Assembly (NCBI GenBank): GCA_963700375.1
Contig: CAVOXF010000003.1
Coordinates: 13,079 to 77,078 of the forward strand
Length of the DNA: 64,000 nucleotides
Origin: an uncultured Actinomycetota bacterium
GTDB taxonomy: Bacteria > Actinomycetota > Acidimicrobiia > Spongiisociales > UBA5794
Direction of reading: 5' to 3'
Part shown: one piece after another, positions 1 to 64,000 of the stretch
How positions within the stretch are numbered: the stretch's first letter is position 1
Layout of the letters: each line of letters begins with the position of its first letter
The notes under the pieces: model-generated
Databases searched by the model: none
The model's input: the letters and a program-made list of their open reading frames with translations, nothing else
Told to the model about the DNA's origin: nothing
Program-made: the position numbers and the translations under genes

Positions 1-1314
1 GCAGACTGCGGGCCGGCGTACATCGGACTGCCACAGGACATCGCCGCCGAGGCATACGAGTACCCGACGAGCTTCTTCACGCCGCGGATTCACTACATCC
101 GCAGACCCGCGCCCGACCCCCGCGACGTCGAGCGGGCGGCCGAGGCATTGGCGGCGGCAGAGAATCCGCTCATCATCGCCGGCGGCGGTGTCCACTACTC
201 CGGGGCCGTGGCCGAACTGACCGCCTTCGCCGAGAAGCACGGGATCCCGGTCACCGAGACGGTGGCGGGCAAGGCCACCCTGCTCGCCGACCATCCGAAC
301 TTCGTTGGACCCATCGGTGTCACCGGCAGCACGTCGGCCAACGTCATGGCAGATGCGGCCGACGTCGTGGTTGCCGTTGGAACGCGCCTTCAGGATTTCA
401 CGACCGGTTCGTGGTCGATCTTCGGCAACGAGAAGATGACGCTTGTCTCGATCAACGTCGGACGCTTCGACGCAACGAAACACCAGGCGATCTCGGTGAT
501 CGGAGACGCGAAGGTCACGCTCAAGGCCCTCGACCAAGCCATCGGCGACTACCGCGCCTCCTCCTCTTGGATGGAGCTGGGAGCGACGGAGTTGGCCGGC
601 TGGAACGGATACCTCGACGAGTTCACGTCCGGCACGTTCGAGCCACCGACCTACGCTCAGGTCATCCGGGCGGTCAACGAGATCGGCGACCCGGACGACT
701 ACCAATTGAGCGCCGCCGGCGGCCTGCCGGGAGAACTCAACATGGGCTGGCGCTCGAAGTCGATCGGCTCGTTCGACGCCGAATACGGCTACTCCTGCAT
801 GGGCTATGAGATCGCCGGGGCGTGGGGTGCCAAGATGGCGCTGCCGGATCGCGATGTCGTGTCGTGGGTTGGTGACGGCTCGTACCTGATGATGAACTCC
901 GATATCTACTCGACCGTGATGACCGGCCACAAGGTGATCTTCATCCTCTGTGACAACGGCGGCTTCGCCGTGATCAACCGACTCCAGGTCAACACCGGCG
1001 GTGAGGAGTTCAACAACCTGTTGCATACCACCCGTCACGAGCGCATGTTCCGGGTCGACTTCGTCAAGCACGCCGAGTCGATGGGAGCCATCGCCGAGAG
1101 GGTCACGACGATCGACGAGTTCAAGGACGCGTTCGCACGTGCGAAGGCCGCCGACCGCAGTTCCGTGATCGTCATCGATGTCGCGCAGTATGACTGGACG
1201 GAGGGCGGAGCATGGTGGGAGGTCGGCATCCCAGAGGTCTCCGAGCGCTCGCAGGTCCTGATTGCCCGGGCGGAACTCGAGGCCGAGAAGAAGCTCCAAC
1301 GGCGCGGAGTGTGA
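1..1314 (+). CDS. iolD: IolD, 3D-(3,5/4)-trihydroxycyclohexane-1,2-dione acylhydrolase (TPP-dependent); 5-prime end lies outside window
   Basis: ORF 148..1314 has acetolactate-synthase-like TPP enzyme features (GDGSYLMMNSD...N thiamine-binding motif) and is open to position 1; immediately followed by iolC and iolB. Confidence 0.8.
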   Translation, partial: ADCGPAYIGLPQDIAAEAYEYPTSFFTPRIHYIRRPAPDPRDVERAAEALAAAENPLIIAGGGVHYSGAVAELTAFAEKHGIPVTETVAGKATLLADHPNFVGPIGVTGSTSANVMADAADVVVAVGTRLQDFTTGSWSIFGNEKMTLVSINVGRFDATKHQAISVIGDAKVTLKALDQAIGDYRASSSWMELGATELAGWNGYLDEFTSGTFEPPTYAQVIRAVNEIGDPDDYQLSAAGGLPGELNMGWRSKSIGSFDAEYGYSCMGYEIAGAWGAKMALPDRDVVSWVGDGSYLMMNSDIYSTVMTGHKVIFILCDNGGFAVINRLQVNTGGEEFNNLLHTTRHERMFRVDFVKHAESMGAIAERVTTIDEFKDAFARAKAADRSSVIVIDVAQYDWTEGGAWWEVGIPEVSERSQVLIARAELEAEKKLQRRGV

Positions 1315-1315
1315 T

Positions 1316-3229
1316 ATGGCCGCATCCTCCCCCACGCTCGATCTGATCTGCCTGGGGCGGGTCAATCTCGATCTCTACGCTGAGCAGGATGGGGCGCCGC
1401 TCGAGGACGTCCAGTCGTTCCGCAAATTCGTCGGCGGAAGCGCCGCGAACATCTGCATCGGGACCGCCCGCCTCGGACTCAACAGCGCGATGGTCGGGCG
1501 TGTCGGGAGCGAACAGATGGGCATCTTCGTCCGGAGAACGATCGAAGAAGCAGGTGCCGACGTGCAGCACCTGCACTTCGACCCGGACCGGTTGACTCCC
1601 ATCGTCACGGTCGGCGTGCGAGAGTCGGAAGGATTCCCGAGGATCTTCTTCTACGAGAACAGCGCCGACCTGGCCGCCGATGAGACGGACATCGATCCCC
1701 ACTACATCGCGTCGTCGAGAGCGCTGCTGATCACCGGCACGTTCCTCGCCCGGAGCAATCTCGAGGCAGCGACGAGCAAGGCACTGGCGGCCGCCACCGC
1801 GGCGGGCAGAAGGGTGGTGTTCGACATCGACTACCGGCCGGTCCTGTGGGGCCTCACCGATCACCGGACGGGTGGCGAGATGTTTGTCGCCAGCCCGGAG
1901 GTCACCGAGCGCATCCAGTCGGTGCTCGCGGCGTGCGACCTGATCGTCGGGACCGAGGAAGAGATACGCATCGCCGGAGGTTCCGACGACACGGCCGAAG
2001 CCGTTCGGACGATCCGGAGCCTCAGTGATGCCGTCATCGTCCTCAAGGTCGGCGCCCTCGGGTGCCTGATATTCGAAGGTCCGATCCCTGACGACCTCGA
2101 GGACGCGATCCACGGCCCGGGCGTACCCGTCGAGGTGTTCAACACCGTCGGCGCCGGCGATTCCTTCATGAGCGGTTTCCTGCGCGGCTGGCTCACCGGA
2201 GAGCCGCTCGAACGCTGCGCCGAACTCGCCAATGCGTGCGGTGCGCTGGTCGTGTCGCGCCACGGCTGTGCCCCGGCAATGGCGACGCTCGAGGAACTCG
2301 AGTACTTCCTGCCGAGGGTCGGCATTCTGCGCCGTCCACGCGAGGATGAATGGCTCGAGCACCTGCACCGGGTCACGACCCGGCGGGGCACACACGACGG
2401 CCTGTGCGTGCTGGCAATCGACCACCGCTGGCAACTCGAAGAGATGGCAGACGAGGCCGGCCAACCAAGGGACCGGATCCGGGACCTGAAACGACTGGTC
2501 GTCGAAGGGTTCCGGCGGGTCGCGGTCGACCGACCGGATGTTGGAATCCTGATCGACGACATCTACGGGCGGGAACTCATCGAGGAACTGACCGGTACGG
2601 GTGTCTGGATCAGTCGGGCGATCGAGGTGGCGAAGTCGATCCCGTTCAAGTTCGCGAGCGGACCAAACGTCGATGCAACGTTGCGCACGTGGCCGACCGA
2701 CCATGTCGCCAAGGTGATGGTGTACGCCCATCTCAACAACGACGAGCGAACCCGCATGACACACGAGCGCCGCCTCGAGCGGCTTGCCGACGCCTGTCAC
2801 GCGAACGATCGGGAACTGCTCATCGAGCTCCAGGCACCGCCGGGAACCAGCTACGACGAACGTGGCGTCACTCCGATCATCGAGTGGGTGTATTCAATCG
2901 GCGTACGACCCGACTGGTGGAAGCTGCCGCCGAATTCGGACCCTGCCGTGTGGGAGGCAATCGGCAACATCATCCGCCGACAGGATGCCCACTGTCGCGG
3001 CATCCTCGTGCTCGGCCAGGCCTCGGGACGTGACACCATCACGGCGGCGCTCGCCGCCGCGGCAACTGAACCGATGGTCAAGGGGTTCGCGGTCGGCCGA
3101 GGGATCTTCGCCGATCCGGCCCGGCGGTGGTTTGCCGGCGAGATGACCGACGCCGAGTTCGTCGACATCATTGCCAGCAACTACGCGGGGTTCATCAATA
3201 TCTGGGAACGAGAGAAGGATCGATCATGA
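1316..3229 (+). CDS. iolC: bifunctional 5-dehydro-2-deoxygluconokinase / 5-dehydro-2-deoxyphosphogluconate aldolase-like (IolC PfkB kinase fused to DUF2090/IolJ-like domain)
   Basis: N-terminal PfkB/ribokinase-like sugar kinase (DLICLGRVNLDLY..., GAGDSFMSGF motif) followed by a C-terminal roughly 300-aa domain; ATG at 1316 two nt after the iolD stop (the track ORF starts upstream at 1262 but overlaps iolD). Confidence 0.8.
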   Translation: MAASSPTLDLICLGRVNLDLYAEQDGAPLEDVQSFRKFVGGSAANICIGTARLGLNSAMVGRVGSEQMGIFVRRTIEEAGADVQHLHFDPDRLTPIVTVGVRESEGFPRIFFYENSADLAADETDIDPHYIASSRALLITGTFLARSNLEAATSKALAAATAAGRRVVFDIDYRPVLWGLTDHRTGGEMFVASPEVTERIQSVLAACDLIVGTEEEIRIAGGSDDTAEAVRTIRSLSDAVIVLKVGALGCLIFEGPIPDDLEDAIHGPGVPVEVFNTVGAGDSFMSGFLRGWLTGEPLERCAELANACGALVVSRHGCAPAMATLEELEYFLPRVGILRRPREDEWLEHLHRVTTRRGTHDGLCVLAIDHRWQLEEMADEAGQPRDRIRDLKRLVVEGFRRVAVDRPDVGILIDDIYGRELIEELTGTGVWISRAIEVAKSIPFKFASGPNVDATLRTWPTDHVAKVMVYAHLNNDERTRMTHERRLERLADACHANDRELLIELQAPPGTSYDERGVTPIIEWVYSIGVRPDWWKLPPNSDPAVWEAIGNIIRRQDAHCRGILVLGQASGRDTITAALAAAATEPMVKGFAVGRGIFADPARRWFAGEMTDAEFVDIIASNYAGFINIWEREKDRS

Positions 3230-4107
3230 GTCATACCAACGACGATCTCCTCCGGCCTGCCGGGACACTGGCCGACGGCGAGGATTCCGTGATGATCACG
3301 CCGGAGGCCGCAGGCTGGACCTACTGCGGGTTGCGTGTCTTGAATCTGGCACCGGGTGAGTCACGAACCTTTGTCACCGGTTCGAACGAGATGGCGATCC
3401 TCCCCTTGAGCGGATCGTGTGTCGTCGAAGCGGACGGCCACCGATTCGATCTCGAAGGCCGGGCGTCGGTGTTCAGCCGCGTCAGCGACTTCGCGTATGT
3501 GCCGATCGATGCCGAGTTCCGGATCACGTCACGCGCAGGCGGCGAGTTCGCTCTCCCGATGGCCAAGGCGACCGAGCGTATGGAACCCGTCTACGGACCG
3601 GCCGACGAGGTCTCGGTGGTCGTCCGCGGAGCCGGCTCGTCGTCGCGGCAGATCACGAACTTCCTGATGGCCGGCGTTCCGATGGCGCAGAAGCTGCTGG
3701 CGGTCGAGGTGATCACCCCCTCCGGCAACTTCTCGTCGTATCCGCCACACAAGCACGACGTCTTCGACCCCGACGCACCAGAGGTCGAGTTGGAGGAAAT
3801 CTACTACTTCCGGTTCGATCGACCAGATGGATACGGGTTCTTCCGGGAGTGGACCGTCGACGGAGAGTTCGATGCTCTCATGCGGGTTCAGGACCGGGAT
3901 GTAGCGTACTGCCCACGCGGATACCACGGTCCGTCGATTGCTGTGCCGGGGCACCACATGTACTTCCTCAACGTGATGGCCGGACCCGGCACCGATCGGA
4001 TATGGGAGGCATCCGATGACCCGGACCACGCATGGATCAAGGACACGTGGGAGGATCTCGAACAGGACCCGAGGCTTCCGCTCACCACCTACGAAGGGGT
4101 GGTGTAG
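3226..4107 (+). CDS. iolB: 5-deoxy-glucuronate isomerase IolB
   Basis: MSHTNDDLL start overlapping the iolC stop (ATGA); KduI/IolB cupin-like sequence; position inside the iol cluster. Confidence 0.8.
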   Translation: MSHTNDDLLRPAGTLADGEDSVMITPEAAGWTYCGLRVLNLAPGESRTFVTGSNEMAILPLSGSCVVEADGHRFDLEGRASVFSRVSDFAYVPIDAEFRITSRAGGEFALPMAKATERMEPVYGPADEVSVVVRGAGSSSRQITNFLMAGVPMAQKLLAVEVITPSGNFSSYPPHKHDVFDPDAPEVELEEIYYFRFDRPDGYGFFREWTVDGEFDALMRVQDRDVAYCPRGYHGPSIAVPGHHMYFLNVMAGPGTDRIWEASDDPDHAWIKDTWEDLEQDPRLPLTTYEGVV

Positions 4108-4110
4108 GTC

Positions 4111-5115
4111 ATGGTACGCGTCGGAGTTGTTGGAGCCGGTCGCCTCGGCTCCTTTCATGCTCGAACGCTGGCCGATCACACCTCGGTGACCGAGGTTGTC
4201 GTCACCGACCCGCTCCTTGAACGCGCCGAAGCTCTAGCCGTCGACGTCGGAGGAAACGTCGCTCCCGACGCCCAATCGATGCTCGGCAGCATCGACGCGA
4301 TGGTCGTCGCCGCCGCCACCAACGTCCATGCCGAGATGATTCTGCTTGCTGCAGATGCCGGCATCCCGATATTCTGCGAAAAGCCGATCACGCTTGACCT
4401 GGAATCGACCGATGAGGCCGTCGCGCTCGTCCAGACGGCCGAGATACCGCTTCAGGTGGGATTCCAGCGACGTTTCGACGCCGGGTATCGCGCCGCTCGA
4501 GACATGGCCCGCGCAGGTGAGTTCGGTGAGATCTACCTGGTCCGCGCGACCAGCCTCGATCCCGCTCCTTCCCCCGAGCCGTTCGTTCGTACGTCGGGTG
4601 GTCTCTTCCTTGACTTCCTCATTCACGATTTCGACGCCATCCGGTTCGTGACCGGTCAGGAGATCGAAGAAGTGTTCGCGGTGGGAACCGCCGGATTCCC
4701 GGCGTTTGATGTCTACGCGCGGAACGACGACGAGGGAATCGCTGTTGGCACCCTGCGCCTCAGTGGCGGAGCGCAGGCCTCGTTCGAAGCAACGCGCCAC
4801 AACCCGAGTGGGTACGACGTTCGCATGGAGATCCACGGCTCGTCCGGCGGGATCGCCGTGGGGTGGGACAACCGCATGCCGCTTGCGCCGATCTCGCTGG
4901 AGGCACCGCATCCGCCGGGTCCCCCGTACCGCGATTTCCTCGATCGTTTCGCGCCGGCCTACCGGGCCGAGATGTCGGCCTTCGTCGACCTCGTTCTCGG
5001 CCGCGCTCCGAATCCGTGCCCTCCGGAAGATGCTCGGGCCGCATTCGTCGCAGCACTGGCTGCGGGTCGCTCGGTGGCCGAAGGTCGGCCAGTCCTGATC
5101 TCCGAATTCGAATGA
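4111..5115 (+). CDS. iolG: Gfo/Idh/MocA family oxidoreductase, probable inositol 2-dehydrogenase
   Basis: N-terminal Rossmann VGVVGAGRLGSFHA and EKP motif typical of Gfo/Idh/MocA; cluster context suggests IolG but specificity is inferred. Confidence 0.6.
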   Translation: MVRVGVVGAGRLGSFHARTLADHTSVTEVVVTDPLLERAEALAVDVGGNVAPDAQSMLGSIDAMVVAAATNVHAEMILLAADAGIPIFCEKPITLDLESTDEAVALVQTAEIPLQVGFQRRFDAGYRAARDMARAGEFGEIYLVRATSLDPAPSPEPFVRTSGGLFLDFLIHDFDAIRFVTGQEIEEVFAVGTAGFPAFDVYARNDDEGIAVGTLRLSGGAQASFEATRHNPSGYDVRMEIHGSSGGIAVGWDNRMPLAPISLEAPHPPGPPYRDFLDRFAPAYRAEMSAFVDLVLGRAPNPCPPEDARAAFVAALAAGRSVAEGRPVLISEFE

Positions 5116-5116
5116 C

Positions 5117-5911
5117 ATGAGGAACCACGTGAGACGTGACTTCGAAGGCAGGGTCGCAATTGTCACCGGTTCAACGCAGGGACTCGGGGAGGCCATCGTC
5201 CGCGAGTTGGTCGCTCGCGGCGCCGTCGGTGTCGTGATCACCGGGCGTGACGCCGAGCGCGGTGCAGCCGTGGTCCGAGACGTCGACGCTTCCGGGAGTC
5301 GGGGTCTGTTCGTGGCGGCCGACCTCGCCGACCCTGATGCCCCTGGCCAGATCATCACGGCCGCCGACGAAGCGTTCGGCCGCGTCGACGTTCTGGTCAA
5401 CAGCGCCGGGTTCACCGAGCGAGACAGCATCTGGGACTCGACGCTCGATCACTTCGACCGGATAGTGGCGGTCAACACCAGGGCCCCCTGGTTCCTCATG
5501 CAGGGGGCAGCCAAGATCATGGTTCGTGAGGGGATCGCAGGAACGATGGTGAACGTGCTCTCCATCGCCTTGCACGGCGGACCGCCGTTCCTCGCTTCCT
5601 ATTGCGCATCGAAGTCGGCGCTCGCGACATTCACCAAGAACACAGCCAACGCGCTACTCGAGCACCGCATCCGGGTGAACGCTCTGAACCCCGGTTGGAT
5701 GTCGACGCCGGCGGAGGACGACATCCAGCGCCGCTTCCACGATGCCGAGGACGGCTGGCAGGAAGCAGCCGGCGAGCGACTGCCGTTCGGTCGGTTGATC
5801 GACCCCGACGACGCCGCACGAGCGGTGCTGTTCCTTGCCTCAGGCGACTCCGGGTTCATGACCGGAGCCATCGTCGACTACGACCAGCAGGTCATCGGGA
5901 CCTCGGACTGA
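5117..5911 (+). CDS. SDR family NAD(P)-dependent oxidoreductase
   Basis: TGSTQGLG glycine-rich motif, NSAG, and YCASK (YxxxK) catalytic motif. Confidence 0.8.
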   Translation: MRNHVRRDFEGRVAIVTGSTQGLGEAIVRELVARGAVGVVITGRDAERGAAVVRDVDASGSRGLFVAADLADPDAPGQIITAADEAFGRVDVLVNSAGFTERDSIWDSTLDHFDRIVAVNTRAPWFLMQGAAKIMVREGIAGTMVNVLSIALHGGPPFLASYCASKSALATFTKNTANALLEHRIRVNALNPGWMSTPAEDDIQRRFHDAEDGWQEAAGERLPFGRLIDPDDAARAVLFLASGDSGFMTGAIVDYDQQVIGTSD

Positions 5912-6026
5912 TGAGGCACTCCGGCACGCCGACAGCACGCGGGACACCCGCTTCGACCATCCACCGCGGACAGCGTCCTTCAACACGGCGATCGATACCC
6001 TCACGGCTTCCGCCAGAGGCCACCGG

Positions 6027-7028
6027 ATGAGTCGCCCCACCATTCTCGATGTCGCCGATCGCGCGGGCGTGTCCAAGTCGCTCGTCTCGCTCGTGATGCA
6101 GGGATCGCCACACGTCAGCGATGACAAGCGTGCCGACGTCCTCGAGGCGGCCCGCGAACTCGGCTACCGGCCGAACACGATGGCGCGCAGCCTCGTGCAG
6201 CAGCGGTCCTACGTCCTCGGCGTCATGCTCTCGAACCTCCACAATCCGTTCTTCGCCGACGTAGTCGACGGGATCGAAGACCGGGCTCTCCAAGCCGGAT
6301 ACACGGCGCTCTTCAACAGCGGCCGCCGAGTCCCCGAGCGGGAGGAGGTCGCCCTCGAGACCCTCCTCGGATTGCAGACCGACGGGCTGATCCTGGCGGG
6401 TACGCTCCTCGACCTCAAGACGATCGACGCGGCCGGCGAGGAGGTCCCGACCGTCCTGATCACGCGAGACGTCAAGTCGAAGGTCGTCGACAGCGTGAGC
6501 GGAGACGACCGCAAAGGGGCGCGCGTCGCCGTCGACTACCTCGTCTCACTCGGCCACACGCGGATCGCCCATATCGACGGCGGTCGCGGGGCGGGGGCCA
6601 AGCGCCGCAAGGCCGGGTTCGTCAAGGCCATGGAGGCACACGGCCTCGAGCCAATCACCGTCCCGGGCAACTACGCGGAGGAAGGTGGGATGATCGGGAT
6701 CGAGCGACTCATCGAGATCGGGGCCAATCCGACCGCCATCTTCGCTGCCAACGACCTCGCCGCCATCGGGGTCCTGCAGGCGCTCTTCGAGGCCGGCCGC
6801 ACGGTCCCGGATGATGTCTCGTTGATCGGATATGACAACGCCTGGCTCGCCGGACTCCAGCACATCTCGCTCACAACGGTCGACCAGCCGCGCCACGAAA
6901 TCGGGGTGACAGCCGTCGAACTGCTCATCGAACGGATCGACGGGGGTCGTACGACGCCGAGGCATCTGGTTCTCTCCCCGACGCTGGTCGAGCGATCCAC
7001 CACGGCCCCACCCTCCCGCGGCCTCTAA
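6027..7028 (+). CDS. LacI family transcriptional regulator (candidate repressor of the iol cluster)
   Basis: N-terminal HTH (TILDVADRAGVSKSLVSLVM) and periplasmic-binding-protein-like sugar-binding domain. Confidence 0.8.
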   Translation: MSRPTILDVADRAGVSKSLVSLVMQGSPHVSDDKRADVLEAARELGYRPNTMARSLVQQRSYVLGVMLSNLHNPFFADVVDGIEDRALQAGYTALFNSGRRVPEREEVALETLLGLQTDGLILAGTLLDLKTIDAAGEEVPTVLITRDVKSKVVDSVSGDDRKGARVAVDYLVSLGHTRIAHIDGGRGAGAKRRKAGFVKAMEAHGLEPITVPGNYAEEGGMIGIERLIEIGANPTAIFAANDLAAIGVLQALFEAGRTVPDDVSLIGYDNAWLAGLQHISLTTVDQPRHEIGVTAVELLIERIDGGRTTPRHLVLSPTLVERSTTAPPSRGL

Positions 7029-7160
7029 CGCTGCGAACCCAGGGTTCTCGGCTTTCTATTTGGCGCCGTGAGCCCACAGAATGGAGCCGGCCTACCGATC
7101 CCACGATTCCGCGGGCCGTCGGCGTCACATACGATGCGGAGAACCCTGGGTTCGCAGCGT
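7029..7160. repeat. structured intergenic repeat family 1, copy 1 (about 130 bp, 21-bp perfect terminal inverted repeats CGCTGCGAACCCAGGGTTCTC / GAGAACCCTGGGTTCGCAGCG, nested inner stem, variable loop)
   Basis: near-identical copies at 24397..24526 and, inverted, at 63488..63625; starts directly after the LacI-type gene stop and overlaps the last about 12 codons of the minus-strand oxidoreductase. Confidence 0.8.
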
Positions 7161-8153
7161 GACCGGTGATCCGGTGGAGGCCGCCTCTTGGACCGCTCGA
7201 CCGAGCATGACGGCGCGGGTGCTCGCCGTGGCGCCGGGCCCGTGCGAAATCCCTCCGCGAACGGCCTCCGCGAATGCCTCCGCCTGGCGGACGATTCCCT
7301 CGATGAAGGCATCGTCGGTCTCCGAACCGGGGACGACCTCGATACCAGACGCTGTGGCGAGCCGCGTCCTGCCGACCGGGAGAAGATCGATGAACACAGC
7401 CCCTTCTTCCCCGAGAACCTCGGTCCGCACATCGTCCGCGTATCGGCAGTTGCGCGTCAGGTCCACGGTCGCAACAGCGCCGCCTTCGAGGCCGAGGACG
7501 GCGACAAGGTTGTCGACATCCCCTGCCGCTCCGATCGCCTGGTCGACAAGTGGCAGGTTCCAGGCTGCAACCGTCTTGACCGGCAACCCCGTCAGCCACT
7601 CGACCAGATCGAACTCGTGGACACCGCAGTCGATGGCCAGCCCGCCACTCACCTGCGGGTCGCAGAACTCCGGCGGCGGCGGGTCGGCATCCCACTGGGC
7701 GAGGCGCAACATGAGAGGGCGGCCGATCGATCCGGAATCGATCACCCGCTTCGCTGCCGCCCAAGGCGGCGAGAATCTTCTCCAGAAACCGAGCTGGAGC
7801 ACCCGGCCCGCCGCAGCGGCGAGCGACCCGATCGCCTCGCTCTCGGCCGTATCCAGAGCAAGCGGCTTTTCACACAAGACGTGGAGACCGGCCTCGAGCG
7901 CCGTCGCGACCACGGCGGGGTGTGTCGCTGTGGGAGTTGCGACCAGCCACGCCTCGACGTCGTCGCGTTCCAGCAACGCGGCAGTCGACGTGTAGGCCGA
8001 TGCGCCGATCTCTCCTGCGACAAGACCGGCCACGTCTGCGGCGGAATCGACCACGGCCGTGACATCGATGGATACGCATTCAGCGATAGAGCGGGCATGG
8101 ATCGCCCCCATCCGCCCGACACCGACGACGGCCAGCTGCAGTGGTTCGCTCAC
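7125..8153 (-). CDS. Gfo/Idh/MocA family oxidoreductase (second inositol-dehydrogenase-like gene)
   Basis: LAVVGVGRMGAIHARS Rossmann fold and EKP motif; C-terminal about 12 residues are encoded inside repeat copy 1. Confidence 0.75.
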   Translation of the reverse strand: MSEPLQLAVVGVGRMGAIHARSIAECVSIDVTAVVDSAADVAGLVAGEIGASAYTSTAALLERDDVEAWLVATPTATHPAVVATALEAGLHVLCEKPLALDTAESEAIGSLAAAAGRVLQLGFWRRFSPPWAAAKRVIDSGSIGRPLMLRLAQWDADPPPPEFCDPQVSGGLAIDCGVHEFDLVEWLTGLPVKTVAAWNLPLVDQAIGAAGDVDNLVAVLGLEGGAVATVDLTRNCRYADDVRTEVLGEEGAVFIDLLPVGRTRLATASGIEVVPGSETDDAFIEGIVRQAEAFAEAVRGGISHGPGATASTRAVMLGRAVQEAASTGSPVTLRTQGSPHRM

Positions 8154-8191
8154 GATCTGATCCTATTCGATCTGCTCCGGCGGTCCGCCGT

Positions 8192-9463
8192 TCAGCTCGA
8201 ATCGGACGAACCGGCGCCTCCGCCATCGTCCCGGGCATCGGCCAGCAGGGGAGCGGCCGTCGACGATCGCGGCGGCAAGTTGACGAACTTCTGCTGCTCG
8301 GGGCGGACCCTCTGGACCATACGCACCACCGAGTAGGCGGCGATCGGCACGAAGAACGCCGAAAGGCTCCAGAGGAAGCCGTCGGGGCCGATGACCGCCA
8401 TCGCCACAGAGGTCACGAGCGGGCCGACAATCGATCCGACACCGTAGACGAACATGATTCCCCCCGCGGCGGCGACCAGCTTGTGCTCGGGGAGCAGATC
8501 GTTGATCTGAGATACGGCGAGCGAGTACATCGGGAACGCAAGACTCCCGTATGTAGCCATGACCACGAACAGCCAGGGGCTCCCGGGGTCGACGATCGTG
8601 CCGACCGCCGCAACGACGACCGCCCCCACCGCAACCGCCAGGATCACCCTCCGGCGCGGAAATCGATCCGAGAGATACCCGAGCGGAAACTGCGTCACCA
8701 GCGAGCCGACAAGCGACGCAGCCATGAAGACTCCGACCCGACCCGGAGCCATCCCGATCCTGGTGGCGTAGAAGGCTCCGAACGCGAAGATCGCACCACC
8801 GGAGGCGCCGGCGAGTCCGACCGCCACAACACCGAGCGGCGCAGTTCGCGTCAGCGAACCCACCGAGACGTGCACCGGCCCGATCCCGCGTGGAGCGGGG
8901 ATCTCCATCAGAGCGAGCGGCACTACCGCGAGTGAGATCAGAATGCCGGCGACGATGAACAGCGTCGTCTCCAGCGGATCGGCCGCGCCCAGCAGCAACT
9001 GCCCTAGCCCCAGTCCAAGTGTCACCACCACCATATAGATCGACAGGAGGCGGCCCCGCGTCTCGTTGGTCGCCCTTGCGTTGAGCCAACTCTCCACCGT
9101 GACGTACAGCCCCGACATGCACAGTCCTGCAATGAATCGGAGCACCCCCCATGAAATCGGGTTGACGAAGAGCGCGTAGGCAAGCGCGGTTGCCGCGGAG
9201 AGCGCCGCAAGACCGGCGAAGACCCTGATGTGACCGACGTTGGCAATCCATCGCGGGATCGTCAGCGAGCCGACGAGGAAGCCGCCGTAGTAGGAGGACA
9301 TGACAACGCCGGCGACGATGGTCGGGAATCCCTCGAGGTCGGCGCGAATACCGAGCAGCGAACCGACGAGTCCGTTGCCGACCATAAGTAGGGCAAGAGC
9401 GAGGAAGAGCGGGAGGACCGTTGCTGCGGCGCTGCGACCGCGCGGATTCGGAGTTGCAGTCAT
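8192..9463 (-). CDS. MFS transporter
   Basis: 12-TM-like hydrophobic profile; start ATG at 9463 (MTATPNPRG); the longer 9517 start is less likely. Confidence 0.8.
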   Translation of the reverse strand: MTATPNPRGRSAAATVLPLFLALALLMVGNGLVGSLLGIRADLEGFPTIVAGVVMSSYYGGFLVGSLTIPRWIANVGHIRVFAGLAALSAATALAYALFVNPISWGVLRFIAGLCMSGLYVTVESWLNARATNETRGRLLSIYMVVVTLGLGLGQLLLGAADPLETTLFIVAGILISLAVVPLALMEIPAPRGIGPVHVSVGSLTRTAPLGVVAVGLAGASGGAIFAFGAFYATRIGMAPGRVGVFMAASLVGSLVTQFPLGYLSDRFPRRRVILAVAVGAVVVAAVGTIVDPGSPWLFVVMATYGSLAFPMYSLAVSQINDLLPEHKLVAAAGGIMFVYGVGSIVGPLVTSVAMAVIGPDGFLWSLSAFFVPIAAYSVVRMVQRVRPEQQKFVNLPPRSSTAAPLLADARDDGGGAGSSDSS

Positions 9464-9552
9464 GGAATCGTCCGGCCTCACCTCAAGAGTTGCAGGCCGG
9501 AGGCTACCGGCCCACAACGTACCTCGGGCGAGTCAACCCGAAGGCAATCGGG

Positions 9553-12484
9553 CTACGCGTCGGTGCTCGTGTCACCGGTCTCGCCGGACGCGGCGTCCGG
9601 TGCTACCTCGTTCGCCGCCACCAGCAGGCGGGTCGCCTCTTCGACCGCCGCCTGGGCTTCTTCGATCTTCTGGGCCCACGTCACGAGATCGCCGGTGCGC
9701 ATTGCCTCGTCGGCGTCGATGAATGCTCGATCAGCACGGGCGAGTAGTTCGACGATCTGTTCCTCGATCGTCCCGGTCGGCGGTTCAGTTGTCCCTCCAC
9801 CGTCGGCTCCGCCGCCTGAACCGTCCGCTACGCCGAACACGGCCGTCAGCGCCTCCGACAGGGAATCCCGCATTTCGATGCGGCCGTTGAACGACACGAC
9901 AACCCGCTTGAACTCCGGAATGCCGGTGGTCGACGCTTCATCGTTCGCGCTGATGTAGATGGGCTGCACGTACAGCAGCGACTGCTCGATGGGGATGACC
10001 AGCATGTTTCCCTGGATCACCCGGGAGCCGCCCTGGCCGAGCAGCGTGAACTCGGCCGAGATGGCGGGGTCCTGGTTGACGAAGTTGCCGACCTGACCCG
10101 GACCGTCGATCTGGCTATCCGACGGCAATCCGTACTCGATGATGCGGCCGTACTCCTCGAGCGGGCCGCTCTTTGCGACCATGAACGACACCATGTTCGG
10201 ACGTCCACGGGGCGTGAACGGCTGCATGAGCAGGAACGACGGCAGATCCTCGCCCGGGAGCTTCATCAAGAGGTAGTAGGGCAGCATCGGATTGAATTCC
10301 TGCCCGCTCGAATCCTCAAAGCGCCCGCGCAGGGCCGGACGCGGCGACGTCGACGGATCACGGGCGATCTGCCATGGATCCGAGACCGTGAAGAACTGAT
10401 CCGGGTTCGTCATGTGATAGAGCTGGTATTGATCGGTCTGGACCCGGAACAGGTCTTCGGGATACCGGAAGTGTTCGATGATCTCGATCGGCAGCTCCGA
10501 ACCGGGACGGAACACGCCGGGGAAGATCGCCTGATTGGCCTGGATGATCGGGTCATCGGGGTCGATCACGTAGAGATCGATCGTCCCGTCGTACGCGTCG
10601 ACGACCGCCTTGACGGAGTTCCGGATGTAGTTGAACTGGTTCGGGAGGCCGGGCCCCTGGTTGAGCCGTGCGGTGTTCGCCGGTGCCGAATACGGGTACC
10701 GGTCGGTGATCGTGTACAGATCCATCACCCACTTGAGGCGCCCGTTGGCGATCACGATGTATGGGTCTGCGTCGCCGTAGAGGAACGGTGCGAGTCGCGC
10801 GATCCTCGAGCGGAGATTGCGCTCGAGAAGCACCTTGGAATCGGCGTCGAGGCGGTCAGATATCAGCGTGTCGAGGTTGCCGAAACGCAATGCCCACGCC
10901 GCCCGTTCGAAGATGCCGCCGAGCTTCACGCCACCGGCCCCGTCGTAGGAGTTCGTCGCGACGTCGGCGCCACTGGAACCGATCGGGAAGTCGACTTCTT
11001 GCTGACTCGTCCCTGCAATCACGTAGTCCGTCTCGGCGTGGTCCGAGAAGTAGATCCGCGGCTGCTCGATGTTGAGGCTTGGGTCGTCTGAGAAGTTGGA
11101 CGGGGGAATGTCCTTCACGAGAAAGTCCGGCTGACCCTGGACGGTCACGTCATTGGCCGGGCTCAGCACCGACCCGAAGCCGTGCGTGTAGACCAGGCGC
11201 TCTGTCACCCAACCCTCGCCGGGGATGCCCTGCTCTTCGAGTTCGCGGCGCCGACACCATCACCTGCGTGAGGTCACCATCGATCACGTACCGATCGACA
11301 TCGACGTCGCCAATGTCGTAGTAGGTGACGATGTTCTGCAACTGCCGGTAGGTCACGTTGAGCACGCCCGGGTCCCACAATCGAATGTTGCTGATCGTGG
11401 TCGCGTTCGCTTCGAGATCCTCCGGAGTGAGAATCGGCTCTGCGGCGAACGACTCGACCTCCACGTCGGCGAGCCCGTAGGCCTCGCGGGTGAACTCGAT
11501 GTTGTACGCAACGTACTCCGACTCCTTGTTGACCTCGTCCGGCTGGACGGTCAGGCGCTGCACGAGGGCGGGGTAGACGCCACCCACGATGACCGATGTC
11601 ACGAGCCATAGTCCAACGGCGACGATCGGGAGCGTCCATCCCCGGAACCAGAGATTCACCAACAGGATGGCAGCGGCGACGAGGGAGATGATGATGAGGA
11701 GATTCAGGGCGGGCACTTGTGCATTCACGTCGGTGTAGGAGGCACCGAACACCTGGCCGCGTCCGCTGTAGAGGAGGTCCCACTTGTCGAGCTGATAGCC
11801 GGCGACCTTCAGGAGGGCCAGGATGGCAAGCAGGATCGAGACATGCGCCTTGACACCGGAGCTGGTGCGATTGCCTGGTCCCTGCAGGTTGATCCCGCCG
11901 TTGAGATAGTGGACGGCGACGACGACGAGGGTCAGAACGAGGACGAGTTGGAAGGTCCACGCAAAGACGTCGCGCATGAACGGAACATCGAACACATAGA
12001 GGCCGATGTCGTGGTTGAAGATCGGATCGGTACGGCCGAACGAGCCTCCGCGGAAGAAGAGCAGCCAGTCCTCCCACCAAGCGGCGGCTCCAAGACCGAG
12101 CAGGAGGCCGAAGAATACTGAGACTCCGAGTCGCAGACGACCGGAGCGAGGCTCGACCCAGGTCTGGTAGCGCATCAGCAACTCTTCGTCCGGACTGCCG
12201 GGCGTCACACCTCGACGGGGAGAGATTCGGTCAACCAGATAGAGGTTGATCCACACGATCGCAAACGCGACAAGCGAGGCGGCGAGCACGAGCCAGAGGC
12301 GGGTGAAGACGAGGGTCGTCCACACGCCGACCTGATCGACGCTCGAGTACCACAGGTAGTCGGTCCACATGGTGGCCAGCGACCGCATCATGATGAGCCC
12401 GAGGAACCCCACTCCGAGAATGATCCAGAGGATGCGGCGGGAACGGCCTTTGCGGACGTATGGAATTGGTTCGCGATTGATCAC
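9553..12484 (-). pseudogene. UPF0182 family membrane protein (M. tuberculosis Rv3193c-like), interrupted by a +1 frameshift near 11250
   Basis: Two ORFs (11150..12484 and 9553..11208) are N- and C-terminal parts of one roughly 975-aa UPF0182 protein. Across ~11248-11256 the alternate frame reads ...RRELEEQGIPGEGWVTERLVYTHGFG, continuous with the downstream ORF. Confidence 0.75.
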
Positions 12485-12510
12485 GATCCGAGTCTACGAG
12501 AATCGCCGCA

Positions 12511-14586
12511 TCACGGGGACGGAACGATGGTGCACGCACATTCGATACGGGCGGGCGGCATCATCGTTCCGCTCGGCGGCCCGGCAGCGATCAACCATGG
12601 GCCCTTGCTCGCCGGGCAGTCGGCGCAAGGATGCCCTGCTGTCACGACAACGACTTCTGGTGCTCCGAGGTCGGCGAGCGCAGCCGTCACCCCTTCGTGA
12701 TAGGAGGCGCGCGATGCGAACCGAACCCGGCGCTCGGCATCGTCGGTCCGCCACGAGCGGAACACCCGGGACAGCGCCGCACCGGCCTCACGGTGTCCGG
12801 CACCGGTCTCACGGGAACGAGCGACCGAGGCCCGGGCGGCGTCGACGAGCGCTGCTGCGAACTCGATCGAGGGATCTCCCGGCGCTGCAGCGTCAGGCTG
12901 GGGCGTCTGGATCGCTCCGGTCATCTCGGCCGCCGCTGCGAACCCGGCCACCATGCTCTCCTGAGCCAGGACCTTCAGTGACTCGACGACCTCATCGCTC
13001 ACGATCGAGGCGTCGGGTTCCCATCCGTCGGTAAGACGGAGATCCTCGAGGGCACGGTTCTGGGCCTCGACGAGGTGCCGCTTGACCGTTCGGAGCGCCC
13101 GATTCTGGACGGGGAGAAGGAGCTTCTCCCGGAGGGCGACCGGGTCGAGAGCGTCGGCAGGTGGTGACGACGCTGCCGGATCGTGAGCGGGCTCGCGCTC
13201 CGCCCGTGTGAGCCCCGCTGCGTCGTCGTTCCGCTTCTCCGCGTCCCCCCGCTCTTCGATCGGGAGGACGGGTGCCGGCTCCGGCGCGAGCGAGAGACTC
13301 CCGCCATCATCGCTTGGCGGCGCTGCCGCCTCCGCCTGACGGGGAGGAATCGTCTTCTTGGACGACGGGGTGCGGAGCTGGGCGAAGAGACCGGCGAGGG
13401 CGTCCGGAGCAGGTTCGGGTTCCGGCTCGGGTTCCGGTTCCGGCTCGGGTTCCGGTTCCGGCTCGGGTTCCGGTTCCGGCTCGGGTTCCGGTTCCGGCTC
13501 GGGTTCCGGTTCCGGCTCGGGTTCCGGTTCCGGCTCCGGTTCCGGTTCCGGTTCCGGTTCCGGTTCCGGTTCCGGCTCCGGTTCGGGTTCCGGTTCCGGC
13601 TCGGGCTCCGGGAATGGGGAATGGGGAATGGGGACTGGCAGCTCGACGCTGGTTGGCGGCTCGGCCCTGAGCGTCGACTGTCGTAGCGCTTGGACCTCGG
13701 CGACCATGGCGTCGGCATCCACGGGTCCTGCAGCCAGCACGCGGTCGGCGGACACGATCCTCACGGAGCCTTCGTCATCGGGCCAATGGCTCGCGACCGA
13801 TCCGTCGAGAATGACCGCAGCATCGTCGCCCACCAGCACCGGCTCATCGGCCGGAGGAGCCGGTTCGGGCTCCGGTTCAACGCCTGCGATCGTGGCCCGT
13901 GCGGCTTCGAGTTCGGCCATCAACTCCGATCGGCGCACCTCGAGAGCGCGGGCACGTTCCTGAGCGGCGTCGGCCTGGCGCCGCGCCGCGGACACCAGCG
14001 CCTCGGCCTCCTGCCGGGCCGCTGCGACCCGACGTTCCGCCTCTTCTCGTCCGACGCGTATGGACTCGTCCCTCTCGCGACGTGCGTCTGCGGTGAGGTG
14101 CGACGCCTCGCGCTCGGCCTCGGCTTGGACGAACAGGGAACGCTCCGTCGTTGCGATCGCCAGCGCTTCACCTTCGGTCACTGCGGAAGCGAGCATCTCG
14201 GTGCCCGTCTCCCATGCGGATCGACGCACCTCGAACGCTGTCTGCCGGGTGGCGTCGCGCACCGCACGCGATTCCGCATCCGCTTCGGCGCGCCAGCGTG
14301 CGGCATCATCAGCGGCACGCGACCGCATCTGCTCCGCGGCGACCCGGGCTTCGGCGAGGATCCGTTTGACTTCCTCCCCAACGAGGTCGAGTTCGGTCGC
14401 CAGGTCCGTCGGGCGGTTCAGCCCAAGTTCGCTCAGCCCGGTCTCGAGTTCCGCAATGCGCTGTTCGAGCGCTGCGGCGCGTCGGGACACGGCGGCGAGA
14501 TGGGCATCAACCTGCTGCCGGTCATAGCCCTTGCGGGTTACCCGGAACGCGTCGGCGGGCGCGCCAGAATCGGTGGACTCGTCCAT
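12511..14586 (-). CDS. DivIVA domain-containing protein with a long internal (Glu-Pro)n repeat
   Basis: N-terminal [17 protein letters not shown] DivIVA motif, long coiled-coil region, about 33 consecutive EP dipeptides, conserved-looking C-terminal domain with a CxxC...CxC tail. Confidence 0.65.
13412..13612 (-). repeat. tandem repeat with 18-bp periodicity (ggttccggttccggctcg, about 11 units) encoding (EP)n inside the DivIVA-like gene
   Basis: directly visible periodicity; the wrong-frame track ORFs here read SGSGSG, PVPARV and FRFRLG runs. Confidence 0.9.
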
Positions 14587-14637
14587 GTGACCAGGGTAAC
14601 GAGGTGACTCGTTCGTCCCGGGTATTCGAACCGGTAC

Positions 14638-15729
14638 CTAGCTGTAGCCGAGGTAGTCGAGTGCGTCGTCGATGGTCTCGACCCGCACGACCTCGATGTC
14701 GTCTCCGGCCGCCACCAGGGCGTCCTCGTAGTTGGAAGCAGGCACCAGAACGACTGCCGCCCCGGCATCGATCGCTCCGTAGACCTTCTGCTGGACTCCA
14801 CCGATACCGCCGACGGTCCCGTCTCGCGCGATCGTCCCCGTACCGGCGATTCGTCGGCCATCGGTGAGGTCCTGCTCGGTCAACTGGTTGATGATCTCGA
14901 GCGTGAACATCATCCCGGCCGATGGGCCGCCGATGTTCTGGGTATCGGTGTCGATCTCGACTGGGAACTCGACGATGGGAGGGCTGTTGTCGAGCAACAC
15001 ACCGACCATCGGGCGGTCAGCATCGTCGGTGTGAGCGCCGAGGACAATGTCTACATCGATGACTTCGATGTCGTCGGAGCCCTCCACGACTCGCTGGACG
15101 GTGAGCGTCACTGCATCCCCGATCTCCTTCTCGGCAAGGGCATCGATGACATCGGAACGGAACGCAACCTCCGTGCCATCAATCGCGATGATGACGTCGT
15201 CGGTCACGAGCACGCCATCGGCTGCCGAATCGGGGACCGTCTCGATGACGAGCGCTCCGGTTCCCGTATACGTCGGTTCGTATCCGAGTTTCGTCAGTGC
15301 CACGAACGTCGCATCGGTCTTGGATTGCTCCATTCGCGCGAGGTTCTCTCGACGCAGATCCTCCGGGGAGACACCCGACGGCCGGATGTTCTGGCGAGGT
15401 GCAACCTCCACCTTCGGGTTGAGGATTCCCGCTGCGTACTCGAAGACATTGGCTTCGCGCAGGGCGACGGTGAGGAAGAACATCTCGCCGTCGACCTCGT
15501 ACTGCACCTCGTCGCCGGCAACGAAGACGAAGTCCGACGTGTCGTACAACGGCCCCGGAGACAGGGTGTAGTAGGGAACCTTGATCGGCCAGGCGACAGC
15601 GACGGCTATGCCGATCACCATCAGCAGCCCGGCGAGGACGAACGGCCACTTCGGCATAGGCGTGCGGGTCGCCGCTCCCGACTCGGGAGAGTCCAAGAAC
15701 TCGTCATCCACGGTGTTTGCCTGATTCAT
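14638..15729 (-). CDS. PDZ domain-containing S16 (Lon-like) protease, YlbL/Rv3194c-like
   Basis: N-terminal TM helix, PDZ domain, C-terminal Lon protease domain with GPSAG serine motif; adjacent to UPF0182 as in mycobacteria. Confidence 0.75.
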   Translation of the reverse strand: MNQANTVDDEFLDSPESGAATRTPMPKWPFVLAGLLMVIGIAVAVAWPIKVPYYTLSPGPLYDTSDFVFVAGDEVQYEVDGEMFFLTVALREANVFEYAAGILNPKVEVAPRQNIRPSGVSPEDLRRENLARMEQSKTDATFVALTKLGYEPTYTGTGALVIETVPDSAADGVLVTDDVIIAIDGTEVAFRSDVIDALAEKEIGDAVTLTVQRVVEGSDDIEVIDVDIVLGAHTDDADRPMVGVLLDNSPPIVEFPVEIDTDTQNIGGPSAGMMFTLEIINQLTEQDLTDGRRIAGTGTIARDGTVGGIGGVQQKVYGAIDAGAAVVLVPASNYEDALVAAGDDIEVVRVETIDDALDYLGYS

Positions 15730-15782
15730 TTGAGGCGAGGTTACCGACGATGGCGATTAGGCACAGCGGTTCCGTATGGCGT

Positions 15783-16370
15783 CTACGCGATGCGACGGCC
15801 CGCGACCAGGTCCGCCTGCACCACGATCCGCCGGTCGGCGGAGCCTCTCGGATGGCAGGCAAAGAGCGTGAGCATCGGCTTGCCGAAGTCGTACGAGATC
15901 CAGACGTCGTCCGGCGTGACGATGAAGGTGCTCGTAACCTTGTACATCACATCGAATCCCATGCCGTCTTCGAGGTAGATCAGGTCACCGATCTCGAGGC
16001 GATCCAGGGCCCAGAATGGCCGGGTGTGGGTGGTCCGATGACCTGCAAGGACGACATTGCCGTCGCCGCCCGGAGATGATGTCCCCGACCAATGGGCGAC
16101 ACCCTGGTCGATCACCGACAGCGAGATCCCAGAACGAACCGTCTCGTCGACGTCAATCGCGGGGATCTGGATCCTGGAGACCACCACTCCCGACTCCTGG
16201 GTCGGGGAGTACGTCGGCTGACGGCCCGGTGCCGGGACGGCGTCCGGCGGGACCGCATCCGGTAGCACGGTGTCTGCGCTCGCCGGTAGACCGCCGGACA
16301 CGAGAACCGCAAACCCGAGCGCGGTCATGAAACGGATCGCGGGTCTGGCAAGTCTCATCCCTGACAACAT
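15783..16370 (-). CDS. sortase family protein (class E/F type)
   Basis: signal/TM N-terminus; conserved His (LAGHRTT) and TLxTC active-site motif (LTLFACHP). Confidence 0.7.
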   Translation of the reverse strand: MLSGMRLARPAIRFMTALGFAVLVSGGLPASADTVLPDAVPPDAVPAPGRQPTYSPTQESGVVVSRIQIPAIDVDETVRSGISLSVIDQGVAHWSGTSSPGGDGNVVLAGHRTTHTRPFWALDRLEIGDLIYLEDGMGFDVMYKVTSTFIVTPDDVWISYDFGKPMLTLFACHPRGSADRRIVVQADLVAGRRIA

Positions 16371-16431
16371 CGGCTGAACCCACAGCTCACTTGAATCCAG
16401 GAAGATCCACGGCCACTACGAAAGGTCCAAC

Positions 16432-17022
16432 GTGCAGGCAGTCCACCCCAACGTCATCACCGCCATCACCCTCCCGCGCCGCGCAACAACCACGGTCGGT
16501 CTCATGGTCGGCTTCGCTCTGCTGACGGCTCTGGCCGCACAGGTCAGGATTCCGCTCCCCGGCACGCCGATCGCCATGACGGGCCAGACATTCGCGGTGC
16601 TGATCACCGGTGCGGCGCTGGGCTCCCGGGTCGCCGCCGGAAGCATGATGGTCTACGTCGCTCTCGGTGCGATCGGCCTCCCGTTCTTCGCCGGTGGTCA
16701 GGGTGGCTGGACCTACGCGACCGGCGCTTCCTTCGGATACCTCGCCGGCTTCATCGCCGCCGCATGGCTGGTCGGGCGCTTCGCAGAGCAACGCAAGGAT
16801 CGGTCGATTGGTACCGCCGTGCCCGCGTTCCTCGCCGGGAGCGCCGCCGTCTACACGCTCGGCGTCACGTGGCTGTGGGCGACGGTCGACTCGGTCCCAA
16901 CCCTGTCAGCCGCACTCAGCGCCGGTCTCTATCCGTTCGTAGCTGGCGACCTCATCAAGGCCATCCTCGCCGGCCTGGCTCTCCCCGCCGCCTGGTTCGT
17001 GGTGGATAGGGCCCGGAGATAG
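16432..17022 (+). CDS. bioY: biotin transporter BioY
   Basis: about 190-aa polytopic membrane protein with BioY-like TM pattern. Confidence 0.75.
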   Translation: MQAVHPNVITAITLPRRATTTVGLMVGFALLTALAAQVRIPLPGTPIAMTGQTFAVLITGAALGSRVAAGSMMVYVALGAIGLPFFAGGQGGWTYATGASFGYLAGFIAAAWLVGRFAEQRKDRSIGTAVPAFLAGSAAVYTLGVTWLWATVDSVPTLSAALSAGLYPFVAGDLIKAILAGLALPAAWFVVDRARR

Positions 17023-17093
17023 TCAGGAGCCCCCGGCGCCGTCGCTGCGCTCCTCGCCAATCCCCCGCCTTGCAGCCGGGCGACCGGCGACTC

Positions 17094-17930
17094 CTAGCCT
17101 TCCATCTCTTCGCCCAGGTAGGCCTTGATCACGTTGGGATCGCGCTGGATTTCGGATGGGATGCCGGTGGCGATGCGTTCCCCGAAGTCGATCACCATCA
17201 CGCGATCCGCGATGTCCATGACCAACCCCATATCGTGTTCGACGAGGATCATGGCGATAGACAGTTCCTCCCGGATGTCGAGGATGAAGCGGGCCATGTC
17301 TTCGGTCTCTTCAAGGTTCATGCCGGCGACGGGTTCGTCGAGAAGCAGCAGCTCCGGCTCCATGGCGAGCGCTCGTCCCAACTCCACGCGCTTCTGTACG
17401 CCGTAGGGCAACATCGCCACCGGGTACTTCCGCCATCGGGCGATCTCGAGGAAGTCGATAATCTCCTCCGCGACGGTGCGGTTCTCGAGTTCTTCCTTCT
17501 TCGCCGGTCCGATCCAGATGGCGCCGTCCCACCAGGATGTCTTCGTTCGGGTGTGGCGACCGAGCATGATGTTGTCGAGCACCGTCATGTGGGGGAATAA
17601 CTCGATGTTCTGGAAGGTCCGAGCGATGCCGAGCGTCGCTATCCGATCGGGACGTCGCCCGACGATGTCCTCGCCCTTCCACCGGATGGATCCCACCTGC
17701 GGTTTGTAGACCCCGTTGATGCAGTTGAACGTCGAGGTCTTCCCGGCGCCGTTCGGACCGATCACGGCGAACAACTCGCCGTCGTCGACGGTGAAGCTCA
17801 CGTCGTCGAGCGCCTTGATCCCCTTGAAGGACAGGCTCACATCCTCGAACTCGAGCAGGTGCGCATAGGCTGCGCCGTCGGTGTCCCGTCCGGCGCGGAG
17901 GGACGTGCGTCGTGATGTCATGACAGCCAC
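17094..17930 (-). CDS. livG: branched-chain amino acid ABC transporter ATP-binding protein LivG-like
   Basis: Walker A GPNGAGKT, LSGG-like (YGVQKRVELGRAL) signature, Walker B LLLDEP, LivG-type insert. Confidence 0.85.
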   Translation of the reverse strand: MAVMTSRRTSLRAGRDTDGAAYAHLLEFEDVSLSFKGIKALDDVSFTVDDGELFAVIGPNGAGKTSTFNCINGVYKPQVGSIRWKGEDIVGRRPDRIATLGIARTFQNIELFPHMTVLDNIMLGRHTRTKTSWWDGAIWIGPAKKEELENRTVAEEIIDFLEIARWRKYPVAMLPYGVQKRVELGRALAMEPELLLLDEPVAGMNLEETEDMARFILDIREELSIAMILVEHDMGLVMDIADRVMVIDFGERIATGIPSEIQRDPNVIKAYLGEEMEG

Positions 17931-18709
17931 CGCTTCCGGCGCTTGTAGTGCTTGATGTCGCGGAAGGACTTGCGGTCCCCCTCTGCGTGGAGCCCGAGAT
18001 AGAACTCCTGCACGTCGGCATCGCCGAGGAGCTTGTCCGGCTCCCCGTCCATCACGACCTTCCCGGTCTCCATGATGTAGCCGTAGTCGGCGATCGACAG
18101 CGCCATGTTGGCGTTCTGCTCGATGAGCAGCACCGATGTTCCCTGCCGGTTGATGTCGACGATGATGTCACGAATCTGCTGAACGAGCATGGGAGCGAGT
18201 CCGAGCGTCGGCTCGTCGAGGATGAGCAACTCAGGGTCCGCCATCAACGCCCTGCCGATCGCGAGCATCTGCTGTTCGCCGCCAGACAGGTACCCGGCAG
18301 TGTCCTTCTGGCGGCCCTGAAGGACAGGGAACAGACCCATGACGCGGTCGCGTGCGGCGTTCACCGATCCCCGGTCGGTATTGGTGAACGCGCCGGTCCG
18401 CAGGTTGTCGTCGACGCTCATTTCGGCAAAGATCCTGCGGCCCTCGAGCACCTGGGCGATTCCCATGCGAACGATCGCCGATGGATCCTTTCCATCGATC
18501 CGCTCGTCCTTGAAGGTGACGGAGCCTTTGGTGATCTCACCGTTGTGGACGGTGAGGATGCCGGTGATGGCTCGAAGCGCCGTCGTCTTGCCCGCTCCGT
18601 TCGCTCCGAGGAGCGCAACGATCTGCCCGTCGCTCACCGTGAGCGACAGACCACGCAGCACGAGGACGACGTCGTTGTAGACGACTTCCAGGTTTGCGAC
18701 TTCGAGCAT
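17918..18709 (-). CDS. livF: branched-chain amino acid ABC transporter ATP-binding protein LivF-like
   Basis: Walker A GANGAGKT, signature LSGGEQQML, Walker B LILDEP; start ATG at 18709 (MLEVANLEV); upstream part of the track ORF is antisense junk. Confidence 0.85.
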   Translation of the reverse strand: MLEVANLEVVYNDVVLVLRGLSLTVSDGQIVALLGANGAGKTTALRAITGILTVHNGEITKGSVTFKDERIDGKDPSAIVRMGIAQVLEGRRIFAEMSVDDNLRTGAFTNTDRGSVNAARDRVMGLFPVLQGRQKDTAGYLSGGEQQMLAIGRALMADPELLILDEPTLGLAPMLVQQIRDIIVDINRQGTSVLLIEQNANMALSIADYGYIMETGKVVMDGEPDKLLGDADVQEFYLGLHAEGDRKSFRDIKHYKRRKRWLS

Positions 18710-18771
18710 CGAACCCTCTTCGTGTCTGCCGGGTGGTCGGACCCGCAGGCCCGACCACCCGGTTGTTCGGT

Positions 18772-20172
18772 CTAGAACTGGTAGCAGGCCTCGGTGAACT
18801 CGAAGGACTCGGCAGTCGGACCAACGAAGTCCGTCTGGATGATTTCCGAACCAGAGCCACCCGCCTCGAGATTCGCCACCGACGGACGCCACAGTGTGAT
18901 CGCCCGCTGGACCTGGTCCGACGTGCCGCCTGTGTAGTTCTCGGCGGGAGCCATGCCCTGGAACTCCACGTTGTCGAGTGACCGGATGGCGGCGAGCACT
19001 CCTGCCCGAGTCATGTCGCCGTTTTCGTAGGCCTTCTGGAGTGCCGCATGAACGAGCATTGCCTCCACGACACCGAGTCCGACGTAGTCGTTGGCCGGCA
19101 TGTCGGCTCCGGACGCCTCGACAAGCTGCATCGTCAGCGCCATGCCGGCGGAATCTCCACCCCACGGCTGCATGTAGAAGCCGCCGTACCAATCACGCTG
19201 GATTGCATCGGCGATCGGCGACACCAGGAACGCCGGGTTGTACGTAGGTCCGGCCCCGGACCACTTCGCTTCGAAGCCCTGGGCCAAGGCCCCGCCATAG
19301 ACCTCTGAGAACGTGCTCGGCGTCGTCGTGACGTAGACGAGGTCGGCGCCCGAGGCCACGATGGCATCGGCGACCGGCTTCAGGTCCTGGCCGGGCACGA
19401 TCGTCCCTGAACCGTCGTAGACCACCTCGATGCCGTTGGCTTCGGCCCACATGAGAGCACCGGCCATCGGGTCGAGCCCGAAGTCGCCGGGGATCGAGGC
19501 GAGGGCGAGCGTCGGAGCCTCGTTGCCTTCCTTCTTCTCCTCGTCGAGCATCCAGTCGAGGAGGCTCATCGCCTCCAAGCAGTACGGGGCGCCGGTGTGG
19601 AGCACCGTCGGTGCGATGTTCGTGTCGGTCCAGCCCGAGTACCAGGTCGCCGGGACGGCGATCATGCTGTCCTCTTCGAGAGCGTCGGCGATCGCCAGCG
19701 TCTGCGGTGACCCGGTGGTGTGGCTGATTGCCACGACCTGGTCGCGGAGTTCGTCGTAGGCGGCGATGTGCTGCTCGACCTCGTATGCCGTGTCGCGGGT
19801 CTCCATCATGACCTGGAGGCCACCGATGCCACCGTTGTTGTTGACCCACGCCCAGTACATCTTCTGGCCGGCGATGATCGGATTGACGAGCGGAGCGAAC
19901 GCTCCGGTCAGATCCGCCGTCTGTCCAACGGTGATCGTTCCTGCTTCGAGATCAACGCCATAGTCGGTCGCGATCTCCATCGGTTCCGTCGGCGGCGCCT
20001 CCGTGGTGGTTGTCGTCTCCTCACCACCGCTTGGAGCGGCCGTGGTCGTCGTCGTCTCGTCACCGCCGCTCGGAGCGGCCGTCGTGGTCGTGTCTTCACT
20101 GTCGCTGCTACAGGCCGCCGCGAAGAGCGCCAACACCAGCAACAGAACGAAGATTCTTGCCTTTCTCATCAT
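18772..20172 (-). CDS. ABC transporter substrate-binding lipoprotein (Liv/branched-chain amino acid type)
   Basis: signal peptide plus lipobox (LFAAAC), duplicated Thr-rich linker (APSGGDETTTTTAAPSGGEETTTTT), periplasmic binding domain. Confidence 0.75.
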   Translation of the reverse strand: MMRKARIFVLLLVLALFAAACSSDSEDTTTTAAPSGGDETTTTTAAPSGGEETTTTTEAPPTEPMEIATDYGVDLEAGTITVGQTADLTGAFAPLVNPIIAGQKMYWAWVNNNGGIGGLQVMMETRDTAYEVEQHIAAYDELRDQVVAISHTTGSPQTLAIADALEEDSMIAVPATWYSGWTDTNIAPTVLHTGAPYCLEAMSLLDWMLDEEKKEGNEAPTLALASIPGDFGLDPMAGALMWAEANGIEVVYDGSGTIVPGQDLKPVADAIVASGADLVYVTTTPSTFSEVYGGALAQGFEAKWSGAGPTYNPAFLVSPIADAIQRDWYGGFYMQPWGGDSAGMALTMQLVEASGADMPANDYVGLGVVEAMLVHAALQKAYENGDMTRAGVLAAIRSLDNVEFQGMAPAENYTGGTSDQVQRAITLWRPSVANLEAGGSGSEIIQTDFVGPTAESFEFTEACYQF

Positions 20173-20223
20173 TTCCTCCTCAGACCCGATCTCATGCCCT
20201 GGCCAGGGGCGATCGAGCGATTG

Positions 20224-21462
20224 CTAGTAGGTGAATGGCCACGACTTCCAGTAGTTGCGGATCCGGATCCAGATCCCGTACAGGCCGAGCGGTTCGAAGA
20301 TCAGGAATCCGATGAGGAGCAGTCCATAGAGCAGAAGATTGAACTGCCCGACATTGAGGCCGGGCGACGTGCCCGGGAGCGTGGAGACGATGCCGAAATC
20401 ACCGTTGCTCGTTGAGACGAAGACGCCGGCGATCGAAGCGGGTAGACCGCTCCCCGTCTCAGCGGTCGACGCAAGCAGGCCGGTGAAGTCCTGAACGAGA
20501 CGCGGAAGGACGACCACGAACGCCGCGCCGAGGAGGGTCCCGGTGACGGTTCCGATGCCGCCGATGAGCAGGATGGCCACGAACTCGACAGACATGATCA
20601 GGGAGAAGCCCTCGGGTACGAGGCGCCCGACGAACGCACCGAGGACAGCCCCGGCCACGCCGGCGAATGCAGACGAGAGGGCGAAGGCCATCAGTTTGTA
20701 GCGTGCGTCGGCGACGCCCATCACCTCGGCGGCGATGTCCCGGTCCCGGATCGACATGAACGCCCGGCCCACGCGGGTTCGCTGAATGTTCTTCGCGACG
20801 ATCACCGCGAGCACCACGAGCACCAGCAGCAGCAGGTAGGTCTTCGCCTCGCCCGTCATCTCAACGCCGAACCATGGTCCGTCTGCGGTGGGGTCGAGCA
20901 GGGGGACCTCTTCCTTCCACAGCCGGATCTCGAAGCCCGGGAACTTGCGCCCGGCCTGCGCGCCACCGGTGACTGACGGAAGGCTGCGGAAGATCCATTC
21001 GCCGATGAAGACAAGTCCAAGCGTGACGATGGCGAGATAGATGCCGCGGACCCGAACCGCCGTGGGGGCGATGAGCGCCCCGACTGCGGCGGCGACCGCC
21101 CCGGCGGCCGGTAGCCAGATCCATATCGGGAGGCCGAGGCCCCAGTGCGAAGCGCCCGTCTCTCCCCCGAGGATCGCCGCCGTGTAGGCGCCGATGGCCA
21201 CGAAGAAGGCGTGCCCAAGCGAGACCTGGCCGGCGAGGCCGGAGAGGATGTGGAGCCCGAGTGCTCCGATGGCGAAGATGGCAACGCGGCTGAGAATCTT
21301 CATCCAGTCGTTGTCCGAGAGGAAGCCCAATCCCGGGATGAGACCGAACGGGACGAGGGCGAGCACGGCGAGGAAGATCAGGGCAGTGGTCTTCTGCGTC
21401 CACGTCGGCAGCAACGCCATCTCCGACGAGTAGGTCACGTAGAGGCGGGGTCGATCCCTCAT
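20224..21462 (-). CDS. livM: branched-chain amino acid ABC transporter permease LivM-like
   Basis: polytopic permease; start ATG at 21462 overlapping the upstream permease stop (ATGA). Confidence 0.8.
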   Translation of the reverse strand: MRDRPRLYVTYSSEMALLPTWTQKTTALIFLAVLALVPFGLIPGLGFLSDNDWMKILSRVAIFAIGALGLHILSGLAGQVSLGHAFFVAIGAYTAAILGGETGASHWGLGLPIWIWLPAAGAVAAAVGALIAPTAVRVRGIYLAIVTLGLVFIGEWIFRSLPSVTGGAQAGRKFPGFEIRLWKEEVPLLDPTADGPWFGVEMTGEAKTYLLLLVLVVLAVIVAKNIQRTRVGRAFMSIRDRDIAAEVMGVADARYKLMAFALSSAFAGVAGAVLGAFVGRLVPEGFSLIMSVEFVAILLIGGIGTVTGTLLGAAFVVVLPRLVQDFTGLLASTAETGSGLPASIAGVFVSTSNGDFGIVSTLPGTSPGLNVGQFNLLLYGLLLIGFLIFEPLGLYGIWIRIRNYWKSWPFTY

Positions 21463-22445
21463 ACGCGCCGAATCTCCTCGGTGCCGAACAGTCCGTACGG
21501 ACGGACGAGCAGCACGATGAGCATCACGATGTACGGCATCACTCCGGAGAAGCCGAGTCCGAGGAACGACCAACTCGGCCCGGTGAGGTACGCCCCCGCA
21601 TATGACTCGGCCAGGCCGACGATGAACCCGCCGAGGACCGCCCCGGTGATCGAGTCGAGGCCGCCGATGACGATCGCCGGTAGAGCACGGAACGCGAAGA
21701 ACGCGGTCGTGTTGCCGACCCCGACGGACGACCTGGGGAAGAGGGACGAGAAGATCCCGGCGATCGCGGCGAGACCGGCGCCGATCGCCCATGCCATGGC
21801 GAAGATGCGGCCGGCGCTGATGCCCTGAGCCATCGCCGCCTCCTGATCGAAGGCCGTGGCGCGCATCGCGATCCCGTATCGAGACCGGAAGAACAGAGCG
21901 ATCCCGACGAGGCAGATGATGGTGACGATCACGGTCGCAACCTCGGACTTGGCGATGATCGCCGGGCCCACGTTGATGACGTCCGCACCCCACGGGTCGC
22001 CAAGCGGTCTCGGGTTGGCACCAATGAGGTCGTCGGTGATCGTGCGGATCACGATGTCGAGCGCGATCGTGATCATCACCACCGAGAACAGCGGTTCACC
22101 GATCATCGGACGGATCGCCAGGCGCTCGAGCACGAGGCCCACAACGGCGGTGAGCAGGACCGCGACGAGCGCCGACAGGATCCACTGGATGGTGGTTGGG
22201 GCAAAGGTGACATACCGCCCCGGGAAGTTGATCACGGTTGCGAGGTAGGCGGCGAAGAACGCTCCGAGCGCGGCAATGGCGCCGTGGGCGAAGTTCAGGA
22301 CCTGGGTCGCCTTGTAGATGAGCACCAGGCCGAGCGCGAGCAGCGCGTAGATGGCTCCGAGTGCGATGCCGCTGCTGGTGACGTTGGCGAGTTTCTCGGC
22401 CGCGTCCTGGCCCCCTGCCTGTGCGAAGGTGACAACGACGAGCAT
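21459..22445 (-). CDS. livH: branched-chain amino acid ABC transporter permease LivH-like
   Basis: polytopic permease; start ATG at 22445 (MLVVVTFAQ), one nt overlap with the fadD-like stop. Confidence 0.8.
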   Translation of the reverse strand: MLVVVTFAQAGGQDAAEKLANVTSSGIALGAIYALLALGLVLIYKATQVLNFAHGAIAALGAFFAAYLATVINFPGRYVTFAPTTIQWILSALVAVLLTAVVGLVLERLAIRPMIGEPLFSVVMITIALDIVIRTITDDLIGANPRPLGDPWGADVINVGPAIIAKSEVATVIVTIICLVGIALFFRSRYGIAMRATAFDQEAAMAQGISAGRIFAMAWAIGAGLAAIAGIFSSLFPRSSVGVGNTTAFFAFRALPAIVIGGLDSITGAVLGGFIVGLAESYAGAYLTGPSWSFLGLGFSGVMPYIVMLIVLLVRPYGLFGTEEIRRV

Positions 22446-24361
22446 CACGACTCGTACATCCCGTTGACGAGATCGGAGAACGTGCTTTCCATCGCCCGAC
22501 GCTTGATCTTCTGCGTGGCCGTCAATTCGCCGTCTTCGTGGTCCAACTCTTTCGGGATGAGTCGGAACACCTTGATCTGCTCGACCGTCGCGAATTTCTC
22601 GTTCGTCTCGTTGACGACGCCCTGAATCAGTTCGATCACCTCGGGCTTCTCGGAGAGGTCCCGGTAGGTGGTGTAGGGGATGCTCTTGGAGAGCGCCCAG
22701 CCGCCGACCACGTCGTACTCGATCGCGATGAGCGCGGTGAGGTACTTGCGGCCGTCGCCGATGACCATCGCTTCCTTGACGAACGGCGAGGTCTTGAGGC
22801 TGTTCTCGATCTCCGAGGGTGAGATGTTCTTCCCGCCCGACGTGATGATGATGTGCTTGATCCGGTCGATGATCTTGATATGGGTTCCGTTGACCCACAC
22901 CCCGACGTCGCCGGTCATCAGCCATCCGTCCTCGGTGAACGTCTCAGCAGTCTCCCGGGGCTTGTTCCAGTAGCCGAGGAAGTTGCCGGGGTGCTTGGTC
23001 TGGATCTCGCCGGTCTTGTCGTCGAGGCGGAGGCCGATGCCGGGGTACGGCTCCCCGACGGTTCCCAGGATGGCGCGCCCGCCGAAGTTGAGCGTGGCGA
23101 CGGCGCTGTTCTCGGTCATCCCGTACAACTCGTACAAGGGGACGCCGAATCCCATGAAGAACTCGATGACCTCCGGCGCGATTGGTGCGGCGCTCGTCCC
23201 TGCCCATCGACACCGGCGCAGGCCGACCCGCTCCTTGAGGGCGCGGAACATGATGACGTTGCCGACCCAGTACGCCAGGCGGGTCGGGAGGGTGTAGTCG
23301 CCGCCGTGTTTGGCACGGCTCCGCCCGACGTACGCCGCGATCTTGAACCCAAGGGCGTTGACGAGGCGCTTCACGAACGAGGCGTCATTCGACTTGATGA
23401 GGATCGTGGCGTGGATCTTCTCCCAGATGCGGGGCACAGCGAAGAACAACGTCGGTTGGACCTCCTGGAGATTGATCTGGACGGTCTCGATCGACTCGGC
23501 GAAGTCGAGAATCGCCCCCGAGGAGCACATCGTCCACGTCGACATGATGCGTTCCGCAACGTGGCCGAGCGGGAGGTAGGTGAGAATCAGGTCGCTCGGG
23601 CCAGGAATCTTGCCGTCAGGGGCACGATCCGGGGCGAGGATCAGATTGTCGATGGCGAACGCGGCGTTCGCGTTGGTCAGCATCGCTCCCTTCGGCGGAC
23701 CGGTGGTTCCCGAGGTGTAGACGAGGGTCATGATGTCGTCGGATTCGGCTTCCGCCATCGCGGCGGCGACGCTGTTGGGATGCTGTTCGCGGTGGGCCCG
23801 GCCGAGTTCGAGGAAGTCGTCCCAGAAGAGCAGGCGTTCGTCGTCGTAGGAGCGCAGACCGCGGGGTTCCAGGTAGATGATCTTCGTGACGTTCGGGAAC
23901 GCCTCACGCCCGGGTTCGACGATCTTGTCGACCTGCTCCTGATCCTCAGCAAGGTGGACGCGGGCTCCGCAGTCGTTGACCAGATACTGCACCTCGGCAG
24001 TCGGGTTGGTCGGGTACAGGCCGGTCGACATAGCGCGGATCGCGATGGCGGCAAGGTCGAAGATCACCCATTCCGGCCGGTCTTCGGAGTGGATGGACAC
24101 AACGTCGCCATGGCGAACGCCGAGTGCGAGCAGGCCGTGAGACACGAGAACGATCTCTTCCCAGAGTTCGGCCCAGGTCCGCTGCTGCCAGATCCCGAGG
24201 CGCTTCTCGCGCATCGCGACCCCATCCGGAGAGGAAAGAGACCGCTCACGGACCATGAGAGCAACAGTGCGACATGCGTCGGATAGGTCGGGTCTCCCCG
24301 CCTGTTCGAGCGTGGTCGTCACGGCCCCATCGCCTCCAGTCCTCCGGCCCCAACGCCACAA
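22445..24361 (-). CDS. long-chain fatty-acid--CoA ligase (AMP-dependent synthetase, FadD family)
   Basis: AMP-binding motif YTSGTTGPPKGAM, TGD motif, C-terminal ...GKNISPSEIE; start uncertain (24361 ATG or internal). Confidence 0.8.
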   Translation of the reverse strand: MWRWGRRTGGDGAVTTTLEQAGRPDLSDACRTVALMVRERSLSSPDGVAMREKRLGIWQQRTWAELWEEIVLVSHGLLALGVRHGDVVSIHSEDRPEWVIFDLAAIAIRAMSTGLYPTNPTAEVQYLVNDCGARVHLAEDQEQVDKIVEPGREAFPNVTKIIYLEPRGLRSYDDERLLFWDDFLELGRAHREQHPNSVAAAMAEAESDDIMTLVYTSGTTGPPKGAMLTNANAAFAIDNLILAPDRAPDGKIPGPSDLILTYLPLGHVAERIMSTWTMCSSGAILDFAESIETVQINLQEVQPTLFFAVPRIWEKIHATILIKSNDASFVKRLVNALGFKIAAYVGRSRAKHGGDYTLPTRLAYWVGNVIMFRALKERVGLRRCRWAGTSAAPIAPEVIEFFMGFGVPLYELYGMTENSAVATLNFGGRAILGTVGEPYPGIGLRLDDKTGEIQTKHPGNFLGYWNKPRETAETFTEDGWLMTGDVGVWVNGTHIKIIDRIKHIIITSGGKNISPSEIENSLKTSPFVKEAMVIGDGRKYLTALIAIEYDVVGGWALSKSIPYTTYRDLSEKPEVIELIQGVVNETNEKFATVEQIKVFRLIPKELDHEDGELTATQKIKRRAMESTFSDLVNGMYES

Positions 24362-24396
24362 TAGAGGCTTGACCTGCCGCCTGCTGGAAACCCCAC

Positions 24397-24526
24397 GCTG
24401 CGAACCCAGGGTTCTCCGCTTTCTATTTGGCGCCGACAGCCCACAGAATGAACCGGGCCGCTGTGGCCTTCCATTCCGCGGGCTGTCGGCGTCACATACG
24501 ATGTGGAGAACCCTGGGTTCGCAGCG
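24397..24526. repeat. structured intergenic repeat family 1, copy 2
   Basis: same 21-bp terminal inverted repeats and inner stem as 7029..7160; abuts the stop codon of the HEAT-repeat gene and lies about 35 bp upstream of the fadD-like ORF start. Confidence 0.8.
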
Positions 24527-24934
24527 CTAGCCGGGCTGGCGTCCGACGACCATCTCCGCCGCCTCGCGGACCGACGGATTCCGATCTCGCGCCGCCGCCC
24601 GGATCGCCGGCTCAACGGCCGGATCGTCGAAGACGGTCAGAGCCACCACCGCCCGCCGCCGAACCTGGGGAGGGGCTTTGGCGACCAGTTCGAGCAGCGC
24701 AGAGAGGGCCGCGTCATCCCCGATTGCGCCCAGCGCGGCAACGGCCGCCTCGCGACCGGAGCGGTCGCCGTCGCCGGTCGCCACGTCGATGAGCCAAGGG
24801 ACCGCCGACTCGGCGCGGAGTTCGCCGTAGGCGGTGGCAATCGATTCGACCACGCGGGGATCATCGTCGGACCGGGCCAGGTCCAAGTCCGGAATCACCG
24901 CTCTACCCGCTCCCCCAAGCGCTTCGGCGGCCAT
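24527..24934 (-). CDS. HEAT repeat domain-containing protein (N-terminus unresolved)
   Basis: repeated ...AVEAL..IGD..A...L... HEAT-like units; only ATG at 24934; frame remains open with coding-like GC3 up to ~25147, see findings. Confidence 0.5.
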   Translation of the reverse strand: MAAEALGGAGRAVIPDLDLARSDDDPRVVESIATAYGELRAESAVPWLIDVATGDGDRSGREAAVAALGAIGDDAALSALLELVAKAPPQVRRRAVVALTVFDDPAVEPAIRAAARDRNPSVREAAEMVVGRQPG

Positions 24935-25124
24935 CGCACGCGCCGCGCCGTCGTGATCCGTGGCGAGGCGTCGGCTGATCGCTGCGATCGATTCGTCAGT
25001 CAGGCCCGAAGCGATGCAGACGGAGATGGCGAGGCGGCGCAGGGCGGCATCGCCGTGATCGAGGAACGGGATCGGGTCATCGAGGAGGCGAACCAGCGCC
25101 TCGCGATCGGCGGACGTTGCGGTA

Positions 25125-25580
25125 TCAGTAGTGATGAAGATCCTCCCTCACCCACTCGGCTCCGCCCGGCCAGTGCTCCTTCTTCCAGATCGGAGCCCGC
25201 GCCTTGATCTCGTCGATCAAGTAGCGCCCTGCGGGAAACGCGTCACTCCGGTGAGGCGTTGACACCGCAACGGCCACCGAGATCTCGCCGACCCGCAACT
25301 CCCCGACCCGGTGGATCGCTGCGACCTTGCTGACCGGCCAGCGCTCGCGGACCTCGGCGACGACTTCGGCGATCTTGTCGATGACCTGCTCGTCGTACGA
25401 CTCGTATTCGAGATGGGTCACCCCCGTCCGGCCCGGCGAGTGGTCCCTCACCGTTCCCACGAACAGCACGACCGCTCCCGCATCGGGGGAGGAAACGGCC
25501 GCTACAACGTCGCCCGGATCCACCGGATCGGCGGACACAGCGATCAGATCGGACTGCTGGGATAGGTGGTCTGAGGGCAT
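25125..25580 (-). CDS. moaE: molybdopterin synthase catalytic subunit MoaE
   Basis: 151-aa product with conserved IHRVGELRVGE...YLIDEIKARAPIWKKE motifs; ATG at 25580; the upstream part of the 322-aa track ORF is junk. Confidence 0.8.
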   Translation of the reverse strand: MPSDHLSQQSDLIAVSADPVDPGDVVAAVSSPDAGAVVLFVGTVRDHSPGRTGVTHLEYESYDEQVIDKIAEVVAEVRERWPVSKVAAIHRVGELRVGEISVAVAVSTPHRSDAFPAGRYLIDEIKARAPIWKKEHWPGGAEWVREDLHHY

Positions 25581-25592
25581 ACAATCGGCTCC

Positions 25593-26918
25593 GTGGACGA
25601 CACTACCAATGGAAACACACCATCGGTGCCTGAGCCTGACCCCTCGGATGAGCTCTATCCGCCATACGTGGCATACGTGAGGCCCTGGAGTTCGGAGAAC
25701 GGGCCGACGACACGGCGGTCGCCGGCGCCACCACCGGCCCCTGAGCCGAAGCCGCGCAGCCACATCTCGACCGGCGTGATCGCCTTCCTTGCGGCCGTGG
25801 TCGGCGCCATCGTCGGCATCGCACTGCTCGCGGCGCTTGGCGTCTTCTCGGATGATCCCGTCGAGGTTGCGACACCGCCGACCACCGCGCCCGCCACCAC
25901 CGTCGTTCGCGACGTCACAACCGAGATCGTCACCATCCCGACCGACCCCGGCGCTCCCGAGGCTGTTGCCGTCAAGGTCGTGCCCTCCGTGGTCACCGTC
26001 CAAGTGGGCGATCTCGAAGCGGACACGCTCACCCTGAGGGGATCGGGGTCCGGCGTGATCCTGGAGAACGGCTACATCGCCACGAACCACCATGTCATTG
26101 ACAACGCATCATTCGCCCGGATCGTCTTGCAGGATGGCCGCACGTACGACACCGAGATCATCGGATCCGATGCGTATACCGACCTCGCCGTGCTCAAGGT
26201 TGACATCGACGGACTCAGACCGATCGAGTTCGGATCCACCGACGATCTCGCCATCGGCCAGATGGCGATTGCCGTCGGCAATCCTCTGGGCCAAGACGGA
26301 GGGGCGTCACTCACCGTCGGTGTGATCTCCGCGTTGTCGCGGACCGTCGACTTCGAGGATGGCACCGGCCTCTACGGCATGCTCCAGACCGACGCGCCGA
26401 TCACCTCCGGCTCGAGCGGCGGCGCGCTTGTCGACGAGATGGGGAGGCTCATTGGGATCACCTCGGCGATCGGCGTCAGCCAGGCCGGCGCCGAAGGCAT
26501 CGGATACGCGATACCCGTCGAACTCGTTGAGCGGATCACCAGTGAGATCATCGAGACCGGAACTGCGAAGCATCCGTTCATCGGCATTTACGGGAACGAC
26601 TACGTCGTGACCGCCGACGACGGAGCGCTGACTCCGAGCGGGGCAGAGATCGCCGAAATCATTGAGGGCGCCTCGCCGGCCGGCGACTCGGGCTTCCTGC
26701 CCGGGGATGCAATCGTCGAGGTCGAGGGCGCCGAGATTAAGACCATGGAGGACCTGATCATCGCACTGCGCCTCTTCCACGTCGGCGAAGAAGTCCAGGT
26801 GACGGTGACCCGCGACGACGTGCCGATCACTGCCACCGTGCTCTTGATCGAGCGCCCGGATGATACGCCGCCCCTGACCAGCGAAGCGGGAGTCGAAGAG
26901 GTCCCCGGTGACGAGTGA
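25593..26918 (+). CDS. htrA: HtrA/DegP-like trypsin-like serine protease with PDZ domain
   Basis: cytoplasmic tail, TM helix, catalytic H (ATNHHV), D, S (GSSGGAL) triad, C-terminal PDZ. Confidence 0.8.
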   Translation: MDDTTNGNTPSVPEPDPSDELYPPYVAYVRPWSSENGPTTRRSPAPPPAPEPKPRSHISTGVIAFLAAVVGAIVGIALLAALGVFSDDPVEVATPPTTAPATTVVRDVTTEIVTIPTDPGAPEAVAVKVVPSVVTVQVGDLEADTLTLRGSGSGVILENGYIATNHHVIDNASFARIVLQDGRTYDTEIIGSDAYTDLAVLKVDIDGLRPIEFGSTDDLAIGQMAIAVGNPLGQDGGASLTVGVISALSRTVDFEDGTGLYGMLQTDAPITSGSSGGALVDEMGRLIGITSAIGVSQAGAEGIGYAIPVELVERITSEIIETGTAKHPFIGIYGNDYVVTADDGALTPSGAEIAEIIEGASPAGDSGFLPGDAIVEVEGAEIKTMEDLIIALRLFHVGEEVQVTVTRDDVPITATVLLIERPDDTPPLTSEAGVEEVPGDE

Positions 26919-28053
26919 CCTCCCTTTCCGTGGCGACGGCGACGACCTGTTTGCTCAGCTGTTTCGTCTCTTCCAGTCGTCGGGACCCGTCAACTGGAAC
27001 CTCGCCAAAGAGCTGACCAAGAACCTCGCCGGAGAACGCGAGCTGATCGAACCGGATCTCGCCGAGGAATACCGCGAACTCGGAACCGTTGCCGAATTGA
27101 GGATTCAGGCGACCTCGGATCTCCCGTCGCCATCGCCCGGAGACCTCAACCCGACCGACCGCACCACCTGGGCGCTCGAGAACCTGAAGACCTTCCGGAT
27201 TCTCGTCGAACCGCTGTCCGACAAACTCTCCGGCGGCTTCGCCGGTCTGCCCGGCGCTGAATCGCTCGGCCAGATGGGCGCAATGCTCCAGCCGCTCGGC
27301 CCGGCGCTGCTCGGGATGCAGGCAGGAACGATGGTTGGTTTCATGTCGCACCGGGTTCTCGGCCAGTTCGATACCGGGATTCCAGCCATCGACCACGATC
27401 AGCCGTACCTCGTGGTCCCCAACGTCGAGGCGTTTGCGTTCGAGGCTGAAGTCGACGTTCGCCAGGTCCGGCTGTGGGCGACCATTCACGAAATGGTGTT
27501 CCAACGCCTGATGGAGATCGAATGGCTGCGCGGACACTTCGTCTCGGTCGTCAACGCGTTCTACGACACCGTCGAGTTCGATGTGTCCGACATCATGGGC
27601 CAAATGGGGGCCCTCAACGACCCCGACCGCATTCGTGACCTCCTCGGCGAGGATGGTGCGTCTGCGCCGGCGCTGCTGAAGGGAACCGCCGACCCCGACC
27701 GCCTTGCAGCAATCCAATCGTGCACGGCGTTCATCGAGGGGTTCGGCGACTTCCTCGTGAGGCGGGCCGGATCGGACCTCCTCCCGGATCTCGATCGCAT
27801 CGAGAGCGCAAACGCACGACGGCGGTCCGAACCGGACCAGGCGGAGCAGTACCTCCAGCAGATCGTGGGGCTCGAACTCCAACGGTTCCGAGCCACCGAT
27901 GCCGCCGACTTCTGCCGCGAGGTCGAGCAGCGCTGGGGCGAACCGGCGCTCGACCGCGTCTGGGAGCAGCCGGAGAACCTGCCGACCCTGCCAGAACTCA
28001 CCGACCCCGTCGGCTGGGCCGCCCGCGTGATGATGGATCAATTCGATCTCTAG
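26908..28053 (+). CDS. zincin-like metallopeptidase domain protein (DUF2342 family)
   Basis: family-level resemblance (WATIHEMVFQ region); overlaps the htrA stop by 11 nt; GTG start. Confidence 0.55.
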   Translation: MTSDLPFRGDGDDLFAQLFRLFQSSGPVNWNLAKELTKNLAGERELIEPDLAEEYRELGTVAELRIQATSDLPSPSPGDLNPTDRTTWALENLKTFRILVEPLSDKLSGGFAGLPGAESLGQMGAMLQPLGPALLGMQAGTMVGFMSHRVLGQFDTGIPAIDHDQPYLVVPNVEAFAFEAEVDVRQVRLWATIHEMVFQRLMEIEWLRGHFVSVVNAFYDTVEFDVSDIMGQMGALNDPDRIRDLLGEDGASAPALLKGTADPDRLAAIQSCTAFIEGFGDFLVRRAGSDLLPDLDRIESANARRRSEPDQAEQYLQQIVGLELQRFRATDAADFCREVEQRWGEPALDRVWEQPENLPTLPELTDPVGWAARVMMDQFDL

Positions 28054-28059
28054 GTCGCC

Positions 28060-28195
28060 AGTCGCCAGGTCCCCTGAGGCCAACGGACGGGGGACGCGAA
28101 GGAGCGACAGCGACGACGCAGGTGGGCTTCGGGAGCCCGAGGCTGAAGATGAGGCCGGAAATGGCTCGCGGTTCGCAGCCGGCAGCCGTTCGTTC
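28060..28195. repeat. structured intergenic repeat family 2, copy A
   Basis: shares a roughly 70-nt core (GGGGGACGCG.AGGAGC.ACAGCGACGACGCAGG.GG.CTTC.GGGAGCCCGAGGC...GAAGATGAGGCC) with 42350..42475 and partly with 60100..60205. Confidence 0.6.
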
Positions 28196-28235
28196 TCGCG
28201 CTAGATTCCCGGCAGACTCACCAAGGAGACTCCGC

Positions 28236-28700
28236 ATGGCCGTGAAGATCGGTACGACACCGAAATCGTTCTCTCTCTTGGACCAGGACAAGAACCCCGT
28301 CACCCTCGACGACCTCAGGGGCAAGAAGAGCCTGATCGTCTTCATCCCGTTCCCGTTTACCGGCCACTGCGACAACGAGGCGTGCGCGATCCGGGATCAG
28401 CTCGCGGCACTGAACGACCTTGATGCGAACGTCGTCGTGATCACGTGCCACGCCGTGCCGGTCGCAAAGAAGTGGTCGGATGAGAACGGCTTCACCTTCC
28501 CGGTCCTATCGGACTTCTGGCCGCACGGGCTCGTGGCAACCAGCTTTGGTGCCTTCAACTGGGATGTCGGTGCCGCCAACCGGATGACCTTCGTCCTTGA
28601 CGCCCACGGGGTTGTGCGCACGATCATCGACAGCGGTTCGCTCGGGACACCACGCGAGTTCGAGGAGTACGTCGCCGCTCTCGGCAAGATCGACGAATAG
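28236..28700 (+). CDS. ahpE: AhpE-like 1-Cys peroxiredoxin (AhpC/TSA family)
   Basis: strong resemblance to mycobacterial AhpE (FTGHC peroxidatic Cys, LSDFWPHG, NRMTFVLD); RBS AAGGAGAC 6 nt upstream of ATG 28236. Confidence 0.8.
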   Translation: MAVKIGTTPKSFSLLDQDKNPVTLDDLRGKKSLIVFIPFPFTGHCDNEACAIRDQLAALNDLDANVVVITCHAVPVAKKWSDENGFTFPVLSDFWPHGLVATSFGAFNWDVGAANRMTFVLDAHGVVRTIIDSGSLGTPREFEEYVAALGKIDE

Positions 28701-28710
28701 GGGCATCAGC

Positions 28711-29655
28711 ATGGCGGAGACCGGCGAGGAGCACGAGCGGGAAACGAGCCGCATCCGCACGAACGCGGCGGTTGTGGTTGCGGTTCTGGGGGTGCTGCTC
28801 GCGACGATGGCTGTCGATGCCCTCTGGCTCCACGACCGGATCTTCAACACCGATCACTTCGTCGAGTCGCTGGCTCCACTCCCGCAGGACCCTGCGATTT
28901 CAACGGCAATCGCCGCCAAGACCGTCGAGGTTCTCGGATCCGGCGGCGCGGCCGAGTCCAAGGTCGCCGAGGTACTCCCAGACCGTCTCGCGTTCCTCGC
29001 TCCGCGGGTCATGGGCCTCGTCGAGGAGCAGGTCTTCGAAGCAACCCAGGGACTCGTCGCATCGGATGCGTTCGCTACGGTCTGGACCAAGGGACTCGAA
29101 CTGCTGCACTCGCGGATCATCGGCATCCTCGAGGGTGACCCGGCCCAGCCGAAAGAAGGCGGCATCGGGATCGCCCTCGAAGGAACGGCCGGACTCGTTC
29201 AAGCTGAACTCGACAGGCGGGGTATCGACCTGTTTGCCGATATTGAAACCAAGGCCGTGGAGATCGTTTTCATCCAGGCCGATGTGCTGGCGGGACCGCG
29301 CACGCTCGTGAACGTGTTCCACACCGGCGTGTGGGTGCTGCCGATCGTGGCGCTGATCGTTCTCGGTCTGGCGGTCCTCATCGACAAGGACCGCCTCCGC
29401 CCCATCCAGATCTTCGGATTCGGCCTCGCCATTGCCGAGCTCCTGAGCCTCGCCGGCATCCGGATCTTCGCGGGCTACGCCGGCGGAAAGATCGAGAACG
29501 AGGTCTATCGAGCGGGGGCCGGCGCCGTCTGGGATGCCCTCCTCAACGGCTATCTGGCGATCAGCGCCGTCGTGGGATTCACCGCCCTCGCGATCGGTCT
29601 CGCAGCCTGGTGGTTCCGCCGCCCGGATCCCGACTGCGGGATGGTCGAGGCTTGA
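28711..29655 (+). CDS. hypothetical membrane protein
   Basis: ATG at 28711, N-terminal TM helix and two C-terminal TM helices; no recognisable domain. Confidence 0.4.
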   Translation: MAETGEEHERETSRIRTNAAVVVAVLGVLLATMAVDALWLHDRIFNTDHFVESLAPLPQDPAISTAIAAKTVEVLGSGGAAESKVAEVLPDRLAFLAPRVMGLVEEQVFEATQGLVASDAFATVWTKGLELLHSRIIGILEGDPAQPKEGGIGIALEGTAGLVQAELDRRGIDLFADIETKAVEIVFIQADVLAGPRTLVNVFHTGVWVLPIVALIVLGLAVLIDKDRLRPIQIFGFGLAIAELLSLAGIRIFAGYAGGKIENEVYRAGAGAVWDALLNGYLAISAVVGFTALAIGLAAWWFRRPDPDCGMVEA

Positions 29656-29683
29656 CGCTCCCGAGGCCTGCTAGGCTCGGGCG

Positions 29684-30373
29684 TCATCGCCTACGCACCC
29701 AGCCGATAGCCGACGCCCCGCACCGTCTCGATGCTCGTGGCGCACCGTCGACTTGTTCGAGCTTCCGCCGGAGGCGCCGGATGTGCTGGTCGAGGGTCTT
29801 CGAATCGGTCCACGTGATGCCCCATATCTCATCGAGGAGCCGCTCGCGGGGCACGATCCGCCCCCGCTCGATCATCAACGCCTCCAGCACCTCGAACTCC
29901 TTGCGGGGCAGGTCGAACACCAACGCTCCGGCGCGAAGCTGATAGCGCCCCTGGTCGAGTTCTATGTTGCCGGCTCGCACGATCCGTTCCTCTGTTCCAC
30001 GGGTCTCGCCATCAGCGATCGACCGTCGGAGAGCGGCGTGAACGCGGGCGAGGAGCTCGCGAATCGAATAGGGCTTCGCCAGGTAGTCGTCGGCCCCTAA
30101 CTCGAGCGCGGTAACGATGTCCGATTCAGCATCCTTGGCTGAGAGCACAATCACCGGCGTGGTCGCCTCGGTACGAATCCTGCGGAGCACATCCAACCCC
30201 GACATCTCCGGCAACATGAGGTCGAGCAACACAATGTCGGGAACATCCTCGAGGAAGGCCATGAGTCCAGCTCGTCCATCCATGGCAGCTGATACGTCGA
30301 AACCCTCCCGCTCGAGAGCAACGGACAAGGCCTCCACGTAGGCCGGTTCATCCTCGACGACTAGAACACGCAT
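29684..30373 (-). pseudogene. regX3: OmpR/PhoB-family response regulator (RegX3-like) with a -1 frameshift in the DNA-binding wing near 29730..29740
   Basis: REC domain (MRVLVVEDEP...D...K) plus winged helix; the annotated frame ends ...APRASRRCGASAIGWVRRR, while the alternate frame encodes the canonical OmpR C-terminus IETVRGVGYRLGA followed by TAG at 29691. Confidence 0.75.
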
Positions 30374-30377
30374 GTTC

Positions 30378-31586
30378 TCAACTCCTTGGAGAAGGCAGAC
30401 GCAACGTGAACGTGCTCCCTTCCGCCGGTACGGACTCGACCGAAACCGAACCTCCGTGGGCCTCGGCCACGTTCCGCACGATCGACAGCCCGAGACCGGT
30501 CCCTCCGGACGATCGCCCTCGGCCCCGCTCAACACGATAGAACCGCTCGAAGATTCGGTCGAGGTGCTCCGCTGAGATTCCGCTTCCATGGTCCTCAACG
30601 GCAATCACTACCTGATCATCGCTGCAGCGTACCGAAACAGCCACCGCCACACCCTCGCCCTCCGGCGAGTACTTGATCGCATTCTCGAGAAGGTTCACGA
30701 CGGCCGACGTCAACTGCTCCAGGTTGCCGACGACGACGGCAGAGCAGTCTCCCCCATCGAGGTCGACCCTGACGCCGGCCTCGGCCGCGACGACCGAGAC
30801 ACGCGACATCGCTTCGTCAATCACGCTGGCGACGCTGACGGACTCGAATGGAGTTTCGAGCGATTCGATATCGGCAAGCGTGACGATGTCGTCAACGAGA
30901 TGTGCCATGCGGTTTGCCTCCGAGATCAGCCGCTCGACAAGCCGCCTCCTCGTATCGGGGTCATCAGTGTCGCCCAGAGTCTCCGCCAGAATCGCAAGTG
31001 CACCCAGCGGTGTCTTCATCTCATGTCCGGCGTTCGTCAGGAAGTCTCGTCGCATTGCCTCCACGCGTCGCTGTCCGGACAGATCCCTGATGTACACGGC
31101 TGCCGCATGGTCCCAAATCTCCCCGCTCGGCAATGGCACCGCGCGGAGCCTCATGAATCGACGTACCGGCGTGTAGACATCGAACTCCAACTGCTCCGGA
31201 CTTCCCGAACTCGTGACCCGCTGGATGAGTTGATTCAGCCGACTGCGCGCGGTGGCGTCGCCGATCTTGCCTTCGAGGACACGGCGTCCGACCGTGTTCG
31301 CGTACGCAACCGAGCCTCGCTGGTCAGCAATGATGACACCGAGATCGGTCGATTCGACAACAGCTCGGAATCGGGCAGCCTCGACCCTCGACGCTGCCAG
31401 GTCATCTCGCAGACTGCGTGCCGCTCGCGAAAGGGAGGTCGCTTCAGCCGCATCCGTGGCGGCACCCATGATCTCCAAGGTCGAACTCGCCTCGCGCTCG
31501 AGTTCACGGCGGCGGCGGTTGGCCCACAGAGCAGCCGCAACGGCAGCCACGAAGCCGATGGCAAGGATCACAAGAAGGGGGCTCAC
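30378..31586 (-). CDS. senX3: sensor histidine kinase (SenX3-like: TM, PAS, HisKA, HATPase_c)
   Basis: H-box AGHEMKTPL, N-box LLENAIKY, G-boxes DHGSGI and GGTGLGLSIV; directly upstream of the response regulator (4-nt gap). Confidence 0.8.
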   Translation of the reverse strand: MSPLLVILAIGFVAAVAAALWANRRRRELEREASSTLEIMGAATDAAEATSLSRAARSLRDDLAASRVEAARFRAVVESTDLGVIIADQRGSVAYANTVGRRVLEGKIGDATARSRLNQLIQRVTSSGSPEQLEFDVYTPVRRFMRLRAVPLPSGEIWDHAAAVYIRDLSGQRRVEAMRRDFLTNAGHEMKTPLGALAILAETLGDTDDPDTRRRLVERLISEANRMAHLVDDIVTLADIESLETPFESVSVASVIDEAMSRVSVVAAEAGVRVDLDGGDCSAVVVGNLEQLTSAVVNLLENAIKYSPEGEGVAVAVSVRCSDDQVVIAVEDHGSGISAEHLDRIFERFYRVERGRGRSSGGTGLGLSIVRNVAEAHGGSVSVESVPAEGSTFTLRLPSPRS

Positions 31587-31637
31587 GGCGCGTGACTATA
31601 CGGCCCCGGGAACCAATCCGAACTCCCGCGGACGCGC

Positions 31638-31680
31638 GGTTCATGGGGTTGGCTTGGGAAATCACGTTCAGTTCACTTCG
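31638..31680 (+). promoter_or_regulatory. candidate PHO-box-like direct repeats (GTTCA units; tandem GTTCAGTTCAC at 31666..31676) in the divergent senX3 / pstS promoter region
   Basis: GTTCA pentamers recur about 110-150 bp upstream of pstS; PhoP/RegX3-type regulators of actinobacteria bind direct repeats of this type; inference only. Confidence 0.25.
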
Positions 31681-31786
31681 GGGCCGCCTGACCTTCAAAG
31701 GGCCTCCATAGCCTGTCGTCCGATGATCGAAGCAGCTGTTCAACGCACGTCGTCGTCAGCTCATTGGCACAGAAGGAGAACGATCA

Positions 31787-32863
31787 ATGAAACGAACCAT
31801 GTTCCTGATCGTTGCGCTCGTCGCGTTTGCGCTCGTCGCTGCGGCGTGTAGCACCGACAGCGACGAGACCACGACCACCGCCGCAGGCACCGACGAGACC
31901 ACGACGACCGCCGCCTCGAGTGGTGGAGACACATCACAATGGGGCCTCCCCATCATCGACCCGCTCGATATTCCGGCGGGCGATATCGCCATCGCCGGCT
32001 CGTCAACGGTCTTCCCGCTGTCGGTCGCGATCCTCGACCAGTGGCAGGACGAGGGCGGTCCGGAGTACGCGATCGATTCGATCGGCTCCGGGGGCGGTTT
32101 CGAGCGGTTCTGTGTGGAGGGAGCCTCCGACATCTCGAACGCCAGCCGCGCCATCAAGGATGAAGAGATCGCTGCCTGCGGCGACCTCGATCCGGCTCGA
32201 TTCCCAATCGAGGTTCGTGTTGGCACGGATGCACTCTCGCTGGTACTCGGCACGGGCAACTACTTTGCCCAGGAGCTGACGATTGAGGAGCTCGCCGCTG
32301 TGTTCTCGGCCCCGGCCGGCGCCACGTGGGACACGATCAACCCCGCCTTCCCTGCCCACCCGATCCAAGCGTTCTCGCCTGGAGCTGACTCGGGTACGTT
32401 CGACTACTTCAATGAGGTGGTCTTCGGCGAGGCCGATCCGTCGCCGATCCTCGAATCCGGTGTCGTCGAGATCGTCGGTGAAGACGACAACCTCACCGTG
32501 CGTGGTGTGGGGGACGATGGATGCACCGAGGGCGACCTGAGCTCAACCTGCGCAATTGGCTACTTCGGATACGCCTACTACCAGGAGAACTCCGACACCC
32601 TCGAAGTCGTCGCCGTCGACGCTGGTGAGGGCCCGGTGGCACCCACCATCGACACGGTCAACGACAACTCGTACCCGATCTCCCGTCCGTTGTACATGTA
32701 CACCGACGAATCCGTCATTGTGGCCAAGCCACAGGTGGCCGACTTCATGGCCTACTACCTGAACAACGTGAACGACCTTATCGGAGAGGTCGGCTACTTC
32801 CCGGCACCGGACGCGGCCCTGCAGCAGGCTGCCGACGCCATCAAGGCAGCAGCAGGCTGGTAG
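31787..32863 (+). CDS. pstS: phosphate ABC transporter substrate-binding lipoprotein PstS
   Basis: signal peptide with lipobox (LVAAAC), Thr-rich linker, PstS family domain; AGGAGAA RBS. Confidence 0.85.
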   Translation: MKRTMFLIVALVAFALVAAACSTDSDETTTTAAGTDETTTTAASSGGDTSQWGLPIIDPLDIPAGDIAIAGSSTVFPLSVAILDQWQDEGGPEYAIDSIGSGGGFERFCVEGASDISNASRAIKDEEIAACGDLDPARFPIEVRVGTDALSLVLGTGNYFAQELTIEELAAVFSAPAGATWDTINPAFPAHPIQAFSPGADSGTFDYFNEVVFGEADPSPILESGVVEIVGEDDNLTVRGVGDDGCTEGDLSSTCAIGYFGYAYYQENSDTLEVVAVDAGEGPVAPTIDTVNDNSYPISRPLYMYTDESVIVAKPQVADFMAYYLNNVNDLIGEVGYFPAPDAALQQAADAIKAAAGW

Positions 32864-32914
32864 CAGGCATTCCACGCGGTTCGACCCCGGTCACCGCATG
32901 AATCTACGATGAAT

Positions 32915-32946
32915 GGCTCCCGGTCGGTCTCAGCCGACCGGGAGCC
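32915..32946 (+). terminator. intercistronic hairpin between pstS and pstC (13-bp stem GGCTCCCGGTCGG / CCGACCGGGAGCC)
   Basis: perfect inverted repeat with 6-nt loop; likely partial terminator giving pstS excess over pstCAB. Confidence 0.55.
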
Positions 32947-32991
32947 ATCGCACGGAGCCGGAAGACACTCGACGCCGAAATCGAAGGCGAC

Positions 32992-33960
32992 ATGACTGCC
33001 AACACACCACAGAACAAGGACAGTACGTCACGGCTCAAGAAACGGCGCCGACCCGGTGAGTCGGTGATCGTTGGGCTCTTGTTTGCGGCCGGAGCACTAT
33101 CGATCGCCATCACCGTCGGCATCCTCTATGAACTCGGGACCGAGTCACTCCTCTTCTTCCGCGACCCGGCGGTCTCGTTCTGGGGCTTCATCACCGGCAC
33201 CGTATGGCAACCTCAGGCCGGTACGTTCGGCATCTGGCCCCTGATCCTCGGTACGTTGCTGATCACCATCATCGCCCTCATCGTCGCCGTCCCCATCGGT
33301 CTCTCTGCGGCCGTCTACCTCTCCGAATACGCCAGCCAACGGGTGCGCGGTTTCTTCAAACCGGTGCTCGAGATCCTCGTCGGCATTCCGACCGTCGTCT
33401 TCGGATTCTTCGCCATCACCTTCATGACGCCGGTGCTTCGCTCGATATTCGGGTCAAGCGTCGTTGGCTTCTTCAACGTGCTTTCTGCCGGCATCGTCGT
33501 CGGGATCTTGATCATTCCGCTCGTCAGCTCCCTCTCCGAGGATGCCATGTCGGCGGTTCCGAATTCGCTGCGGCAGGCGGCGTATGGCCTCGGCGCATCG
33601 AAACTCGAAGTATCCCTGCGGATCGTCTTGCCTGCCGCCCTCTCGGGAATCGCCGCAGGCGTTGTGATTGCCATGTCACGAGCAATCGGCGAGACGATGG
33701 TTGTAACCCTTGCTGCGGGCGCCTCGCCCCGCAACTTCGACATCGGTTCGGATTCGCTCTTTGGCTACATCCTCAACCCGTTCCAAGGCGCCCAGACAAT
33801 GACCGGCTACATCGCTATCACTGCCAGCGGCGACATCAGCTACAACACCATCGACTACAACTCGATCTTCGCCATCGGGTTGACGCTCTTCTTCATGACG
33901 CTCGGCCTCAACTCGCTGAGCCGCCGAATCGTGAAGCGCTTCCGGCAGGAGTACGAATGA
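32992..33960 (+). CDS. pstC: phosphate ABC transporter permease PstC
   Basis: polytopic permease with EAA-like loop (AMSRAIGETMVV). Confidence 0.85.
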   Translation: MTANTPQNKDSTSRLKKRRRPGESVIVGLLFAAGALSIAITVGILYELGTESLLFFRDPAVSFWGFITGTVWQPQAGTFGIWPLILGTLLITIIALIVAVPIGLSAAVYLSEYASQRVRGFFKPVLEILVGIPTVVFGFFAITFMTPVLRSIFGSSVVGFFNVLSAGIVVGILIIPLVSSLSEDAMSAVPNSLRQAAYGLGASKLEVSLRIVLPAALSGIAAGVVIAMSRAIGETMVVTLAAGASPRNFDIGSDSLFGYILNPFQGAQTMTGYIAITASGDISYNTIDYNSIFAIGLTLFFMTLGLNSLSRRIVKRFRQEYE

Positions 33961-35360
33961 GCACCGACCTGGATGTTCGCAGCGGACGGGAATACTTTCC
34001 GACTGCGGAGAAGTATGAGAAATTGCTCCAGAAGCGCACGCGCCGCGCCCTCTTCGCTCAGGCAGCGCTGATGCTTGCCCTCGTCGTCGCGGTTGTCGCT
34101 CTCATCACCCTGCTGCTCACCATCATCAATGACTCGTTCGGGCTCGTTGCCCAGGTCAATCAGGTGGAACCCGAAGAGATTGTGGCTTCGGTGGGCTACG
34201 ACCCGGCAGCGGTTGCCCTAGGTGATCTCTCGAAGGACGAACTCGTCACCGTGCTGCAATCAGGTGTCTCGAACAATGTCGGCCGCCGCTTGGAACGCGA
34301 CCAGCGGTTCTACGAAGACCGGCTGGTTTTCGAATCTCAAGCGAAGTGGGACGAAGTCTGTGCCTCATCGGAGCCGCCAACCGGCTGTTCCGGCGGCTCG
34401 CGCGATCAGTCCAACGTGCTCCTCTTGGTGCAGGAACGAATCGTCGAACCCGACATCGTCGCCACAGCCACCCTCTGGCAGTCGATGTTCAACCCGTCGG
34501 AGTTCGAAGATGCTGTGCAGACGTCGTTCGCTGAGAACCCCGATCGATACGGCGACTACACCTACGATCAGGTTCGGTACCAGTGGCGGGCGTGGCTCAG
34601 CTGGACGTTCGTGACCAGCCCGGCCAGCGCGACTCCCGAGACTGCCGGAATCAGCACTGCGATCCTCGGTTCGCTCTGGCTCGTCGTCATCACCATCCTC
34701 TTCGCCGTCCCCGTCGGTGTGGGTGCCGCGATCTATCTCGAGGAGTTTGCGAAGCCGAATCGCATCAACGACTTCATCCAGACCAATATCAACAACCTGG
34801 CCGGCGTTCCTTCCATCATCTACGGCATGCTCGGCCTCGCCATCTTCGTCCGACTCTTCGAACCGATCACCTCTGGAGCGATCTTCGGTGTAGACACCGC
34901 GAATGGGCGGACCGTGCTGTCGGCAGGCCTCACGCTCGGCGTGCTCACGCTCCCGGTCGTCATCATCAGCGCGCAAGAAGCAATCCGGGCGGTCCCCAAC
35001 TCGTTGAGGCAAGCCGGGTTGGGCCTCGGCGCCACCACGTGGCAAACGGTGCGCAGTCACGTACTCCCCATCGCCCTGCCGGGAATCCTGACGGGAACCA
35101 TCCTCGCCGTCGCCCGAGCGATCGGTGAAACCGCTCCGCTCATCCTTGTCGGCGCTGCCGGATTCATCACGACCAGCCCGTCTGGTCCCTTCTCGCAGTT
35201 CACCGCACTGCCGATCCAGATCTTCCAATGGACCGCCCTGCCGCAGGAGGAGTGGCGTCACCTCGCCGCAGCTGCCAGCCTCGCGCTCCTGGTCCTACTC
35301 TTGATTCTCAACTCCGGCGCCGTGATACTCCGCAACCGATACTCCAGGAGAATGCTGTGA
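33957..35360 (+). CDS. pstA: phosphate ABC transporter permease PstA (with long N-terminal periplasmic extension)
   Basis: ATG overlaps the pstC stop (ATGA); C-terminal permease domain with [12 protein letters not shown] motif. Confidence 0.85.
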
Positions 35361-36277
35361 CAAACGAAACGCCCGAATCCGCCGGCGTCGACACAGCGTG
35401 GCGCGACGAGAACCATACCGACCTCGTCGCCGACTTCCCTTCGCCGGACGAGATTCCGCACCACGAGCCAGCGCACGAGCAAGAGGTCGAGGCCCCCGGG
35501 GTCTTGGAGACCATCGATATGAACGTGTTCTACGGCGATTTCAAGGCCGTAGCCGATGTCTCGTTGAACTTCGCCACGAACGACATCAGTGCCTTGATCG
35601 GCCCATCCGGTTGCGGCAAGTCGACGGTATTGCGCTCACTCAATCGGATGAACGACCTGATTGCAACCGCCCACACCACCGGCGAGGTGAGATATCACGG
35701 CTCCAACATCTACGAATCGGGAATCGATCCGGTGGAGATTCGGCGCCACATCGGCATGGTGTTCCAGAAGCCGAACCCCTTCCCGAAATCCATCTTCGAC
35801 AACATCGCGTGGGGCGCCAAGATCAATGGCTTCAAGGGATCGAAAGCCGACATGGGCGATCTGGTAGAGGACACCCTTCGGCAGGCGGCATTGTGGGACG
35901 AGGTCAAGGACAAGCTCAAGGACAGCGGCCTCTCCCTCTCGGGCGGCCAACAACAGCGCCTGTGTATTGCCCGAGCCATCGCAACACAGCCGGATGTCAT
36001 TCTGATGGATGAGCCCTGCTCGGCGCTTGATCCAATTGCGACACTGCGCATCGAGGAGTTGATGATCGACCTCAAGAGCAACTACTCGATCATCATTGTC
36101 ACCCACAATATGCAGCAGGCTGCTCGGGTATCAGACAAGACTGCCTTCTTCAACGTGGCCCTGGATACGAAGGGCCAGCGAACAGGCCACCTGGTCGAGT
36201 TCACCCCGACCGATGAGCTATTCACCACTCCCAGGGAAAAAGCGACCGAGGACTACATCACAGGACGGTTTGGATGA
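35357..36277 (+). CDS. pstB: phosphate ABC transporter ATP-binding protein PstB
   Basis: Walker [10 protein letters not shown], signature LSGGQQQRL, Walker B ILMDEP; start either GTG 35357 (overlapping the pstA stop) or ATG 35519. Confidence 0.85.
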
Positions 36278-36993
36278 TGCCTATGGACACAAACGGGGCT
36301 GACCACAGCAGTCCTTACCACGGCGATATTCGCCTCCGCTACGAAGAGCAGCTAGATGAGATCCGAAGCGGGCTCGTCGAGATGACCTCGCTTGTTCTGG
36401 AAAACACTCGAAAGGCCGGCGCCGTCGTCGTCGACAATCGCCTCGATCTCGTCGATGAGGTTCGAGCAGCGGACAAGCCGATCAACGAGCTCTACGCGAG
36501 GCTCGAGGATCTCGCCTTCCTCATCCTCGCTCGTCAGCAACCGGTGGCGGTAGATCTGAGATTCCTCATTGCCACGACACGGATCCTCTACGAAGCGGAG
36601 CGCTCTGGTGACCTGGCGGTCAACATCGTGAACCGCGTCGAAGCGCACAACGGCTTCCCACAAATACCCTCGATCCACAGCCTTCTCACCCGACTAGTCG
36701 ACGAATCCTGCAAGATGTTCGCCCAGGCCGTCGAGGCGTTGGCGACCTTCGACCCCGAGATCGGCGAGAACGCTGAAGCCGCAGACGACATTGTCGACAC
36801 CACAACGACTCGCTTCTTCGGAACGGTGCACGCTCACAGCACCGAGATCGGCCTCGACTCTGCCGTGGAGTTGACGCACGTCGGGCGCTTCCTCGAGCGA
36901 ATCGCCGACCACGGTGTCAATATCGCCCAGAACGTCACCTACATCGTGACGTCGGTCTTCCCCGATGGGGAAGACATCGAGACAACGAGATAG
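36274..36993 (+). CDS. phoU: phosphate signalling complex protein PhoU
   Basis: two PhoU repeats; overlaps the pstB stop. Confidence 0.85.
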
Positions 36994-37092
36994 GATGTCG
37001 TCCGCAATTCACCCGCAGCGTGCACGGGGCGTTCGTTGATCTGATCGCCGGTTCAACTCGTCTGTGTTCGTCTGCCTGACGACCGGACGACA

Positions 37093-38253
37093 TTGGATTC
37101 CGACACCGAGCCCACGAACCTCCTCGAGTCGGGCTCACCTGCGCGGCCCACGATCCCGGGATGGGCACGGACGATCCTCGTCATCGGCCTGCTCTATCTC
37201 TTCCTCGTCGGTGTCAACCTCCTCGAGGGCGGCATCAGCAAGGTCAGCGGCGGGGCGAACGAGAGCCTCTTCGACGGGATCACCAACCCGCTCGCAGCCT
37301 TGGCCGTAGGCATTCTCGCCACCGTCCTCGTGCAGTCGTCTTCGGTAACGACGTCGACGATTGTTGCACTCGTTGCCGCCGGCAGTCTTCCGCTGGAAAC
37401 GGCGGTGCCGATGATCATGGGCGCCAACATCGGCACCACCATCACGAACACCCTCGTCTCTCTCGGTCACGCGAGGCGATCGGATGAGTTCCGCCTCGCC
37501 CTCACCGCGGCCACAATGCACGACTTCTTCAACGTGCTCGCGGTTGTCATCATCCTCCCGCTGGAACTGGCCTTCGGCATCCTGTCGAAACCGGCAGCCG
37601 CCATCGCAAATGCCTTCGCAGGCGAGGTCGGCGGTGGCAAGTTCGATAGCCCGATCAAGGGTGCGGTCAAATGGGGTGCCGGCCTCATCGAGTCACTACT
37701 CGAACTCATCACGAAGAACGAGCGGGCCCTCGGCGCCCTCCTCCTGATCGTCGGCCTGGCGATGATCTTCTTCACGCTCACGTACATCACGAAGAACATG
37801 AAGATCCTCATCGCCGCACGGATCGAACGGTCTCTCAACGCCGCGCTCGCGAAGAGCGGACTGATCGGGATGTCCGTCGGCGTCGTCATCACGATGGCGG
37901 TGCAATCGTCGAGCATCACGACCTCGATCCTGATTCCACTGGTCGCGTCCGGACTCCTGCTCGTGCAGAACGCCTATCCGATCACCCTCGGCGCAAACGT
38001 CGGAACGACGATTACCGCCCTCCTTGCCGCATTCGCCGCCGGAACGGTCGACGGACTCACAATCGCTCTCGTCCACCTCTTGTTCAACGTGCTCGGCATT
38101 CTCATCCTCTACCCGATCCCCAAGATCCGGGTCATCCCGATCCAACTCGCCGGGTTGCTGGCGCGCACCGCGGTCGACCGCAAGTGGGTTGCGGTCGCCT
38201 ACGTTGTAGGTGTATTCATTGCCCTGCCCATATTGGTTATCGTCGTCTCGTAG
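37093..38253 (+). CDS. Na/Pi cotransporter family protein (NptA-like)
   Basis: duplicated Na_Pi_cotrans repeats (GANIGTTITN / GANVGTTITA); start codon uncertain (TTG 37093). Confidence 0.75.
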   Translation: MDSDTEPTNLLESGSPARPTIPGWARTILVIGLLYLFLVGVNLLEGGISKVSGGANESLFDGITNPLAALAVGILATVLVQSSSVTTSTIVALVAAGSLPLETAVPMIMGANIGTTITNTLVSLGHARRSDEFRLALTAATMHDFFNVLAVVIILPLELAFGILSKPAAAIANAFAGEVGGGKFDSPIKGAVKWGAGLIESLLELITKNERALGALLLIVGLAMIFFTLTYITKNMKILIAARIERSLNAALAKSGLIGMSVGVVITMAVQSSSITTSILIPLVASGLLLVQNAYPITLGANVGTTITALLAAFAAGTVDGLTIALVHLLFNVLGILILYPIPKIRVIPIQLAGLLARTAVDRKWVAVAYVVGVFIALPILVIVVS

Positions 38254-38262
38254 GAGGTCCAC

Positions 38263-38931
38263 ATGGTTTTTCAGTTCTTCAAGGGAGGCGAGTCGACGAT
38301 CGACGTGGTCGAGGCGACGCTCGTGCGGATGGTGCTGGACGGACGCGACGTCTACGACACCGCCATGGACGCCCTCTTCGGTGGCGGGAAATCGAAAGAG
38401 ACGAAGCAGGAACTCAAGACGACGGATCGCGTCATCAATACCGCGCAGAAGGACGTTCGCCGGGATCTGATGATCCATGCCTCGGTCAGCGACACCGTGG
38501 ACCTCCCGCTCGTGCTCGCCTATATGAGCACCGTGAAGGACGCCGAGCGGATCGGCGACTACGCGAAGAACTTCTACGACCTGGTCAAGTACGGAGCAGA
38601 CTTCGAGAACGCTCCAGACCGTGATCTCCTGGCCGACTATCGCAACCGCGTGTCGACATTGCTGAGCGACGCGGCACAGACATTCAAGGACCGGGATGAG
38701 AACCGCGCCCGCGAGCTGATCGCCAAAGCCGATGGGTTCCTCGACGAGTACGACGCCCACGTGAAGGCGGCTGCCCAGTCGACCGGTCCCGCATCGGACG
38801 CCGTCGCCCGTGCGCTCTACTTCCGCTTCCTGAAGCGCATCACGGCGCACGTGATGAACTTCCTGACGTCGCTGGTACTCCCTCTCGACCAGCTCGACTA
38901 CTACGACGAGGCCAAAGACGACCGCGTATAG
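38263..38931 (+). CDS. PhoU-domain / DUF47-like regulator paired with the Na/Pi cotransporter
   Basis: AGGAGG RBS before ATG 38263; helical PhoU-like repeats; immediately downstream of the NptA-like gene. Confidence 0.6.
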   Translation: MVFQFFKGGESTIDVVEATLVRMVLDGRDVYDTAMDALFGGGKSKETKQELKTTDRVINTAQKDVRRDLMIHASVSDTVDLPLVLAYMSTVKDAERIGDYAKNFYDLVKYGADFENAPDRDLLADYRNRVSTLLSDAAQTFKDRDENRARELIAKADGFLDEYDAHVKAAAQSTGPASDAVARALYFRFLKRITAHVMNFLTSLVLPLDQLDYYDEAKDDRV

Positions 38932-38961
38932 GTTCTCGCGCGCTCCATGGCTCGCCGGTTG

Positions 38962-39897
38962 CTAGCCGAAGACACGCCGCCACATGCGTCTGAGCCAGTT
39001 GTCCGTCCCAGGATGCGGCAGTTCGGCAAGCACCTCGTCCAGGTGATCGGGCGGTAGGTCGCCGACGAGGGCGACAGACGTTGACGGGGCATTCCACAAG
39101 ACCCATACGCTCGTCGGCGTGACGACCCGCAAGTAGTCGTGATCCCCGGTGGTGTACGGTTGCTCGTCCTCGGCGATGGCGCTCCAATCCGCCCGGCCGC
39201 TCGTTGTGAAGACGGAGAACGTGAACAGCCCGTCGGTGTAGAACGCCTGCCGGCCATCCTGAGGACCGGCGTACGCGTCGGTCAGTCGGTATCCGGCGAG
39301 GACGGCAGGTAGTTCAGCTTCGTCGAGCGGAAGCATCATCCGGTACTCGCGCTCGTCGATCTGTGCCATGACCGGGTCAACCGACACGGTGAAATCCACC
39401 ATGGATGAGTACCGGAACAGCCCACCGTCGGCGTCGTATACCTCGGTCGCGACCGGCGCCGACGTGGAGTCGTCGACCACCACACGGATCCGGACGAAGC
39501 CGTCCTCCATCACTTCGAGGATGCGAGCCGGGCGACCGAGGTGGCGGGTGGCCTCGCCTTCCGTCACGGTGTAGCGATCGCCGAAGTCTGGCCGTGCCTC
39601 GAGAACGAACGCGATGGCGGCCTCGTCCGGTCCGCCGAGGTGCATGCGACCGTCGCCCACCATCGTGAGACCGGACTCCGTCCCGACGCTGGTCAGGCCG
39701 CCGTGATGCTGGATTTGGACCATACCGACGCTCTCGATTCCGTCCCACGACGTCCCGATCAGCCGCTGTCCCGAGTAGATGGCGTCGGCGGCGTCCTCGA
39801 GATAGTCGGAGAGATCGTCTGCCAGAGCGGAACCAACGCCGGCGACCACAAAGACCGCTGTGAGCCCTCCGACGAGGAACAGGCGTCTGATGATCAC
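38962..39897 (-). CDS. secreted MucB/RseB- or LolA-like protein downstream of the anti-sigma factor
   Basis: signal peptide (LTAVFVVAGVGSALA); fold assignment is tentative; operon position after the sigE and anti-sigma genes. Confidence 0.35.
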   Translation of the reverse strand: MIIRRLFLVGGLTAVFVVAGVGSALADDLSDYLEDAADAIYSGQRLIGTSWDGIESVGMVQIQHHGGLTSVGTESGLTMVGDGRMHLGGPDEAAIAFVLEARPDFGDRYTVTEGEATRHLGRPARILEVMEDGFVRIRVVVDDSTSAPVATEVYDADGGLFRYSSMVDFTVSVDPVMAQIDEREYRMMLPLDEAELPAVLAGYRLTDAYAGPQDGRQAFYTDGLFTFSVFTTSGRADWSAIAEDEQPYTTGDHDYLRVVTPTSVWVLWNAPSTSVALVGDLPPDHLDEVLAELPHPGTDNWLRRMWRRVFG

Positions 39898-40508
39898 GGG
39901 AGCGCCACTTCCATGCTCGCGGGGAGGACGGCGAACCCGGGTTCCGCGGAGGCCCGTGCAACGTGCCGGGTACCGAGGTCGTCGAGGGAGAAGGTCGGTC
40001 GGTCACCACCACCAACAACCAACCCGACGAGAAGCGCGGCCGCGGCGGCCGCCCCGATGCCGCCGGCAACGACCTGTCTCCGGCGAGATCCGGCCCGAGG
40101 TACAGGTGTCACAGGAATCTCGCCGGTCATGGTCGTCTCCACCCCGGGGAGCGACCGCACGGCGATCCGCGCCCGGTCGAGATCCTGGAGTTCGTATCGA
40201 CAATCCGAGCACTCGACGATGTGCCGGGTCACGCGCCGGTGCTCGAGCGTGACGAGTTCGCCGTCGAGGTAGGCCGAGAGGCGGTCACCCAAGTGCCCAT
40301 CCGGTAGAAGGTGCGCCGGAACCTCGAACTCGGGCAGCAGACGGAGGGCAACGCGGGTGCTCTGCAGCGAACGGAACTCCTGAATTGCCTCAACATCACC
40401 GTCGAGCAGTTCGCTGACGATCCCGAGCTCGTCGGGAGTCAGCTGTCCGTCGAGGTAGGCGGAGAACAGCTCTCCGCGAGCGTCTGAATCGGGGACTAGA
40501 CGGGCCAT
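39894..40508 (-). CDS. anti-sigma factor (zf-HC2 type, RseA/RsdA-like) with TM segment
   Basis: duplicated SAYLDG(Q/E)L motif, HxxxCxxC (HIVECSDCRYE), single TM; overlaps the sigma factor gene. Confidence 0.7.
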   Translation of the reverse strand: MARLVPDSDARGELFSAYLDGQLTPDELGIVSELLDGDVEAIQEFRSLQSTRVALRLLPEFEVPAHLLPDGHLGDRLSAYLDGELVTLEHRRVTRHIVECSDCRYELQDLDRARIAVRSLPGVETTMTGEIPVTPVPRAGSRRRQVVAGGIGAAAAAALLVGLVVGGGDRPTFSLDDLGTRHVARASAEPGFAVLPASMEVALP

Positions 40509-41017
40509 GTCAGCAGTTCCCGGAGTTGTTTGCGGCCCCGATGGATCCGGCTTCGCACCGTACCGACCGGCACGTCGGTGGCCTCTGCGATCTCGTCATA
40601 GGTGAGGCCGACCACATCACACAACACAACGGCCTCCCGATACTCGTAGGGAAGCTTGAGAAGCGACGACTGGACATCGTCGGAGAGGCGGACCGAGGCG
40701 AGGACCTCGTCGGGCGAAGGGCTCGAGCCGAGAGCGTAGTGATCGCCTTCGGGCAGCGCAGACTCGGGGCGGCGCTGCTTGCGCCGAATCCCGTCGAGGA
40801 AGGCGTTGCGGGTGATGCGCCAGAGCCAGCCTTCGAAGGAGCCGGGCTGGTAGGAGTCGAGGCCCTTGCGTACGCGAAGCAGCACCTCTTGCACGAGGTC
40901 GGCGGCGTCGTCCGGGTTGCCGGTGAGGCGATAGGCGAAGTTGTAGATCTTGCGCCCATAGCGTTGCGCAACGTCTTCCCAGGTCGGAGTGAAATCGTTA
41001 GTCATGCTTCCCCACAA
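40496..41017 (-). CDS. sigE: ECF RNA polymerase sigma factor (SigE-like)
   Basis: sigma-70 region 2 (DLVQEVLLRV) and region 4 (LTYDEIAEATDVPVGTVRSRIHRGR). Confidence 0.8.
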   Translation of the reverse strand: MWGSMTNDFTPTWEDVAQRYGRKIYNFAYRLTGNPDDAADLVQEVLLRVRKGLDSYQPGSFEGWLWRITRNAFLDGIRRKQRRPESALPEGDHYALGSSPSPDEVLASVRLSDDVQSSLLKLPYEYREAVVLCDVVGLTYDEIAEATDVPVGTVRSRIHRGRKQLRELLTWPV

Positions 41018-41071
41018 CTAGGGAAGAAACGCCGTTCAGACCGATGGAGTTCCCGAATACGCCGCCGGGGT

Positions 41072-41254
41072 TCAGGTCGCGTCGGAGTCGGCTGGAGCGT
41101 CCTCGTCGGGAACGCCTTCTTCGACGCCCTTCTTGAACTCTTTCGCTGATGCACCGATCGACCGGGCAAGACTGGGGAGCTTCGCGGCGCCGAACAACAG
41201 CACGACCACCAAGAGGATGATCAACAGTTCTGGTCCACCAAGATTTTTGAGCAC
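41072..41254 (-). CDS. tatA: twin-arginine translocase subunit TatA
   Basis: 60 aa, MLKNLGGPELLIILLVVVLLFGAAKLP amphipathic/TM pattern typical of TatA/E. Confidence 0.85.
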   Translation of the reverse strand: MLKNLGGPELLIILLVVVLLFGAAKLPSLARSIGASAKEFKKGVEEGVPDEDAPADSDAT

Positions 41255-41345
41255 GAGTCTCCTTTCGAAAGTTCAGTGTAGGAGGCTTCTCGCCCTCCTG
41301 CGACGGATGATCCCGAACCGGCCCATGTCCCCCGGCGCAGCAGCC

Positions 41346-42290
41346 CTACTGCAGTGAGAAGCTGTCAACGAACGGCTGCAGCCGCTCCCGGGTGATGAAC
41401 CTACACCGCGGGTCGCTGCGCTCCTTCTCGTAGATGATGTAGGGGCTGAACTTGTCCGTGATCAGCAAAGCCCGCTGCGGATTGGTCTGGGCGACCGCGA
41501 TCACGAAGGAGTTGACGGCCTGCTCGGAGAGTTCGGGGTGCTCCCCCTCCTGATGCTCGTGGACGACGACCAGCGCTACCGAACCGGCCTTCTGCGCGAG
41601 ATAGGTGGTTCCCGGCGCGTCCGGTCCGGCGGAGATCTGATAGCCCCCGATCTGGAGCAGCGAGCGTGAGAGCGTGAGGAGATCCACGTCGTAGGGGTCG
41701 ATCCCCGCGGCGCGCAGGGCCGCCTCGACCGTCCTGCCATAGGTGATCTCTTCGGTGAACGACGGGAGCTCCCCGGTCGGCACGCGTGCAGCAACCCCCG
41801 GCTGAATCTCGAGCTCTCGCTCACCGAGCGAGGCGAGCGGGTCGTACCCGGAAGCCGAGGCGTGGGGAACGAGCTCAGGCGCGACGATCTCCGGGATCAC
41901 GCCAGGCGCCTCGAGATTCAGTACCGCGACCTCGACCGGTTGACCGTCCCGCTGCCCGAACACCTCCGCCCGAACGACGTGGTCGATCGGAAGGCCGTGG
42001 GAGCGCTTCTCGTGCAAGACAAGCGACGCGTCGTGGCACAGCACATCGCACAGGTGCGCGCCCACCTCGCCATCGGGGAGCGGAACGCTGTAGTAGACCT
42101 TCGCCGTTTCATCGTGGACATGGAAGCCGACCAACTTTGGGCGAAGACGATCCGGCGCCGCGGGGACAGGTTCGGACGTCAGGAACGTTCCAGATGTGGC
42201 GCTTCGCATCAACGAGACGATCGCCCAGACGATCCCGATCAGGACCATACCGACGACGATGGCAACGATGGCGGTGGCGGCCGGACTCAA
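41346..42290 (-). CDS. hypothetical membrane-anchored protein
   Basis: N-terminal TM helix, roughly 280-aa soluble part with no recognisable catalytic motifs. Confidence 0.4.
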   Translation of the reverse strand: MSPAATAIVAIVVGMVLIGIVWAIVSLMRSATSGTFLTSEPVPAAPDRLRPKLVGFHVHDETAKVYYSVPLPDGEVGAHLCDVLCHDASLVLHEKRSHGLPIDHVVRAEVFGQRDGQPVEVAVLNLEAPGVIPEIVAPELVPHASASGYDPLASLGERELEIQPGVAARVPTGELPSFTEEITYGRTVEAALRAAGIDPYDVDLLTLSRSLLQIGGYQISAGPDAPGTTYLAQKAGSVALVVVHEHQEGEHPELSEQAVNSFVIAVAQTNPQRALLITDKFSPYIIYEKERSDPRCRFITRERLQPFVDSFSLQ

Positions 42291-42349
42291 CCTGGCTCCT
42301 TATGTGGGCGACACCATCGGATTCTACCGGACCCCATCCCGCCAGGTGG

Positions 42350-42475
42350 ACTGTCCCCCCGGTCGAAAGCCGGGGGACGCGGAGGAGCACCAGCGACGAC
42401 GCAGGGGCCTTCTGGGCGCTCGTATGGTGAAGATGAGGCCATGCGAAGGACGCAGGAGGCAGGCTGCGCGCGCGA
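42350..42475. repeat. structured intergenic repeat family 2, copy B (begins with tight hairpin CCCCCGG-TCGAAAG-CCGGGGG)
   Basis: aligns with 28060..28195 over about 70 nt; lies between the whiB 3-prime end and the start of the membrane-protein gene. Confidence 0.6.
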
Positions 42476-42480
42476 GATCG

Positions 42481-42768
42481 CTATACCGCCCGGCGGCGGG
42501 TGATCGCGATCTGCCGTTCCTTGCGGATCTTGCGGCGCTCGCGCTCGGACATCTGGCCCCAGATTCCGAACTTCTCGCTCGAGACGATCGCGAACTCGAG
42601 GCACTCGTTGCGCACGGTGCATTCGCGGCAGATCCCTTTCGCGGTGCGCGTGGACGCGCCGCGTTCGGGGAAGAACAGATCAGGATCAGCTCCGCGGCAG
42701 TTCGCGAAATCCTGCCAAGACATGTCGAAGCCATCCGCCTGGAGGGCTTCGATAAATTCGCCGAACAT
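42481..42768 (-). CDS. whiB: WhiB family transcriptional regulator (WhiB1-like Fe-S protein)
   Basis: C-x(n)-C-x2-C-x5-C cluster (CRGADPDLFF...CRECTVRNEC), GIWGQMSERER motif; GGGAG RBS before ATG 42768; alternative start 42723; the 42813 start would read through an AT-rich palindrome. Confidence 0.8.
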   Translation of the reverse strand: MFGEFIEALQADGFDMSWQDFANCRGADPDLFFPERGASTRTAKGICRECTVRNECLEFAIVSSEKFGIWGQMSERERRKIRKERQIAITRRRAV

Positions 42769-42784
42769 GGAGCTCCCGTGGTTT

Positions 42785-42796
42785 TTGTAATTACAA
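42785..42796. promoter_or_regulatory. perfect 12-bp AT-rich palindrome TTGTAATTACAA in the whiB / sdhC divergent promoter region
   Basis: only AT-rich perfect palindrome in a roughly 70% GC window, located 17-60 bp upstream of whiB. Confidence 0.3.
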
Positions 42797-42904
42797 CCTT
42801 GGGATTCTCCCAACCCCGCGCGCGCTTGTCAACCTCAGATCTTGACGCGCGCCTTGTCGCACAAGGATCGCGTCCGTTTCGACACGCACACGATTCCCCG
42901 CGAT

Positions 42905-42934
42905 AATCCCTCCTGGAGCCACTAGGGAGGGATT
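42905..42934 (+). promoter_or_regulatory. 5-prime UTR hairpin (AATCCCTCC-N11-GGAGGGATT) pairing the sdhC Shine-Dalgarno GGAGGG
   Basis: 9-bp inverted repeat whose 3-prime arm contains the RBS 8 nt before the GTG start at 42939. Confidence 0.35.
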
Positions 42935-42938
42935 CAAC

Positions 42939-43679
42939 GTGACCACGAAGACCCGCCGACTCGAAGTCAACCGACGATCCGGATGGCAGGCGTGGCTCGG
43001 GCCATTCTTCACCTCCGACGTCGGAATGAAGTGGATGATGGCCCTGACCGGAATCGGGCTGCTCGGCTACATCCTCGTCCACATGATCGGCAACCTGAAG
43101 ATCTTCATCGGCCCTGAGGATCTCGACCACTACGCCGAGTCGCTCCGGACCCTCCTGTACCCCATCTTCCCGAAGGAAGGCGTGCTCTGGCTGTTCCGCA
43201 TCGGGCTCTCGGCCATGGCGATCATCCATATCTGGTCGGCCACGGTCCTGGCGCTCAGGAATCGCAAAGCCCGCGGCGGCATCCGCTACGAGAAGAAGCG
43301 GGAGTACGCAGCCGCCAACTACGCCAGCCGAACCATGCTGTGGGGTGGCGTGCTCATCGCCCTGTTCGTCATCTACCACCTCGCCGACCTGACTATCGGC
43401 AGCACAAACCCCGACTACGTGGCCGGCGACGTCTACAACAACGTCGTCTACAGCTTCGAGCGCTGGCCGGTCGCACTGTTCTACATCATCACGATGTGCT
43501 TCCTCGCGCTCCACATCTACCACGGTGCGTGGAGCCTGTTCCAGAGCCTCGGCCTCGCGAATCCGCGCTATGACATTTGGCGACGGTGGCTGGCGGCGGC
43601 CCTCGCCATCGCCATCCTCATCGGGAATTCGGCGATTCCGATCGCCGTCCAGCTTGGCATTCTCCAGGTTTCGGGTTGA
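42939..43679 (+). CDS. sdhC: succinate dehydrogenase / fumarate reductase cytochrome b subunit (b558 family)
   Basis: 5 TM helices with conserved His residues; followed by sdhA and sdhB. Confidence 0.8.
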
Positions 43680-43693
43680 GGGAGGGCTTGAAC

Positions 43694-45631
43694 ATGACCA
43701 CTGACATCAACCGGACCATCCTCGACGCAAAGGTGCCCGAAGGCCCGATCCAGGACAAATGGACGCTCCGCAAGTTCGATGTGAAGCTCGTCAACCCCGC
43801 CAACCGCCGCAAGTACGACCTCATCGTCGTCGGCACCGGTCTTGCCGGAGCGGGCGCTGCGGCGGCGCTGGGCGAACTCGGCTACAACGTCAAGGCGTTC
43901 ACCTACAACGACTCGTCACGACGGGCCCACTCGATCGCCGCCCAGGGTGGCATCAACGCGGCGAAGAACTATCCGAACGACAACGACAGCGTGTTCCGCC
44001 TGTTCTACGACACTGTGAAGGGCGGCGACTACCGGTCTCGCGAGGCGAACGTCTACCGACTCGCCGAGGTGTCGAACGCGATCATCGACCAGACCGTCGC
44101 CCAGGGTGCCCCCTACGCCCGTGAATACGGCGGATTGCTCGACAATCGCTCGTTCGGCGGGGCGCAGGTCTCCCGAACGTTCTACGCTCGGGGCCAGACC
44201 GGGCAACAGCTGTTGTTGACGGCGTATCAGGCGCTCGCCCGCCAGGTGGGCCTCGGCAACGTCGAACTGTTCACCCGCACCGAGATGCTCGAGCTCGTGA
44301 CGAAGGACGGTAGGGCCGTCGGCATCGTGACCCGCGATCTCGTCACCGGCGAGATCGAGAGCCATTCGGCCCATGCCGTGGTGCTGGCAACCGGCGGCTA
44401 CTCGAACGTGTACTTCCTTTCGACCAACGCAATGAACTGCAACGGCACGGCGGCCTGGCGGGCCTATCGGAAGGGTGCGTTCTTCGCCAACCCGTCGTTC
44501 ACGCAGATTCACCCGACGTGCATTCCGGCGAGCGACGAACACCAGTCGAAGCTCACCCTCATGTCCGAGTCGCTACGCAACGACGGCCGCATCTGGGTTC
44601 CGAGGTCCGCTGATGACAGCCGTCCCCCGAACGAGATCCCCGAGGAGGATCGCGACTACTACCTCGAACGGCAGTACCCGGCGTTCGGGAACCTCGTCCC
44701 GCGCGACGTGGCGTCGCGTGCGGCAATGCGCATGATCGACCAGGAACGCGGCGTCGGACCGCTGAAGAACGGCGTGTATCTCGACTTCGCCGACGCCATC
44801 AGCCGCCTTGGGCGACAGACCATCGAGGACCGGTACGGCAACCTGTTCGAGATGTATGAGCGCATCACCGACGAGAACCCGTACGCGGTGCCGATGCGGA
44901 TCTATCCGGCTCCGCACTACACAATGGGCGGCCTGTGGGTCGACTACAACCTCGAGACGACGATTCCCGGACTGTTCGCAACGGGAGAGGCAAACTTCTC
45001 CGACCACGGAGCGAACCGCCTCGGTGCCTCGGCACTCATGCAGGGTGTCGCCGACGGCTACTTCGTCCTGCCGGCCACGATCTCGGGGTACCTGGCCAAT
45101 TGGCTGAACGTCCCCCCGGTCGCAACCGACGACGAGGCGTTTGTGGATGCAGAGCAGGCGGTGAAGGCCCGCCTCGAGACGTTCTTGTCGATCGACGGAA
45201 CCCACTCGGTCGACTACTTCCACCGGCGTCTCGGCAAGATCATGATCGAGGAGTGCGGCATGTCTCGCGACCGCCAAGGCCTCGAGAGGGCCCTCCAGCA
45301 GATTCCTGCACTCCGCGAGGAGTTCTGGAGTGACGTGAAGGTCCTCGGAGGCGACGAGTCGATGAATCAATCGCTCGAACGCGCCGGTCGGGTCGCCGAT
45401 TTCCTCGAACTCGCAGAGCTGATGGTTCGCGACGCGCTGGACCGTGAAGAGTCGTGCGGTGGGCACTTCCGCCTCGAGCACCAGACCGACGATGGCGAGG
45501 CGCGCCGCGATGACGAGAACTTCGCGTTCGTCTCGGCCTGGCAGTGGACCGGAGCGGATTCTCCGCCGGTCCGGCATATGGAGCCGCTGGAGTTCGACTA
45601 CGTCGCCCTGACGCAAAGGAGCTACAAGTGA
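43694..45631 (+). CDS. sdhA: succinate dehydrogenase / fumarate reductase flavoprotein subunit
   Basis: FAD-binding [24 protein letters not shown] covalent-FAD His, [10 protein letters not shown]; GGAGGG RBS. Confidence 0.9.
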
Positions 45632-46395
45632 TGAACCTCACTCTCCATGTGTGGCGGCAGGCCGGGCCCGGGACCGAAGGGTCCTTCAAGACCTACGAGG
45701 CCAAGGAGGTCAGCCCGGACGCGTCGTTCTTCGAGATGCTCGACGAGTTGAACGAGCGCCTCAACGATCAGGGCGTCGAGCCGATCGCGTTCGACAGCGA
45801 TTGCCGCGAGGGAATCTGCGGCACGTGTGGTGTGATGATCAACGGCCATCCCCACGGTCCGCAGAGCGGCACGGCGACCTGCCAACTCCACATGCGCAAG
45901 TTCAACGACGGAGACACCATCACCGTCGAGCCGTGGCGTGCTCTGGCATTCCCGGTCTTGAAGGACCTGGTCGTTGATCGAAGCCCGTTCGACGAGATCA
46001 TCCAGGCCGGTGGGTACATCAGCGTCAATATCGGGGCCGCGCAGGATGCCAATACCCTCCCGGTCCCGAAGCCTGCGGCGGAGTCCGCGATGGATGCTGC
46101 GGCCTGCATCGGGTGCGCGGCGTGCGTCGCCGCCTGCCCCAACAGCGCAGCGAACCTCTTCACCGCGGCGAAGATCGCCCACTTGAACCTGCTCCCGCAG
46201 GGCCAACCCGAGCGGTATCTACGCACAACCGCCATGGTCGAGACCATGGAGTCGTACTTCGGATCCTGCAGGAACTACGGCGAGTGCGAAACGGCGTGCC
46301 CGAAGAGCATCTCGATCGACGTGATCGCCTGGATGAACCGCGACTACGTCGCCGCCCAGTGGAAGAACCTACGGAAGCAGGGACAGCAGGCCTAG
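45631..46395 (+). CDS. sdhB: succinate dehydrogenase / fumarate reductase iron-sulfur subunit
   Basis: 2Fe-2S cysteines CREGICGTCG, 4Fe-4S CIGCAACVAACP and CETACPKSI motifs; TGATG overlap with sdhA. Confidence 0.9.
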   Translation: MNLTLHVWRQAGPGTEGSFKTYEAKEVSPDASFFEMLDELNERLNDQGVEPIAFDSDCREGICGTCGVMINGHPHGPQSGTATCQLHMRKFNDGDTITVEPWRALAFPVLKDLVVDRSPFDEIIQAGGYISVNIGAAQDANTLPVPKPAAESAMDAAACIGCAACVAACPNSAANLFTAAKIAHLNLLPQGQPERYLRTTAMVETMESYFGSCRNYGECETACPKSISIDVIAWMNRDYVAAQWKNLRKQGQQA

Positions 46396-46463
46396 CAGCG
46401 ACTTTTGATCGAACGCTCAAAATCTGGCGCTATCATCGGTAGCCCACGACGAAAGGACCACAC

Positions 46464-46847
46464 GTGGCGAAGTTTCTCAGCGAAGGCCATATGGCAGCCG
46501 GCACGGCGGCCCTGAACGACGATGCCGGTTTCGCGACGGCGATGACGAACGTCGGCCTTGGCCTCCAGTTCTCCGTGACCGACGCGCCCGACGGGGAGAT
46601 CGACTACTACCTGACGGTGGGCGACGGAGCCGCCGTGCTCGCCCTCGGGACCCTCGAGGACGCCGACGCCTCCGTGTCGAGCGACTACGAAACCGCTGCG
46701 GCGATCGCAAAGGGTGAACTGAACGTGCAAATGGCGTTCATGACCGGCAAGATCAAGGTCGGTGGGAACATGGCGAAGGTCATGATGTACCAGGGCCTCA
46801 TCAACGAATTCGCCCGGGTCTCGAGCACCCTCGACCTCGACTACTAG
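46464..46847 (+). CDS. SCP2 sterol-binding domain-containing protein
   Basis: C-terminal GELNVQMAFMTGKIKVGGNMAKVMMYQGL is typical of SCP2 (PF02036); GTG start. Confidence 0.65.
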   Translation: MAKFLSEGHMAAGTAALNDDAGFATAMTNVGLGLQFSVTDAPDGEIDYYLTVGDGAAVLALGTLEDADASVSSDYETAAAIAKGELNVQMAFMTGKIKVGGNMAKVMMYQGLINEFARVSSTLDLDY

Positions 46848-46865
46848 AACACCCCCATTTCAGGG

Positions 46866-46898
46866 AGAAGGCGGGGCGCCAAAGGGTGCCCCGCCTTC
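46866..46898 (+). terminator. GC-rich hairpin terminator after the SCP2 gene (11-bp stem GAAGGCGGGGC / GCCCCGCCTTC)
   Basis: perfect inverted repeat between convergent genes. Confidence 0.55.
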
Positions 46899-46983
46899 GC
46901 GTCATATTCGCCTCTCCCACGAGGGGGCCCTGGGAGTTTGTACTCAGGAGACGAGGTCCGGCGCGATCACCTGCTGCGACGCG

Positions 46984-47013
46984 AGGGAGGGGCGCCTTAC
47001 GGCGCCCCTCCCT
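46984..47013. terminator. bidirectional hairpin terminator (13-bp stem AGGGAGGGGCGCC-TTAC-GGCGCCCCTCCCT) between the SCP2 gene and hup
   Basis: perfect inverted repeat 25 bp downstream of the hup stop. Confidence 0.6.
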
Positions 47014-47037
47014 CTTGGCTATTCGTCGTTGTCGGGA

Positions 47038-47316
47038 TCAGCCGGGCTTGACCTGATCCTTGAACGCCTTGCCCGCCTTGAACGCAGGTACGCGGGTTGC
47101 CGCGACCTTGACTTCCGCACCCGTCTGCGGGTTCCGAGCCGTACGTGCCTTGCGGTCACGAGCCTCGAACGTTCCGAATCCAGTGATCTGGACCTTGCCC
47201 TGGGTCACGACGCCGGACACGATGACGTCGAGTGCTTCGTCGATGACCTTGGCGGCGGTTGCCTTCGACTCGCCTGTGTTGCGAGCGACAGCGTCGATGA
47301 GCTCACCCTTGTTCAT
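47038..47316 (-). CDS. hup: DNA-binding protein HU
   Basis: 92-aa product MNKGELIDAVA...GFGTFEARDRKARTARNPQTGAEV with the conserved HU arm motif; GGAGGTCTC RBS; the rest of the 232-aa track ORF is non-coding read-through. Confidence 0.9.
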   Translation of the reverse strand: MNKGELIDAVARNTGESKATAAKVIDEALDVIVSGVVTQGKVQITGFGTFEARDRKARTARNPQTGAEVKVAATRVPAFKAGKAFKDQVKPG

Positions 47317-47902
47317 AGAGACCTCCCTAGATGGTCGAAGATGCTGAGGTAAATCACAGCGGCGTAACCCTACCGGTGCTCTTGCGCGTGGGCAAGAACT
47401 CGTGCAGGGCAAGGACTCCGGCCACCCGCTGCAATGGTCCGCGCGTCGCCGACGAGAAGGCGCTCTTGAAATTGGAATTGAGCCAAGCACGCCATCGTCA
47501 TCGGACGGCTGATCGTCATGGTCTCGGTTGCGAGCGAGGTGGCACGGACGAAGCCGGCCGATTGATTCCTCGTCGAACCGCGGCGGCTCCGCGGTTCTGC
47601 GGTGAACCAGGGACGGCCCTACTCCGTAATCGGTATTGCCCTCATGCTCCTCGACCTCGTGGTCGCGCGAAAGCGATCGGTCGAAGTCGAGAACTCGGCG
47701 GCCACCGTCGGGCTCGAATGATTGCGGGACGGTCATTGCCTTGCCTTCGGACCGGCCGTCGTTTCGATCACGTTCTCAGTCTTCATGGTCGCGGTGCTCG
47801 GCCTGCTGCCGGCCGTGTTCCTGAACTGAGCCTTCAGAAGCCTTGTCCTGCCTATGTTTCCGGCACTCGACTGCTGCGCGGTCCGGGCCATCGTCTGAAC
47901 GA

Positions 47903-47933
47903 AGATCGGCCCGGGGTGAGCCCGGGCCGATCT
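47903..47933 (-). terminator. hairpin terminator downstream of mdh (13-bp stem AGATCGGCCCGGG / CCCGGGCCGATCT)
   Basis: perfect inverted repeat 24 bp after the mdh stop. Confidence 0.55.
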
Positions 47934-47956
47934 CATACGTGTGGCCTACGGAAACC

Positions 47957-48892
47957 TCAGTAGTCGATCTCGTCCATCTCGGCGACCTTGGCCTTGACGG
48001 CCACGGCCGCTTCGCGGAGGCCCTCGACCTCGGTCGCTGTGAGAGGCGCTTCATGAACCTCGGTGACGCCACCGGCGCCGAGTTTGGCCAGGACTCCGAG
48101 GTACACATCATTGATCCCGTACTGCCCGGTTACCCACGCACACACCGGCATCTCGGCGCCGCTGTCGGTGACGATCGCCTCCACCATCGCAGCAGCGGCC
48201 GCCGACGGGGCGTAGTAGGCGGAGCCGGTCTTGAGCAGCGCTACAACCTCAGCACCACCCTTACGGGTGCGCTCCACGAGTTCTTCGATGGACGCATCAT
48301 CGAGTGCCTCACCGAGCGGCTTCCCGGCGACTTCACACAATGACGGGACCGGGACCATGGTCTCCCCATGGCTGCCCAGGGTCACAGCCTTGACACTGAG
48401 GATGTCCGCGCCGGTGCGTTCGGAGATGAAGTGTGCGAGCCGTGCCGAGTCGAGCATGCCGGCCTGACCGATCACTCGGTTCTTCGGGAACCCGGAGACC
48501 TGTGCGGCCAGCGTGGTCATTTGATCGAGCGGGTTCGTGACCACAACGATCACGCAATCGGGAGAGTGGGCGACGACCTGCTCGGTCACGTTCTTGACGA
48601 TCTTGGCATTGACACCGAGAAGGTCCATCCGGCTCATCCCGGGCTTCCTCGGAAGGCCGGCGGTGATTACCACGACATCGCTTCCCGCTGTATCGGTGTA
48701 GTCGTTGGTGCCCGTGACGATGGTTCGGTAGCCGACCACCGGCCGGGACTGGTTCATGTCGAGCGCAAGGCCCTGCGGCAGATCCTCGACGATGTCGATC
48801 ATGACGACATCATCGACGATGTCGGCTTCCGCGAGACGCTGCACCGTCGTCGACCCGTACTTGCCAGCCCCAACAACCGTGACCTTGCTCAT
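47957..48892 (-). CDS. mdh: malate dehydrogenase (LDH-like MDH family)
   Basis: NAD-binding VTVVGAGKYG, substrate-binding R and catalytic H (GSHGETMVP). Confidence 0.9.
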   Translation of the reverse strand: MSKVTVVGAGKYGSTTVQRLAEADIVDDVVMIDIVEDLPQGLALDMNQSRPVVGYRTIVTGTNDYTDTAGSDVVVITAGLPRKPGMSRMDLLGVNAKIVKNVTEQVVAHSPDCVIVVVTNPLDQMTTLAAQVSGFPKNRVIGQAGMLDSARLAHFISERTGADILSVKAVTLGSHGETMVPVPSLCEVAGKPLGEALDDASIEELVERTRKGGAEVVALLKTGSAYYAPSAAAAAMVEAIVTDSGAEMPVCAWVTGQYGINDVYLGVLAKLGAGGVTEVHEAPLTATEVEGLREAAVAVKAKVAEMDEIDY

Positions 48893-49013
48893 CGTGGTCC
48901 TCCCTGTGAGCGGTTTGACGCAAGGCTAGTTCGCTCCAGCGCCGTTCACCGGAGGCGCTGAGTCAATCTGCGGGAAACCGGAAGCCGCCCACATCGTCGC
49001 TGGCGCTCGTCCG

Positions 49014-49042
49014 CGTCCCCCCGTCCTTCGGCCGGGGGGACG
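49014..49042 (-). terminator. hairpin terminator downstream of icd (10-bp stem CGTCCCCCCG / CGGGGGGACG)
   Basis: perfect inverted repeat immediately after the icd stop. Confidence 0.5.
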
Positions 49043-49048
49043 GGTCTG

Positions 49049-50251
<1,203 letters not shown>

Positions 50252-50288
50252 GTGTTACACCTTTCATCGGCGGGAGGCCCGCCTCGTC

Positions 50289-51143
50289 TCAATCGTCCTT
50301 CGCTTCGGCCAGCGCCACCGTATTCACCATGAGGCTGGCGATCGTCATCGGACCAACGCCTCCGGGTACCGGTGTGATCGCTCCAGCGACGTCCACAACG
50401 GCGTCAAAATCGACATCCCCGACGAGACCGTCGTCGGTCCGATTGATCCCAACGTCGATCACCGTCGCCCCCGGCTTCACGTAGTCCGCGTCGAACATGT
50501 TCGGACGCCCCGCGGCAGTCACGAGGATATCGGCCTCGCGGCACACGCCGGCCAGGTCCGGTGTCCGCGAGTGGGCCTGGATGACGGTGGCGTCAACACC
50601 CTTCGCACCGAGGAGCAGCGCCAGAGGCCGACCGACCAGGAAGGACCGGCCCACGATGACCGCCATCCTGCCTGCAGTCTCGATCCCGTAGTAGTCGAGC
50701 ATGCGCATGATGCCAGACGGCGTCGCCGGGAGCGGGGCAGGCCTTGACAGGATCAGCCGGCCGAGGTTGAACGGATGCAGGCCGTCTGCGTCCTTTGCGG
50801 GGTCCACCGCCTCCACGGCCGCGCCGCCGTCGAGGTTGCCCGGCAACGGGAGTTGCACGATCATTCCGCTCACCGAGTCGTCGGCATTGAGTTCAGCGAT
50901 TACGGCCTCGACATCGGGTTGCGAAGCCGTCGCCGGCAGCCGCCGGTCGATCGACACGATTCCGGCCGCTTCCGCGGCCCGGTGTTTGCTCCTGACGTAT
51001 ATCTGTGATCCGGGATCGTCTCCGACCAAGACGGTGGCGAGGCCGACGGTCCGACCACGTTGGTTGAGGGCCGCCACGCGGTCCGTCACTACAGCTTGGA
51101 CTGCTGCCGCAACCGTGCTCCCGGAGAGAATGCGTGCGCTCAA
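50289..51143 (-). CDS. folD: bifunctional methylenetetrahydrofolate dehydrogenase / methenyltetrahydrofolate cyclohydrolase FolD
   Basis: YVRSK, VGRS..VGRP and PGGVGPMT motifs. Confidence 0.9.
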
Positions 51144-52658
51144 TGTCGGAAATGCCTCCTGTGCGTGAACATGATGGCCATGTCGCGCTCGCGGGCAGCT
51201 TCGATCACCTCGTCGTCGCGGATCGAGCCTCCCGGTTCCACGACCGCCGTCACACCCGCTTCCGCCAGCAGATCGAGGCCATCACGGAAGGGGAAGAACC
51301 CGTCGCTGGCAGCGACCGAGCCGATCGAGCGGTCTCCCGCCTTCGCGAGAGCGCGCTCAGCCGCCCCGACTCGACTCTGGTCGCCTGCGCCCACACCAAC
51401 GGCGGCTCCCATCCTTGACCACAACGACGGCGTTCGACTTGGTGTGGGCGGCGACCACCCACGCGATCCGAAGGTCGCGGGTCTCGCCCTCGGTCGGTTC
51501 CCGAGTCTTGGGCTCCCATGAGTCGCTGTCCGCTTCGACTGTGTCGCGCTTCTGAACGAGGAAACCATCGTCGATGCTCCGCATGTGGAGGTCGTGAGGT
51601 GATGGTGGAGGGGCGATCAGGACCCGGAGATTCTTCTTACCGGCGAGAAGTGCTCTCGCTTCCGGGGTGATCGAGGGGGCGATCACCACCTCGACGAAGT
51701 ACTGGGCGATCTCGGTTGCGGTGTCCTCATCAAGCGGGCCGTTGAGGCCGACAACACCTCCGAATGCGGAGAGCGGGTCGCACGCCCAGGCATTCCGGAA
51801 GGCTTCGTGCATGGATTCGCCGGCGGCCACCCCGCAGGCGTTCATGTGCTTGAGGATCGCCACCGATCCGGTTGGGAGGTCGTTCGCCAGTCGCCATGCC
51901 GAGTCGGCATCGACGTAGTTGTTGAACGACATCTCCTTGCCCTGGATCCGCTCAGCGCCAGCCCACCAACCTGTGGATCGACCCGCGGAATACAGAGCGG
52001 CCGGCTGATGTGGGTTCTCGCCGTAGCGCGCGTCCGACACCTTCGAGAGCGCGAGAGCGAGTCGCTCGGAATGGTCCCGTTCGAACCAGTTGACGATCGC
52101 CGCGTCGTACTGAGCCGTCCGGAAGAATGCTTCTCGGGCGAGGTCCTCCCGCATCTCCGGGGTGGTACCGCCTTGTTCGATCGCTTCTGCGACCTCGTCG
52201 TACCGTGCCGGAGACACGACGGTGGCTACCCAGGCGTGGTTCTTCGCTGCGGACCGGATCAGGGTCGGCCCCCCGATATCGATGTTCTCGATCACGTCGA
52301 CTTCGGGTGCCCCGGAAGCAACGGTCGATTCGAAGGGGTAGAGGTTCACGACCACGAGACCGAACGTGTCAATGCCGCGCTCGGCCAGATCGGCCCGATG
52401 GGACTCGTCGCCAAGGTCGGCAAGGATGCCACCGTGGATGGACGGGTGCAACGTCTTGACTCGGCCGCCGAGCATCTCCGGGGCGTCGGTGACGGCGGCG
52501 ACCGCTGTCGCCGGGATACCGGCGTCCGAAAGGGCTGCCGCAGTACCTCCGGAGGAGACCAGTTCGACGCCCGCTCCATGAAGGCGCCGGGCGAACTCGA
52601 TGAGGCCGGTCTTGTCCGAGACGGTAAGCAGTGCACGGGTGATCGGGAGACGGTTCAT
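51140..52658 (-). pseudogene. purH: bifunctional AICAR transformylase / IMP cyclohydrolase PurH, disrupted by a frameshift near 51405..51412
   Basis: N-terminal MGS-like domain (LLTVSDKTG) and AICARFT domain in ORF 51357..52658; canonical C-terminus ([11 protein letters not shown]...DGFFPFRDG...[10 protein letters not shown]) is in ORF 51140..51568 in another frame; junction follows VVVKDG. Confidence 0.8.
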
Positions 52659-52717
52659 CGATGCGGCATCTTAGGTGCCGCGGTTTCCGCCCGGACGGAC
52701 GGGTACGACGATGTCGT

Positions 52718-53416
52718 TCACGCCAGAGCCGCGTCGACCGCAGCGACTGCATGAATCCGCGTCGTCGGAAAGTACGGAAGGCCGACGTCCTCAGGGGTGA
52801 CCAGCAGCTCGATCTCGGTACACCCGGCGACGACACCTTGGGCACCTTCGGCGTGGAGACGACCGATGATCTCGAGATAGCGCTGACGAGACGCTGCAAC
52901 GATCCTTCCCTGGACGAGTTCGTCGAAGATCACATCGTGTACAAAGGCGCGGTCGGCCGGATCGGGGATGACGACGCTGAGCCCGTTCTCTTCGAGACGC
53001 CCCCGGTAGAAGTCCTGCTCCATCGTGTACCTGGTTCCAAGGAGCGCCACGGCGGTGATGCCGCCGGTCCGAACCGCTTCAGCGGTCGCATCCGCGATGT
53101 GCAGGAGCGGGATGTCGATCGCAGCCTCGATCTGCGGCGCGACCTTGTGCATGGTGTTGGTGGCGAGGACGATCAGATCGGCGCCAGATGCCTCGAGGCG
53201 TACGGCGTCTCCGGCGAGTCGTCGCCCCGCGCCCTCCCAATCACTCGACTCCTGGAGCGCCTCGATCTCCGCGAAGTCATAGGACCGAACGATGAGGTCG
53301 GCCGAGTGCGTCCCGCCCAGCCGCCTGCGGACCTCGGTGTTGATGATCCGCTCATACTCGACGGAAGACTCCCAACTCATCCCGCCAAGCAACCCGATGG
53401 TCTTCATCGAAGACAA
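52718..53416 (-). CDS. aspartate/glutamate racemase family protein
   Basis: two-domain Asp/Glu/hydantoin racemase pattern with conserved Cys-containing motifs (LATNTMH, VAGCTEI). Confidence 0.7.
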   Translation of the reverse strand: MSSMKTIGLLGGMSWESSVEYERIINTEVRRRLGGTHSADLIVRSYDFAEIEALQESSDWEGAGRRLAGDAVRLEASGADLIVLATNTMHKVAPQIEAAIDIPLLHIADATAEAVRTGGITAVALLGTRYTMEQDFYRGRLEENGLSVVIPDPADRAFVHDVIFDELVQGRIVAASRQRYLEIIGRLHAEGAQGVVAGCTEIELLVTPEDVGLPYFPTTRIHAVAAVDAALA

Positions 53417-53444
53417 AGTAGCCGAGTAGCGGATCAGACTCCTT

Positions 53445-53594
53445 CCTCCCCCTCAGGGGGAGGTGGCGCCTGCGGAGAGGCGACGGAGGGGTCTCCACCT
53501 CTTCGCGAACGCGAGAGACCCTTTCCGTCAGCGCCTACCGGCGCTGCCACCTTCCCCTCAGGGGAGGGAATAGGGCTGGCGGCCGGCGGCCGGC
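53445..53594. repeat. cluster of GC-rich palindromic hairpins downstream of sucD (two CCTCCCCCT-C-AGGGGGAGG type, GCGCC-TACC-GGCGC, GGCCGGC-G-GCCGGCC)
   Basis: at least four inverted repeats within 150 bp between sucD and the racemase gene; terminator / REP-like. Confidence 0.5.
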
Positions 53595-54536
53595 CTACCA
53601 GCCTGGACTGGCCTTCTCCATGGCTTCCTGCATCGCGGTGCCCATGTCGGTCGGGGTTGGGGCCATCACGACGCCTGCGGCTTCGAGCGCTGCGATCTTG
53701 GCGTCGGCGGTGCCCTTGCCGCCGGAGATGATCGCTCCGGCATGACCCATCCGCTTCCCTGGCGGGGCCGTGGTACCGGCGATGAAGCCCGCGACCGGTT
53801 TCGTCATGTTCGCGGTAATCCACTCTGCGGCATCCTCTTCGGCCGTCCCGCCGATCTCGCCGATCATCAGCACGCCGTCGGTGGCGGGATCTTCGTTGAA
53901 CGCCTTGAGAGCATCCACGAAGTTGGTGCCGTTCACCGGATCGCCTCCGATCCCGATCGCGGTCGTCTGGCCGAGTCCGTTCAACGTAAGCTGGTAGACC
54001 GCCTCATAGGTCAGCGTTCCCGAACGGCTGACGACGCCGATTCGTCCGGGAGTGTGTATGTAGCCGGGCATGATCCCGATCTTGCACTCCTGCGGTGTGA
54101 TCACACCTGGACAGTTCGGCCCAACGAGACGAACGTCTTTGCCCTCCAGATAGCGCTTGGCCTTCACCATATCGGCCACGGGGATTCCCTCGGTCACGCA
54201 CACAATCAGTGGCACGCCTGCGTCCGCAGCCTCCATGATGGCGTCGGCAGCGAACGGCGGCGGAACATAGACCACGGATGCGTTCGCACCGGTCGCCTCG
54301 ACAGCCTCGGCCACGGTGCGGAAGATGGGCAACTCCACGTGATAGATCGTGCCCCGACCGGGAACCCCGGAACGGTCGACGTCGCCCTCGAAGACTTCTG
54401 TCTGCCCGGCGCGGCTTGGATGCACCACACCGACCATGTTCGTCCCATAGGCGATTGCCTTGTCGGTGTGGAACCGGCCGGTCTTGCCCATCCCTTGAAC
54501 GAGAACCTTCGTGTCCCTGCTGATCAGCACGCTCAT
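53595..54536 (-). CDS. sucD: succinate--CoA ligase alpha subunit
   Basis: CoA-binding GxxG plus catalytic His region ([11 protein letters not shown]). Confidence 0.9.
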
Positions 54537-55756
54537 CTCGTCAGCTCCAGGATCTTCTGCGCTCCGTCTTTCATGTCGGTGGCGCTCACCAGGTCGAGGC
54601 CCGACTCGTCGAGCATCCGCTTGCCGAGTTCCACGTTTGTGCCCTCGAGCCGCACAACCAGCGGAACGGTGAGCCCGACCTCTTCTACCGCTGCGATGAT
54701 GCCCTCAGCGATGATGTCGCACCGCATGATTCCGCCGAAGATGTTCACGAAGATCCCCTTCACGTTGGGATCCTGAGTGATGATCTTGAATGCGGCGGCA
54801 ATCTGCTCCTTCTCAGCGCCCCCTCCGACGTCGAGGAAGTTGGCCGGCTCACCGCCGACGGTCTTGATGATGTCCATCGTCGCCATCGCAAGACCGGCGC
54901 CATTCACCATGCACCCAATGTCGCCATCGAGCTTGATGAACGAGAGGTCGAACTCCTTGGCCGCGAGCTCCGCTGCGTCTTCCTCACTCACGTCGCGGAA
55001 TTCGGCGACCTCGGGGTGGCGGTAGAGCGCGTTCGCCTCGAACGCCATCTTCCCGTCGAGCGCCATGACGGCTCCGGCCGTCGTGACCACCAGCGGGTTG
55101 ATCTCCACAAGGTCCGTGTCGAGTTCAACGGCCGCCTTCGTCAGGGCGCCGAGGAACCGCACGCCGTTCTTGAATGCGTCCCCCTCAAACCCAAGCGCGT
55201 ACGCGATCCTTCTGGCCTGGAATGGAAGCAGCCCGAACGCCGGATCGATCTCTTCCTTGAGGATCTTGTCCGGCGTCTCCTCGGCTACGACTTCGATCTC
55301 CGTGCCGCCCTCGGTCGAAGCCATCACGATGTTGCGCGATATGGCCCGGTCGAGCAGCACCGATAGATACAACTCGGTCGCGATATCGATGCCTTGCTCG
55401 ATGTAGAGGCGATTGACCTGCTTCCCCTCGGGCCCGGTCTGGACGGTGACGAGGGTCGAGCCGAGCATCTGGCCCGCGAGTTCTCGGACGCGATCTTCGG
55501 CGGCTCCGATGCCTCCTTCGATCCCGGCGGTCACGACGTTCACCCCGCCGACGTCAGGATGTTCCTTGAATCGGCCCTTGCCCCGACCACCGGCGTGAAT
55601 CTGTGACTTCACGACGACAACGGGATTGCCGCTCTCCTCGATCAGCGGCCGGACAACCGCGACCGCCTCGTCGACCGTCGTTGCGACACGGCCGAGCGGG
55701 ACCGCGATACCGCGGTCGGCCATCAGGGCTTTCGCCTGGTACTCGTGGATCTTCAA
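54533..55756 (-). CDS. sucC: succinate--CoA ligase (ADP-forming) beta subunit
   Basis: [10 protein letters not shown]-terminus, ATP-grasp domain, overlapping sucD. Confidence 0.9.
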
Positions 55757-55786
55757 GAGGATCGTCCTCCGTTCGTCGGTTTCGGT

Positions 55787-56179
55787 TCAGCGATCTGAGA
55801 GGTTCTCATCAACCCAAGCCCGGATGTCGTCGAGTGACGTCCCGGGTGTGAAGACTGCAGCGATTCCGGCGTCGCGGAGGGCCGGGAGGTCTTCATCCGG
55901 GATGATTCCACCGCCGAAGACGATGATGTCGCCAGCGTCACGCTCCCGCAGCGCTTCGACCACTCGCGGAAACAGCGTCATGTGGGCGCCGGAGAGCGTC
56001 GAGAGACCGACACCGTCCACATCTTCGTCGACCGCTGCTTGAGCGATCTGCGCCGGCGTCTGGTGAAGGCCGGTATAGATGACTTCGCAGCCGGCGTCGC
56101 GCAGGGCTCGCGCGACGACCTTGGCTCCCCGATCATGACCGTCGAGGCCGGGCTTGGCAATCAGGATCCGTGGCGGCAT
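55787..56179 (-). CDS. cobalamin (B12)-binding domain protein (methylmalonyl-CoA mutase C-terminal domain-like, stand-alone)
   Basis: DxHxxG B12-binding motif ([12 protein letters not shown]) and Rossmann-like fold; ATG at 56179 (MPPRILIAK). Confidence 0.75.
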
Positions 56180-56249
56180 CCCGGTGAAGGGTAGCGGGCG
56201 TCGATTCTGGAGGTTGCGACGCGATCTGTTTCCGGGCGTGTGAACCGGT

Positions 56250-57678
56250 CTACTGCGGCGGAAGGAGGTAGTTGATGACGTCGAGCGCCGTATAGGTGTC
56301 GCGACCCTCGGGAAGGAACCGCGCAACGTTGGCCACGTCGTCGCCCGAGGTGATCAATTCCCGTTCGACCTCACCGTTCCGCTGGATCTGTGGGAAGCCG
56401 ATGTTGGCGATCAGGGCATTGCACAGGCACTTGCGACCAACCGTGTCTTCTTCAGCGCCGCCCTTGCGAACGTAGTCGTCCACAGGCTCCGACGGGCACC
56501 GCCACCCCACCGTGCCGTCGTCACGCCGGTAGGCCGTGCGGAGATATCCCAAGTCGCAGATCCGCGAGCGCTTCTCGTAGACGCCCGGATTGGACATGCT
56601 GTCCTCGAGCTCAACGACCTTGAAGGGGAACCCGGTTGGTGAGGCCACCGGGTCGGTGTAGATCTTCGCCCTGCCGGCCCTGCTGAGTTCGATCACGTCC
56701 CGCTTCGTGTCGGCCTTGAAGCCAGACTCCTCGCAGTAGGCAAACGCCGTGCCGACCTGCACACCGGCGGCCCCGAGTTCGAGGGCAGCAGTGATCTGCT
56801 CGGGTTCCGCATACCCACCGGCAAGCCAGAATGGGAGCCCAAGTTCACGGAACACGGCAAGATCGGGCACGTCGCGACTCCCGTAGATCGGTTCGCCGAT
56901 CTCGTTCAGCTCCATCTTCCCTCGTGGTGGGGCGTTGTGCCCGCCGGCCGTTGGACCCTCGATGACAAAACCGTCCACCCGGCCGCTCGCCTTTCGCACC
57001 AGCGCCGTACCGAGAACATGCGAGGATACGATCGCGAGAAACGCCGGCCTCGGGGCCGGCGGCAGGCTGCCGTCGCCAATACTTGCGGGATCGAAGTGCA
57101 TGGTGAAGAACTCTCCGCGCTCCGCGCCCTTCACGTCCAGTCGGTACTCGACGGGCAGCCCCTCGGCCAATCGATCGAGAATCCCCGGTATCGCCATCGG
57201 GATTCCGGCGCCCATCAACACGTAGTCGACACCTGCGAGCATTGCCCCGTAGATCGATGCCAGGTGAGGGGTCTGGATCTTCTCGAGGTAGTTGATGCCC
57301 ACGACGCCGTCGTGACCCTCCTTGGCGAGGTGGACCTCGACGAAGTTGCCGACCACCATGAGTTCGAGGGCCTTCTTGGACGGATCAACGCGAGGCATCG
57401 GCTTCGCCTTGTAGCGGTCGCCCGGCTTCTTCCCGCCTTCGATGAAGTACGTGTCGAGGATTCGGTCGACGACTCCGTCGATTGGGAACGCCGCCATCGC
57501 ACGCCGCATGTGGCCGCCGGGATCGCCCGCCTGGAGGCGACGCAGGTAGAGCGCATCGAGGCCGGTTCCGGATACAACACCCATTTGCCCGGCCTGAGAC
57601 ACGCTACGCGCCAGGCGCCAGTCGGAGACGCCGACTCCCATACCGCCTTGGATGAGAACCGGCAGATCAGTGGTCACG
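56250..57678 (-). CDS. nitronate monooxygenase / 2-nitropropane dioxygenase family FMN enzyme
   Basis: [16 protein letters not shown]-binding motif near the N-terminus and TIM-barrel pattern; start inferred at GTG about 57678 (uncertain). Confidence 0.65.
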
Positions 57679-57798
57679 CCTCTGATGGTAGGCGGCTCAT
57701 CGAAGAACGGCCCCCCAACAATCCCGAGAGATTTCGTCGGCGAGCCGTCCACCGGGGGCGCCACTACCGAGCCACGGTCCGATCCGAACCGTGCGGAA

Positions 57799-59979
57799 TC
57801 ACACCTTCTCGAGCGGGGCCCAAGCCAGGAGGAGACGCTTCTCCCCCATGCCCTCGAAGGCAACCGTGGCTTCGGCGGCTTCGCCTCGACCGACGACTTC
57901 AACCACCACACCGTGTCCCCAGTGGGAATGGCGTACCCGGTCCCCGGTGCTGATCTCGCCCTCGCCCACCGACGCCCGCGGTTCGGCAGCGATCCCCCGG
58001 TCCGAGTGGCGCGACCGCTTGACGCCGGTGATGAGCTGGCTTGGGATCTCGCCGAGGAAACGGCTCGGACCGTTGTACTGTGACTGGCCCCACAGATTGC
58101 GGCTCCACGCCCTGGTCAGAAACAGCCGTTGCTCCGCCCGGGTTATCCCGACGTAGCAGAGACGCCTCTCCTCCTCGAGTTCCGTCGTGTTGCCAAGTGA
58201 CCGCACGTGGGGGAACACGCCATCCTCCATGCCGGTGATGAACACCACGGGGAATTCGAGACCCTTGGCGTTGTGGAGGGTCATGAGCGTGACCTGGTCA
58301 CGTTCTTCATAGGCATCGATGTCGGCGACGAGGCTGATCGCCTCGAGGAACAACCCAAGCTTCTCCATGGCGTCGAGTTCGGCCCACTCGGCCGGACCCA
58401 TCGACGCCGGCCCGACCTCCTCGAACTCGGCAACGGCCGAGGCGAGCTCCCTGAGATTCTCCTCCCGTCCCATCGCTTCGATCGACCGGTCGGATCGGAT
58501 CATGTCGAGATACCCGGTCTGGTCGAGGACGGCATCGATCGCGGCAGCCGGACCGTCGGCGGCTCGCTCGGCCAGGTGGTCCATCAGCGCAACGAATTCC
58601 TCGATGGCACGCTGGGCGCGGGGAGTGAGCCGGGGATTCTCCTCCACACGACGCAGGGCCTCGAAGAACCCGATCCCCTCGGATTCGGCGAATCGGTCGA
58701 CGTGGGCGACACTGGTGTCGCCGATGGCGCGCTTCGGGACGTTGATGATGCGCTTGAGAGCCACCTGATCGTCGGGATTGACAACACCCCGGAGATACGC
58801 GATCGCGTCCTTGACTTCCCGGCGGTCGTAGTACTTCAGGCCGCCGACCACCTGGTACGGGACCCCATACCGTACGAAGACCTCCTCGATCACCCGACTC
58901 TGAGCGTTCGTCCGGTAGAAGACCGCAACGCCCGAGAGTGCGATTCCGTCGGCCTCGAGCTCCCGGATCTGGTCGGCGATGAACGCCGCCTCATCCTGTT
59001 CGTCTTTCGCCTCGAAGGCGGCGATGAGTTCGCCCTCACCCTCGTCCGTCCACAGGCGTTTCGGTTTCCTGGCCTCGTTGTTGCTGATCACGGCGTTCGC
59101 CGCATCGAGAATCGTCTGGGTTGACCGGTAGTTCTGCTCGAGCATCACAACGGTGGCATCGCTGTAGTCCTTCTCGAAATCGAGAATGTTGCGCATGTCG
59201 GCGCCACGGAACGCGTACACCGACTGGTCGGCATCTCCGACGACGAACACGTTGCGGTGAGCACCGGCCAGGAGCTTCACGAGCATGTACTGCGCGTGGT
59301 TGGTGTCCTGGTATTCGTCGACCAGGAGGTACTGGAACCGTTGCTGGTACTGGGCAAGGACCTCCGGAAATGCCCGGAAGATGTCGACGGTCAGCCCGAG
59401 GATGTCGTCGAAATCGACGGCCGAGGCTTCTACGAGACGCTGCTGATAGAGCCGGTAGACGTCGGAAACCTTCTCGTGATAGAACCCTTCGCCACTCGAC
59501 CCGTAGGTCTCGTAGTCGATGAGGTCGTTCTTGGCGTTCGAGATCGCAGCCCGAATCACCTTCGGAGGGAAGTTCTTCGGATCCATGTCGAGATCGCGGA
59601 TACACATCGTGACGAGGCGCACCGAGTCGGCGTCGTCGTAGATGGAGAACGAGGACCGATACCCGAGACGCGGCGCCTCCCTCCGGAGAATCCGCACGCA
59701 CGCACTGTGGAACGTCGACACCCACATCCCGTCGGAGACCCGTCCCACAAGGTTCGCGACCCGTTCCTTCATTTCGGCTGCGGCCTTGTTCGTGAAGGTG
59801 ATCGCGAGGATCGAATACGGGGAGATACCGAGATCGCGGATCAGATGGGCGATGCGGTACGTCAGAACCCGGGTCTTGCCCGACCCGGCGCCCGCAACGA
59901 CGAGGACGGGCCCGTCGGTCGCCGCAACGGCATGCCGCTGCGAAGGGTTGAGGCTGTCGAGAAGGGAGGGTTCGAGCAT
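57799..59979 (-). CDS. pcrA: ATP-dependent DNA helicase PcrA/UvrD
   Basis: SF1 helicase motifs: Walker A AGAGSGKTRVL, DEYQDTN, QNYRST, VGITRA and a C-terminal Tudor-like tail. Confidence 0.9.
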   Translation of the reverse strand: MLEPSLLDSLNPSQRHAVAATDGPVLVVAGAGSGKTRVLTYRIAHLIRDLGISPYSILAITFTNKAAAEMKERVANLVGRVSDGMWVSTFHSACVRILRREAPRLGYRSSFSIYDDADSVRLVTMCIRDLDMDPKNFPPKVIRAAISNAKNDLIDYETYGSSGEGFYHEKVSDVYRLYQQRLVEASAVDFDDILGLTVDIFRAFPEVLAQYQQRFQYLLVDEYQDTNHAQYMLVKLLAGAHRNVFVVGDADQSVYAFRGADMRNILDFEKDYSDATVVMLEQNYRSTQTILDAANAVISNNEARKPKRLWTDEGEGELIAAFEAKDEQDEAAFIADQIRELEADGIALSGVAVFYRTNAQSRVIEEVFVRYGVPYQVVGGLKYYDRREVKDAIAYLRGVVNPDDQVALKRIINVPKRAIGDTSVAHVDRFAESEGIGFFEALRRVEENPRLTPRAQRAIEEFVALMDHLAERAADGPAAAIDAVLDQTGYLDMIRSDRSIEAMGREENLRELASAVAEFEEVGPASMGPAEWAELDAMEKLGLFLEAISLVADIDAYEERDQVTLMTLHNAKGLEFPVVFITGMEDGVFPHVRSLGNTTELEEERRLCYVGITRAEQRLFLTRAWSRNLWGQSQYNGPSRFLGEIPSQLITGVKRSRHSDRGIAAEPRASVGEGEISTGDRVRHSHWGHGVVVEVVGRGEAAEATVAFEGMGEKRLLLAWAPLEKV

Positions 59980-60099
59980 CGGAACCCGGAGTGTACCGGT
60001 CCCCCGTGCGCGAACTACATGCGAGTAAGTAGGCGTGAGTTGCGGGCCACGTGCTCGGCTCGCTGAACAGCTGAGTGTTCGTCGCTTCTCCCACGAAGT

Positions 60100-60205
60100 G
60101 GGGGAGGCGCAAGCATCCGGCCGGGCGGCTGGAGCGCAGCGGAGGGGGCTTTGGGAGCCCGAGGCGCCCCAGATGAGCTCTGGCGACTGGAAGCTGACGA
60201 CTGGC
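60100..60205. repeat. structured intergenic repeat family 2, partial copy C
   Basis: shares GGAGCG.AGCG..AGG.GGGCTT.GGGAGCCCGAGGC with 28060..28195 and 42350..42475; lies between pcrA and the CheA-like gene. Confidence 0.45.
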
Positions 60206-60218
60206 TCCTGCCGAAGCC

Positions 60219-63200
60219 CTACGCCGTCTGTTCCTTCTCGCGGCGGAGCGTGATCAACTCGCGGAGCTTCTCGGCGAGTCCGCCCTCACGGAAGTCGGCC
60301 TTGTCGAAGAACGCATCGACGCCGGCCTCGCGGGCCCGATCGACGTCCTCACCCTCGGCGACACCCGACAGCATGACGATGGGAAGGTCACCGTGGCGCT
60401 GCCTGACCATGTGCGCGAGTGCCACACCGTCGGCCCGCGGCATGGAGAAGTCGACGACCACGGCATCGATCGACCCCGAGTGCAGCGCTCCAAGCGCATC
60501 GGCCACGCTCGCGGCCACAGACGTATTGAACCCACTCGTCGCGAGGGCCGAGGAAACGACCTGCTGGACGCCGACGGAGTCGTCAACAATGAGGACCCTG
60601 GCCGCAGGGAAAGCGGGCGCTTCGATTGCGACTTCGCGTTGGCGCTCGGCAAGGCGAGTCGGGTCAACGAGGAGTACGACCTGCTCACCCCCGAGGAGGG
60701 CAGCGCCGGTTACCTCGGCGGCCTGCGCGTCGGCGAGCACCGCACCGAGTTCCTTCGCTGCAACGCGGCGGATCCCGATGACCTCTTCTACGCCAAGGGC
60801 GACTGGACCCGCCGCGCTTGTCGCCACCACGATCGACGCTGGCACTGCATCCGACCGAATGCCCATCAGATCGGCGAATGACGCGAATGGGACGTCTCCG
60901 TCGATCCGCTCGAGAACGGTCGTGTGGTCGGCCACGGCGATCGTCGCCAGGTTCATATCGACGACGTCTAGGACTCCGGTCTCGGGGATGCCCCACATGA
61001 TGCCGCCGGTCTTCACCAGGAGGGCATTCTGCATCGCCTGGTGGACCGGAACGACCATCGAGATCCTGGTTTCCACCTTCGGAGTGCTCTCAACACGAAG
61101 GGACCCATTCAACGACTCCATTGCCTCGCGCACGACGGCCAGGCCATCCCCGTCGCCGGCCAAGTCGTCCGCCACGTCACGGGTGGTGAAGCCGTTCTGA
61201 TACAGCAGCGAACGGAGCGCGTCCGGGGCAAGCTCGGCTGAAGGGTCGAGGAGCCCGAGTGACAGGCCCTTCTCCCTGATGGCCCGCCAGTCGATGCCGC
61301 GACCATCGTCCACCACGGAGACCTCGAGGTTGACATCGGATTGCTTTGCTTCGATTCGAATCAGCCCGGTTCCCGACTTGCCTGCACCGAGGCGTGTGTC
61401 GATGTCTTCGATGCCATGCACAGCGGAGTTGACCACGAGTTGGCGTACGGCGTCACCAAGACGCTCGAGGACCTGTCGGTCGACCAGTATGTCGTCTCCC
61501 ACGATTTCGACTGTCAGCTCCTTGCCGGTCTTGCGGCTCAGGTAACGGCCGAGCTGGGGCAGGGTGTTCGTCACGTCTTGCAGCGGCGCTGCTGCGAGCG
61601 CGAGCGCCTTGGTCTCGATCAGCTCCGATGCCGAAGAGACCGGTTCGATCCCCTGGGCGATAGCCGAGACGCGGTCGGAGAAGAATGGGTCGGCGACGGC
61701 AACCTCGGCGAACTCCGCCAGTTGTTCCTTCACCGCCTCGAGATCCATGCGCAGCGTGACGATGTGGTTGACGAGTTCGTACAGGCGGCCGGTGTTGACG
61801 GCGATCGCCTCCTCAGCGGCCCATGTCTGGACGGCCTTGACGAGCCCGCCGAGGTCGTCAACGCCGGAGGAGTCACGAGGGACCGGCTTCCGATTCGAGG
61901 GCAGCGCAACGACGCCGGGATCGCTGGCCGCGACCGCAGTCCCGGCCAGGTCGCTCGCGGGCTCATCGTCGAATACCTCCGGAACGCCGGATTCATCGTC
62001 GGATACCGGGAACTCGATCAGTGCACCGAGCGCTTCTTCGCGCTCGTCGCCGCCGGCGTCTGCGGAGTCTTCGTCAACCACGACCCGGGGATCATCATCG
62101 GAATCGCTGAACGGCTCATCGACCGTAGCTCGTGCGTTGGCGGCAATCGTGAACGGAAGATCATCCATTGCGATCTCCGTTTCCTCCTCCGCCCCCACTT
62201 CGGCCCCTACCCCAACCAACGGCCCTGCCTCATCCGAGACACCCGTGGCTTCGAATCCTTCCTCAACCTCCCCGGGATCATCGGTGTCGGCATCATCACC
62301 GTGGTCCGCCGGTTCGGCAGCAATCTCGGCAGCGGCACCTTCCTGCATCATCGAACGGCGAAGCTCCGCGAAAGCCTGCTGAGCCGAACGAGCTGCATCT
62401 GCGGCTTCCTCGTCGGAAGTCTCGGCCTCCGCGTGCGCCTCCCGCGGCGACTCGTTCTCGACGAATGTGAGTACGACCGGCTTGTCCGCAAGCGCCTCGA
62501 CCGCGGCTTCCTCCCCGGAGTCGACCCCAGCACCCGCAAGCCGCGCGAACGCATCGTGGGCCGACACCACCGATTCCCCCACCAGCTCCTCAACCGCGGC
62601 TTCCTCTCCGGAGTCGACGCCAGCACCCGCAAGCCGCGCGAACGCATCGTGGGCCGAAGACGCCGGCTCGTCCACCGGCTCCTCAACCACGCCATCATCA
62701 CCAAGCTCGACGCCAGCACCCGCAAGCCGCGCGAACGCATCGTGGGCCGAAGACGCCGGCTCGTCCACCGGCACCTCGACCGCACCGACCTTGCCGAGCT
62801 CCTCAACGAATGGTTCGGACGCGTCAAACGCCTGCTGTTCGATCGTCAAAGATTGGGTTTGCTCAGGGGAACTCTCGTCGGCCGATTCGACGGACTCGGG
62901 AGCGTCAGCGACGACCTCGGTCGTGTCCACGGCCTCCTCGCCGACGAGCACTACATCGGACCCGAAATCCGGAGCGATGTCCTGCTCGGCTCCGGACAAT
63001 GCGACCGGGTCGACCTGTGGAACCGGGGGTAGTTCTTCCGGTAGTTCCTGCCCTTCGAAGAACTCATGAACGGCAGCCATCGCCTCGGCGAGTTCAGCCG
63101 GATCGTCGAGGGAGGACGGAATCGCGGCGCTCAGCGCTTCGAGTATGCGCCCGAAGATCGGGGAGGGCGTGATTTCACCCTGCTGGATCCATCTCCAGAT

Positions 63201-63416
63201 CATCTCGAGCATCAACCCGGCGGACCCGACATCCTCGTAGCCCATGACACGCCCGGTGCCCTTGATCGTGTGACCCTCCCGGAGGAGGTCGCCGGCCTCT
63301 TGCGGCGAGACCGCTCCCCCCCGGAGCGCCTGTGCACCCTCGACCAGGCGTGCGGATCGCTCCGTCACCTCGTCGAGGAACATCTTCTGCATTTCTGGAT
63401 CGTTGCTCCAGGCCAC
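60219..63416 (-). CDS. cheA: chemotaxis-type histidine kinase CheA fused to a C-terminal receiver domain (Hpt, acidic repeat linker, dimerisation, HATPase_c, CheW-like, REC)
   Basis: Hpt motif HTIKGTGRVMG, HATPase N/G boxes (VNSAVHG, DDGRGI, GLAVVREAMESLNG), CheW-like domain, REC (VLIVDDS...D...K). Confidence 0.8.
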   Translation of the reverse strand: MAWSNDPEMQKMFLDEVTERSARLVEGAQALRGGAVSPQEAGDLLREGHTIKGTGRVMGYEDVGSAGLMLEMIWRWIQQGEITPSPIFGRILEALSAAIPSSLDDPAELAEAMAAVHEFFEGQELPEELPPVPQVDPVALSGAEQDIAPDFGSDVVLVGEEAVDTTEVVADAPESVESADESSPEQTQSLTIEQQAFDASEPFVEELGKVGAVEVPVDEPASSAHDAFARLAGAGVELGDDGVVEEPVDEPASSAHDAFARLAGAGVDSGEEAAVEELVGESVVSAHDAFARLAGAGVDSGEEAAVEALADKPVVLTFVENESPREAHAEAETSDEEAADAARSAQQAFAELRRSMMQEGAAAEIAAEPADHGDDADTDDPGEVEEGFEATGVSDEAGPLVGVGAEVGAEEETEIAMDDLPFTIAANARATVDEPFSDSDDDPRVVVDEDSADAGGDEREEALGALIEFPVSDDESGVPEVFDDEPASDLAGTAVAASDPGVVALPSNRKPVPRDSSGVDDLGGLVKAVQTWAAEEAIAVNTGRLYELVNHIVTLRMDLEAVKEQLAEFAEVAVADPFFSDRVSAIAQGIEPVSSASELIETKALALAAAPLQDVTNTLPQLGRYLSRKTGKELTVEIVGDDILVDRQVLERLGDAVRQLVVNSAVHGIEDIDTRLGAGKSGTGLIRIEAKQSDVNLEVSVVDDGRGIDWRAIREKGLSLGLLDPSAELAPDALRSLLYQNGFTTRDVADDLAGDGDGLAVVREAMESLNGSLRVESTPKVETRISMVVPVHQAMQNALLVKTGGIMWGIPETGVLDVVDMNLATIAVADHTTVLERIDGDVPFASFADLMGIRSDAVPASIVVATSAAGPVALGVEEVIGIRRVAAKELGAVLADAQAAEVTGAALLGGEQVVLLVDPTRLAERQREVAIEAPAFPAARVLIVDDSVGVQQVVSSALATSGFNTSVAASVADALGALHSGSIDAVVVDFSMPRADGVALAHMVRQRHGDLPIVMLSGVAEGEDVDRAREAGVDAFFDKADFREGGLAEKLRELITLRREKEQTA
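62505..62783 (-). repeat. 3 x 93-bp tandem repeat inside the CheA-like gene, encoding three 31-aa units (...PVDEPASSAHDAFARLAGAGV...)
   Basis: three consecutive 93-nt units with over 85% identity, visible at both DNA and protein level. Confidence 0.85.
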
Positions 63417-63487
63417 GGATGCACCTCAAACTGCGCGCATTGCTGTGCAGCAGGTATCGACCGCCTGCGCAGATCCCTTGAGGACTA

Positions 63488-63625
63488 CGCCACGAACCCA
63501 GGGTTCTCCACCTCGCATTGAGCGCCGACAGCCCGCGGAATGGGTCGGCGTCTCGACCAACCCGATTCTGCGGGCCCACGGCGTCAAATAGAAAGCGGAG
63601 AACCCTGGGTTCGCAGCGTTGGGGT
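63488..63625. repeat. structured intergenic repeat family 1, copy 3 (inverted orientation, left arm slightly truncated)
   Basis: reverse complement aligns with copies at 7029 and 24397, including both terminal arms and inner stem; about 70 bp upstream of the CheA-like start and 40 bp downstream of the guaA stop. Confidence 0.75.
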
Positions 63626-63664
63626 GTCGATGGTCCGCGGAAGAGGGAAATGCCCCGTCGCGGG

Positions 63665-64000
63665 CTACTCCCACTCAATCGTCGAGGGGGGTTTCGACGA
63701 GATGTCGTAGGCCACACGGTTGATCCCGGGGACCTCGTTGATCACGCGAGACGAGATCGCCGCGAGCACGTCATAGGGAAGGCGCGCCCAATCCGCGGTC
63801 ATCGCATCATCTGAGGTGACGGCCCGAAGAATCAGCGGATAGGCGTAGGTTCGGCCGTCGCCCTGAACCCCGACCGAACGGATCGCCGGCAACACTCCGA
63901 AGGTCTGCCACAGCTCGCGATAGAGACCAGCCTTGTGGATCTCCTCGAGCACGATCGCATCGGCATCTCGCAGAATGTCCAGCCGCTCCTTCGTCACATC
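63665..64000 (-). CDS. guaA: GMP synthase (glutamine-hydrolysing) GuaA, C-terminal part (5-prime end outside window)
   Basis: canonical GuaA C-terminus ...[18 protein letters not shown]; ORF open to the window edge. Confidence 0.85.

Follow-up and report, generated by a model that had tools for sequence, protein, structure and literature searches.

A structured repeat at three gene ends

A LacI-family regulator gene, a HEAT-repeat gene and guaA each end at or close to a copy of the same 131 nt repeat, and exactly three such copies were detected in the 64 kb window (the whole stretch of DNA that was analysed), using a covariance model of 81 family members with filters switched off (Table 1). 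The neighbouring genes were named via Pfam scans and a homologue search, and each of the three copies separates genes that are co-directional and functionally unrelated. Beyond the second copy, which was the one flagged in the first-pass annotation, the acyl-CoA ligase gene starts after ~70 nt, and this gene heads a branched-chain ABC transporter operon in relatives. The first-pass annotation had reported three copies with the third inverted, all of which are present at the locations given, with boundaries that differ by 1–7 nt from those determined here. The stop codons of the LacI-family gene (TAA) and the HEAT-repeat gene (TAG) indeed abut the elements exactly, whereas the guaA stop codon, originally placed at 40 bp, is 46 nt away, and the outer arms, thought to be perfect in all copies, contain mismatches in copy 3.

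Table 1. Position of the repeat copies, their parts and the adjacent gene ends in the 64 kb window
Feature	Position	Strand	Description
Copy 1	7029-7159		Same orientation as copy 2; 126.1 bits; between the LacI-family regulator gene (+) and the next + strand ORF
LacI-family gene stop codon (TAA)	7026-7028	+	Abuts copy 1
Copy 2 (flagged)	24396-24526		140.7 bits; between the HEAT-repeat gene (-) and the start of the AMP-binding/acyl-CoA ligase and ABC transporter operon (-)
Copy 2, left outer arm	24396-24416	+	CGCTGCGAACCCAGGGTTCTC; core palindrome GAACCCAGGGTTC at 24402-24414
Copy 2, inner stem, 5' half	24429-24450	+	GGCGCCGACAGCCCACAGAATG; includes the GCCC(R)C(R)G block conserved throughout the family (invariant columns 44-51)
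Copy 2, apical loop	24451-24471	+	Variable, 21 nt
Copy 2, inner stem, 3' half	24472-24493	+	CATTCCGCGGGCTGTCGGCGTC
Copy 2, right outer arm	24506-24526	+	GAGAACCCTGGGTTCGCAGCG; core palindrome at 24508-24520
HEAT-repeat gene stop codon (TAG)	24527-24529	-	Abuts the base of the copy 2 hairpin; same position in orthologues L018 and L013
Copy 3	63488-63618		Inverted relative to copies 1 and 2; 113.5 bits; left arm with 2 mismatches (CGCCACG...)
Copy 3, neighbouring start codon	63416	-	Start of the CheA-like hybrid histidine kinase gene
Copy 3, neighbouring stop codon	63665-63667	-	guaA stop codon, 46 nt from the copy

The 21 nt arm GAGAACCCTGGGTTCGCAGCG occurs six times in the window when up to 2 mismatches are allowed, with 0 occurrences expected from 100 shuffles, and a 13 nt palindrome, GAACCCAGGGTTC, is located inside every arm, as had been noticed earlier. 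Each copy is composed of two inverted half-units, which have the 13 nt palindrome first and the conserved GCCC(R)C(R)G block last, with a loop of ~20 nt between them. In the window copies, arms of 55 nt pair around a loop of 17–23 nt, and each copy forms one long hairpin of ~50 bp on either strand, with predicted energies of -84 to -102 kcal/mol as RNA (z-scores of -9 to -16) and -47 to -57 kcal/mol as DNA, while a single arm by itself forms a weak hairpin of -2.7 kcal/mol. The variable central loop and conserved inner stem described before were both found, with conserved mismatches within the inner stems.

Covariation and constraint in the hairpin

In an alignment of 81 sequences, standard base pairs were present in 88.6% of the cells, versus 33–42% when the pairing partner was slid along the alignment. 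Changes on both sides were seen in 21/50 pairs, and the observed covariation score was reached by none of 500 shuffles, a result with which RNAalifold agrees. The outermost covarying pairs include the combinations CGCTGCG/CGCAGCG, CGACACG/CGTGTCG, CGCCACG/CGTGGCG and CGCCCCG/CGGGGCG. Covariation, which had been put forward as a check on the nested stems, thus supports these stems, and the long hairpin is maintained within the family. Part of the core invariance stems from the collection itself, since both of the scans used for it demanded the core; invariant columns that are free of this ascertainment include A30, T31, G34, G37, CCC45-47, G51 and GGGC85-88. In the diverged copy L232, from a more distant relative, one arm has the core as GTACCCAGGGTTC and the other arm as ...AACCCTGGGTAC, which is a compensatory core change that keeps the arm-to-arm pairing and breaks the local palindrome.

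The divergence in 24 orthologous pairs amounted to ~12% for the flanks, 13.6% for the non-core stems and 29% for the loop, versus ~24% for a third-codon proxy, and hence the loop drifts close to the neutral rate, with the stems changing about half as fast. Among vertically inherited substitutions, 13 double changes were found where 4.4 were expected under independence, and single-sided disruptions of the stem were also tolerated (46/79 changes). Folding gave no advantage to the sense strand, with 21 sense versus 20 antisense in 41 cases, and G-U mismatches (172) were not in significant excess over A-C mismatches (140, p=0.08). Since neither folding nor mismatches show strand asymmetry, there is no positive sign of selection on RNA over selection on a DNA palindrome.

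Distribution in Acidimicrobiia

A two-arm pattern scan using one genome per species identified 37 copies with the exact core in six Acidimicrobiia species genomes, distributed as 16 in CAWAUO01, 13 in JANTHO01, 4 in JAOZRW01, 2 in CAWEEG01 and one each in JAUVNV01 and CAWIHT01. These six metagenome-assembled genomes (MAGs) are all labelled as Acidimicrobiia or Actinomycetota, and the window is distinct from all of them, with CAWAUO01 being nearest at ~85% nucleotide identity. A relaxed scan of metagenome contigs gave at least 120 matching contigs, with ~45 further unique family copies among the matches listed, and the remaining matches listed were sister families or unrelated arrays. After removal of duplicates, the collection consists of 84 unique copies from 37 independent sites or site groups. 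The element is thus present far beyond the three copies in the window, and the idea of a REP-like dispersed structured repeat is borne out by the many copies in several species together with the stem covariation.

The main size classes within the family are 131 nt and 120–121 nt, which are about one helical turn apart, and the two 13 bp palindromes of a copy are separated by 96 or 106 bp. In the sister families GAACCCAGGGTTC is kept on the outside and GCCC(R)CGG...CCG(Y)GGGC on the inside, and the middles are different, and at least three such hairpin families with unrelated middles carry GAACCCAGGGTTC. The same core was also found in 36 nt tandem arrays and in other architectures that are not terminator-like, on high-GC metagenomic contigs.

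A one-arm scan of viral contigs returned 73 single chance matches and no two-arm element, and the search of Rfam, at gathering thresholds as well as at permissive E-values, returned only generic microRNA-hairpin noise. A full-text literature search for the motif gave only chance primer matches. The first-pass annotation did not recognise the repeat as a described element, and this agrees with the lack of both an Rfam family and a literature match; the family is previously undescribed and is lineage-specific to a small clade of uncultured Acidimicrobiia.

Copying without target-site duplication and persistence of sites

Several copies at unrelated sites are nearly identical, and this near-identity extends to the loops. 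L003 and L016 are 100% identical and lie at unrelated sites of the same genome (JAOZRW01), L009 and L036 are 98% identical at unrelated sites (JANTHO01), and L173 is 97.7% identical to the window copy at 24396. Half copies (L012:7896-7954 and L026:2520-2586) and nested or rearranged copies (L023 and L194) were also detected, and 2/21 orthologous pairs were flipped or replaced, with close orthologues otherwise retaining their orientation and central sequence. The near-identical copies at unrelated sites, together with the half, nested and replaced or flipped copies, show that copying or gene conversion is ongoing.

No target-site duplication (TSD) accompanies the arrival of new copies. The lengths of direct repeats around the elements match those of a control with re-paired flanks, and with strict boundaries no TSD was present in 82/84 copies, so that the absence of an obvious TSD noted for the window holds for the whole collection, in which their frequency equals chance. 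A tblastn search of 1.15 Mb of flanking sequence gave no RAYT, IS200 or other transposase below E=0.4, which is a weak test. All-against-all clustering of ORFs in the loci showed no recurring neighbour family beyond orthologues, and the genes beside the half copies have ABC transporter, FtsX and EamA domains according to Pfam and are not transposases. Among the loci examined, we saw neither long-range arm pairs enclosing a gene nor a parent insertion sequence (IS) with matching ends.

Orthologous intergenic sites are occupied in many groups at 72–90% flank identity, and all three window sites are filled in another species, the site at 7029 by L011, that at 24396 by L018 and L013, and that at 63488 by L137 and L036; at 24396 the stop codon abuts the element in the window as well as in both orthologues. 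Between distant genomes, orthologous copies have an identity of 0.72 and non-orthologous copies of 0.71, with within-genome paralogues at 0.84–0.86. The simplest account of these values is that occupied sites persist vertically and that copies are now and then replaced or converted by the variant currently dominant in a genome. A clean empty site was not found at the HEAT-ligase locus, where the syntenic relatives carried a diverged copy (L232) or else a 190 nt spacer of unrelated sequence (L231), and synteny of this locus is lost in more distant relatives.

Stop codons at the base of the hairpin

A stop triplet abuts the outer arm at 51/168 ends, representing 21/37 independent sites. These abutting stop codons are TAA (26), TAG (16) and TGA (8), versus 20 TAA, 255 TAG and 411 TGA for other genes in the same loci, which makes TAA 17 times more common as abutting stop than in the background, where it represents 3% of the stop codons. 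The base preceding the abutting stop is a C in 44/51 cases (background 34%), an A is located directly outside the arm at 110/168 ends, and flanks without a stop codon are C-rich tails ending in CA or AA. The palindrome of JANTHO-type copies is extended by 2 nt (CC...GG) and TAA is located just beyond this extension, and thus the stop codon follows the hairpin base. The guaA stop codon is separated from the element by 46, 15 or 2 nt at one orthologous site, where the downstream boundary is fixed, and TAA is found only with the 2 nt spacer; the diverged copy L232 has a TGA and a C run of 8 nt.

This coupling can be read in two ways, which are compatible with each other. The tail of the element may supply the stop codon or readily mutate into one; alternatively, spacers may erode down to the hairpin base, after which TAA could be favoured over the leaky TGA next to a strong hairpin. 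The variable guaA spacer and the L232 copy fit the erosion reading.

The position of the copies between transcription units, in a region where canonical terminators are lacking, is consistent with the bidirectional terminator considered in the first-pass annotation, but a T/U run does not follow the hairpin and the 3' flank is G-rich. Hairpins with a T-run numbered four in positions 6000–25900 of the window, versus 7.8 expected, and none of these was at an element. A canonical intrinsic terminator is thus rejected on the lack of a U-tract. An outward-facing promoter was likewise rejected, as the sole TANNNT-like hexamer, TACGAT, is missing from most copies, and no σ70-like site was found at the elements. 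Gene directions around the 84 copies were also called from base composition in three attempts, which misclassified known cases such as the HEAT side of the copy at 24396, and these counts were not used. Avoidance of divergent promoter regions is suggested by the three window copies and by the stop codon statistics, and applies as far as these reach.

Comparison with known repeat families

The element resembles REPINs, ERIC sequences and the mycobacterial TRIT hairpins, and is a member of none of these. ERIC (or IRU) sequences of Enterobacteria are imperfect palindromes of ~127 bp located in transcribed intergenic regions, with orthologous sites conserved across species; they have no known transposase or TSD, and are not known for abutting stop codons. 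The family described here is similar in palindrome size, in the conservation of orthologous sites, in the absence of TSD and in the layout of two inverted palindromes, but is unrelated in sequence and in host phylum, and has the abutting stop codon as a feature. Correia elements (CREE/NEMIS) of Neisseria and other IS630-type MITEs are 100–155 bp long with terminal inverted repeats (TIRs) of ~26 bp, are co-transcribed with their neighbours, affect termination or processing, generate a duplication of a TA target and contain an IHF site. Our elements have a similar size range, also possess TIRs, in the form of the 21 nt arms, and would likewise be co-transcribed and influence termination or processing, but no TSD was seen. 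Two further candidates were discarded. On inspection, the arms do not fit the RYYYAAC...GTTRRRY core sites of integron attC, and the neighbours are syntenic core genes (guaA, LacI-family) and not cassettes. The LexA 'Cheo box' is GAAC-N4-GTTC, whereas the spacing here is N5.

The resemblance to REPINs, or REP doublets (Bertels & Rainey 2011, PMC3116915; Di Nocera et al. 2013, PMC3733652), starts with the architecture, as two inverted short palindromic units flank a spacer and together form a single long hairpin, here with GAACCCAGGGTTC in the arms, a stem of ~50 bp and a 21 nt loop. REPs are found where ORFs are unidirectional or convergent, and an adjacent ORF can obtain its stop codon from a REP terminus, which for the GTAG REPs is reported to be TAG (PMC3733652). 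Our elements share the location downstream of ORFs, may share the ability of the termini to supply a neighbouring stop codon, and are similarly extragenic, numbering in the tens per genome (16 or more copies with the exact core in CAWAUO01, 13 in JANTHO01 and 3 per 64 kb in the window), lacking TSD and with genome-specific variants. They differ from REPINs in having no consistent GTAG/CGTC tag, with flanks reading CTAA, CTAG, CTGA or C-rich ...CCA/ACA/CAA, in a unit palindrome of just 6+1+6 nt, and in their length of 120–131 nt, which is longer than most REPINs. The hosts are Acidimicrobiia instead of Proteobacteria, and a weak test found no RAYT gene in the flanks.

TRIT hairpins have been backed by RNA-seq in later work. 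The 'Tuberculosis Rho-independent terminator' motif was described in Mycobacterium (Gardner et al. 2011, PMC3152330) as 147 palindromic, sequence-conserved and bidirectional copies that are placed within narrow limits with respect to the stop codon, and for which the authors suggested a dsRNA-binding factor (PMC3152330). The two families share an actinobacterial host, many sequence-conserved palindromic hairpins and genomes poor in canonical terminators, as well as a narrow position relative to the stop codon (51/168 ends and 21/37 sites here, with TRIT compared by description). For both, the conservation of sequence suggests a binding factor. TRIT has been reported only in Mycobacterium and starts ~8 nt inside the coding sequence (PMC3152330), whereas in our family the stop codon abuts the base of the hairpin. 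Taking these comparisons together, the best reading is a new family of a known kind, resembling REP/REPIN, ERIC and mycobacterial TRIT, and not a new kind of system.

Proposed role and alternative explanations

We favour, with moderate confidence, the view that the element is a REPIN/ERIC-like palindromic repeat without TSD that is kept at the ends of transcription units, where it would act as a hairpin terminator lacking a U-tract, as a protector of 3' ends, or as both. The copies may have spread by a TSD-less route, such as single-strand transposition of the HUH/RAYT type or gene conversion between copies, with those at the ends of transcription units surviving. As the stop codon of the upstream gene abuts the element, the element is expected to be transcribed as the 3' end of that gene, and the resulting ~50 bp hairpin could then function as a terminator without U-tract and/or as a barrier against 3' exonucleases, and insulate the downstream promoter. 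Such a role in termination or stabilisation is suggested by position only, and would match that proposed for the TRIT hairpins of mycobacteria and for REPs. The core palindrome at the base of the hairpin would, most simply, be a putative binding or cleavage site for a trans-acting protein.

The strongest alternative is a host-encoded, immobile and factor-dependent terminator or insulator of the TRIT type, in which a sequence-specific protein recognises the basal GAACCCAGGGTTC duplex of the hairpin and the similarity between copies results from selection and gene conversion. The conservation of the core across sub-families with differing middles, the narrow range of positions relative to stop codons, the persistence of sites across species with a consensus for each genome, and the absence of canonical terminators are all as expected for such a terminator, and a dsRNA-binding factor has been proposed by the authors of the TRIT study (PMC3152330). 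Still, a copying process is required to account for the copies which are identical including their loops at unrelated sites, as well as for half, nested and rearranged copies; the same core is also present in 36 nt tandem arrays and other architectures unlike terminators, and there is no bias towards the sense strand. We consider an immobile host terminator unlikely.

A classical MITE, i.e. an internally deleted derivative of a DDE-transposase IS that moves by cut-and-paste via the 21 nt TIRs, was another option in the first-pass annotation. A host function would then be lacking, and the location at gene ends would only reflect where a compact genome tolerates insertions. The presence of TIRs, the length of 120–131 bp, the multiple copies with genome-specific variants, the identical copies at unrelated sites and the nested and partial copies are all compatible with a MITE, but TSDs occur at chance frequency, the ends are ragged, with A...T or CC...GG lengthening the palindrome of many copies, and there is neither a transposase beside full or half copies nor a long-range pair of arms around a gene in the loci inspected. 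Furthermore, the entire element and not only its ends is maintained as a covarying hairpin, and sites persist at 72–75% flank identity in a compact genome, with constrained stems. The MITE option is weakened to the extent that we regard it as improbable.

The paired 13 bp palindromes might instead act at the DNA level, either as operator-like sites for a dimeric protein (a regulator, nucleoid protein or recombinase) or as a cruciform. The 6 bp half-sites are typical of dimeric helix-turn-helix proteins, the hairpin of a lone arm is weak (-2.7 kcal/mol), the elements behave symmetrically with regard to strand, and the size classes differ by about one helical turn. However, an operator pair does not need covariation along the full 50 bp stem, the neighbouring genes share no common function, and L232 breaks the sub-palindrome and keeps the arm-to-arm pairing, which makes a DNA-level site more doubtful still than a MITE. 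Finally, a family of genes each expressing a stable and structured small RNA, as was also raised in the first-pass annotation, agrees with the very stable predicted structure but is hardly credible, given the absence of an Rfam family and of a conserved promoter within or beside the element, the occurrence of both orientations relative to the upstream gene and other neighbours, the lack of strand asymmetry in folding or in G-U/A-C mismatches, and the stop codon of the upstream gene abutting the element.

A putative protein partner and the use of the family as gene-end marker

The recurrence of the core in other repeat architectures points to a putative partner protein. We tentatively propose, as a possibility well short of probable, that GAACCCAGGGTTC is the recognition site of a trans-acting protein common to the family, the sister families and the tandem arrays, and that this cis/trans system marks the ends of units. 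Such a core-reading protein could be a mobiliser of REP-like repeats of a new kind, independent of the GTAG tag, or alternatively could be a factor for termination or processing that recognises the hairpin base in a sequence-specific manner. Either version would represent a co-evolving cis/trans system, with elements that bring their own efficient TAA in genomes where TAA makes up 3% of the stop codons, and the existence of the partner would bear on the question of whether REP-like repeats are selfish, domesticated or both.

The Acidimicrobiia are abundant and almost wholly uncultured, and to our knowledge nothing is known about the ends of their transcription units or their small mobile DNA. 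As it stands, the element constitutes a well-documented new family and no new principle, with as notable features the coupling to TAA, the persistence of sites combined with homogenisation within genomes, and the core that is common to other repeat architectures. It is a second actinobacterial case, after the mycobacterial TRIT, of a sequence-conserved hairpin without U-tract at a precise position relative to the stop codon, and also a clear case of a repeat that is long-lived at orthologous sites and yet undergoes sequence homogenisation within each genome. The family and its covariance model (R1) provide a searchable marker of gene ends for this clade. At other gene ends, the window has GC-rich hairpins of 13–15 bp that are unique.

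An additional palindromic element and gene-end hairpins

A further palindromic intergenic element of the window, of ~126 nt (53444-53569), has the same layout as the main palindromic family but is unrelated to it in sequence; each of its outer arms contains the sub-palindrome CCCCTCAGGGG, and its predicted RNA fold reaches -88 kcal/mol (z -7). Together with its two partial look-alikes, this element suggests that several REPIN-like hairpin families are hosted by this genome. Five unique GC-rich hairpins were also located at or near gene ends, with perfect or near-perfect stems of 13-15 bp and all lacking T runs, and canonical terminators showed no enrichment in positions 6000-25900 of the window. 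Genes in this genome appear to terminate in hairpins without a U-tract.

Stop-codon usage in the genomes carrying the main family is extreme, with TGA accounting for 60%, TAG for 37% and TAA for 3% of the stops in all main-family loci (n=686), and it is because of this low TAA background that the excess of TAA among stops touching the hairpin base is conspicuous.

A second three-copy repeat, and tandem repeats in coding regions

A repeat of ~100 nt, also present in three copies, showed no kinship to the main family and had no match in Rfam. A C6/G6 hairpin (GTCCCCCCGG...CCGGGGGAC) forms its 5′ part, and the conserved stretch that comes next (GCGGAGGAGCGCCAGCGACGACGCAGG...TGAAGATGAGGCC) is not palindromic. 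The repeat resembles a leader or a directional RNA motif more than it does a palindromic element. Tandem repeats were also present within coding regions.

Location of additional repeats and hairpins
Feature	Position	Strand	Remarks
Palindromic element	53444-53569		flanking genes both minus strand
Partial look-alikes	13316-13349, 40768-40801
Gene-end hairpins	18729-18762, 32913-32948, 46867-46898, 46983-47014, 47903-47933
~100-nt repeat, copy a	28066-28165	+
~100-nt repeat, copy b	42349-42445	+
~100-nt repeat, copy c	48935-49035	-
12/18-nt periodic array	13367-13642		inside long minus-strand ORF 12511-14586
93-nt repeats (n=3)	62477-62796		inside CheA-like kinase gene
Core in other architectures	L189:3729-3850, L202:1116-1260, L158:985-1110, L194:1770-1920

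The main family in related sequences

In the syntenic relative L231, whose acyl-CoA ligase is 84% identical, the spacer between the HEAT-repeat and ligase genes contains, where the main-family element would lie, 190 nt of unrelated sequence with small hairpins of its own (L231:2806-3000). Either a copy once present here has decayed or been replaced, or the element was always absent from this lineage. Among the matches listed, the main-family core (CTGC)GAACCCAGGGTTC recurs in differently built repeats on metagenomic contigs, including 36-nt tandem arrays (the core motif is repeated every 36 nt in L202), ~61-nt direct repeats and a scrambled copy in which the right arm is present three times.

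Follow-up and report, generated by a model that had tools for sequence, protein, structure and literature searches.

Between positions 28060 and 28195 of the stretch of DNA analysed here (the window, 64,000 nucleotides in all) lies a sequence that recurs in other intergenic regions, and the question raised by this locus is what kind of element it belongs to. A sequence-only reading had proposed three copies of a conserved core, and either an undescribed small-RNA family or a REP-like element as the explanation. Our analysis agrees with the REP-like option: we found a short, GC-rich hairpin repeat, present in many copies per genome and in many related genomes, located mostly at the 3' ends of unrelated genes and lacking target-site duplications. 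Considering its anatomy, arrangements, location and turnover together with this lack of duplications, it is likely that we are dealing with a REP/BIME-like interspersed repeat family of uncultured Acidimicrobiia, apparently undescribed. Full-text searches of the literature, by sequence strings and by topic (REP or palindromic repeats; Acidimicrobiia and Actinobacteria), retrieved no prior description.

Copies of the repeat in the window

Six copies, designated A to F, were located in the window:

Copy A, 28066-28160, plus strand: long form; covariance-model core match at 28066-28127 (61 bits), extension profile match at 28119-28160 (E = 5e-8).
Copy B, 42350-42446, plus strand: long form; covariance-model match at 42350-42410 (66 bits), extension profile match at 42401-42446 (E = 4e-9).
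Copy C, 60084-60186, plus strand: diverged "C-type" relative; extension profile match at 60143-60186 (E = 4.6e-7).
Copy D, 48983-49044, minus strand: short form, core only; covariance model, 71.4 bits.
Copy E, 13212-13272, minus strand: intragenic copy; covariance model, 74.7 bits.
Copy F, 17028-17088, minus strand: short form; covariance model, 58 bits.

That A and B are copies of one repeat, as had been proposed, is clear from the blastn comparison within the window (28088-28156 against 42371-42440), with 84.5% identity over 71 nt (E = 3e-14). The third proposed copy, C, stood only in part. Its similarity to A is limited to an exact-like stretch of 20 nt (E = 0.002, blastn within the window). 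The extension profile detects it, but in the window search it was missed by both models of the core, the nhmmer profile and the covariance model, the latter giving just weak partial matches at 60084-60108 and 60114-60150. Its hairpin, CTTCTCCCAC-GAA-GTGGGGGAG (CTCCCAC-GAA-GTGGGGGAG), is accompanied by a second, inserted one (CCGGCCGGGCGGCTGG); the tail has degenerated to AGCGCAGCGGAGGGGG, and the extension reads GCTTTGGGAGCCCGAGG...CAGATGAGC. The predicted fold is of -56.7 kcal/mol (z = -2.35). C is a member of a diverged subfamily, characterized by the extension module, a hairpin of its own, an extra internal hairpin and the degenerate tail; a like architecture appears in L003 (5126-5225), L044 and L056.

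The earlier reading suggested looking for further copies with nhmmer, and this search was productive: over all the sequences we obtained 94 profile matches, including D, E and F. These three copies were recovered by three routes, BLAST, the nhmmer profile and the covariance model (E about 1e-11 to 2e-15), bringing the core copies in the window to five (A, B, D, E and F, 58-75 bits). A, B and C do share the plus strand, as had been claimed, but D, E and F are on the minus strand and a common orientation does not extend to the family. The window copies are 10-20% diverged from the family consensus, drifting as decaying repeats would be expected to, and their decay is roughly like that of neutral sequence.

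The neighbouring genes had been labelled ahpE-like, whiB, pcrA and CheA-like, correctly according to Pfam. Copy A spans 95 nt, formed by the hairpin GTCCCC-loop-GGGGAC, the tail GCGAAGGAGCGACAGCGACGACGCAGGTGGG and an extension with the hairpin GGGCTTCGGGAGCCC and then GAGGCTGAAGATGAGGCC. Upstream is a zincin-like peptidase gene (26908-28053, plus strand), and the copy starts 13 nt after its stop codon; it ends 75 nt 5' of an AhpC/TSA peroxiredoxin gene (28236-28700, plus strand), or 84 nt when counted from the end of the nhmmer match at 28151. Copy B is antisense to both flanking genes, whiB (42481-42768, minus strand, by Pfam) and an unannotated gene coding for 314 aa (41346-42290, minus strand). 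The same happens with C, placed between pcrA/uvrD (57799-59979, minus strand) and the CheA-like hybrid kinase gene (60219-63416, minus strand). Copy D starts about 3 nt 3' of the stop codon of an isocitrate/isopropylmalate dehydrogenase gene (49049-50251, minus strand) and lies upstream of a malate/lactate dehydrogenase gene (47957-48892, minus strand), at about 67 nt by the nhmmer match or 90 nt by the end of the covariance-model core. Copy E is found in sense orientation within the gene of a 691-aa DivIVA-like protein (12511-14586, minus strand), where it reads as 21 aa of a disordered linker. Copy F follows an ABC-transporter ATPase gene (17094-17930, minus strand), starting 6 nt after its stop codon, and is the only match reaching toward the convergent BioY gene (16432-17022, plus strand); the longer nhmmer match (17003-17087) overlaps the 3' end of BioY, whereas the covariance-model core ends about 6 nt short of it.

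Architecture of the unit

The core unit has about 60 nt and consists of a GC hairpin, GTCCCCCC...GGGGGGAC (9-12 bp), followed by a tail, GCGGAGGAGCG(n)CAGCGACGACGCAGGGGGG. The consensus of all aligned copies is cCTGTCCCCCCGGCCGAAGGACGGGGGGAC-GCGGAGGAGCG(n)CAGCGACGACGCAGGGGGGc. The hairpin, at the 5' end, takes up 23-28 nt and the tail makes up the 3' half, with about 33 nt that are T-free, purine-rich and non-palindromic, contain GGAGGAG and finish in a G run. On the flanks there is a conserved CCT 5' of the stem and C(A) 3' of the G run. The similarity between copies is far beyond chance. The core had been described as about 70 nt long; that length combines the core of about 60 nt with an optional 3' extension of about 35 nt (GGCTCYGGGAGCC...GAAGATGAGGCC), present in about 8 of the 94 copies, A and B included. 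Both hairpins pointed out before are present, the one that opens copy B and the small one, GGGCTTCGGGAGCCC; the latter (segment GGGCTTCGGGAGCCC...GAAGATGAGGCC) belongs to the optional module and not to the family core.

The tail is about 90% conserved across genera, although the loci were sampled by an exact pattern inside the tail, which inflates its apparent conservation. It is better conserved than the sequence of the hairpin, also in a genome labelled Dehalococcoidia. Among intergenic copies there are 1-nt indels in the tail, and the changes in loop length are not multiples of three.

Covariation and folding of the hairpin

The stems have 9-12 bp and predicted energies of -14 to -28 kcal/mol. 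In the basal stem, GTCCCCCC/GGGGGGAC, eight pairs are near-invariant and are followed by a conserved purine-purine mismatch, seen in 38 of the 46 sequences that were informative. At the 5' end the sequence is (C/T)GTC, of which G, T and C are paired with the 3' GAC (GC in 94, UA in 95 and CG in 98 of about 106 sequences). The apical stem and the loop vary with compensation, with versions such as GGCC-GAA-GGAC, GACGG-N-ACGGC, GGC-TTG-CC, GGCGG-TGCC-GCC, CAC-GCA-GTG and CTGC-GAA-GCG.

Covariation between copies had been suggested as a check, and it was found. In a plain MAFFT alignment 87.6% of the cells were paired, compared with 43-58% when the partners were slid, and there were 19 doubly changed cells against 4.6 in shuffles. 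In the model-fitted alignment of 110 copies, which leans toward structure, 96.5% of the cells were paired, with 55 compensatory cells distributed over 7 of the 11 hairpin pairs and a covariation score of 0.203 versus 0.089 in shuffles. The hairpin is thus maintained through compensatory substitution.

There is also some asymmetry between the strands. U.G wobbles on the strand as written amount to about 40 cells across the stem, 30 of them at one pair, while the non-standard cells of the model-fitted alignment total 39 with all types pooled. At the two most variable pairs of the plain alignment, C.A was found 2 times versus 12 for U.G. The sense strand gave fold z values of -1.4 to -2.4 in four of the five core copies (F, -0.4), and the antisense strand values of about 0; for copy A, with an RNA fold of -38.4 kcal/mol, the values were -1.7 and +0.6, respectively. 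The abundance of U.G, the rarity of C.A, which is the wobble expected from folding of the complement, and a bias to sense orientation (see below) give moderate support to folding of the written strand, with RNA and single-stranded DNA undistinguished by these data. Alternatively, the wobble asymmetry could reflect the success of one T-bearing subfamily, the source of much of the signal.

Distribution among genomes

Each GTDB species was represented by one genome in a scan with a degenerate pattern of 26 nt covering the hairpin-tail junction. The pattern matched 75 loci, from which three (L035, L046 and L071) were dropped as chance matches in other phyla, leaving 72 with real copies. All but one of these (71 of 72) came from about 16 MAGs labelled Acidimicrobiia, Actinomycetota or Actinomycetes. 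The remaining locus, from the Dehalococcoidia-labelled MAG, carried two copies with the same tail and a different, internally compensated hairpin. With the covariance model of hairpin plus tail, 110 copies were found in the window and 77 loci (533 kb). Five loci were syntenic with the window at 73-83% nucleotide identity, indicating genomes related at roughly genus to family level. A MAG labelled Saprospiraceae was also syntenic with the window, at about 82% identity, and for this reason is probably mislabelled. The window contig matches a JGI metagenome fragment. Viral contigs gave no match to the repeat, so there is no sign of a phage vector.

As to known RNA families, a check against Rfam had been proposed and identified none. 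The window had 0 matches in Rfam 15 at gathering thresholds, and copy A and four long-form loci had only chance-level matches at relaxed thresholds (E about 0.4-1). A hammerhead-like reading of CUGAAGAUGAGG in A was discarded, as the other long forms have GUGAAGA, GUGGAGA and GCGACGA in its place and there was no Rfam ribozyme match. A CsrA-type GGA loop motif was discarded too, given that the loop sequence varies freely (GAA, GCA, CTTG, GTGC).

Location with respect to genes

Genes were called with a codon-usage model trained on the long ORFs of these sequences, and the calls agree with those on the JGI contig and with Pfam. Among the 94 profile matches, 72 were intergenic, 18 were inside genes in sense orientation and 4 inside genes in antisense. 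The window is 92% coding, and five of its six copies fall in the 8% that is intergenic (P = 1.7e-5). Orthologous and clustered copies were merged into 50 sites; of the 28 classified, 13 were in convergent gaps, 10 were co-directional in sense, 3 co-directional in antisense and 2 divergent. Convergent gaps represent 61 of the 422 gene junctions of the same sequences. The orientation of the element had been considered independent of gene direction, which does not agree with the excess of sense over antisense copies at the co-directional sites (one-sided P = 0.046). Orientation follows the upstream gene (25 vs 7) and not the downstream gene (18 vs 24), even if B and C, among the six copies of the window, run antisense to the genes beside them.

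The 98 neighbouring genes are unrelated housekeeping genes that represent 127 different Pfam families with no common pathway, and no recurrent transposase or RAYT was present among them. No sigma-70-type promoter, in a scan that captures actinobacterial promoters poorly, and no hairpin-plus-T-run terminator was detected at any copy. Canonical U-tract terminators were not enriched in the window with respect to shuffles (7 vs 6.6 and 7 vs 9.5). The distance from the stop codon to the element is only 3 (D), 6 (F) and 13 nt (A) in the window, but it goes from 4 to more than 500 nt over all loci, and because of this wide range stop-codon proximity was dropped as a general trait. Read-through of the stop codon or translational bypass at A, D and F was rejected as well: the C-termini of the upstream proteins are conserved in orthologues, the downstream genes are separate and, at D, the frame of the element differs from that of the upstream gene.

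The units appear as singles, inverted dimers (L008, L045 and L055), tandem arrays (L031, L066 and L025) and truncated forms. In L019 several repeat modules, the core element among them, form a tandem mosaic of about 220 nt that resembles a BIME cluster. Overall, the copies persist mainly where they do little harm, either behind genes, chiefly in convergent gaps, or in disordered protein linkers read in a hydrophilic, acidic frame.

Copies inside genes

The 18 intragenic copies in sense orientation use one shared frame (PVPPAEGRGDAEERSDDAGG) and their hosts, at least four unrelated proteins, were confirmed by Pfam. The peptide coded by this frame is P(V/S)PPAEGRGDAEERSDDAGG, and the one predicted for the intragenic copies of DnaE2, DivIVA and QcrB is GRGDAEERSDDAGG. 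All six frames of the element are free of stop codons, so the use of a single frame reflects a filter rather than a necessity. Read from the consensus, the other two sense frames give strongly basic peptides.

The DivIVA-like gene that hosts copy E is a continuous ORF of 691 codons; its product has a DivIVA domain at the N-terminus, a long tract of (EP)n and, at the C-terminus, a conserved region. The orthologues of this gene in L062, L063 and L028 carry one to three copies in the same frame with the ORF intact. In DnaE2, an error-prone DNA polymerase, the element is found in the variable linker that splits the PHP domain (Pfam PHP, residues 13-266) in L008, L010 and L055. L008 and L055 have an inverted dimer, both arms of which are translated as read from the ORF, and L010 has the sense copy only. 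In another DnaE2, that of L077, the antisense arm is fused to a truncated sense tail. The antisense arm in DnaE2 uses a different frame. Copies were also found in linkers at the N-terminus of cytochrome b and cytochrome c subunits (L075, L025 and L001) and, in L058, in a membrane protein, within its C-terminal tail.

Comparison with known repeats

The closest resemblance is to the REP, BIME and REPIN sequences of Proteobacteria. These are also short, GC-rich, imperfect palindromes in many copies, arranged as singles, inverted dimers and mixed clusters, located mainly in convergent or co-directional gaps downstream of coding regions and free of target-site duplications. In E. coli, the insertion sequence IS621 targets REPs. 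An IS110-family insertion into this kind of repeat has its parallel here in a module adjacent to the element (L019). Occasional intragenic copies in replication and repair genes are a further likeness (DnaE2 here; uvrA, uvrB and others in PMC3733652). The survey of REPs across eight phyla by Di Nocera et al. (2013; PMC3733652) does not mention Actinobacteria. It describes the CGTC REPs, among which RPE-4 and RPE-6 are cited, as having stems of 8-9 bp with A-T at positions 1-2, loops of 4-5 nt and no dedicated transposase.

Our family differs in several respects. The stems are of 9-12 bp and almost pure G-C, and there is no unpaired GTAG or CGTC tag, since GTC...GAC is base-paired. A whole REP unit is an imperfect palindrome of 20-40 nt, whereas the unit found here has about 60 nt with a T-free tail of 33 nt, longer than anything in described REPs. 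The GTAG type flanks a RAYT gene (Y1/HUH transposase); here, the 98 neighbouring genes included no RAYT. The host phylum is Actinomycetota, and one consensus spans many species-level genomes, REPs being usually more species-specific. On sequence grounds, with the would-be tag paired, different stem and loop parameters and a long non-palindromic tail, the family falls outside the described GTAG and CGTC superfamilies.

The Rickettsia palindromic elements (RPE), reportedly described by Ogata and co-workers in 2000, come from AT-rich alpha-proteobacterial endosymbionts, RPE-1 having 100-150 bp. They too form hairpins and occupy intergenic positions, and they have also been accommodated in frame by unrelated and in part essential genes, whose proteins gain a hydrophilic segment and are not disrupted by it. 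In our case there is no sequence relationship, the sense copies keep to one frame and the insertions sit in pre-existing disordered linkers that contain other modules. The intragenic copies are best read as comparable to RPEs. The family provides a second independent case, after Rickettsia, of hairpin repeats tolerated in frame within essential genes.

MITEs such as Correia, ERIC/IRU and Nezha have the terminal inverted repeats and target-site duplications of a parent insertion sequence (PMC10969869). They are similar in being small non-autonomous repeats that can fold as RNA, affect neighbouring transcripts and are occasionally in frame within genes (PMC10969869). They differ in that here neither terminal inverted repeats nor a target-site duplication is present.

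Hairpins without U-tract, the "I-shaped" terminators, have been proposed for Actinobacteria, and Mycobacterium tuberculosis has a conserved TRIT motif. Like our repeat, they are GC-rich stem-loops lacking a U-tract at gene 3' ends in high-GC Actinomycetota. What defines them is position and structure or, in the case of TRIT, another conserved sequence in another class. We know of no description of them inside genes or as mosaic arrays.

Alternative explanations

We considered improbable that the copies are genes of a trans-acting small RNA, each one transcribed independently into a structured RNA of about 70-120 nt, which had been the other proposal of the sequence-only reading. The covarying hairpin, the sense strand folding better than shuffles and the sequence conservation across genera would fit such a family. 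However, it seems hard to reconcile with the lack of sigma-70-like promoters and intrinsic terminators at the copies, with the 33 nt following the hairpin being T-free, or with the many copies that start so close to the upstream stop codon (3-25 nt) that a promoter would not fit. The presence of copies in both orientations, the 18 in frame within confirmed genes, the tandem and inverted arrays with truncated units, the negative Rfam results and the nearly neutral decay in the window also speak against it. A cis-regulatory role, in which the element acts as a leader or riboswitch of the downstream gene, e.g. ahpE, fits the sense orientation of copy A ahead of the peroxiredoxin start codon; with neighbours as heterogeneous as those found, an orientation that follows the upstream gene and divergent promoter regions at just 2 of the 28 classified sites, it is scarcely credible. 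Ordinary terminators that evolved in place and are alike through convergence only would account for the position at gene 3' ends, the strong enrichment between convergent genes, the very stable hairpin and the canonical terminators not being enriched in the window. We regard this as highly improbable, because the sequence identity among copies excludes an independent origin; a non-palindromic tail conserved to such a degree across genera is incompatible with convergence, the T-free tail leaves the hairpin with no U-tract after it, and copies are also found in genes, in tandem arrays and antisense to both neighbours.

The true unit might also be a peptide, the motif PVPPAEGRGDAEERSDDAGG of disordered proteins, with the likeness in DNA as a by-product of coding. 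That every sense intragenic copy (18 of 18) uses one frame in proteins of unrelated families agrees with this, as does a sequence with no stops in six frames and a tail that reads as common GC-rich codons. But 72 of the 94 copies are outside called genes. A, D and F lie just 3' of in-frame stops of complete genes with orthologue-conserved C-termini, D is intergenic in the independent calls on the JGI contig too, and copy A has an in-frame TGA in that very frame. The indels and loop lengths of the intergenic copies, not multiples of three, and the DnaE2 antisense arm translated in another frame point in the same direction. Moreover, compensatory stem changes and conservation at third-codon positions indicate selection on the nucleic acid, so we find the peptide reading decidedly improbable. 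A classical MITE would derive by deletion from a DDE-type insertion sequence, would be mobilised by cut-and-paste and would show both terminal inverted repeats and target-site duplications; it would explain an element that is small, multi-copy, patchy at orthologous sites and sometimes intragenic. The probability of this is low as well, given that the direct repeats around 67 copies do not exceed the lengths found in mismatched controls (4 nt at most), the two ends, a 5' hairpin and a 3' non-palindromic tail, are not inverted repeats of each other, and transposases do not recur nearby, the one IS110-family gene (L019) being in a different, adjacent module.

Possible role and significance

Keeping to a REP/BIME-like repeat, the most likely effect would be at the RNA level, in the protection or definition of 3' ends; we infer this from the preference for 3' ends and convergent gaps, the sense bias and the wobble asymmetry, and by analogy. 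Behind the upstream gene, a hairpin this stable (about -20 kcal/mol) would most likely block 3' exonucleases at the end of the transcript or help to define that end, as E. coli REPs do. Given that canonical U-tract terminators are not in excess in the window, some other 3'-end structure is plausible, and the copies are candidates for it.

The tail, judging by its being better conserved than the hairpin even in the Dehalococcoidia-labelled genome, is probably read by a putative trans-acting factor. It would then be a recognition sequence, perhaps for the enzyme that spreads the element. The fixed frame and a tail conserved above the hairpin offer handles for finding the recognising protein. A bolder proposal, which we think unlikely, is that the unit would be one of several modular, translatable cassettes, together with the CCTCCCC-hairpin family and the GGCCCCCTCTG...CATCTCCCC module, from which the acidic, disordered linkers of core proteins (DnaE2, DivIVA and cytochrome bc subunits among them) are assembled and reshaped, with the T-free tail as the site of a mobilising or RNA-binding factor. 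If true, it would amount to a REP-like system of novel architecture, perhaps with a novel enzyme. The significance of the family would rise with the demonstration of a dedicated recognising enzyme or a real role in protein linkers. On the practical side, the covariance model provides a signature for a widespread, mostly uncultured actinobacterial class, and the repeat marks sequences that confuse gene callers and binning.

Turnover and spread

The copies are gained, lost and rearranged between related genomes. The intergenic region 3' of the ABC-ATPase gene contains copy F in the window and a C-type copy plus an inverted core copy in L003; in L028 the orthologous region has only heptamer microsatellites and the element is absent. 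Copy number and arrangement vary likewise among the orthologues of DnaE2 (dimer, one arm or the other arm) and DivIVA.

Flanking direct repeats did not exceed 4 nt and were like those of mismatched controls, so that no target-site duplication rose above the null among 67 copies. No clean pair of filled and empty sites was recovered among the loci compared. DnaE2 was dropped as filled-versus-empty evidence because the junctions fall on GGGGGACG direct repeats and deletion explains them equally well; on these two counts active transposition is not demonstrated. The sole transposase adjoining copies is the IS110-family gene of L019, which we rejected as mobiliser: it splits a neighbouring, different module (GGCCCCCT^CTGCCCTGCCGGGCATCTCCCC), the uninterrupted form of which, that is, the empty site, is present in L022.

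Hairpin repeats related to the core element

A further hairpin repeat family, related to the core element (the REP-like repeat made of a GC hairpin and a T-free tail), is present in the window. Its architecture is TTCCTCCCC-TCA-GGGGGAGG followed by TGTCGCC-GAA-GGCGACGGAGGGGGTC, and the loci that we fetched from other genomes (L numbers) gave 20 matches to it. Copies in the window are:

53435-53497, plus strand, member of an inverted pair flanked on either side by a minus-strand gene
53576-53513, minus strand, other member of this pair
13359-13292, minus strand, adjoining core copy E inside the DivIVA-like gene

The last of these is translated, and in other genomes the repeat codes for SSSSPSGGGVAEGDGGGQ, located in the same linkers. 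This family may be the one that the sequence-only reading had called its first repeat family. The DivIVA-like gene also carries, at ~13400-13640 on the minus strand, a long and perfect-looking tandem repeat of the GAGCCGGAACCG type, encoding ~70 residues of (EP)n, a tract with a weak match to a PARP-like repeat in Pfam.

In this clade, GMP and RRGRIRRMHGSKP in the PHP domain of DnaE2, an error-prone DNA polymerase, are joined by a hypervariable linker, 25-100 residues long:

L008 ~6060-6400, hypervariable linker
L055, L010, L045 and L077, the same linker

Many database entries for DnaE2 proteins of this clade are marked 'partial', and it may be that the gene calls are broken at this repeat-rich linker.

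Insertion into a repeat module

An IS110-family element was found in one of the fetched loci, ~50 nt from a core copy:

L019 3033-4274, minus strand, IS110-family transposase element, junctions near 4492 and 3005

It is precisely inserted into a third repeat module (GGCCCCCT^CTGCCCTGCCGGGCATCTCCCC), the uninterrupted version of which is found in L022 and L029. In being inserted in a repeat module it resembles the REP-targeting IS110-family elements.

Taxonomic labels of the genomes with core copies

A 2.8-Mb contig labelled Dehalococcoidia carries the following:

L053 6186-6244, minus strand, core copy
L053 3882-3940, minus strand, core copy

Their tail has almost the same sequence as the Acidimicrobiia consensus, and the hairpin differs from the Acidimicrobiia one, with internal compensation (CCTCCCCTTCGC...GCGAGGGG). 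These copies suggest that the element was transferred horizontally, that the contig is mislabelled or that the family extends more widely. The CAXMQO MAG, labelled 'uncultured Saprospiraceae', has many core copies (L001, L004, L014, L028, L051 and L075), and its locus L028 is syntenic with 17101-20297 of the window at 82.7% identity. The Bacteroidota label of this MAG is almost certainly wrong.

Terminators and microsatellites

Canonical hairpin-plus-T-run terminators were not commoner than in shuffled sequence, either at 12000-30000 of the window (7 versus 6.6 ± 3.1) or at 41001-61000 (7 versus 9.5 ± 3.1). The source organism probably does not depend on intrinsic terminators of the classical type.

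The intergenic regions around core elements are rich in microsatellites of 6-7 nt, the units of which (GAGATCC x3, TGTCTCN xn, GGCTACG, CTGTCGC, GTCTCG x4, GGATCTC x4) vary between loci:

L003 5040-5130, microsatellite region
L028 4700-4790, microsatellite region
L018 ~715-760, microsatellite region
L031 ~3020-3080, microsatellite region
L015, L017 and L073, microsatellite regions downstream of the core copies

What the first reader, a model, noticed from the sequence alone, without database searches (positions are those of the whole stretch)
29691..29745. -1 frameshift removes the canonical DNA-binding wing of the RegX3-like response regulator
In the annotated frame the protein ends ...KLEQVDGAPRASRRCGASAIGWVRRR. 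Shifting frame near 29730..29740 gives ...IETVRGVGYRLGA followed by TAG at 29691..29693, which is the nearly universal OmpR/PhoB C-terminal recognition strand. The regulator sits next to its SenX3-like kinase and divergent from pstSCAB-phoU, so loss of DNA binding would affect the phosphate regulon, if the change is real.
Basis: partly seen in the sequence, partly recalled or inferred. Interest (0 to 1): 0.55.

Follow-up and report, generated by a model that had tools for sequence, protein, structure and literature searches.

The report
Assembly-error frameshift in RegX3-like regulator gene
The broken end of this phosphate-response regulator gene is really in the assembled sequence, but it is almost certainly a two-base consensus error of a long-read metagenome assembly rather than a biological loss of DNA binding.

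Summary
On the minus strand the regulator ORF (30373..29684) ends in 16 unrelated residues. Another frame encodes IETVRGVGYRLGA plus TAG (29732..29691), which completes the Pfam Trans_reg_C match (5-64/77 becomes 5-77/77). One detail needs correcting: the window carries two extra bases, not one missing base. All close relatives are 226 aa with GAP[S/R/K/Q]IETVRG.

A sibling assembly (99.5-99.8% identical over 58 kb) and an independent JGI contig both carry the intact gene. The frameshifted product occurs on a single contig in a 5.8-billion-protein collection.

The window has two more private one-base insertions that break conserved genes: UPF0182 at 11247 and purH at 51407. The sibling has three different ones, in the senX3-like kinase, UPF0182 and a DivIVA-like gene. 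A third assembly from a neighbouring ENA accession (ERZ25039603, next to the sibling's ERZ25039600) shows the same signature. In all six coding events the broken copy is the one with the extra base(s).

The window's sequence at the site looks like a merge of two in-frame alleles, Arg (CGA) and Ser (AGC). I conclude it is a consensus artefact (about 0.88) and not a real feature. Reads were not available, so a true strain-specific null allele (about 0.08) is not excluded.

The parts
29684..30373 (-). Response-regulator ORF as assembled (229 aa): REC domain plus a Trans_reg_C domain truncated at profile position 64/77, followed by a 16-residue out-of-frame tail
29733..29741 (-). Frameshift site, GCG CCA CGA GC on the minus strand. 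It holds two surplus bases: G29741 + A29738 relative to the sibling (GCC CCG AGC), or G29734 + C29733 relative to the Arg allele of 92%-identical relatives (GCG CCG CGA)
29691..29732 (-). True 3' end of the gene in the other frame: IETVRGVGYRLGA plus TAG (Trans_reg_C profile positions 65-77)
29684..29684 (-). A further window-private extra A, which creates the TGA that ends the shifted ORF. It is absent from the sibling and from the JGI contig L089
30378..31586 (-). SenX3-like histidine kinase (HisKA + HATPase_c, 402 aa), immediately upstream of the regulator. It is intact here but broken by an extra G in the sibling, at the position matching window 31245
31787..38931 (+). Divergent phosphate-uptake cluster: pstS 31787..32863, pstC 32992..33960, pstA 33957..35360, pstB about 35357..36277, phoU about 36274..36993, Na/Pi cotransporter about 37093..38253, PhoU-like about 38263..38931
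9553..12484 (-). Second frame-broken gene of the window: UPF0182, split at Pfam profile position 395/396 by an extra G at 11247. Removing that base gives a 976-aa ORF
51140..52658 (-). Third frame-broken gene of the window: purH, broken by an extra A at 51407. Removing that base gives the 505-aa protein seen intact in the sibling

Best explanation
The frame break is a consensus (assembly or polishing) artefact. The organism most likely encodes an ordinary 226-aa RegX3-like OmpR/PhoB-family regulator ending ...GAP(R/S)IETVRGVGYRLGA.

The proposed mechanism is inferred, not shown. The sampled population holds two in-frame alleles that differ by a multi-nucleotide change at one codon: Arg, GCG CCx CGA ATC, and Ser, GCC CCG AGC ATC. 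When reads of both alleles are piled up, that difference aligns as two deletions plus a two-base insertion. A consensus that accepts only part of this set gives GCG CCA CGA GC ATC, which is exactly the window sequence, two bases too long.

The same assembly, and its sister assemblies from neighbouring ENA accessions, show the same kind of private surplus-base errors in other conserved genes.
For: 1. The allele is a singleton. Among the 120 closest proteins listed from a 5.8-billion-sequence collection, only P0002 (identical to the window's product; 1 member, 1 contig) has the shifted tail. All other full-length close relatives are 224-227 aa.

2. The sibling contig ERZ25039600:contig_23223 is 99.78% identical over 20.7 kb around the gene and encodes the intact 226-aa protein.

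3. An independent JGI contig (L089) is about 100% identical to the sibling over the last roughly 575 bp. It carries the intact allele and lacks the extra A at 29684.

4. Removing either of two base pairs restores a 226-aa protein. One version equals the sibling's Ser allele and the other the Arg allele of the 92% relatives, so the window reads as a merge of the two.

5. The site lies in a difference-dense patch: 8 substitutions and 3 indels within 29636..29753. The average is about 1 substitution per 310 bp over the 58 kb compared, or about 1 per 530 bp in this 20.7-kb segment.

6. The window has other private surplus bases that break conserved genes: UPF0182 (+G at 11247) and purH (+A at 51407). 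Both are intact at those sites in the sibling.

7. The sibling has its own private surplus bases that break the kinase, UPF0182 at another site, and a DivIVA-like gene. All three are intact in the window.

8. A third assembly, ERZ25039603 (a neighbouring accession to the sibling's), has 6 single-base insertions within about 5 kb. It lies in and next to a SNP-dense stretch whose Na/Pi cotransporter, phoU and pstA/pstB calls are fragmented or fused, while two other assemblies of the same strain have them intact.

9. In all 6 coding events between window and sibling, the broken copy is the one with the extra base(s).

10. The mechanism has been described. Nearby allelic variants cause wrong read alignments and introduce indel errors in collapsed long-read assemblies (PMC8445201). 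Indel-driven frameshifts in Nanopore MAGs are documented (PMC8103633).
Against: No reads, coverage or platform information was available, so the artefact is inferred from comparison only.

The Arg haplotype with CCA has not been seen on its own. Only its protein equivalent is seen, in relatives at 92% identity.

The substitution cluster beside the site is in frame: SGT becomes CGM in the convergent gene at 29636..29643. It looks like a genuine divergent haplotype, so at least part of the local difference is probably real.

Three broken genes out of roughly 55-60 is not by itself outside the range of true pseudogene content.

That these assemblies come from long reads is my inference from contig names (contig_N) and Mb-scale metagenomic contigs.
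Confidence: 0.88

Rival explanations
1. A real, strain-specific two-base insertion has produced a RegX3 null or crippled allele. The regulator would lose its C-terminal beta-hairpin, could not bind or activate pst and other phosphate-starvation promoters, and the strain would be locked in the uninduced state.
For: The bases are in the deposited assembly, and the gene was called as a 229-aa protein in public records. The flanking patch carries in-frame substitutions typical of a real divergent haplotype. Natural frameshift polymorphisms in regulators do occur (general knowledge).
Against: The allele is a singleton. There is no decay downstream of the shift: the 42 nt encoding IETVRGVGYRLGA* are identical to the sibling. 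The kinase and the whole pst-phoU cluster are intact. The same contig also has broken purH and UPF0182, and the sibling has a different private set, which fits error better than six independent recent pseudogenisations among 187 substitutions. All polarisable events are surplus bases.
Confidence: 0.08
2. Programmed -1 ribosomal frameshifting: the ribosome slips back one base near GCA at 29734..29732 to make the full-length regulator, giving translational control of RegX3 levels.
For: A -1 slip after CGA GCA would read GAPRA-IETVRGVGYRLGA, a near-normal 227-aa protein that scores a full Trans_reg_C match.
Against: There is no slippery X XXY YYZ heptamer at CCA CGA GCA TCG (read directly). The arrangement is not conserved: every close relative encodes the protein in one frame, including a 99.8%-identical sibling. 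The only hairpin lies about 45 nt downstream, beyond the stop, and is shared with intact alleles.
Confidence: 0.01
3. The 229-aa protein is a functional variant with a new basic tail (ASRRCGASAIGWVRRR) that replaces the wing and changes DNA-binding specificity.
For: The tail is Arg-rich and could in principle contact DNA. The recognition helix region (TLDQHIRRLRRKL) is retained.
Against: The tail occurs in only one sequence in the collection. Its stop codon depends on a second private extra base, A29684. The replaced segment corresponds to Pfam profile positions 65-77, part of the conserved fold. Arg-rich tails are the usual look of out-of-frame translation in 64% GC DNA; the broken UPF0182 and purH ORFs end the same way.
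Confidence: 0.02

Closest known systems
Gene-fragmenting indel errors in long-read (meta)genome assemblies, especially where collapsed alleles or strains differ by nearby variants (PMC8445201; PMC8103633; PMC12007338)
   Same: The frame breaks are private and surplus-base in type, and they hit conserved genes. Different genes are hit in near-identical assemblies. The RR site lies in a difference-dense patch and reads as a partial merge of two in-frame alleles. PMC8445201 describes exactly this route: nearby allelic variants cause misalignment, which puts indels in the collapsed consensus.
   Different: The platform and the reads for this window are unknown to me. The published case is a diploid eukaryote, whereas here the 'alleles' would be co-existing strains in a metagenome.
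SenX3-RegX3 two-component system of mycobacteria (RegX3 structure PDB 2OQR)
   Same: It has REC + Trans_reg_C architecture. RegX3 is the best solved-structure match (E 2.9e-54, aligned end to end, including ...TVRGLGYKL against ...TVRGVGYRL). The kinase gene is immediately upstream on the same strand. Sources label homologues RegX3.
   Different: Here the pair sits divergently next to pstSCAB-phoU, in an uncultured Acidimicrobiia lineage (source names). Regulation of pst by this protein has not been tested.
PhoB/OmpR winged-helix DNA-binding domain (Pfam PF00486)
   Same: The repaired protein matches profile positions 5-77/77. The segment lost in the assembled frame is the conserved C-terminal IxTVRGxGYxL segment. 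By my own knowledge of PhoB-DNA structures, not tested here, it forms the C-terminal beta-hairpin (wing).
   Different: As assembled, only profile positions 5-64 are present.

Membership tests
OmpR/PhoB-family response regulator | N-terminal receiver (REC) domain | tested here: met
   PF00072, residues 3-111, profile 1-110/111, 106 bits
OmpR/PhoB-family response regulator | Complete C-terminal winged-helix domain (PF00486), including the terminal segment | tested here: inconclusive
   As assembled, only profile 5-64/77 is matched (65 bits). Joined across the frame break the match is 5-77/77 (90 bits). Whether the organism makes the complete domain depends on whether the two extra bases are real.
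SenX3-RegX3-type phosphate-sensing two-component system | Closest characterised relative is RegX3 | tested here: met
   PDB 2OQR RegX3 is the top hit at E 2.9e-54; next is MtrA at 2.5e-42. JGI names homologues RegX3.
SenX3-RegX3-type phosphate-sensing two-component system | Cognate histidine kinase adjacent in the same operon | tested here: met
   A HisKA + HATPase_c protein of 402 aa lies at 30378..31586 (-). Its stop is 4 nt before the regulator's ATG.
SenX3-RegX3-type phosphate-sensing two-component system | Controls phosphate-starvation genes (pst and others) | not testable with these tools
   Only the divergent placement next to pstSCAB-phoU is shown.
Genuine pseudogene or natural null allele | Same lesion seen in independent data (other samples or assemblies) | tested here: not met
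   Only one protein record on one contig has the shifted tail. The sibling assembly and JGI contig L089 carry the intact allele.
Genuine pseudogene or natural null allele | Read-level support for the lesion | not testable with these tools
   No reads were available.
Programmed ribosomal frameshift | Slippery heptamer at the shift site, and conservation of the two-frame arrangement | tested here: not met
   The site CCA CGA GCA TCG has no X XXY YYZ motif. All relatives are single-frame.
Assembly or consensus indel artefact | Multiple private frame breaks in conserved genes of the same assembly that are absent from near-identical genomes | tested here: met
   The window has breaks in the RR, UPF0182 and purH. 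The sibling has breaks in the kinase, UPF0182 (another site) and a DivIVA-like gene. L083 has broken Na/Pi cotransporter, phoU and pstA/B calls.
Assembly or consensus indel artefact | Reads disagree with the consensus at the site | not testable with these tools
   No reads were available.

The most novel reading that the evidence does not exclude
The two extra bases are real. This uncultured Acidimicrobiia strain would then carry a natural RegX3 allele lacking the C-terminal DNA-binding hairpin, co-existing with intact-allele strains. That would be a standing polymorphism in phosphate-starvation signalling within one environmental population.
Probability: 0.08. Interest if true: 0.3.

Novelty: not a real feature. 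Interest (0 to 1): 0.05.

Why it matters
The main value is as a caution. Taken at face value, the deposited sequence would suggest a phosphate-regulon regulator that cannot bind DNA, a broken purine-biosynthesis gene (purH) and a broken UPF0182 gene. Comparison with a near-identical sibling shows these are best treated as consensus errors. Any pseudogene, metabolic-gap or regulatory inference from this contig and its sister assemblies should therefore be checked against reads. If the frameshift were real, it would be a modest example of natural variation in phosphate sensing.

Tried and rejected
1. Exact look-up of the 229-aa product and of P0002 in the gene-position index found nothing on record. 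I could not retrieve the window's own contig record or sample.

The best hit it returned was only 74% identical, which was no help in polarising the indels.

3. A GC3 frame-plot used to find further frameshifts was noisy. The apparent frame switches at 12.6-13.7 kb and 60-63.5 kb are intact low-complexity or repeat proteins (DivIVA-like, 691 aa; CheA-like, 1065 aa), not frameshifts.

4. Large stop-to-stop ORF overlaps at 1.3, 3.1, 43.6, 45.5, 54.6 and 57.9 kb are ordinary gene boundaries with complete Pfam domains.

5. The extra C at 47811 falls only in a junk-looking 221-aa ORF call, so I did not count it as a broken gene.

6. The extra A at 29684 could have been validated by hairpin complementarity. 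However, the inter-gene hairpin folds about equally well with it (-28.2 kcal/mol) and without it (-28.5 kcal/mol in L089), so this does not discriminate.

7. The indels at 28076 and 28078 could not be polarised, because the outgroup lacks that intergenic segment.

8. A literature search for the sample and assembly accessions found nothing.

9. The consensus terminator scan found nothing at the gene end.

Full report
**What is in the sequence**

The regulator gene lies on the minus strand. It starts at ATG 30373..30371, 4 nt after the stop of a histidine-kinase gene, and the frame stays open to TGA 29686..29684. This gives 229 aa ending ...RRLRRKLEQVDGAPRASRRCGASAIGWVRRR. A second frame reads IETVRGVGYRLGA and stops at TAG 29693..29691.

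Pfam finds a receiver domain (PF00072, 106 bits). The Trans_reg_C domain covers only profile positions 5-64 of 77 as assembled (65 bits). When the two frames are joined it covers 5-77 (90 bits).

The context it described is also correct, tested directly on the window:
- a HisKA + HATPase_c kinase at 30378..31586 (-);
- divergent from it, pstS, pstC, pstA, pstB, phoU, a Na/Pi cotransporter and a second PhoU-like gene at 31787..38931 (+).

The best solved-structure relative is M. tuberculosis RegX3 (2OQR, E 2.9e-54), ahead of MtrA.

**Nature of the lesion**

A search of 5.8 billion proteins returned many close relatives from Acidimicrobiia MAGs and metagenomes. The full-length ones are 224-227 aa, and those inspected read GAP[S/R/K/Q]IETVRGVGYRL. 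Only one record, P0002, has the shifted tail. It is identical to the window's product, with one member on one contig of 592,996 bp.

The window therefore has two bases too many rather than one too few. DNA at the site:

| Source | Sequence | Protein |
|---|---|---|
| 92%-identical relatives | GGT GCG CCG CGA ATC GAG | GAPRIE |
| 99.8%-identical sibling | GGT GCC CCG AGC ATC GAG | GAPSIE |
| Window | GGT GCG CCA CGA GC ATC GAG | frame broken |

Deleting G29741 + A29738 reproduces the sibling's protein. Deleting G29734 + C29733 reproduces the Arg form. Both give 226 aa. The window sequence thus reads as the Arg allele with the last two bases of the Ser allele's AGC added.

**Is it real?**

No reads were available, so I compared assemblies. 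The sibling contig (ENA ERZ25039600, contig_23223, 1.1 Mb) was fetched in three pieces covering 58.1 kb of the window:

| Locus | Window range | Identity |
|---|---|---|
| L090 | 1..17017 | 99.63% |
| L001 | 19688..40372 | 99.78% |
| L091 | 43593..64000 | 99.49% |

There are 187 substitutions across these pieces. Outside a Pro-Glu repeat, every indel is a single base.

Extra bases private to the window:
- +G at 11247. This splits UPF0182 exactly at Pfam profile position 395/396. Removing it gives 976 aa.
- +G at 29741 and +A at 29738, in the regulator.
- +A at 51407. This truncates purH at AICARFT_IMPCHas profile position 290/311. The sibling's purH is intact at 505 aa.
- Non-coding extra bases at 29684, 28076, 28078 and 47811.

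Extra bases private to the sibling:
- +G at the position matching window 31245. The kinase is called at 258 aa there, against 402 aa in the window and in three outgroup assemblies.
- +G at the position matching window 10328. UPF0182 is split into 722 + 244 aa.
- +G at the position matching window 13194. A DivIVA-like protein is split into 266 + 429 aa, against 691 aa intact in the window.

In all six coding events the broken copy is the one with the surplus base(s), and none of the breaks is shared.

A third assembly, ERZ25039603 (L083), carries a neighbouring accession to the sibling's. It has six single-base insertions within about 5 kb, lying in and next to a SNP-dense stretch. There the Na/Pi cotransporter, phoU and pstA/pstB calls are fragmented or fused, while two other assemblies of the same strain have them intact.

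An independent JGI contig (L089) is about 100% identical to the sibling over its last roughly 575 bp. It has the intact allele and lacks the extra A at 29684.

**Mechanism proposed (inferred)**

The regulator site sits in a patch of unusually dense differences: 8 substitutions and 3 indels in 118 bp (29636..29753). The average is about one substitution per 310 bp over the 58 kb compared, or about one per 530 bp in this 20.7-kb segment. Some of these differences are in frame and look genuine. For example, SGT becomes CGM in the last codons of the convergent 314-aa gene.

This suggests two haplotypes at the locus. The Arg/Ser difference (CGA against AGC, plus a GCG/GCC change) aligns as two one-base deletions plus a two-base insertion. 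A consensus caller that accepts only part of that set would produce exactly the window sequence.

[quoted passage not shown] Residual indel frameshifts in Nanopore MAGs are described in PMC8103633. That these contigs come from long reads is my inference from their names and sizes.

**Rivals**

- *Real null allele.* This cannot be excluded without reads. Against it: the allele is a singleton; the downstream 42 nt are perfectly preserved; the kinase and pst cluster are intact; and the pattern of private, surplus-base breaks extends to purH in the same contig.
- *Programmed -1 frameshifting.* This is rejected. There is no slippery heptamer, and the two-frame arrangement is not conserved even in a 99.8%-identical genome.
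- *Functional new basic tail.* This is unlikely. The tail is unique, its stop codon depends on another private extra base, and the broken UPF0182 and purH ORFs end in similar Arg-rich out-of-frame tails.

**Verdict**

The biological interpretation, loss of DNA binding, is very probably wrong, because the frame break is most likely an assembly artefact (about 0.88). It is not a real feature and interest is low.

The useful output is a warning. This contig and its sister assemblies carry roughly one frame-breaking consensus error per 20 kb: three broken genes each in the 58 kb compared.

Noticed in passing
window 9553..12484 (-), extra G at 11247: The UPF0182 membrane-protein gene is split into two ORFs exactly at Pfam profile position 395/396. 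Removing one base gives a 976-aa ORF. The sibling is intact here but broken by its own extra G at the position matching window 10328.
   Followed up: yes
window 51140..52658 (-), extra A at 51407: purH (AICAR transformylase/IMP cyclohydrolase) is frameshifted and ends in an Arg-rich out-of-frame tail. The sibling has an intact 505-aa purH. This is probably another consensus error.
   Followed up: yes
L001 about 9129; L090 14303 and 17169 (sibling contig ERZ25039600:contig_23223): The sibling assembly has its own private extra G's, which break the senX3-like kinase, UPF0182 and a DivIVA-like gene. All three are intact in the window.
   Followed up: yes
L083 2100..6400 (ERZ25039603:contig_7092): Six single-base insertions relative to L084, lying in and next to a SNP-dense stretch. 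Gene calls for the Na/Pi cotransporter, phoU and pstA/pstB are fragmented or fused there. This is the same error signature in a third assembly, which carries a neighbouring accession to the sibling's.
   Followed up: partly
L089 (JGI Ga0316195_10044948), 506..1700 versus 1700..2276: The last roughly 575 bp are about 100% identical to the sibling. The upstream 1.2 kb (kinase and regulator 5' part) is only about 70% identical. The contig is either a chimeric short-read assembly or a recombinant.
   Followed up: partly
window 29636..29643 (+ strand gene 28711..29655): Five substitutions within 8 bp change the last residues of the convergent 314-aa membrane protein (no Pfam match) from ...SGTVEA to ...CGMVEA relative to the sibling and L089. 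The change is in frame, so it is probably a real divergent haplotype patch next to the frameshift site.
   Followed up: partly
window 29650..29695: A GC-rich hairpin (-28 kcal/mol, z = -2.5, no T tract) lies between the convergent regulator gene and the 314-aa gene. It may be a bidirectional terminator. It folds equally well in the alleles that lack the extra A.
   Followed up: partly
window 12511..14586 (-), repeats about 13440..13600: A 691-aa DivIVA-like protein has a long Pro-Glu dipeptide repeat. Repeat length differs from the sibling by +2, -6 and -6 bases.
   Followed up: no
window 60219..63416 (-): A 1065-aa CheA-like hybrid protein (HATPase_c, CheW, receiver) has three tandem copies of a motif of about 30 aa (...EPVDEPASSAHDAFARLAGAGV...) in an acidic linker.
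   Followed up: no
window about 47320..47957, extra C at 47811: About 640 bp between the HU-like gene and mdh has no convincing ORF; only a junk-looking 221-aa ORF is called in the sibling. The junk-ORF translations of window and sibling differ at many positions. The function is unknown.
   Followed up: no
window 28068..28196: The intergenic segment between the AhpC-like and Zincin_2 genes is absent from the 84%-identical outgroup. It carries 5 substitutions and 2 indels relative to the sibling.
   Followed up: partly
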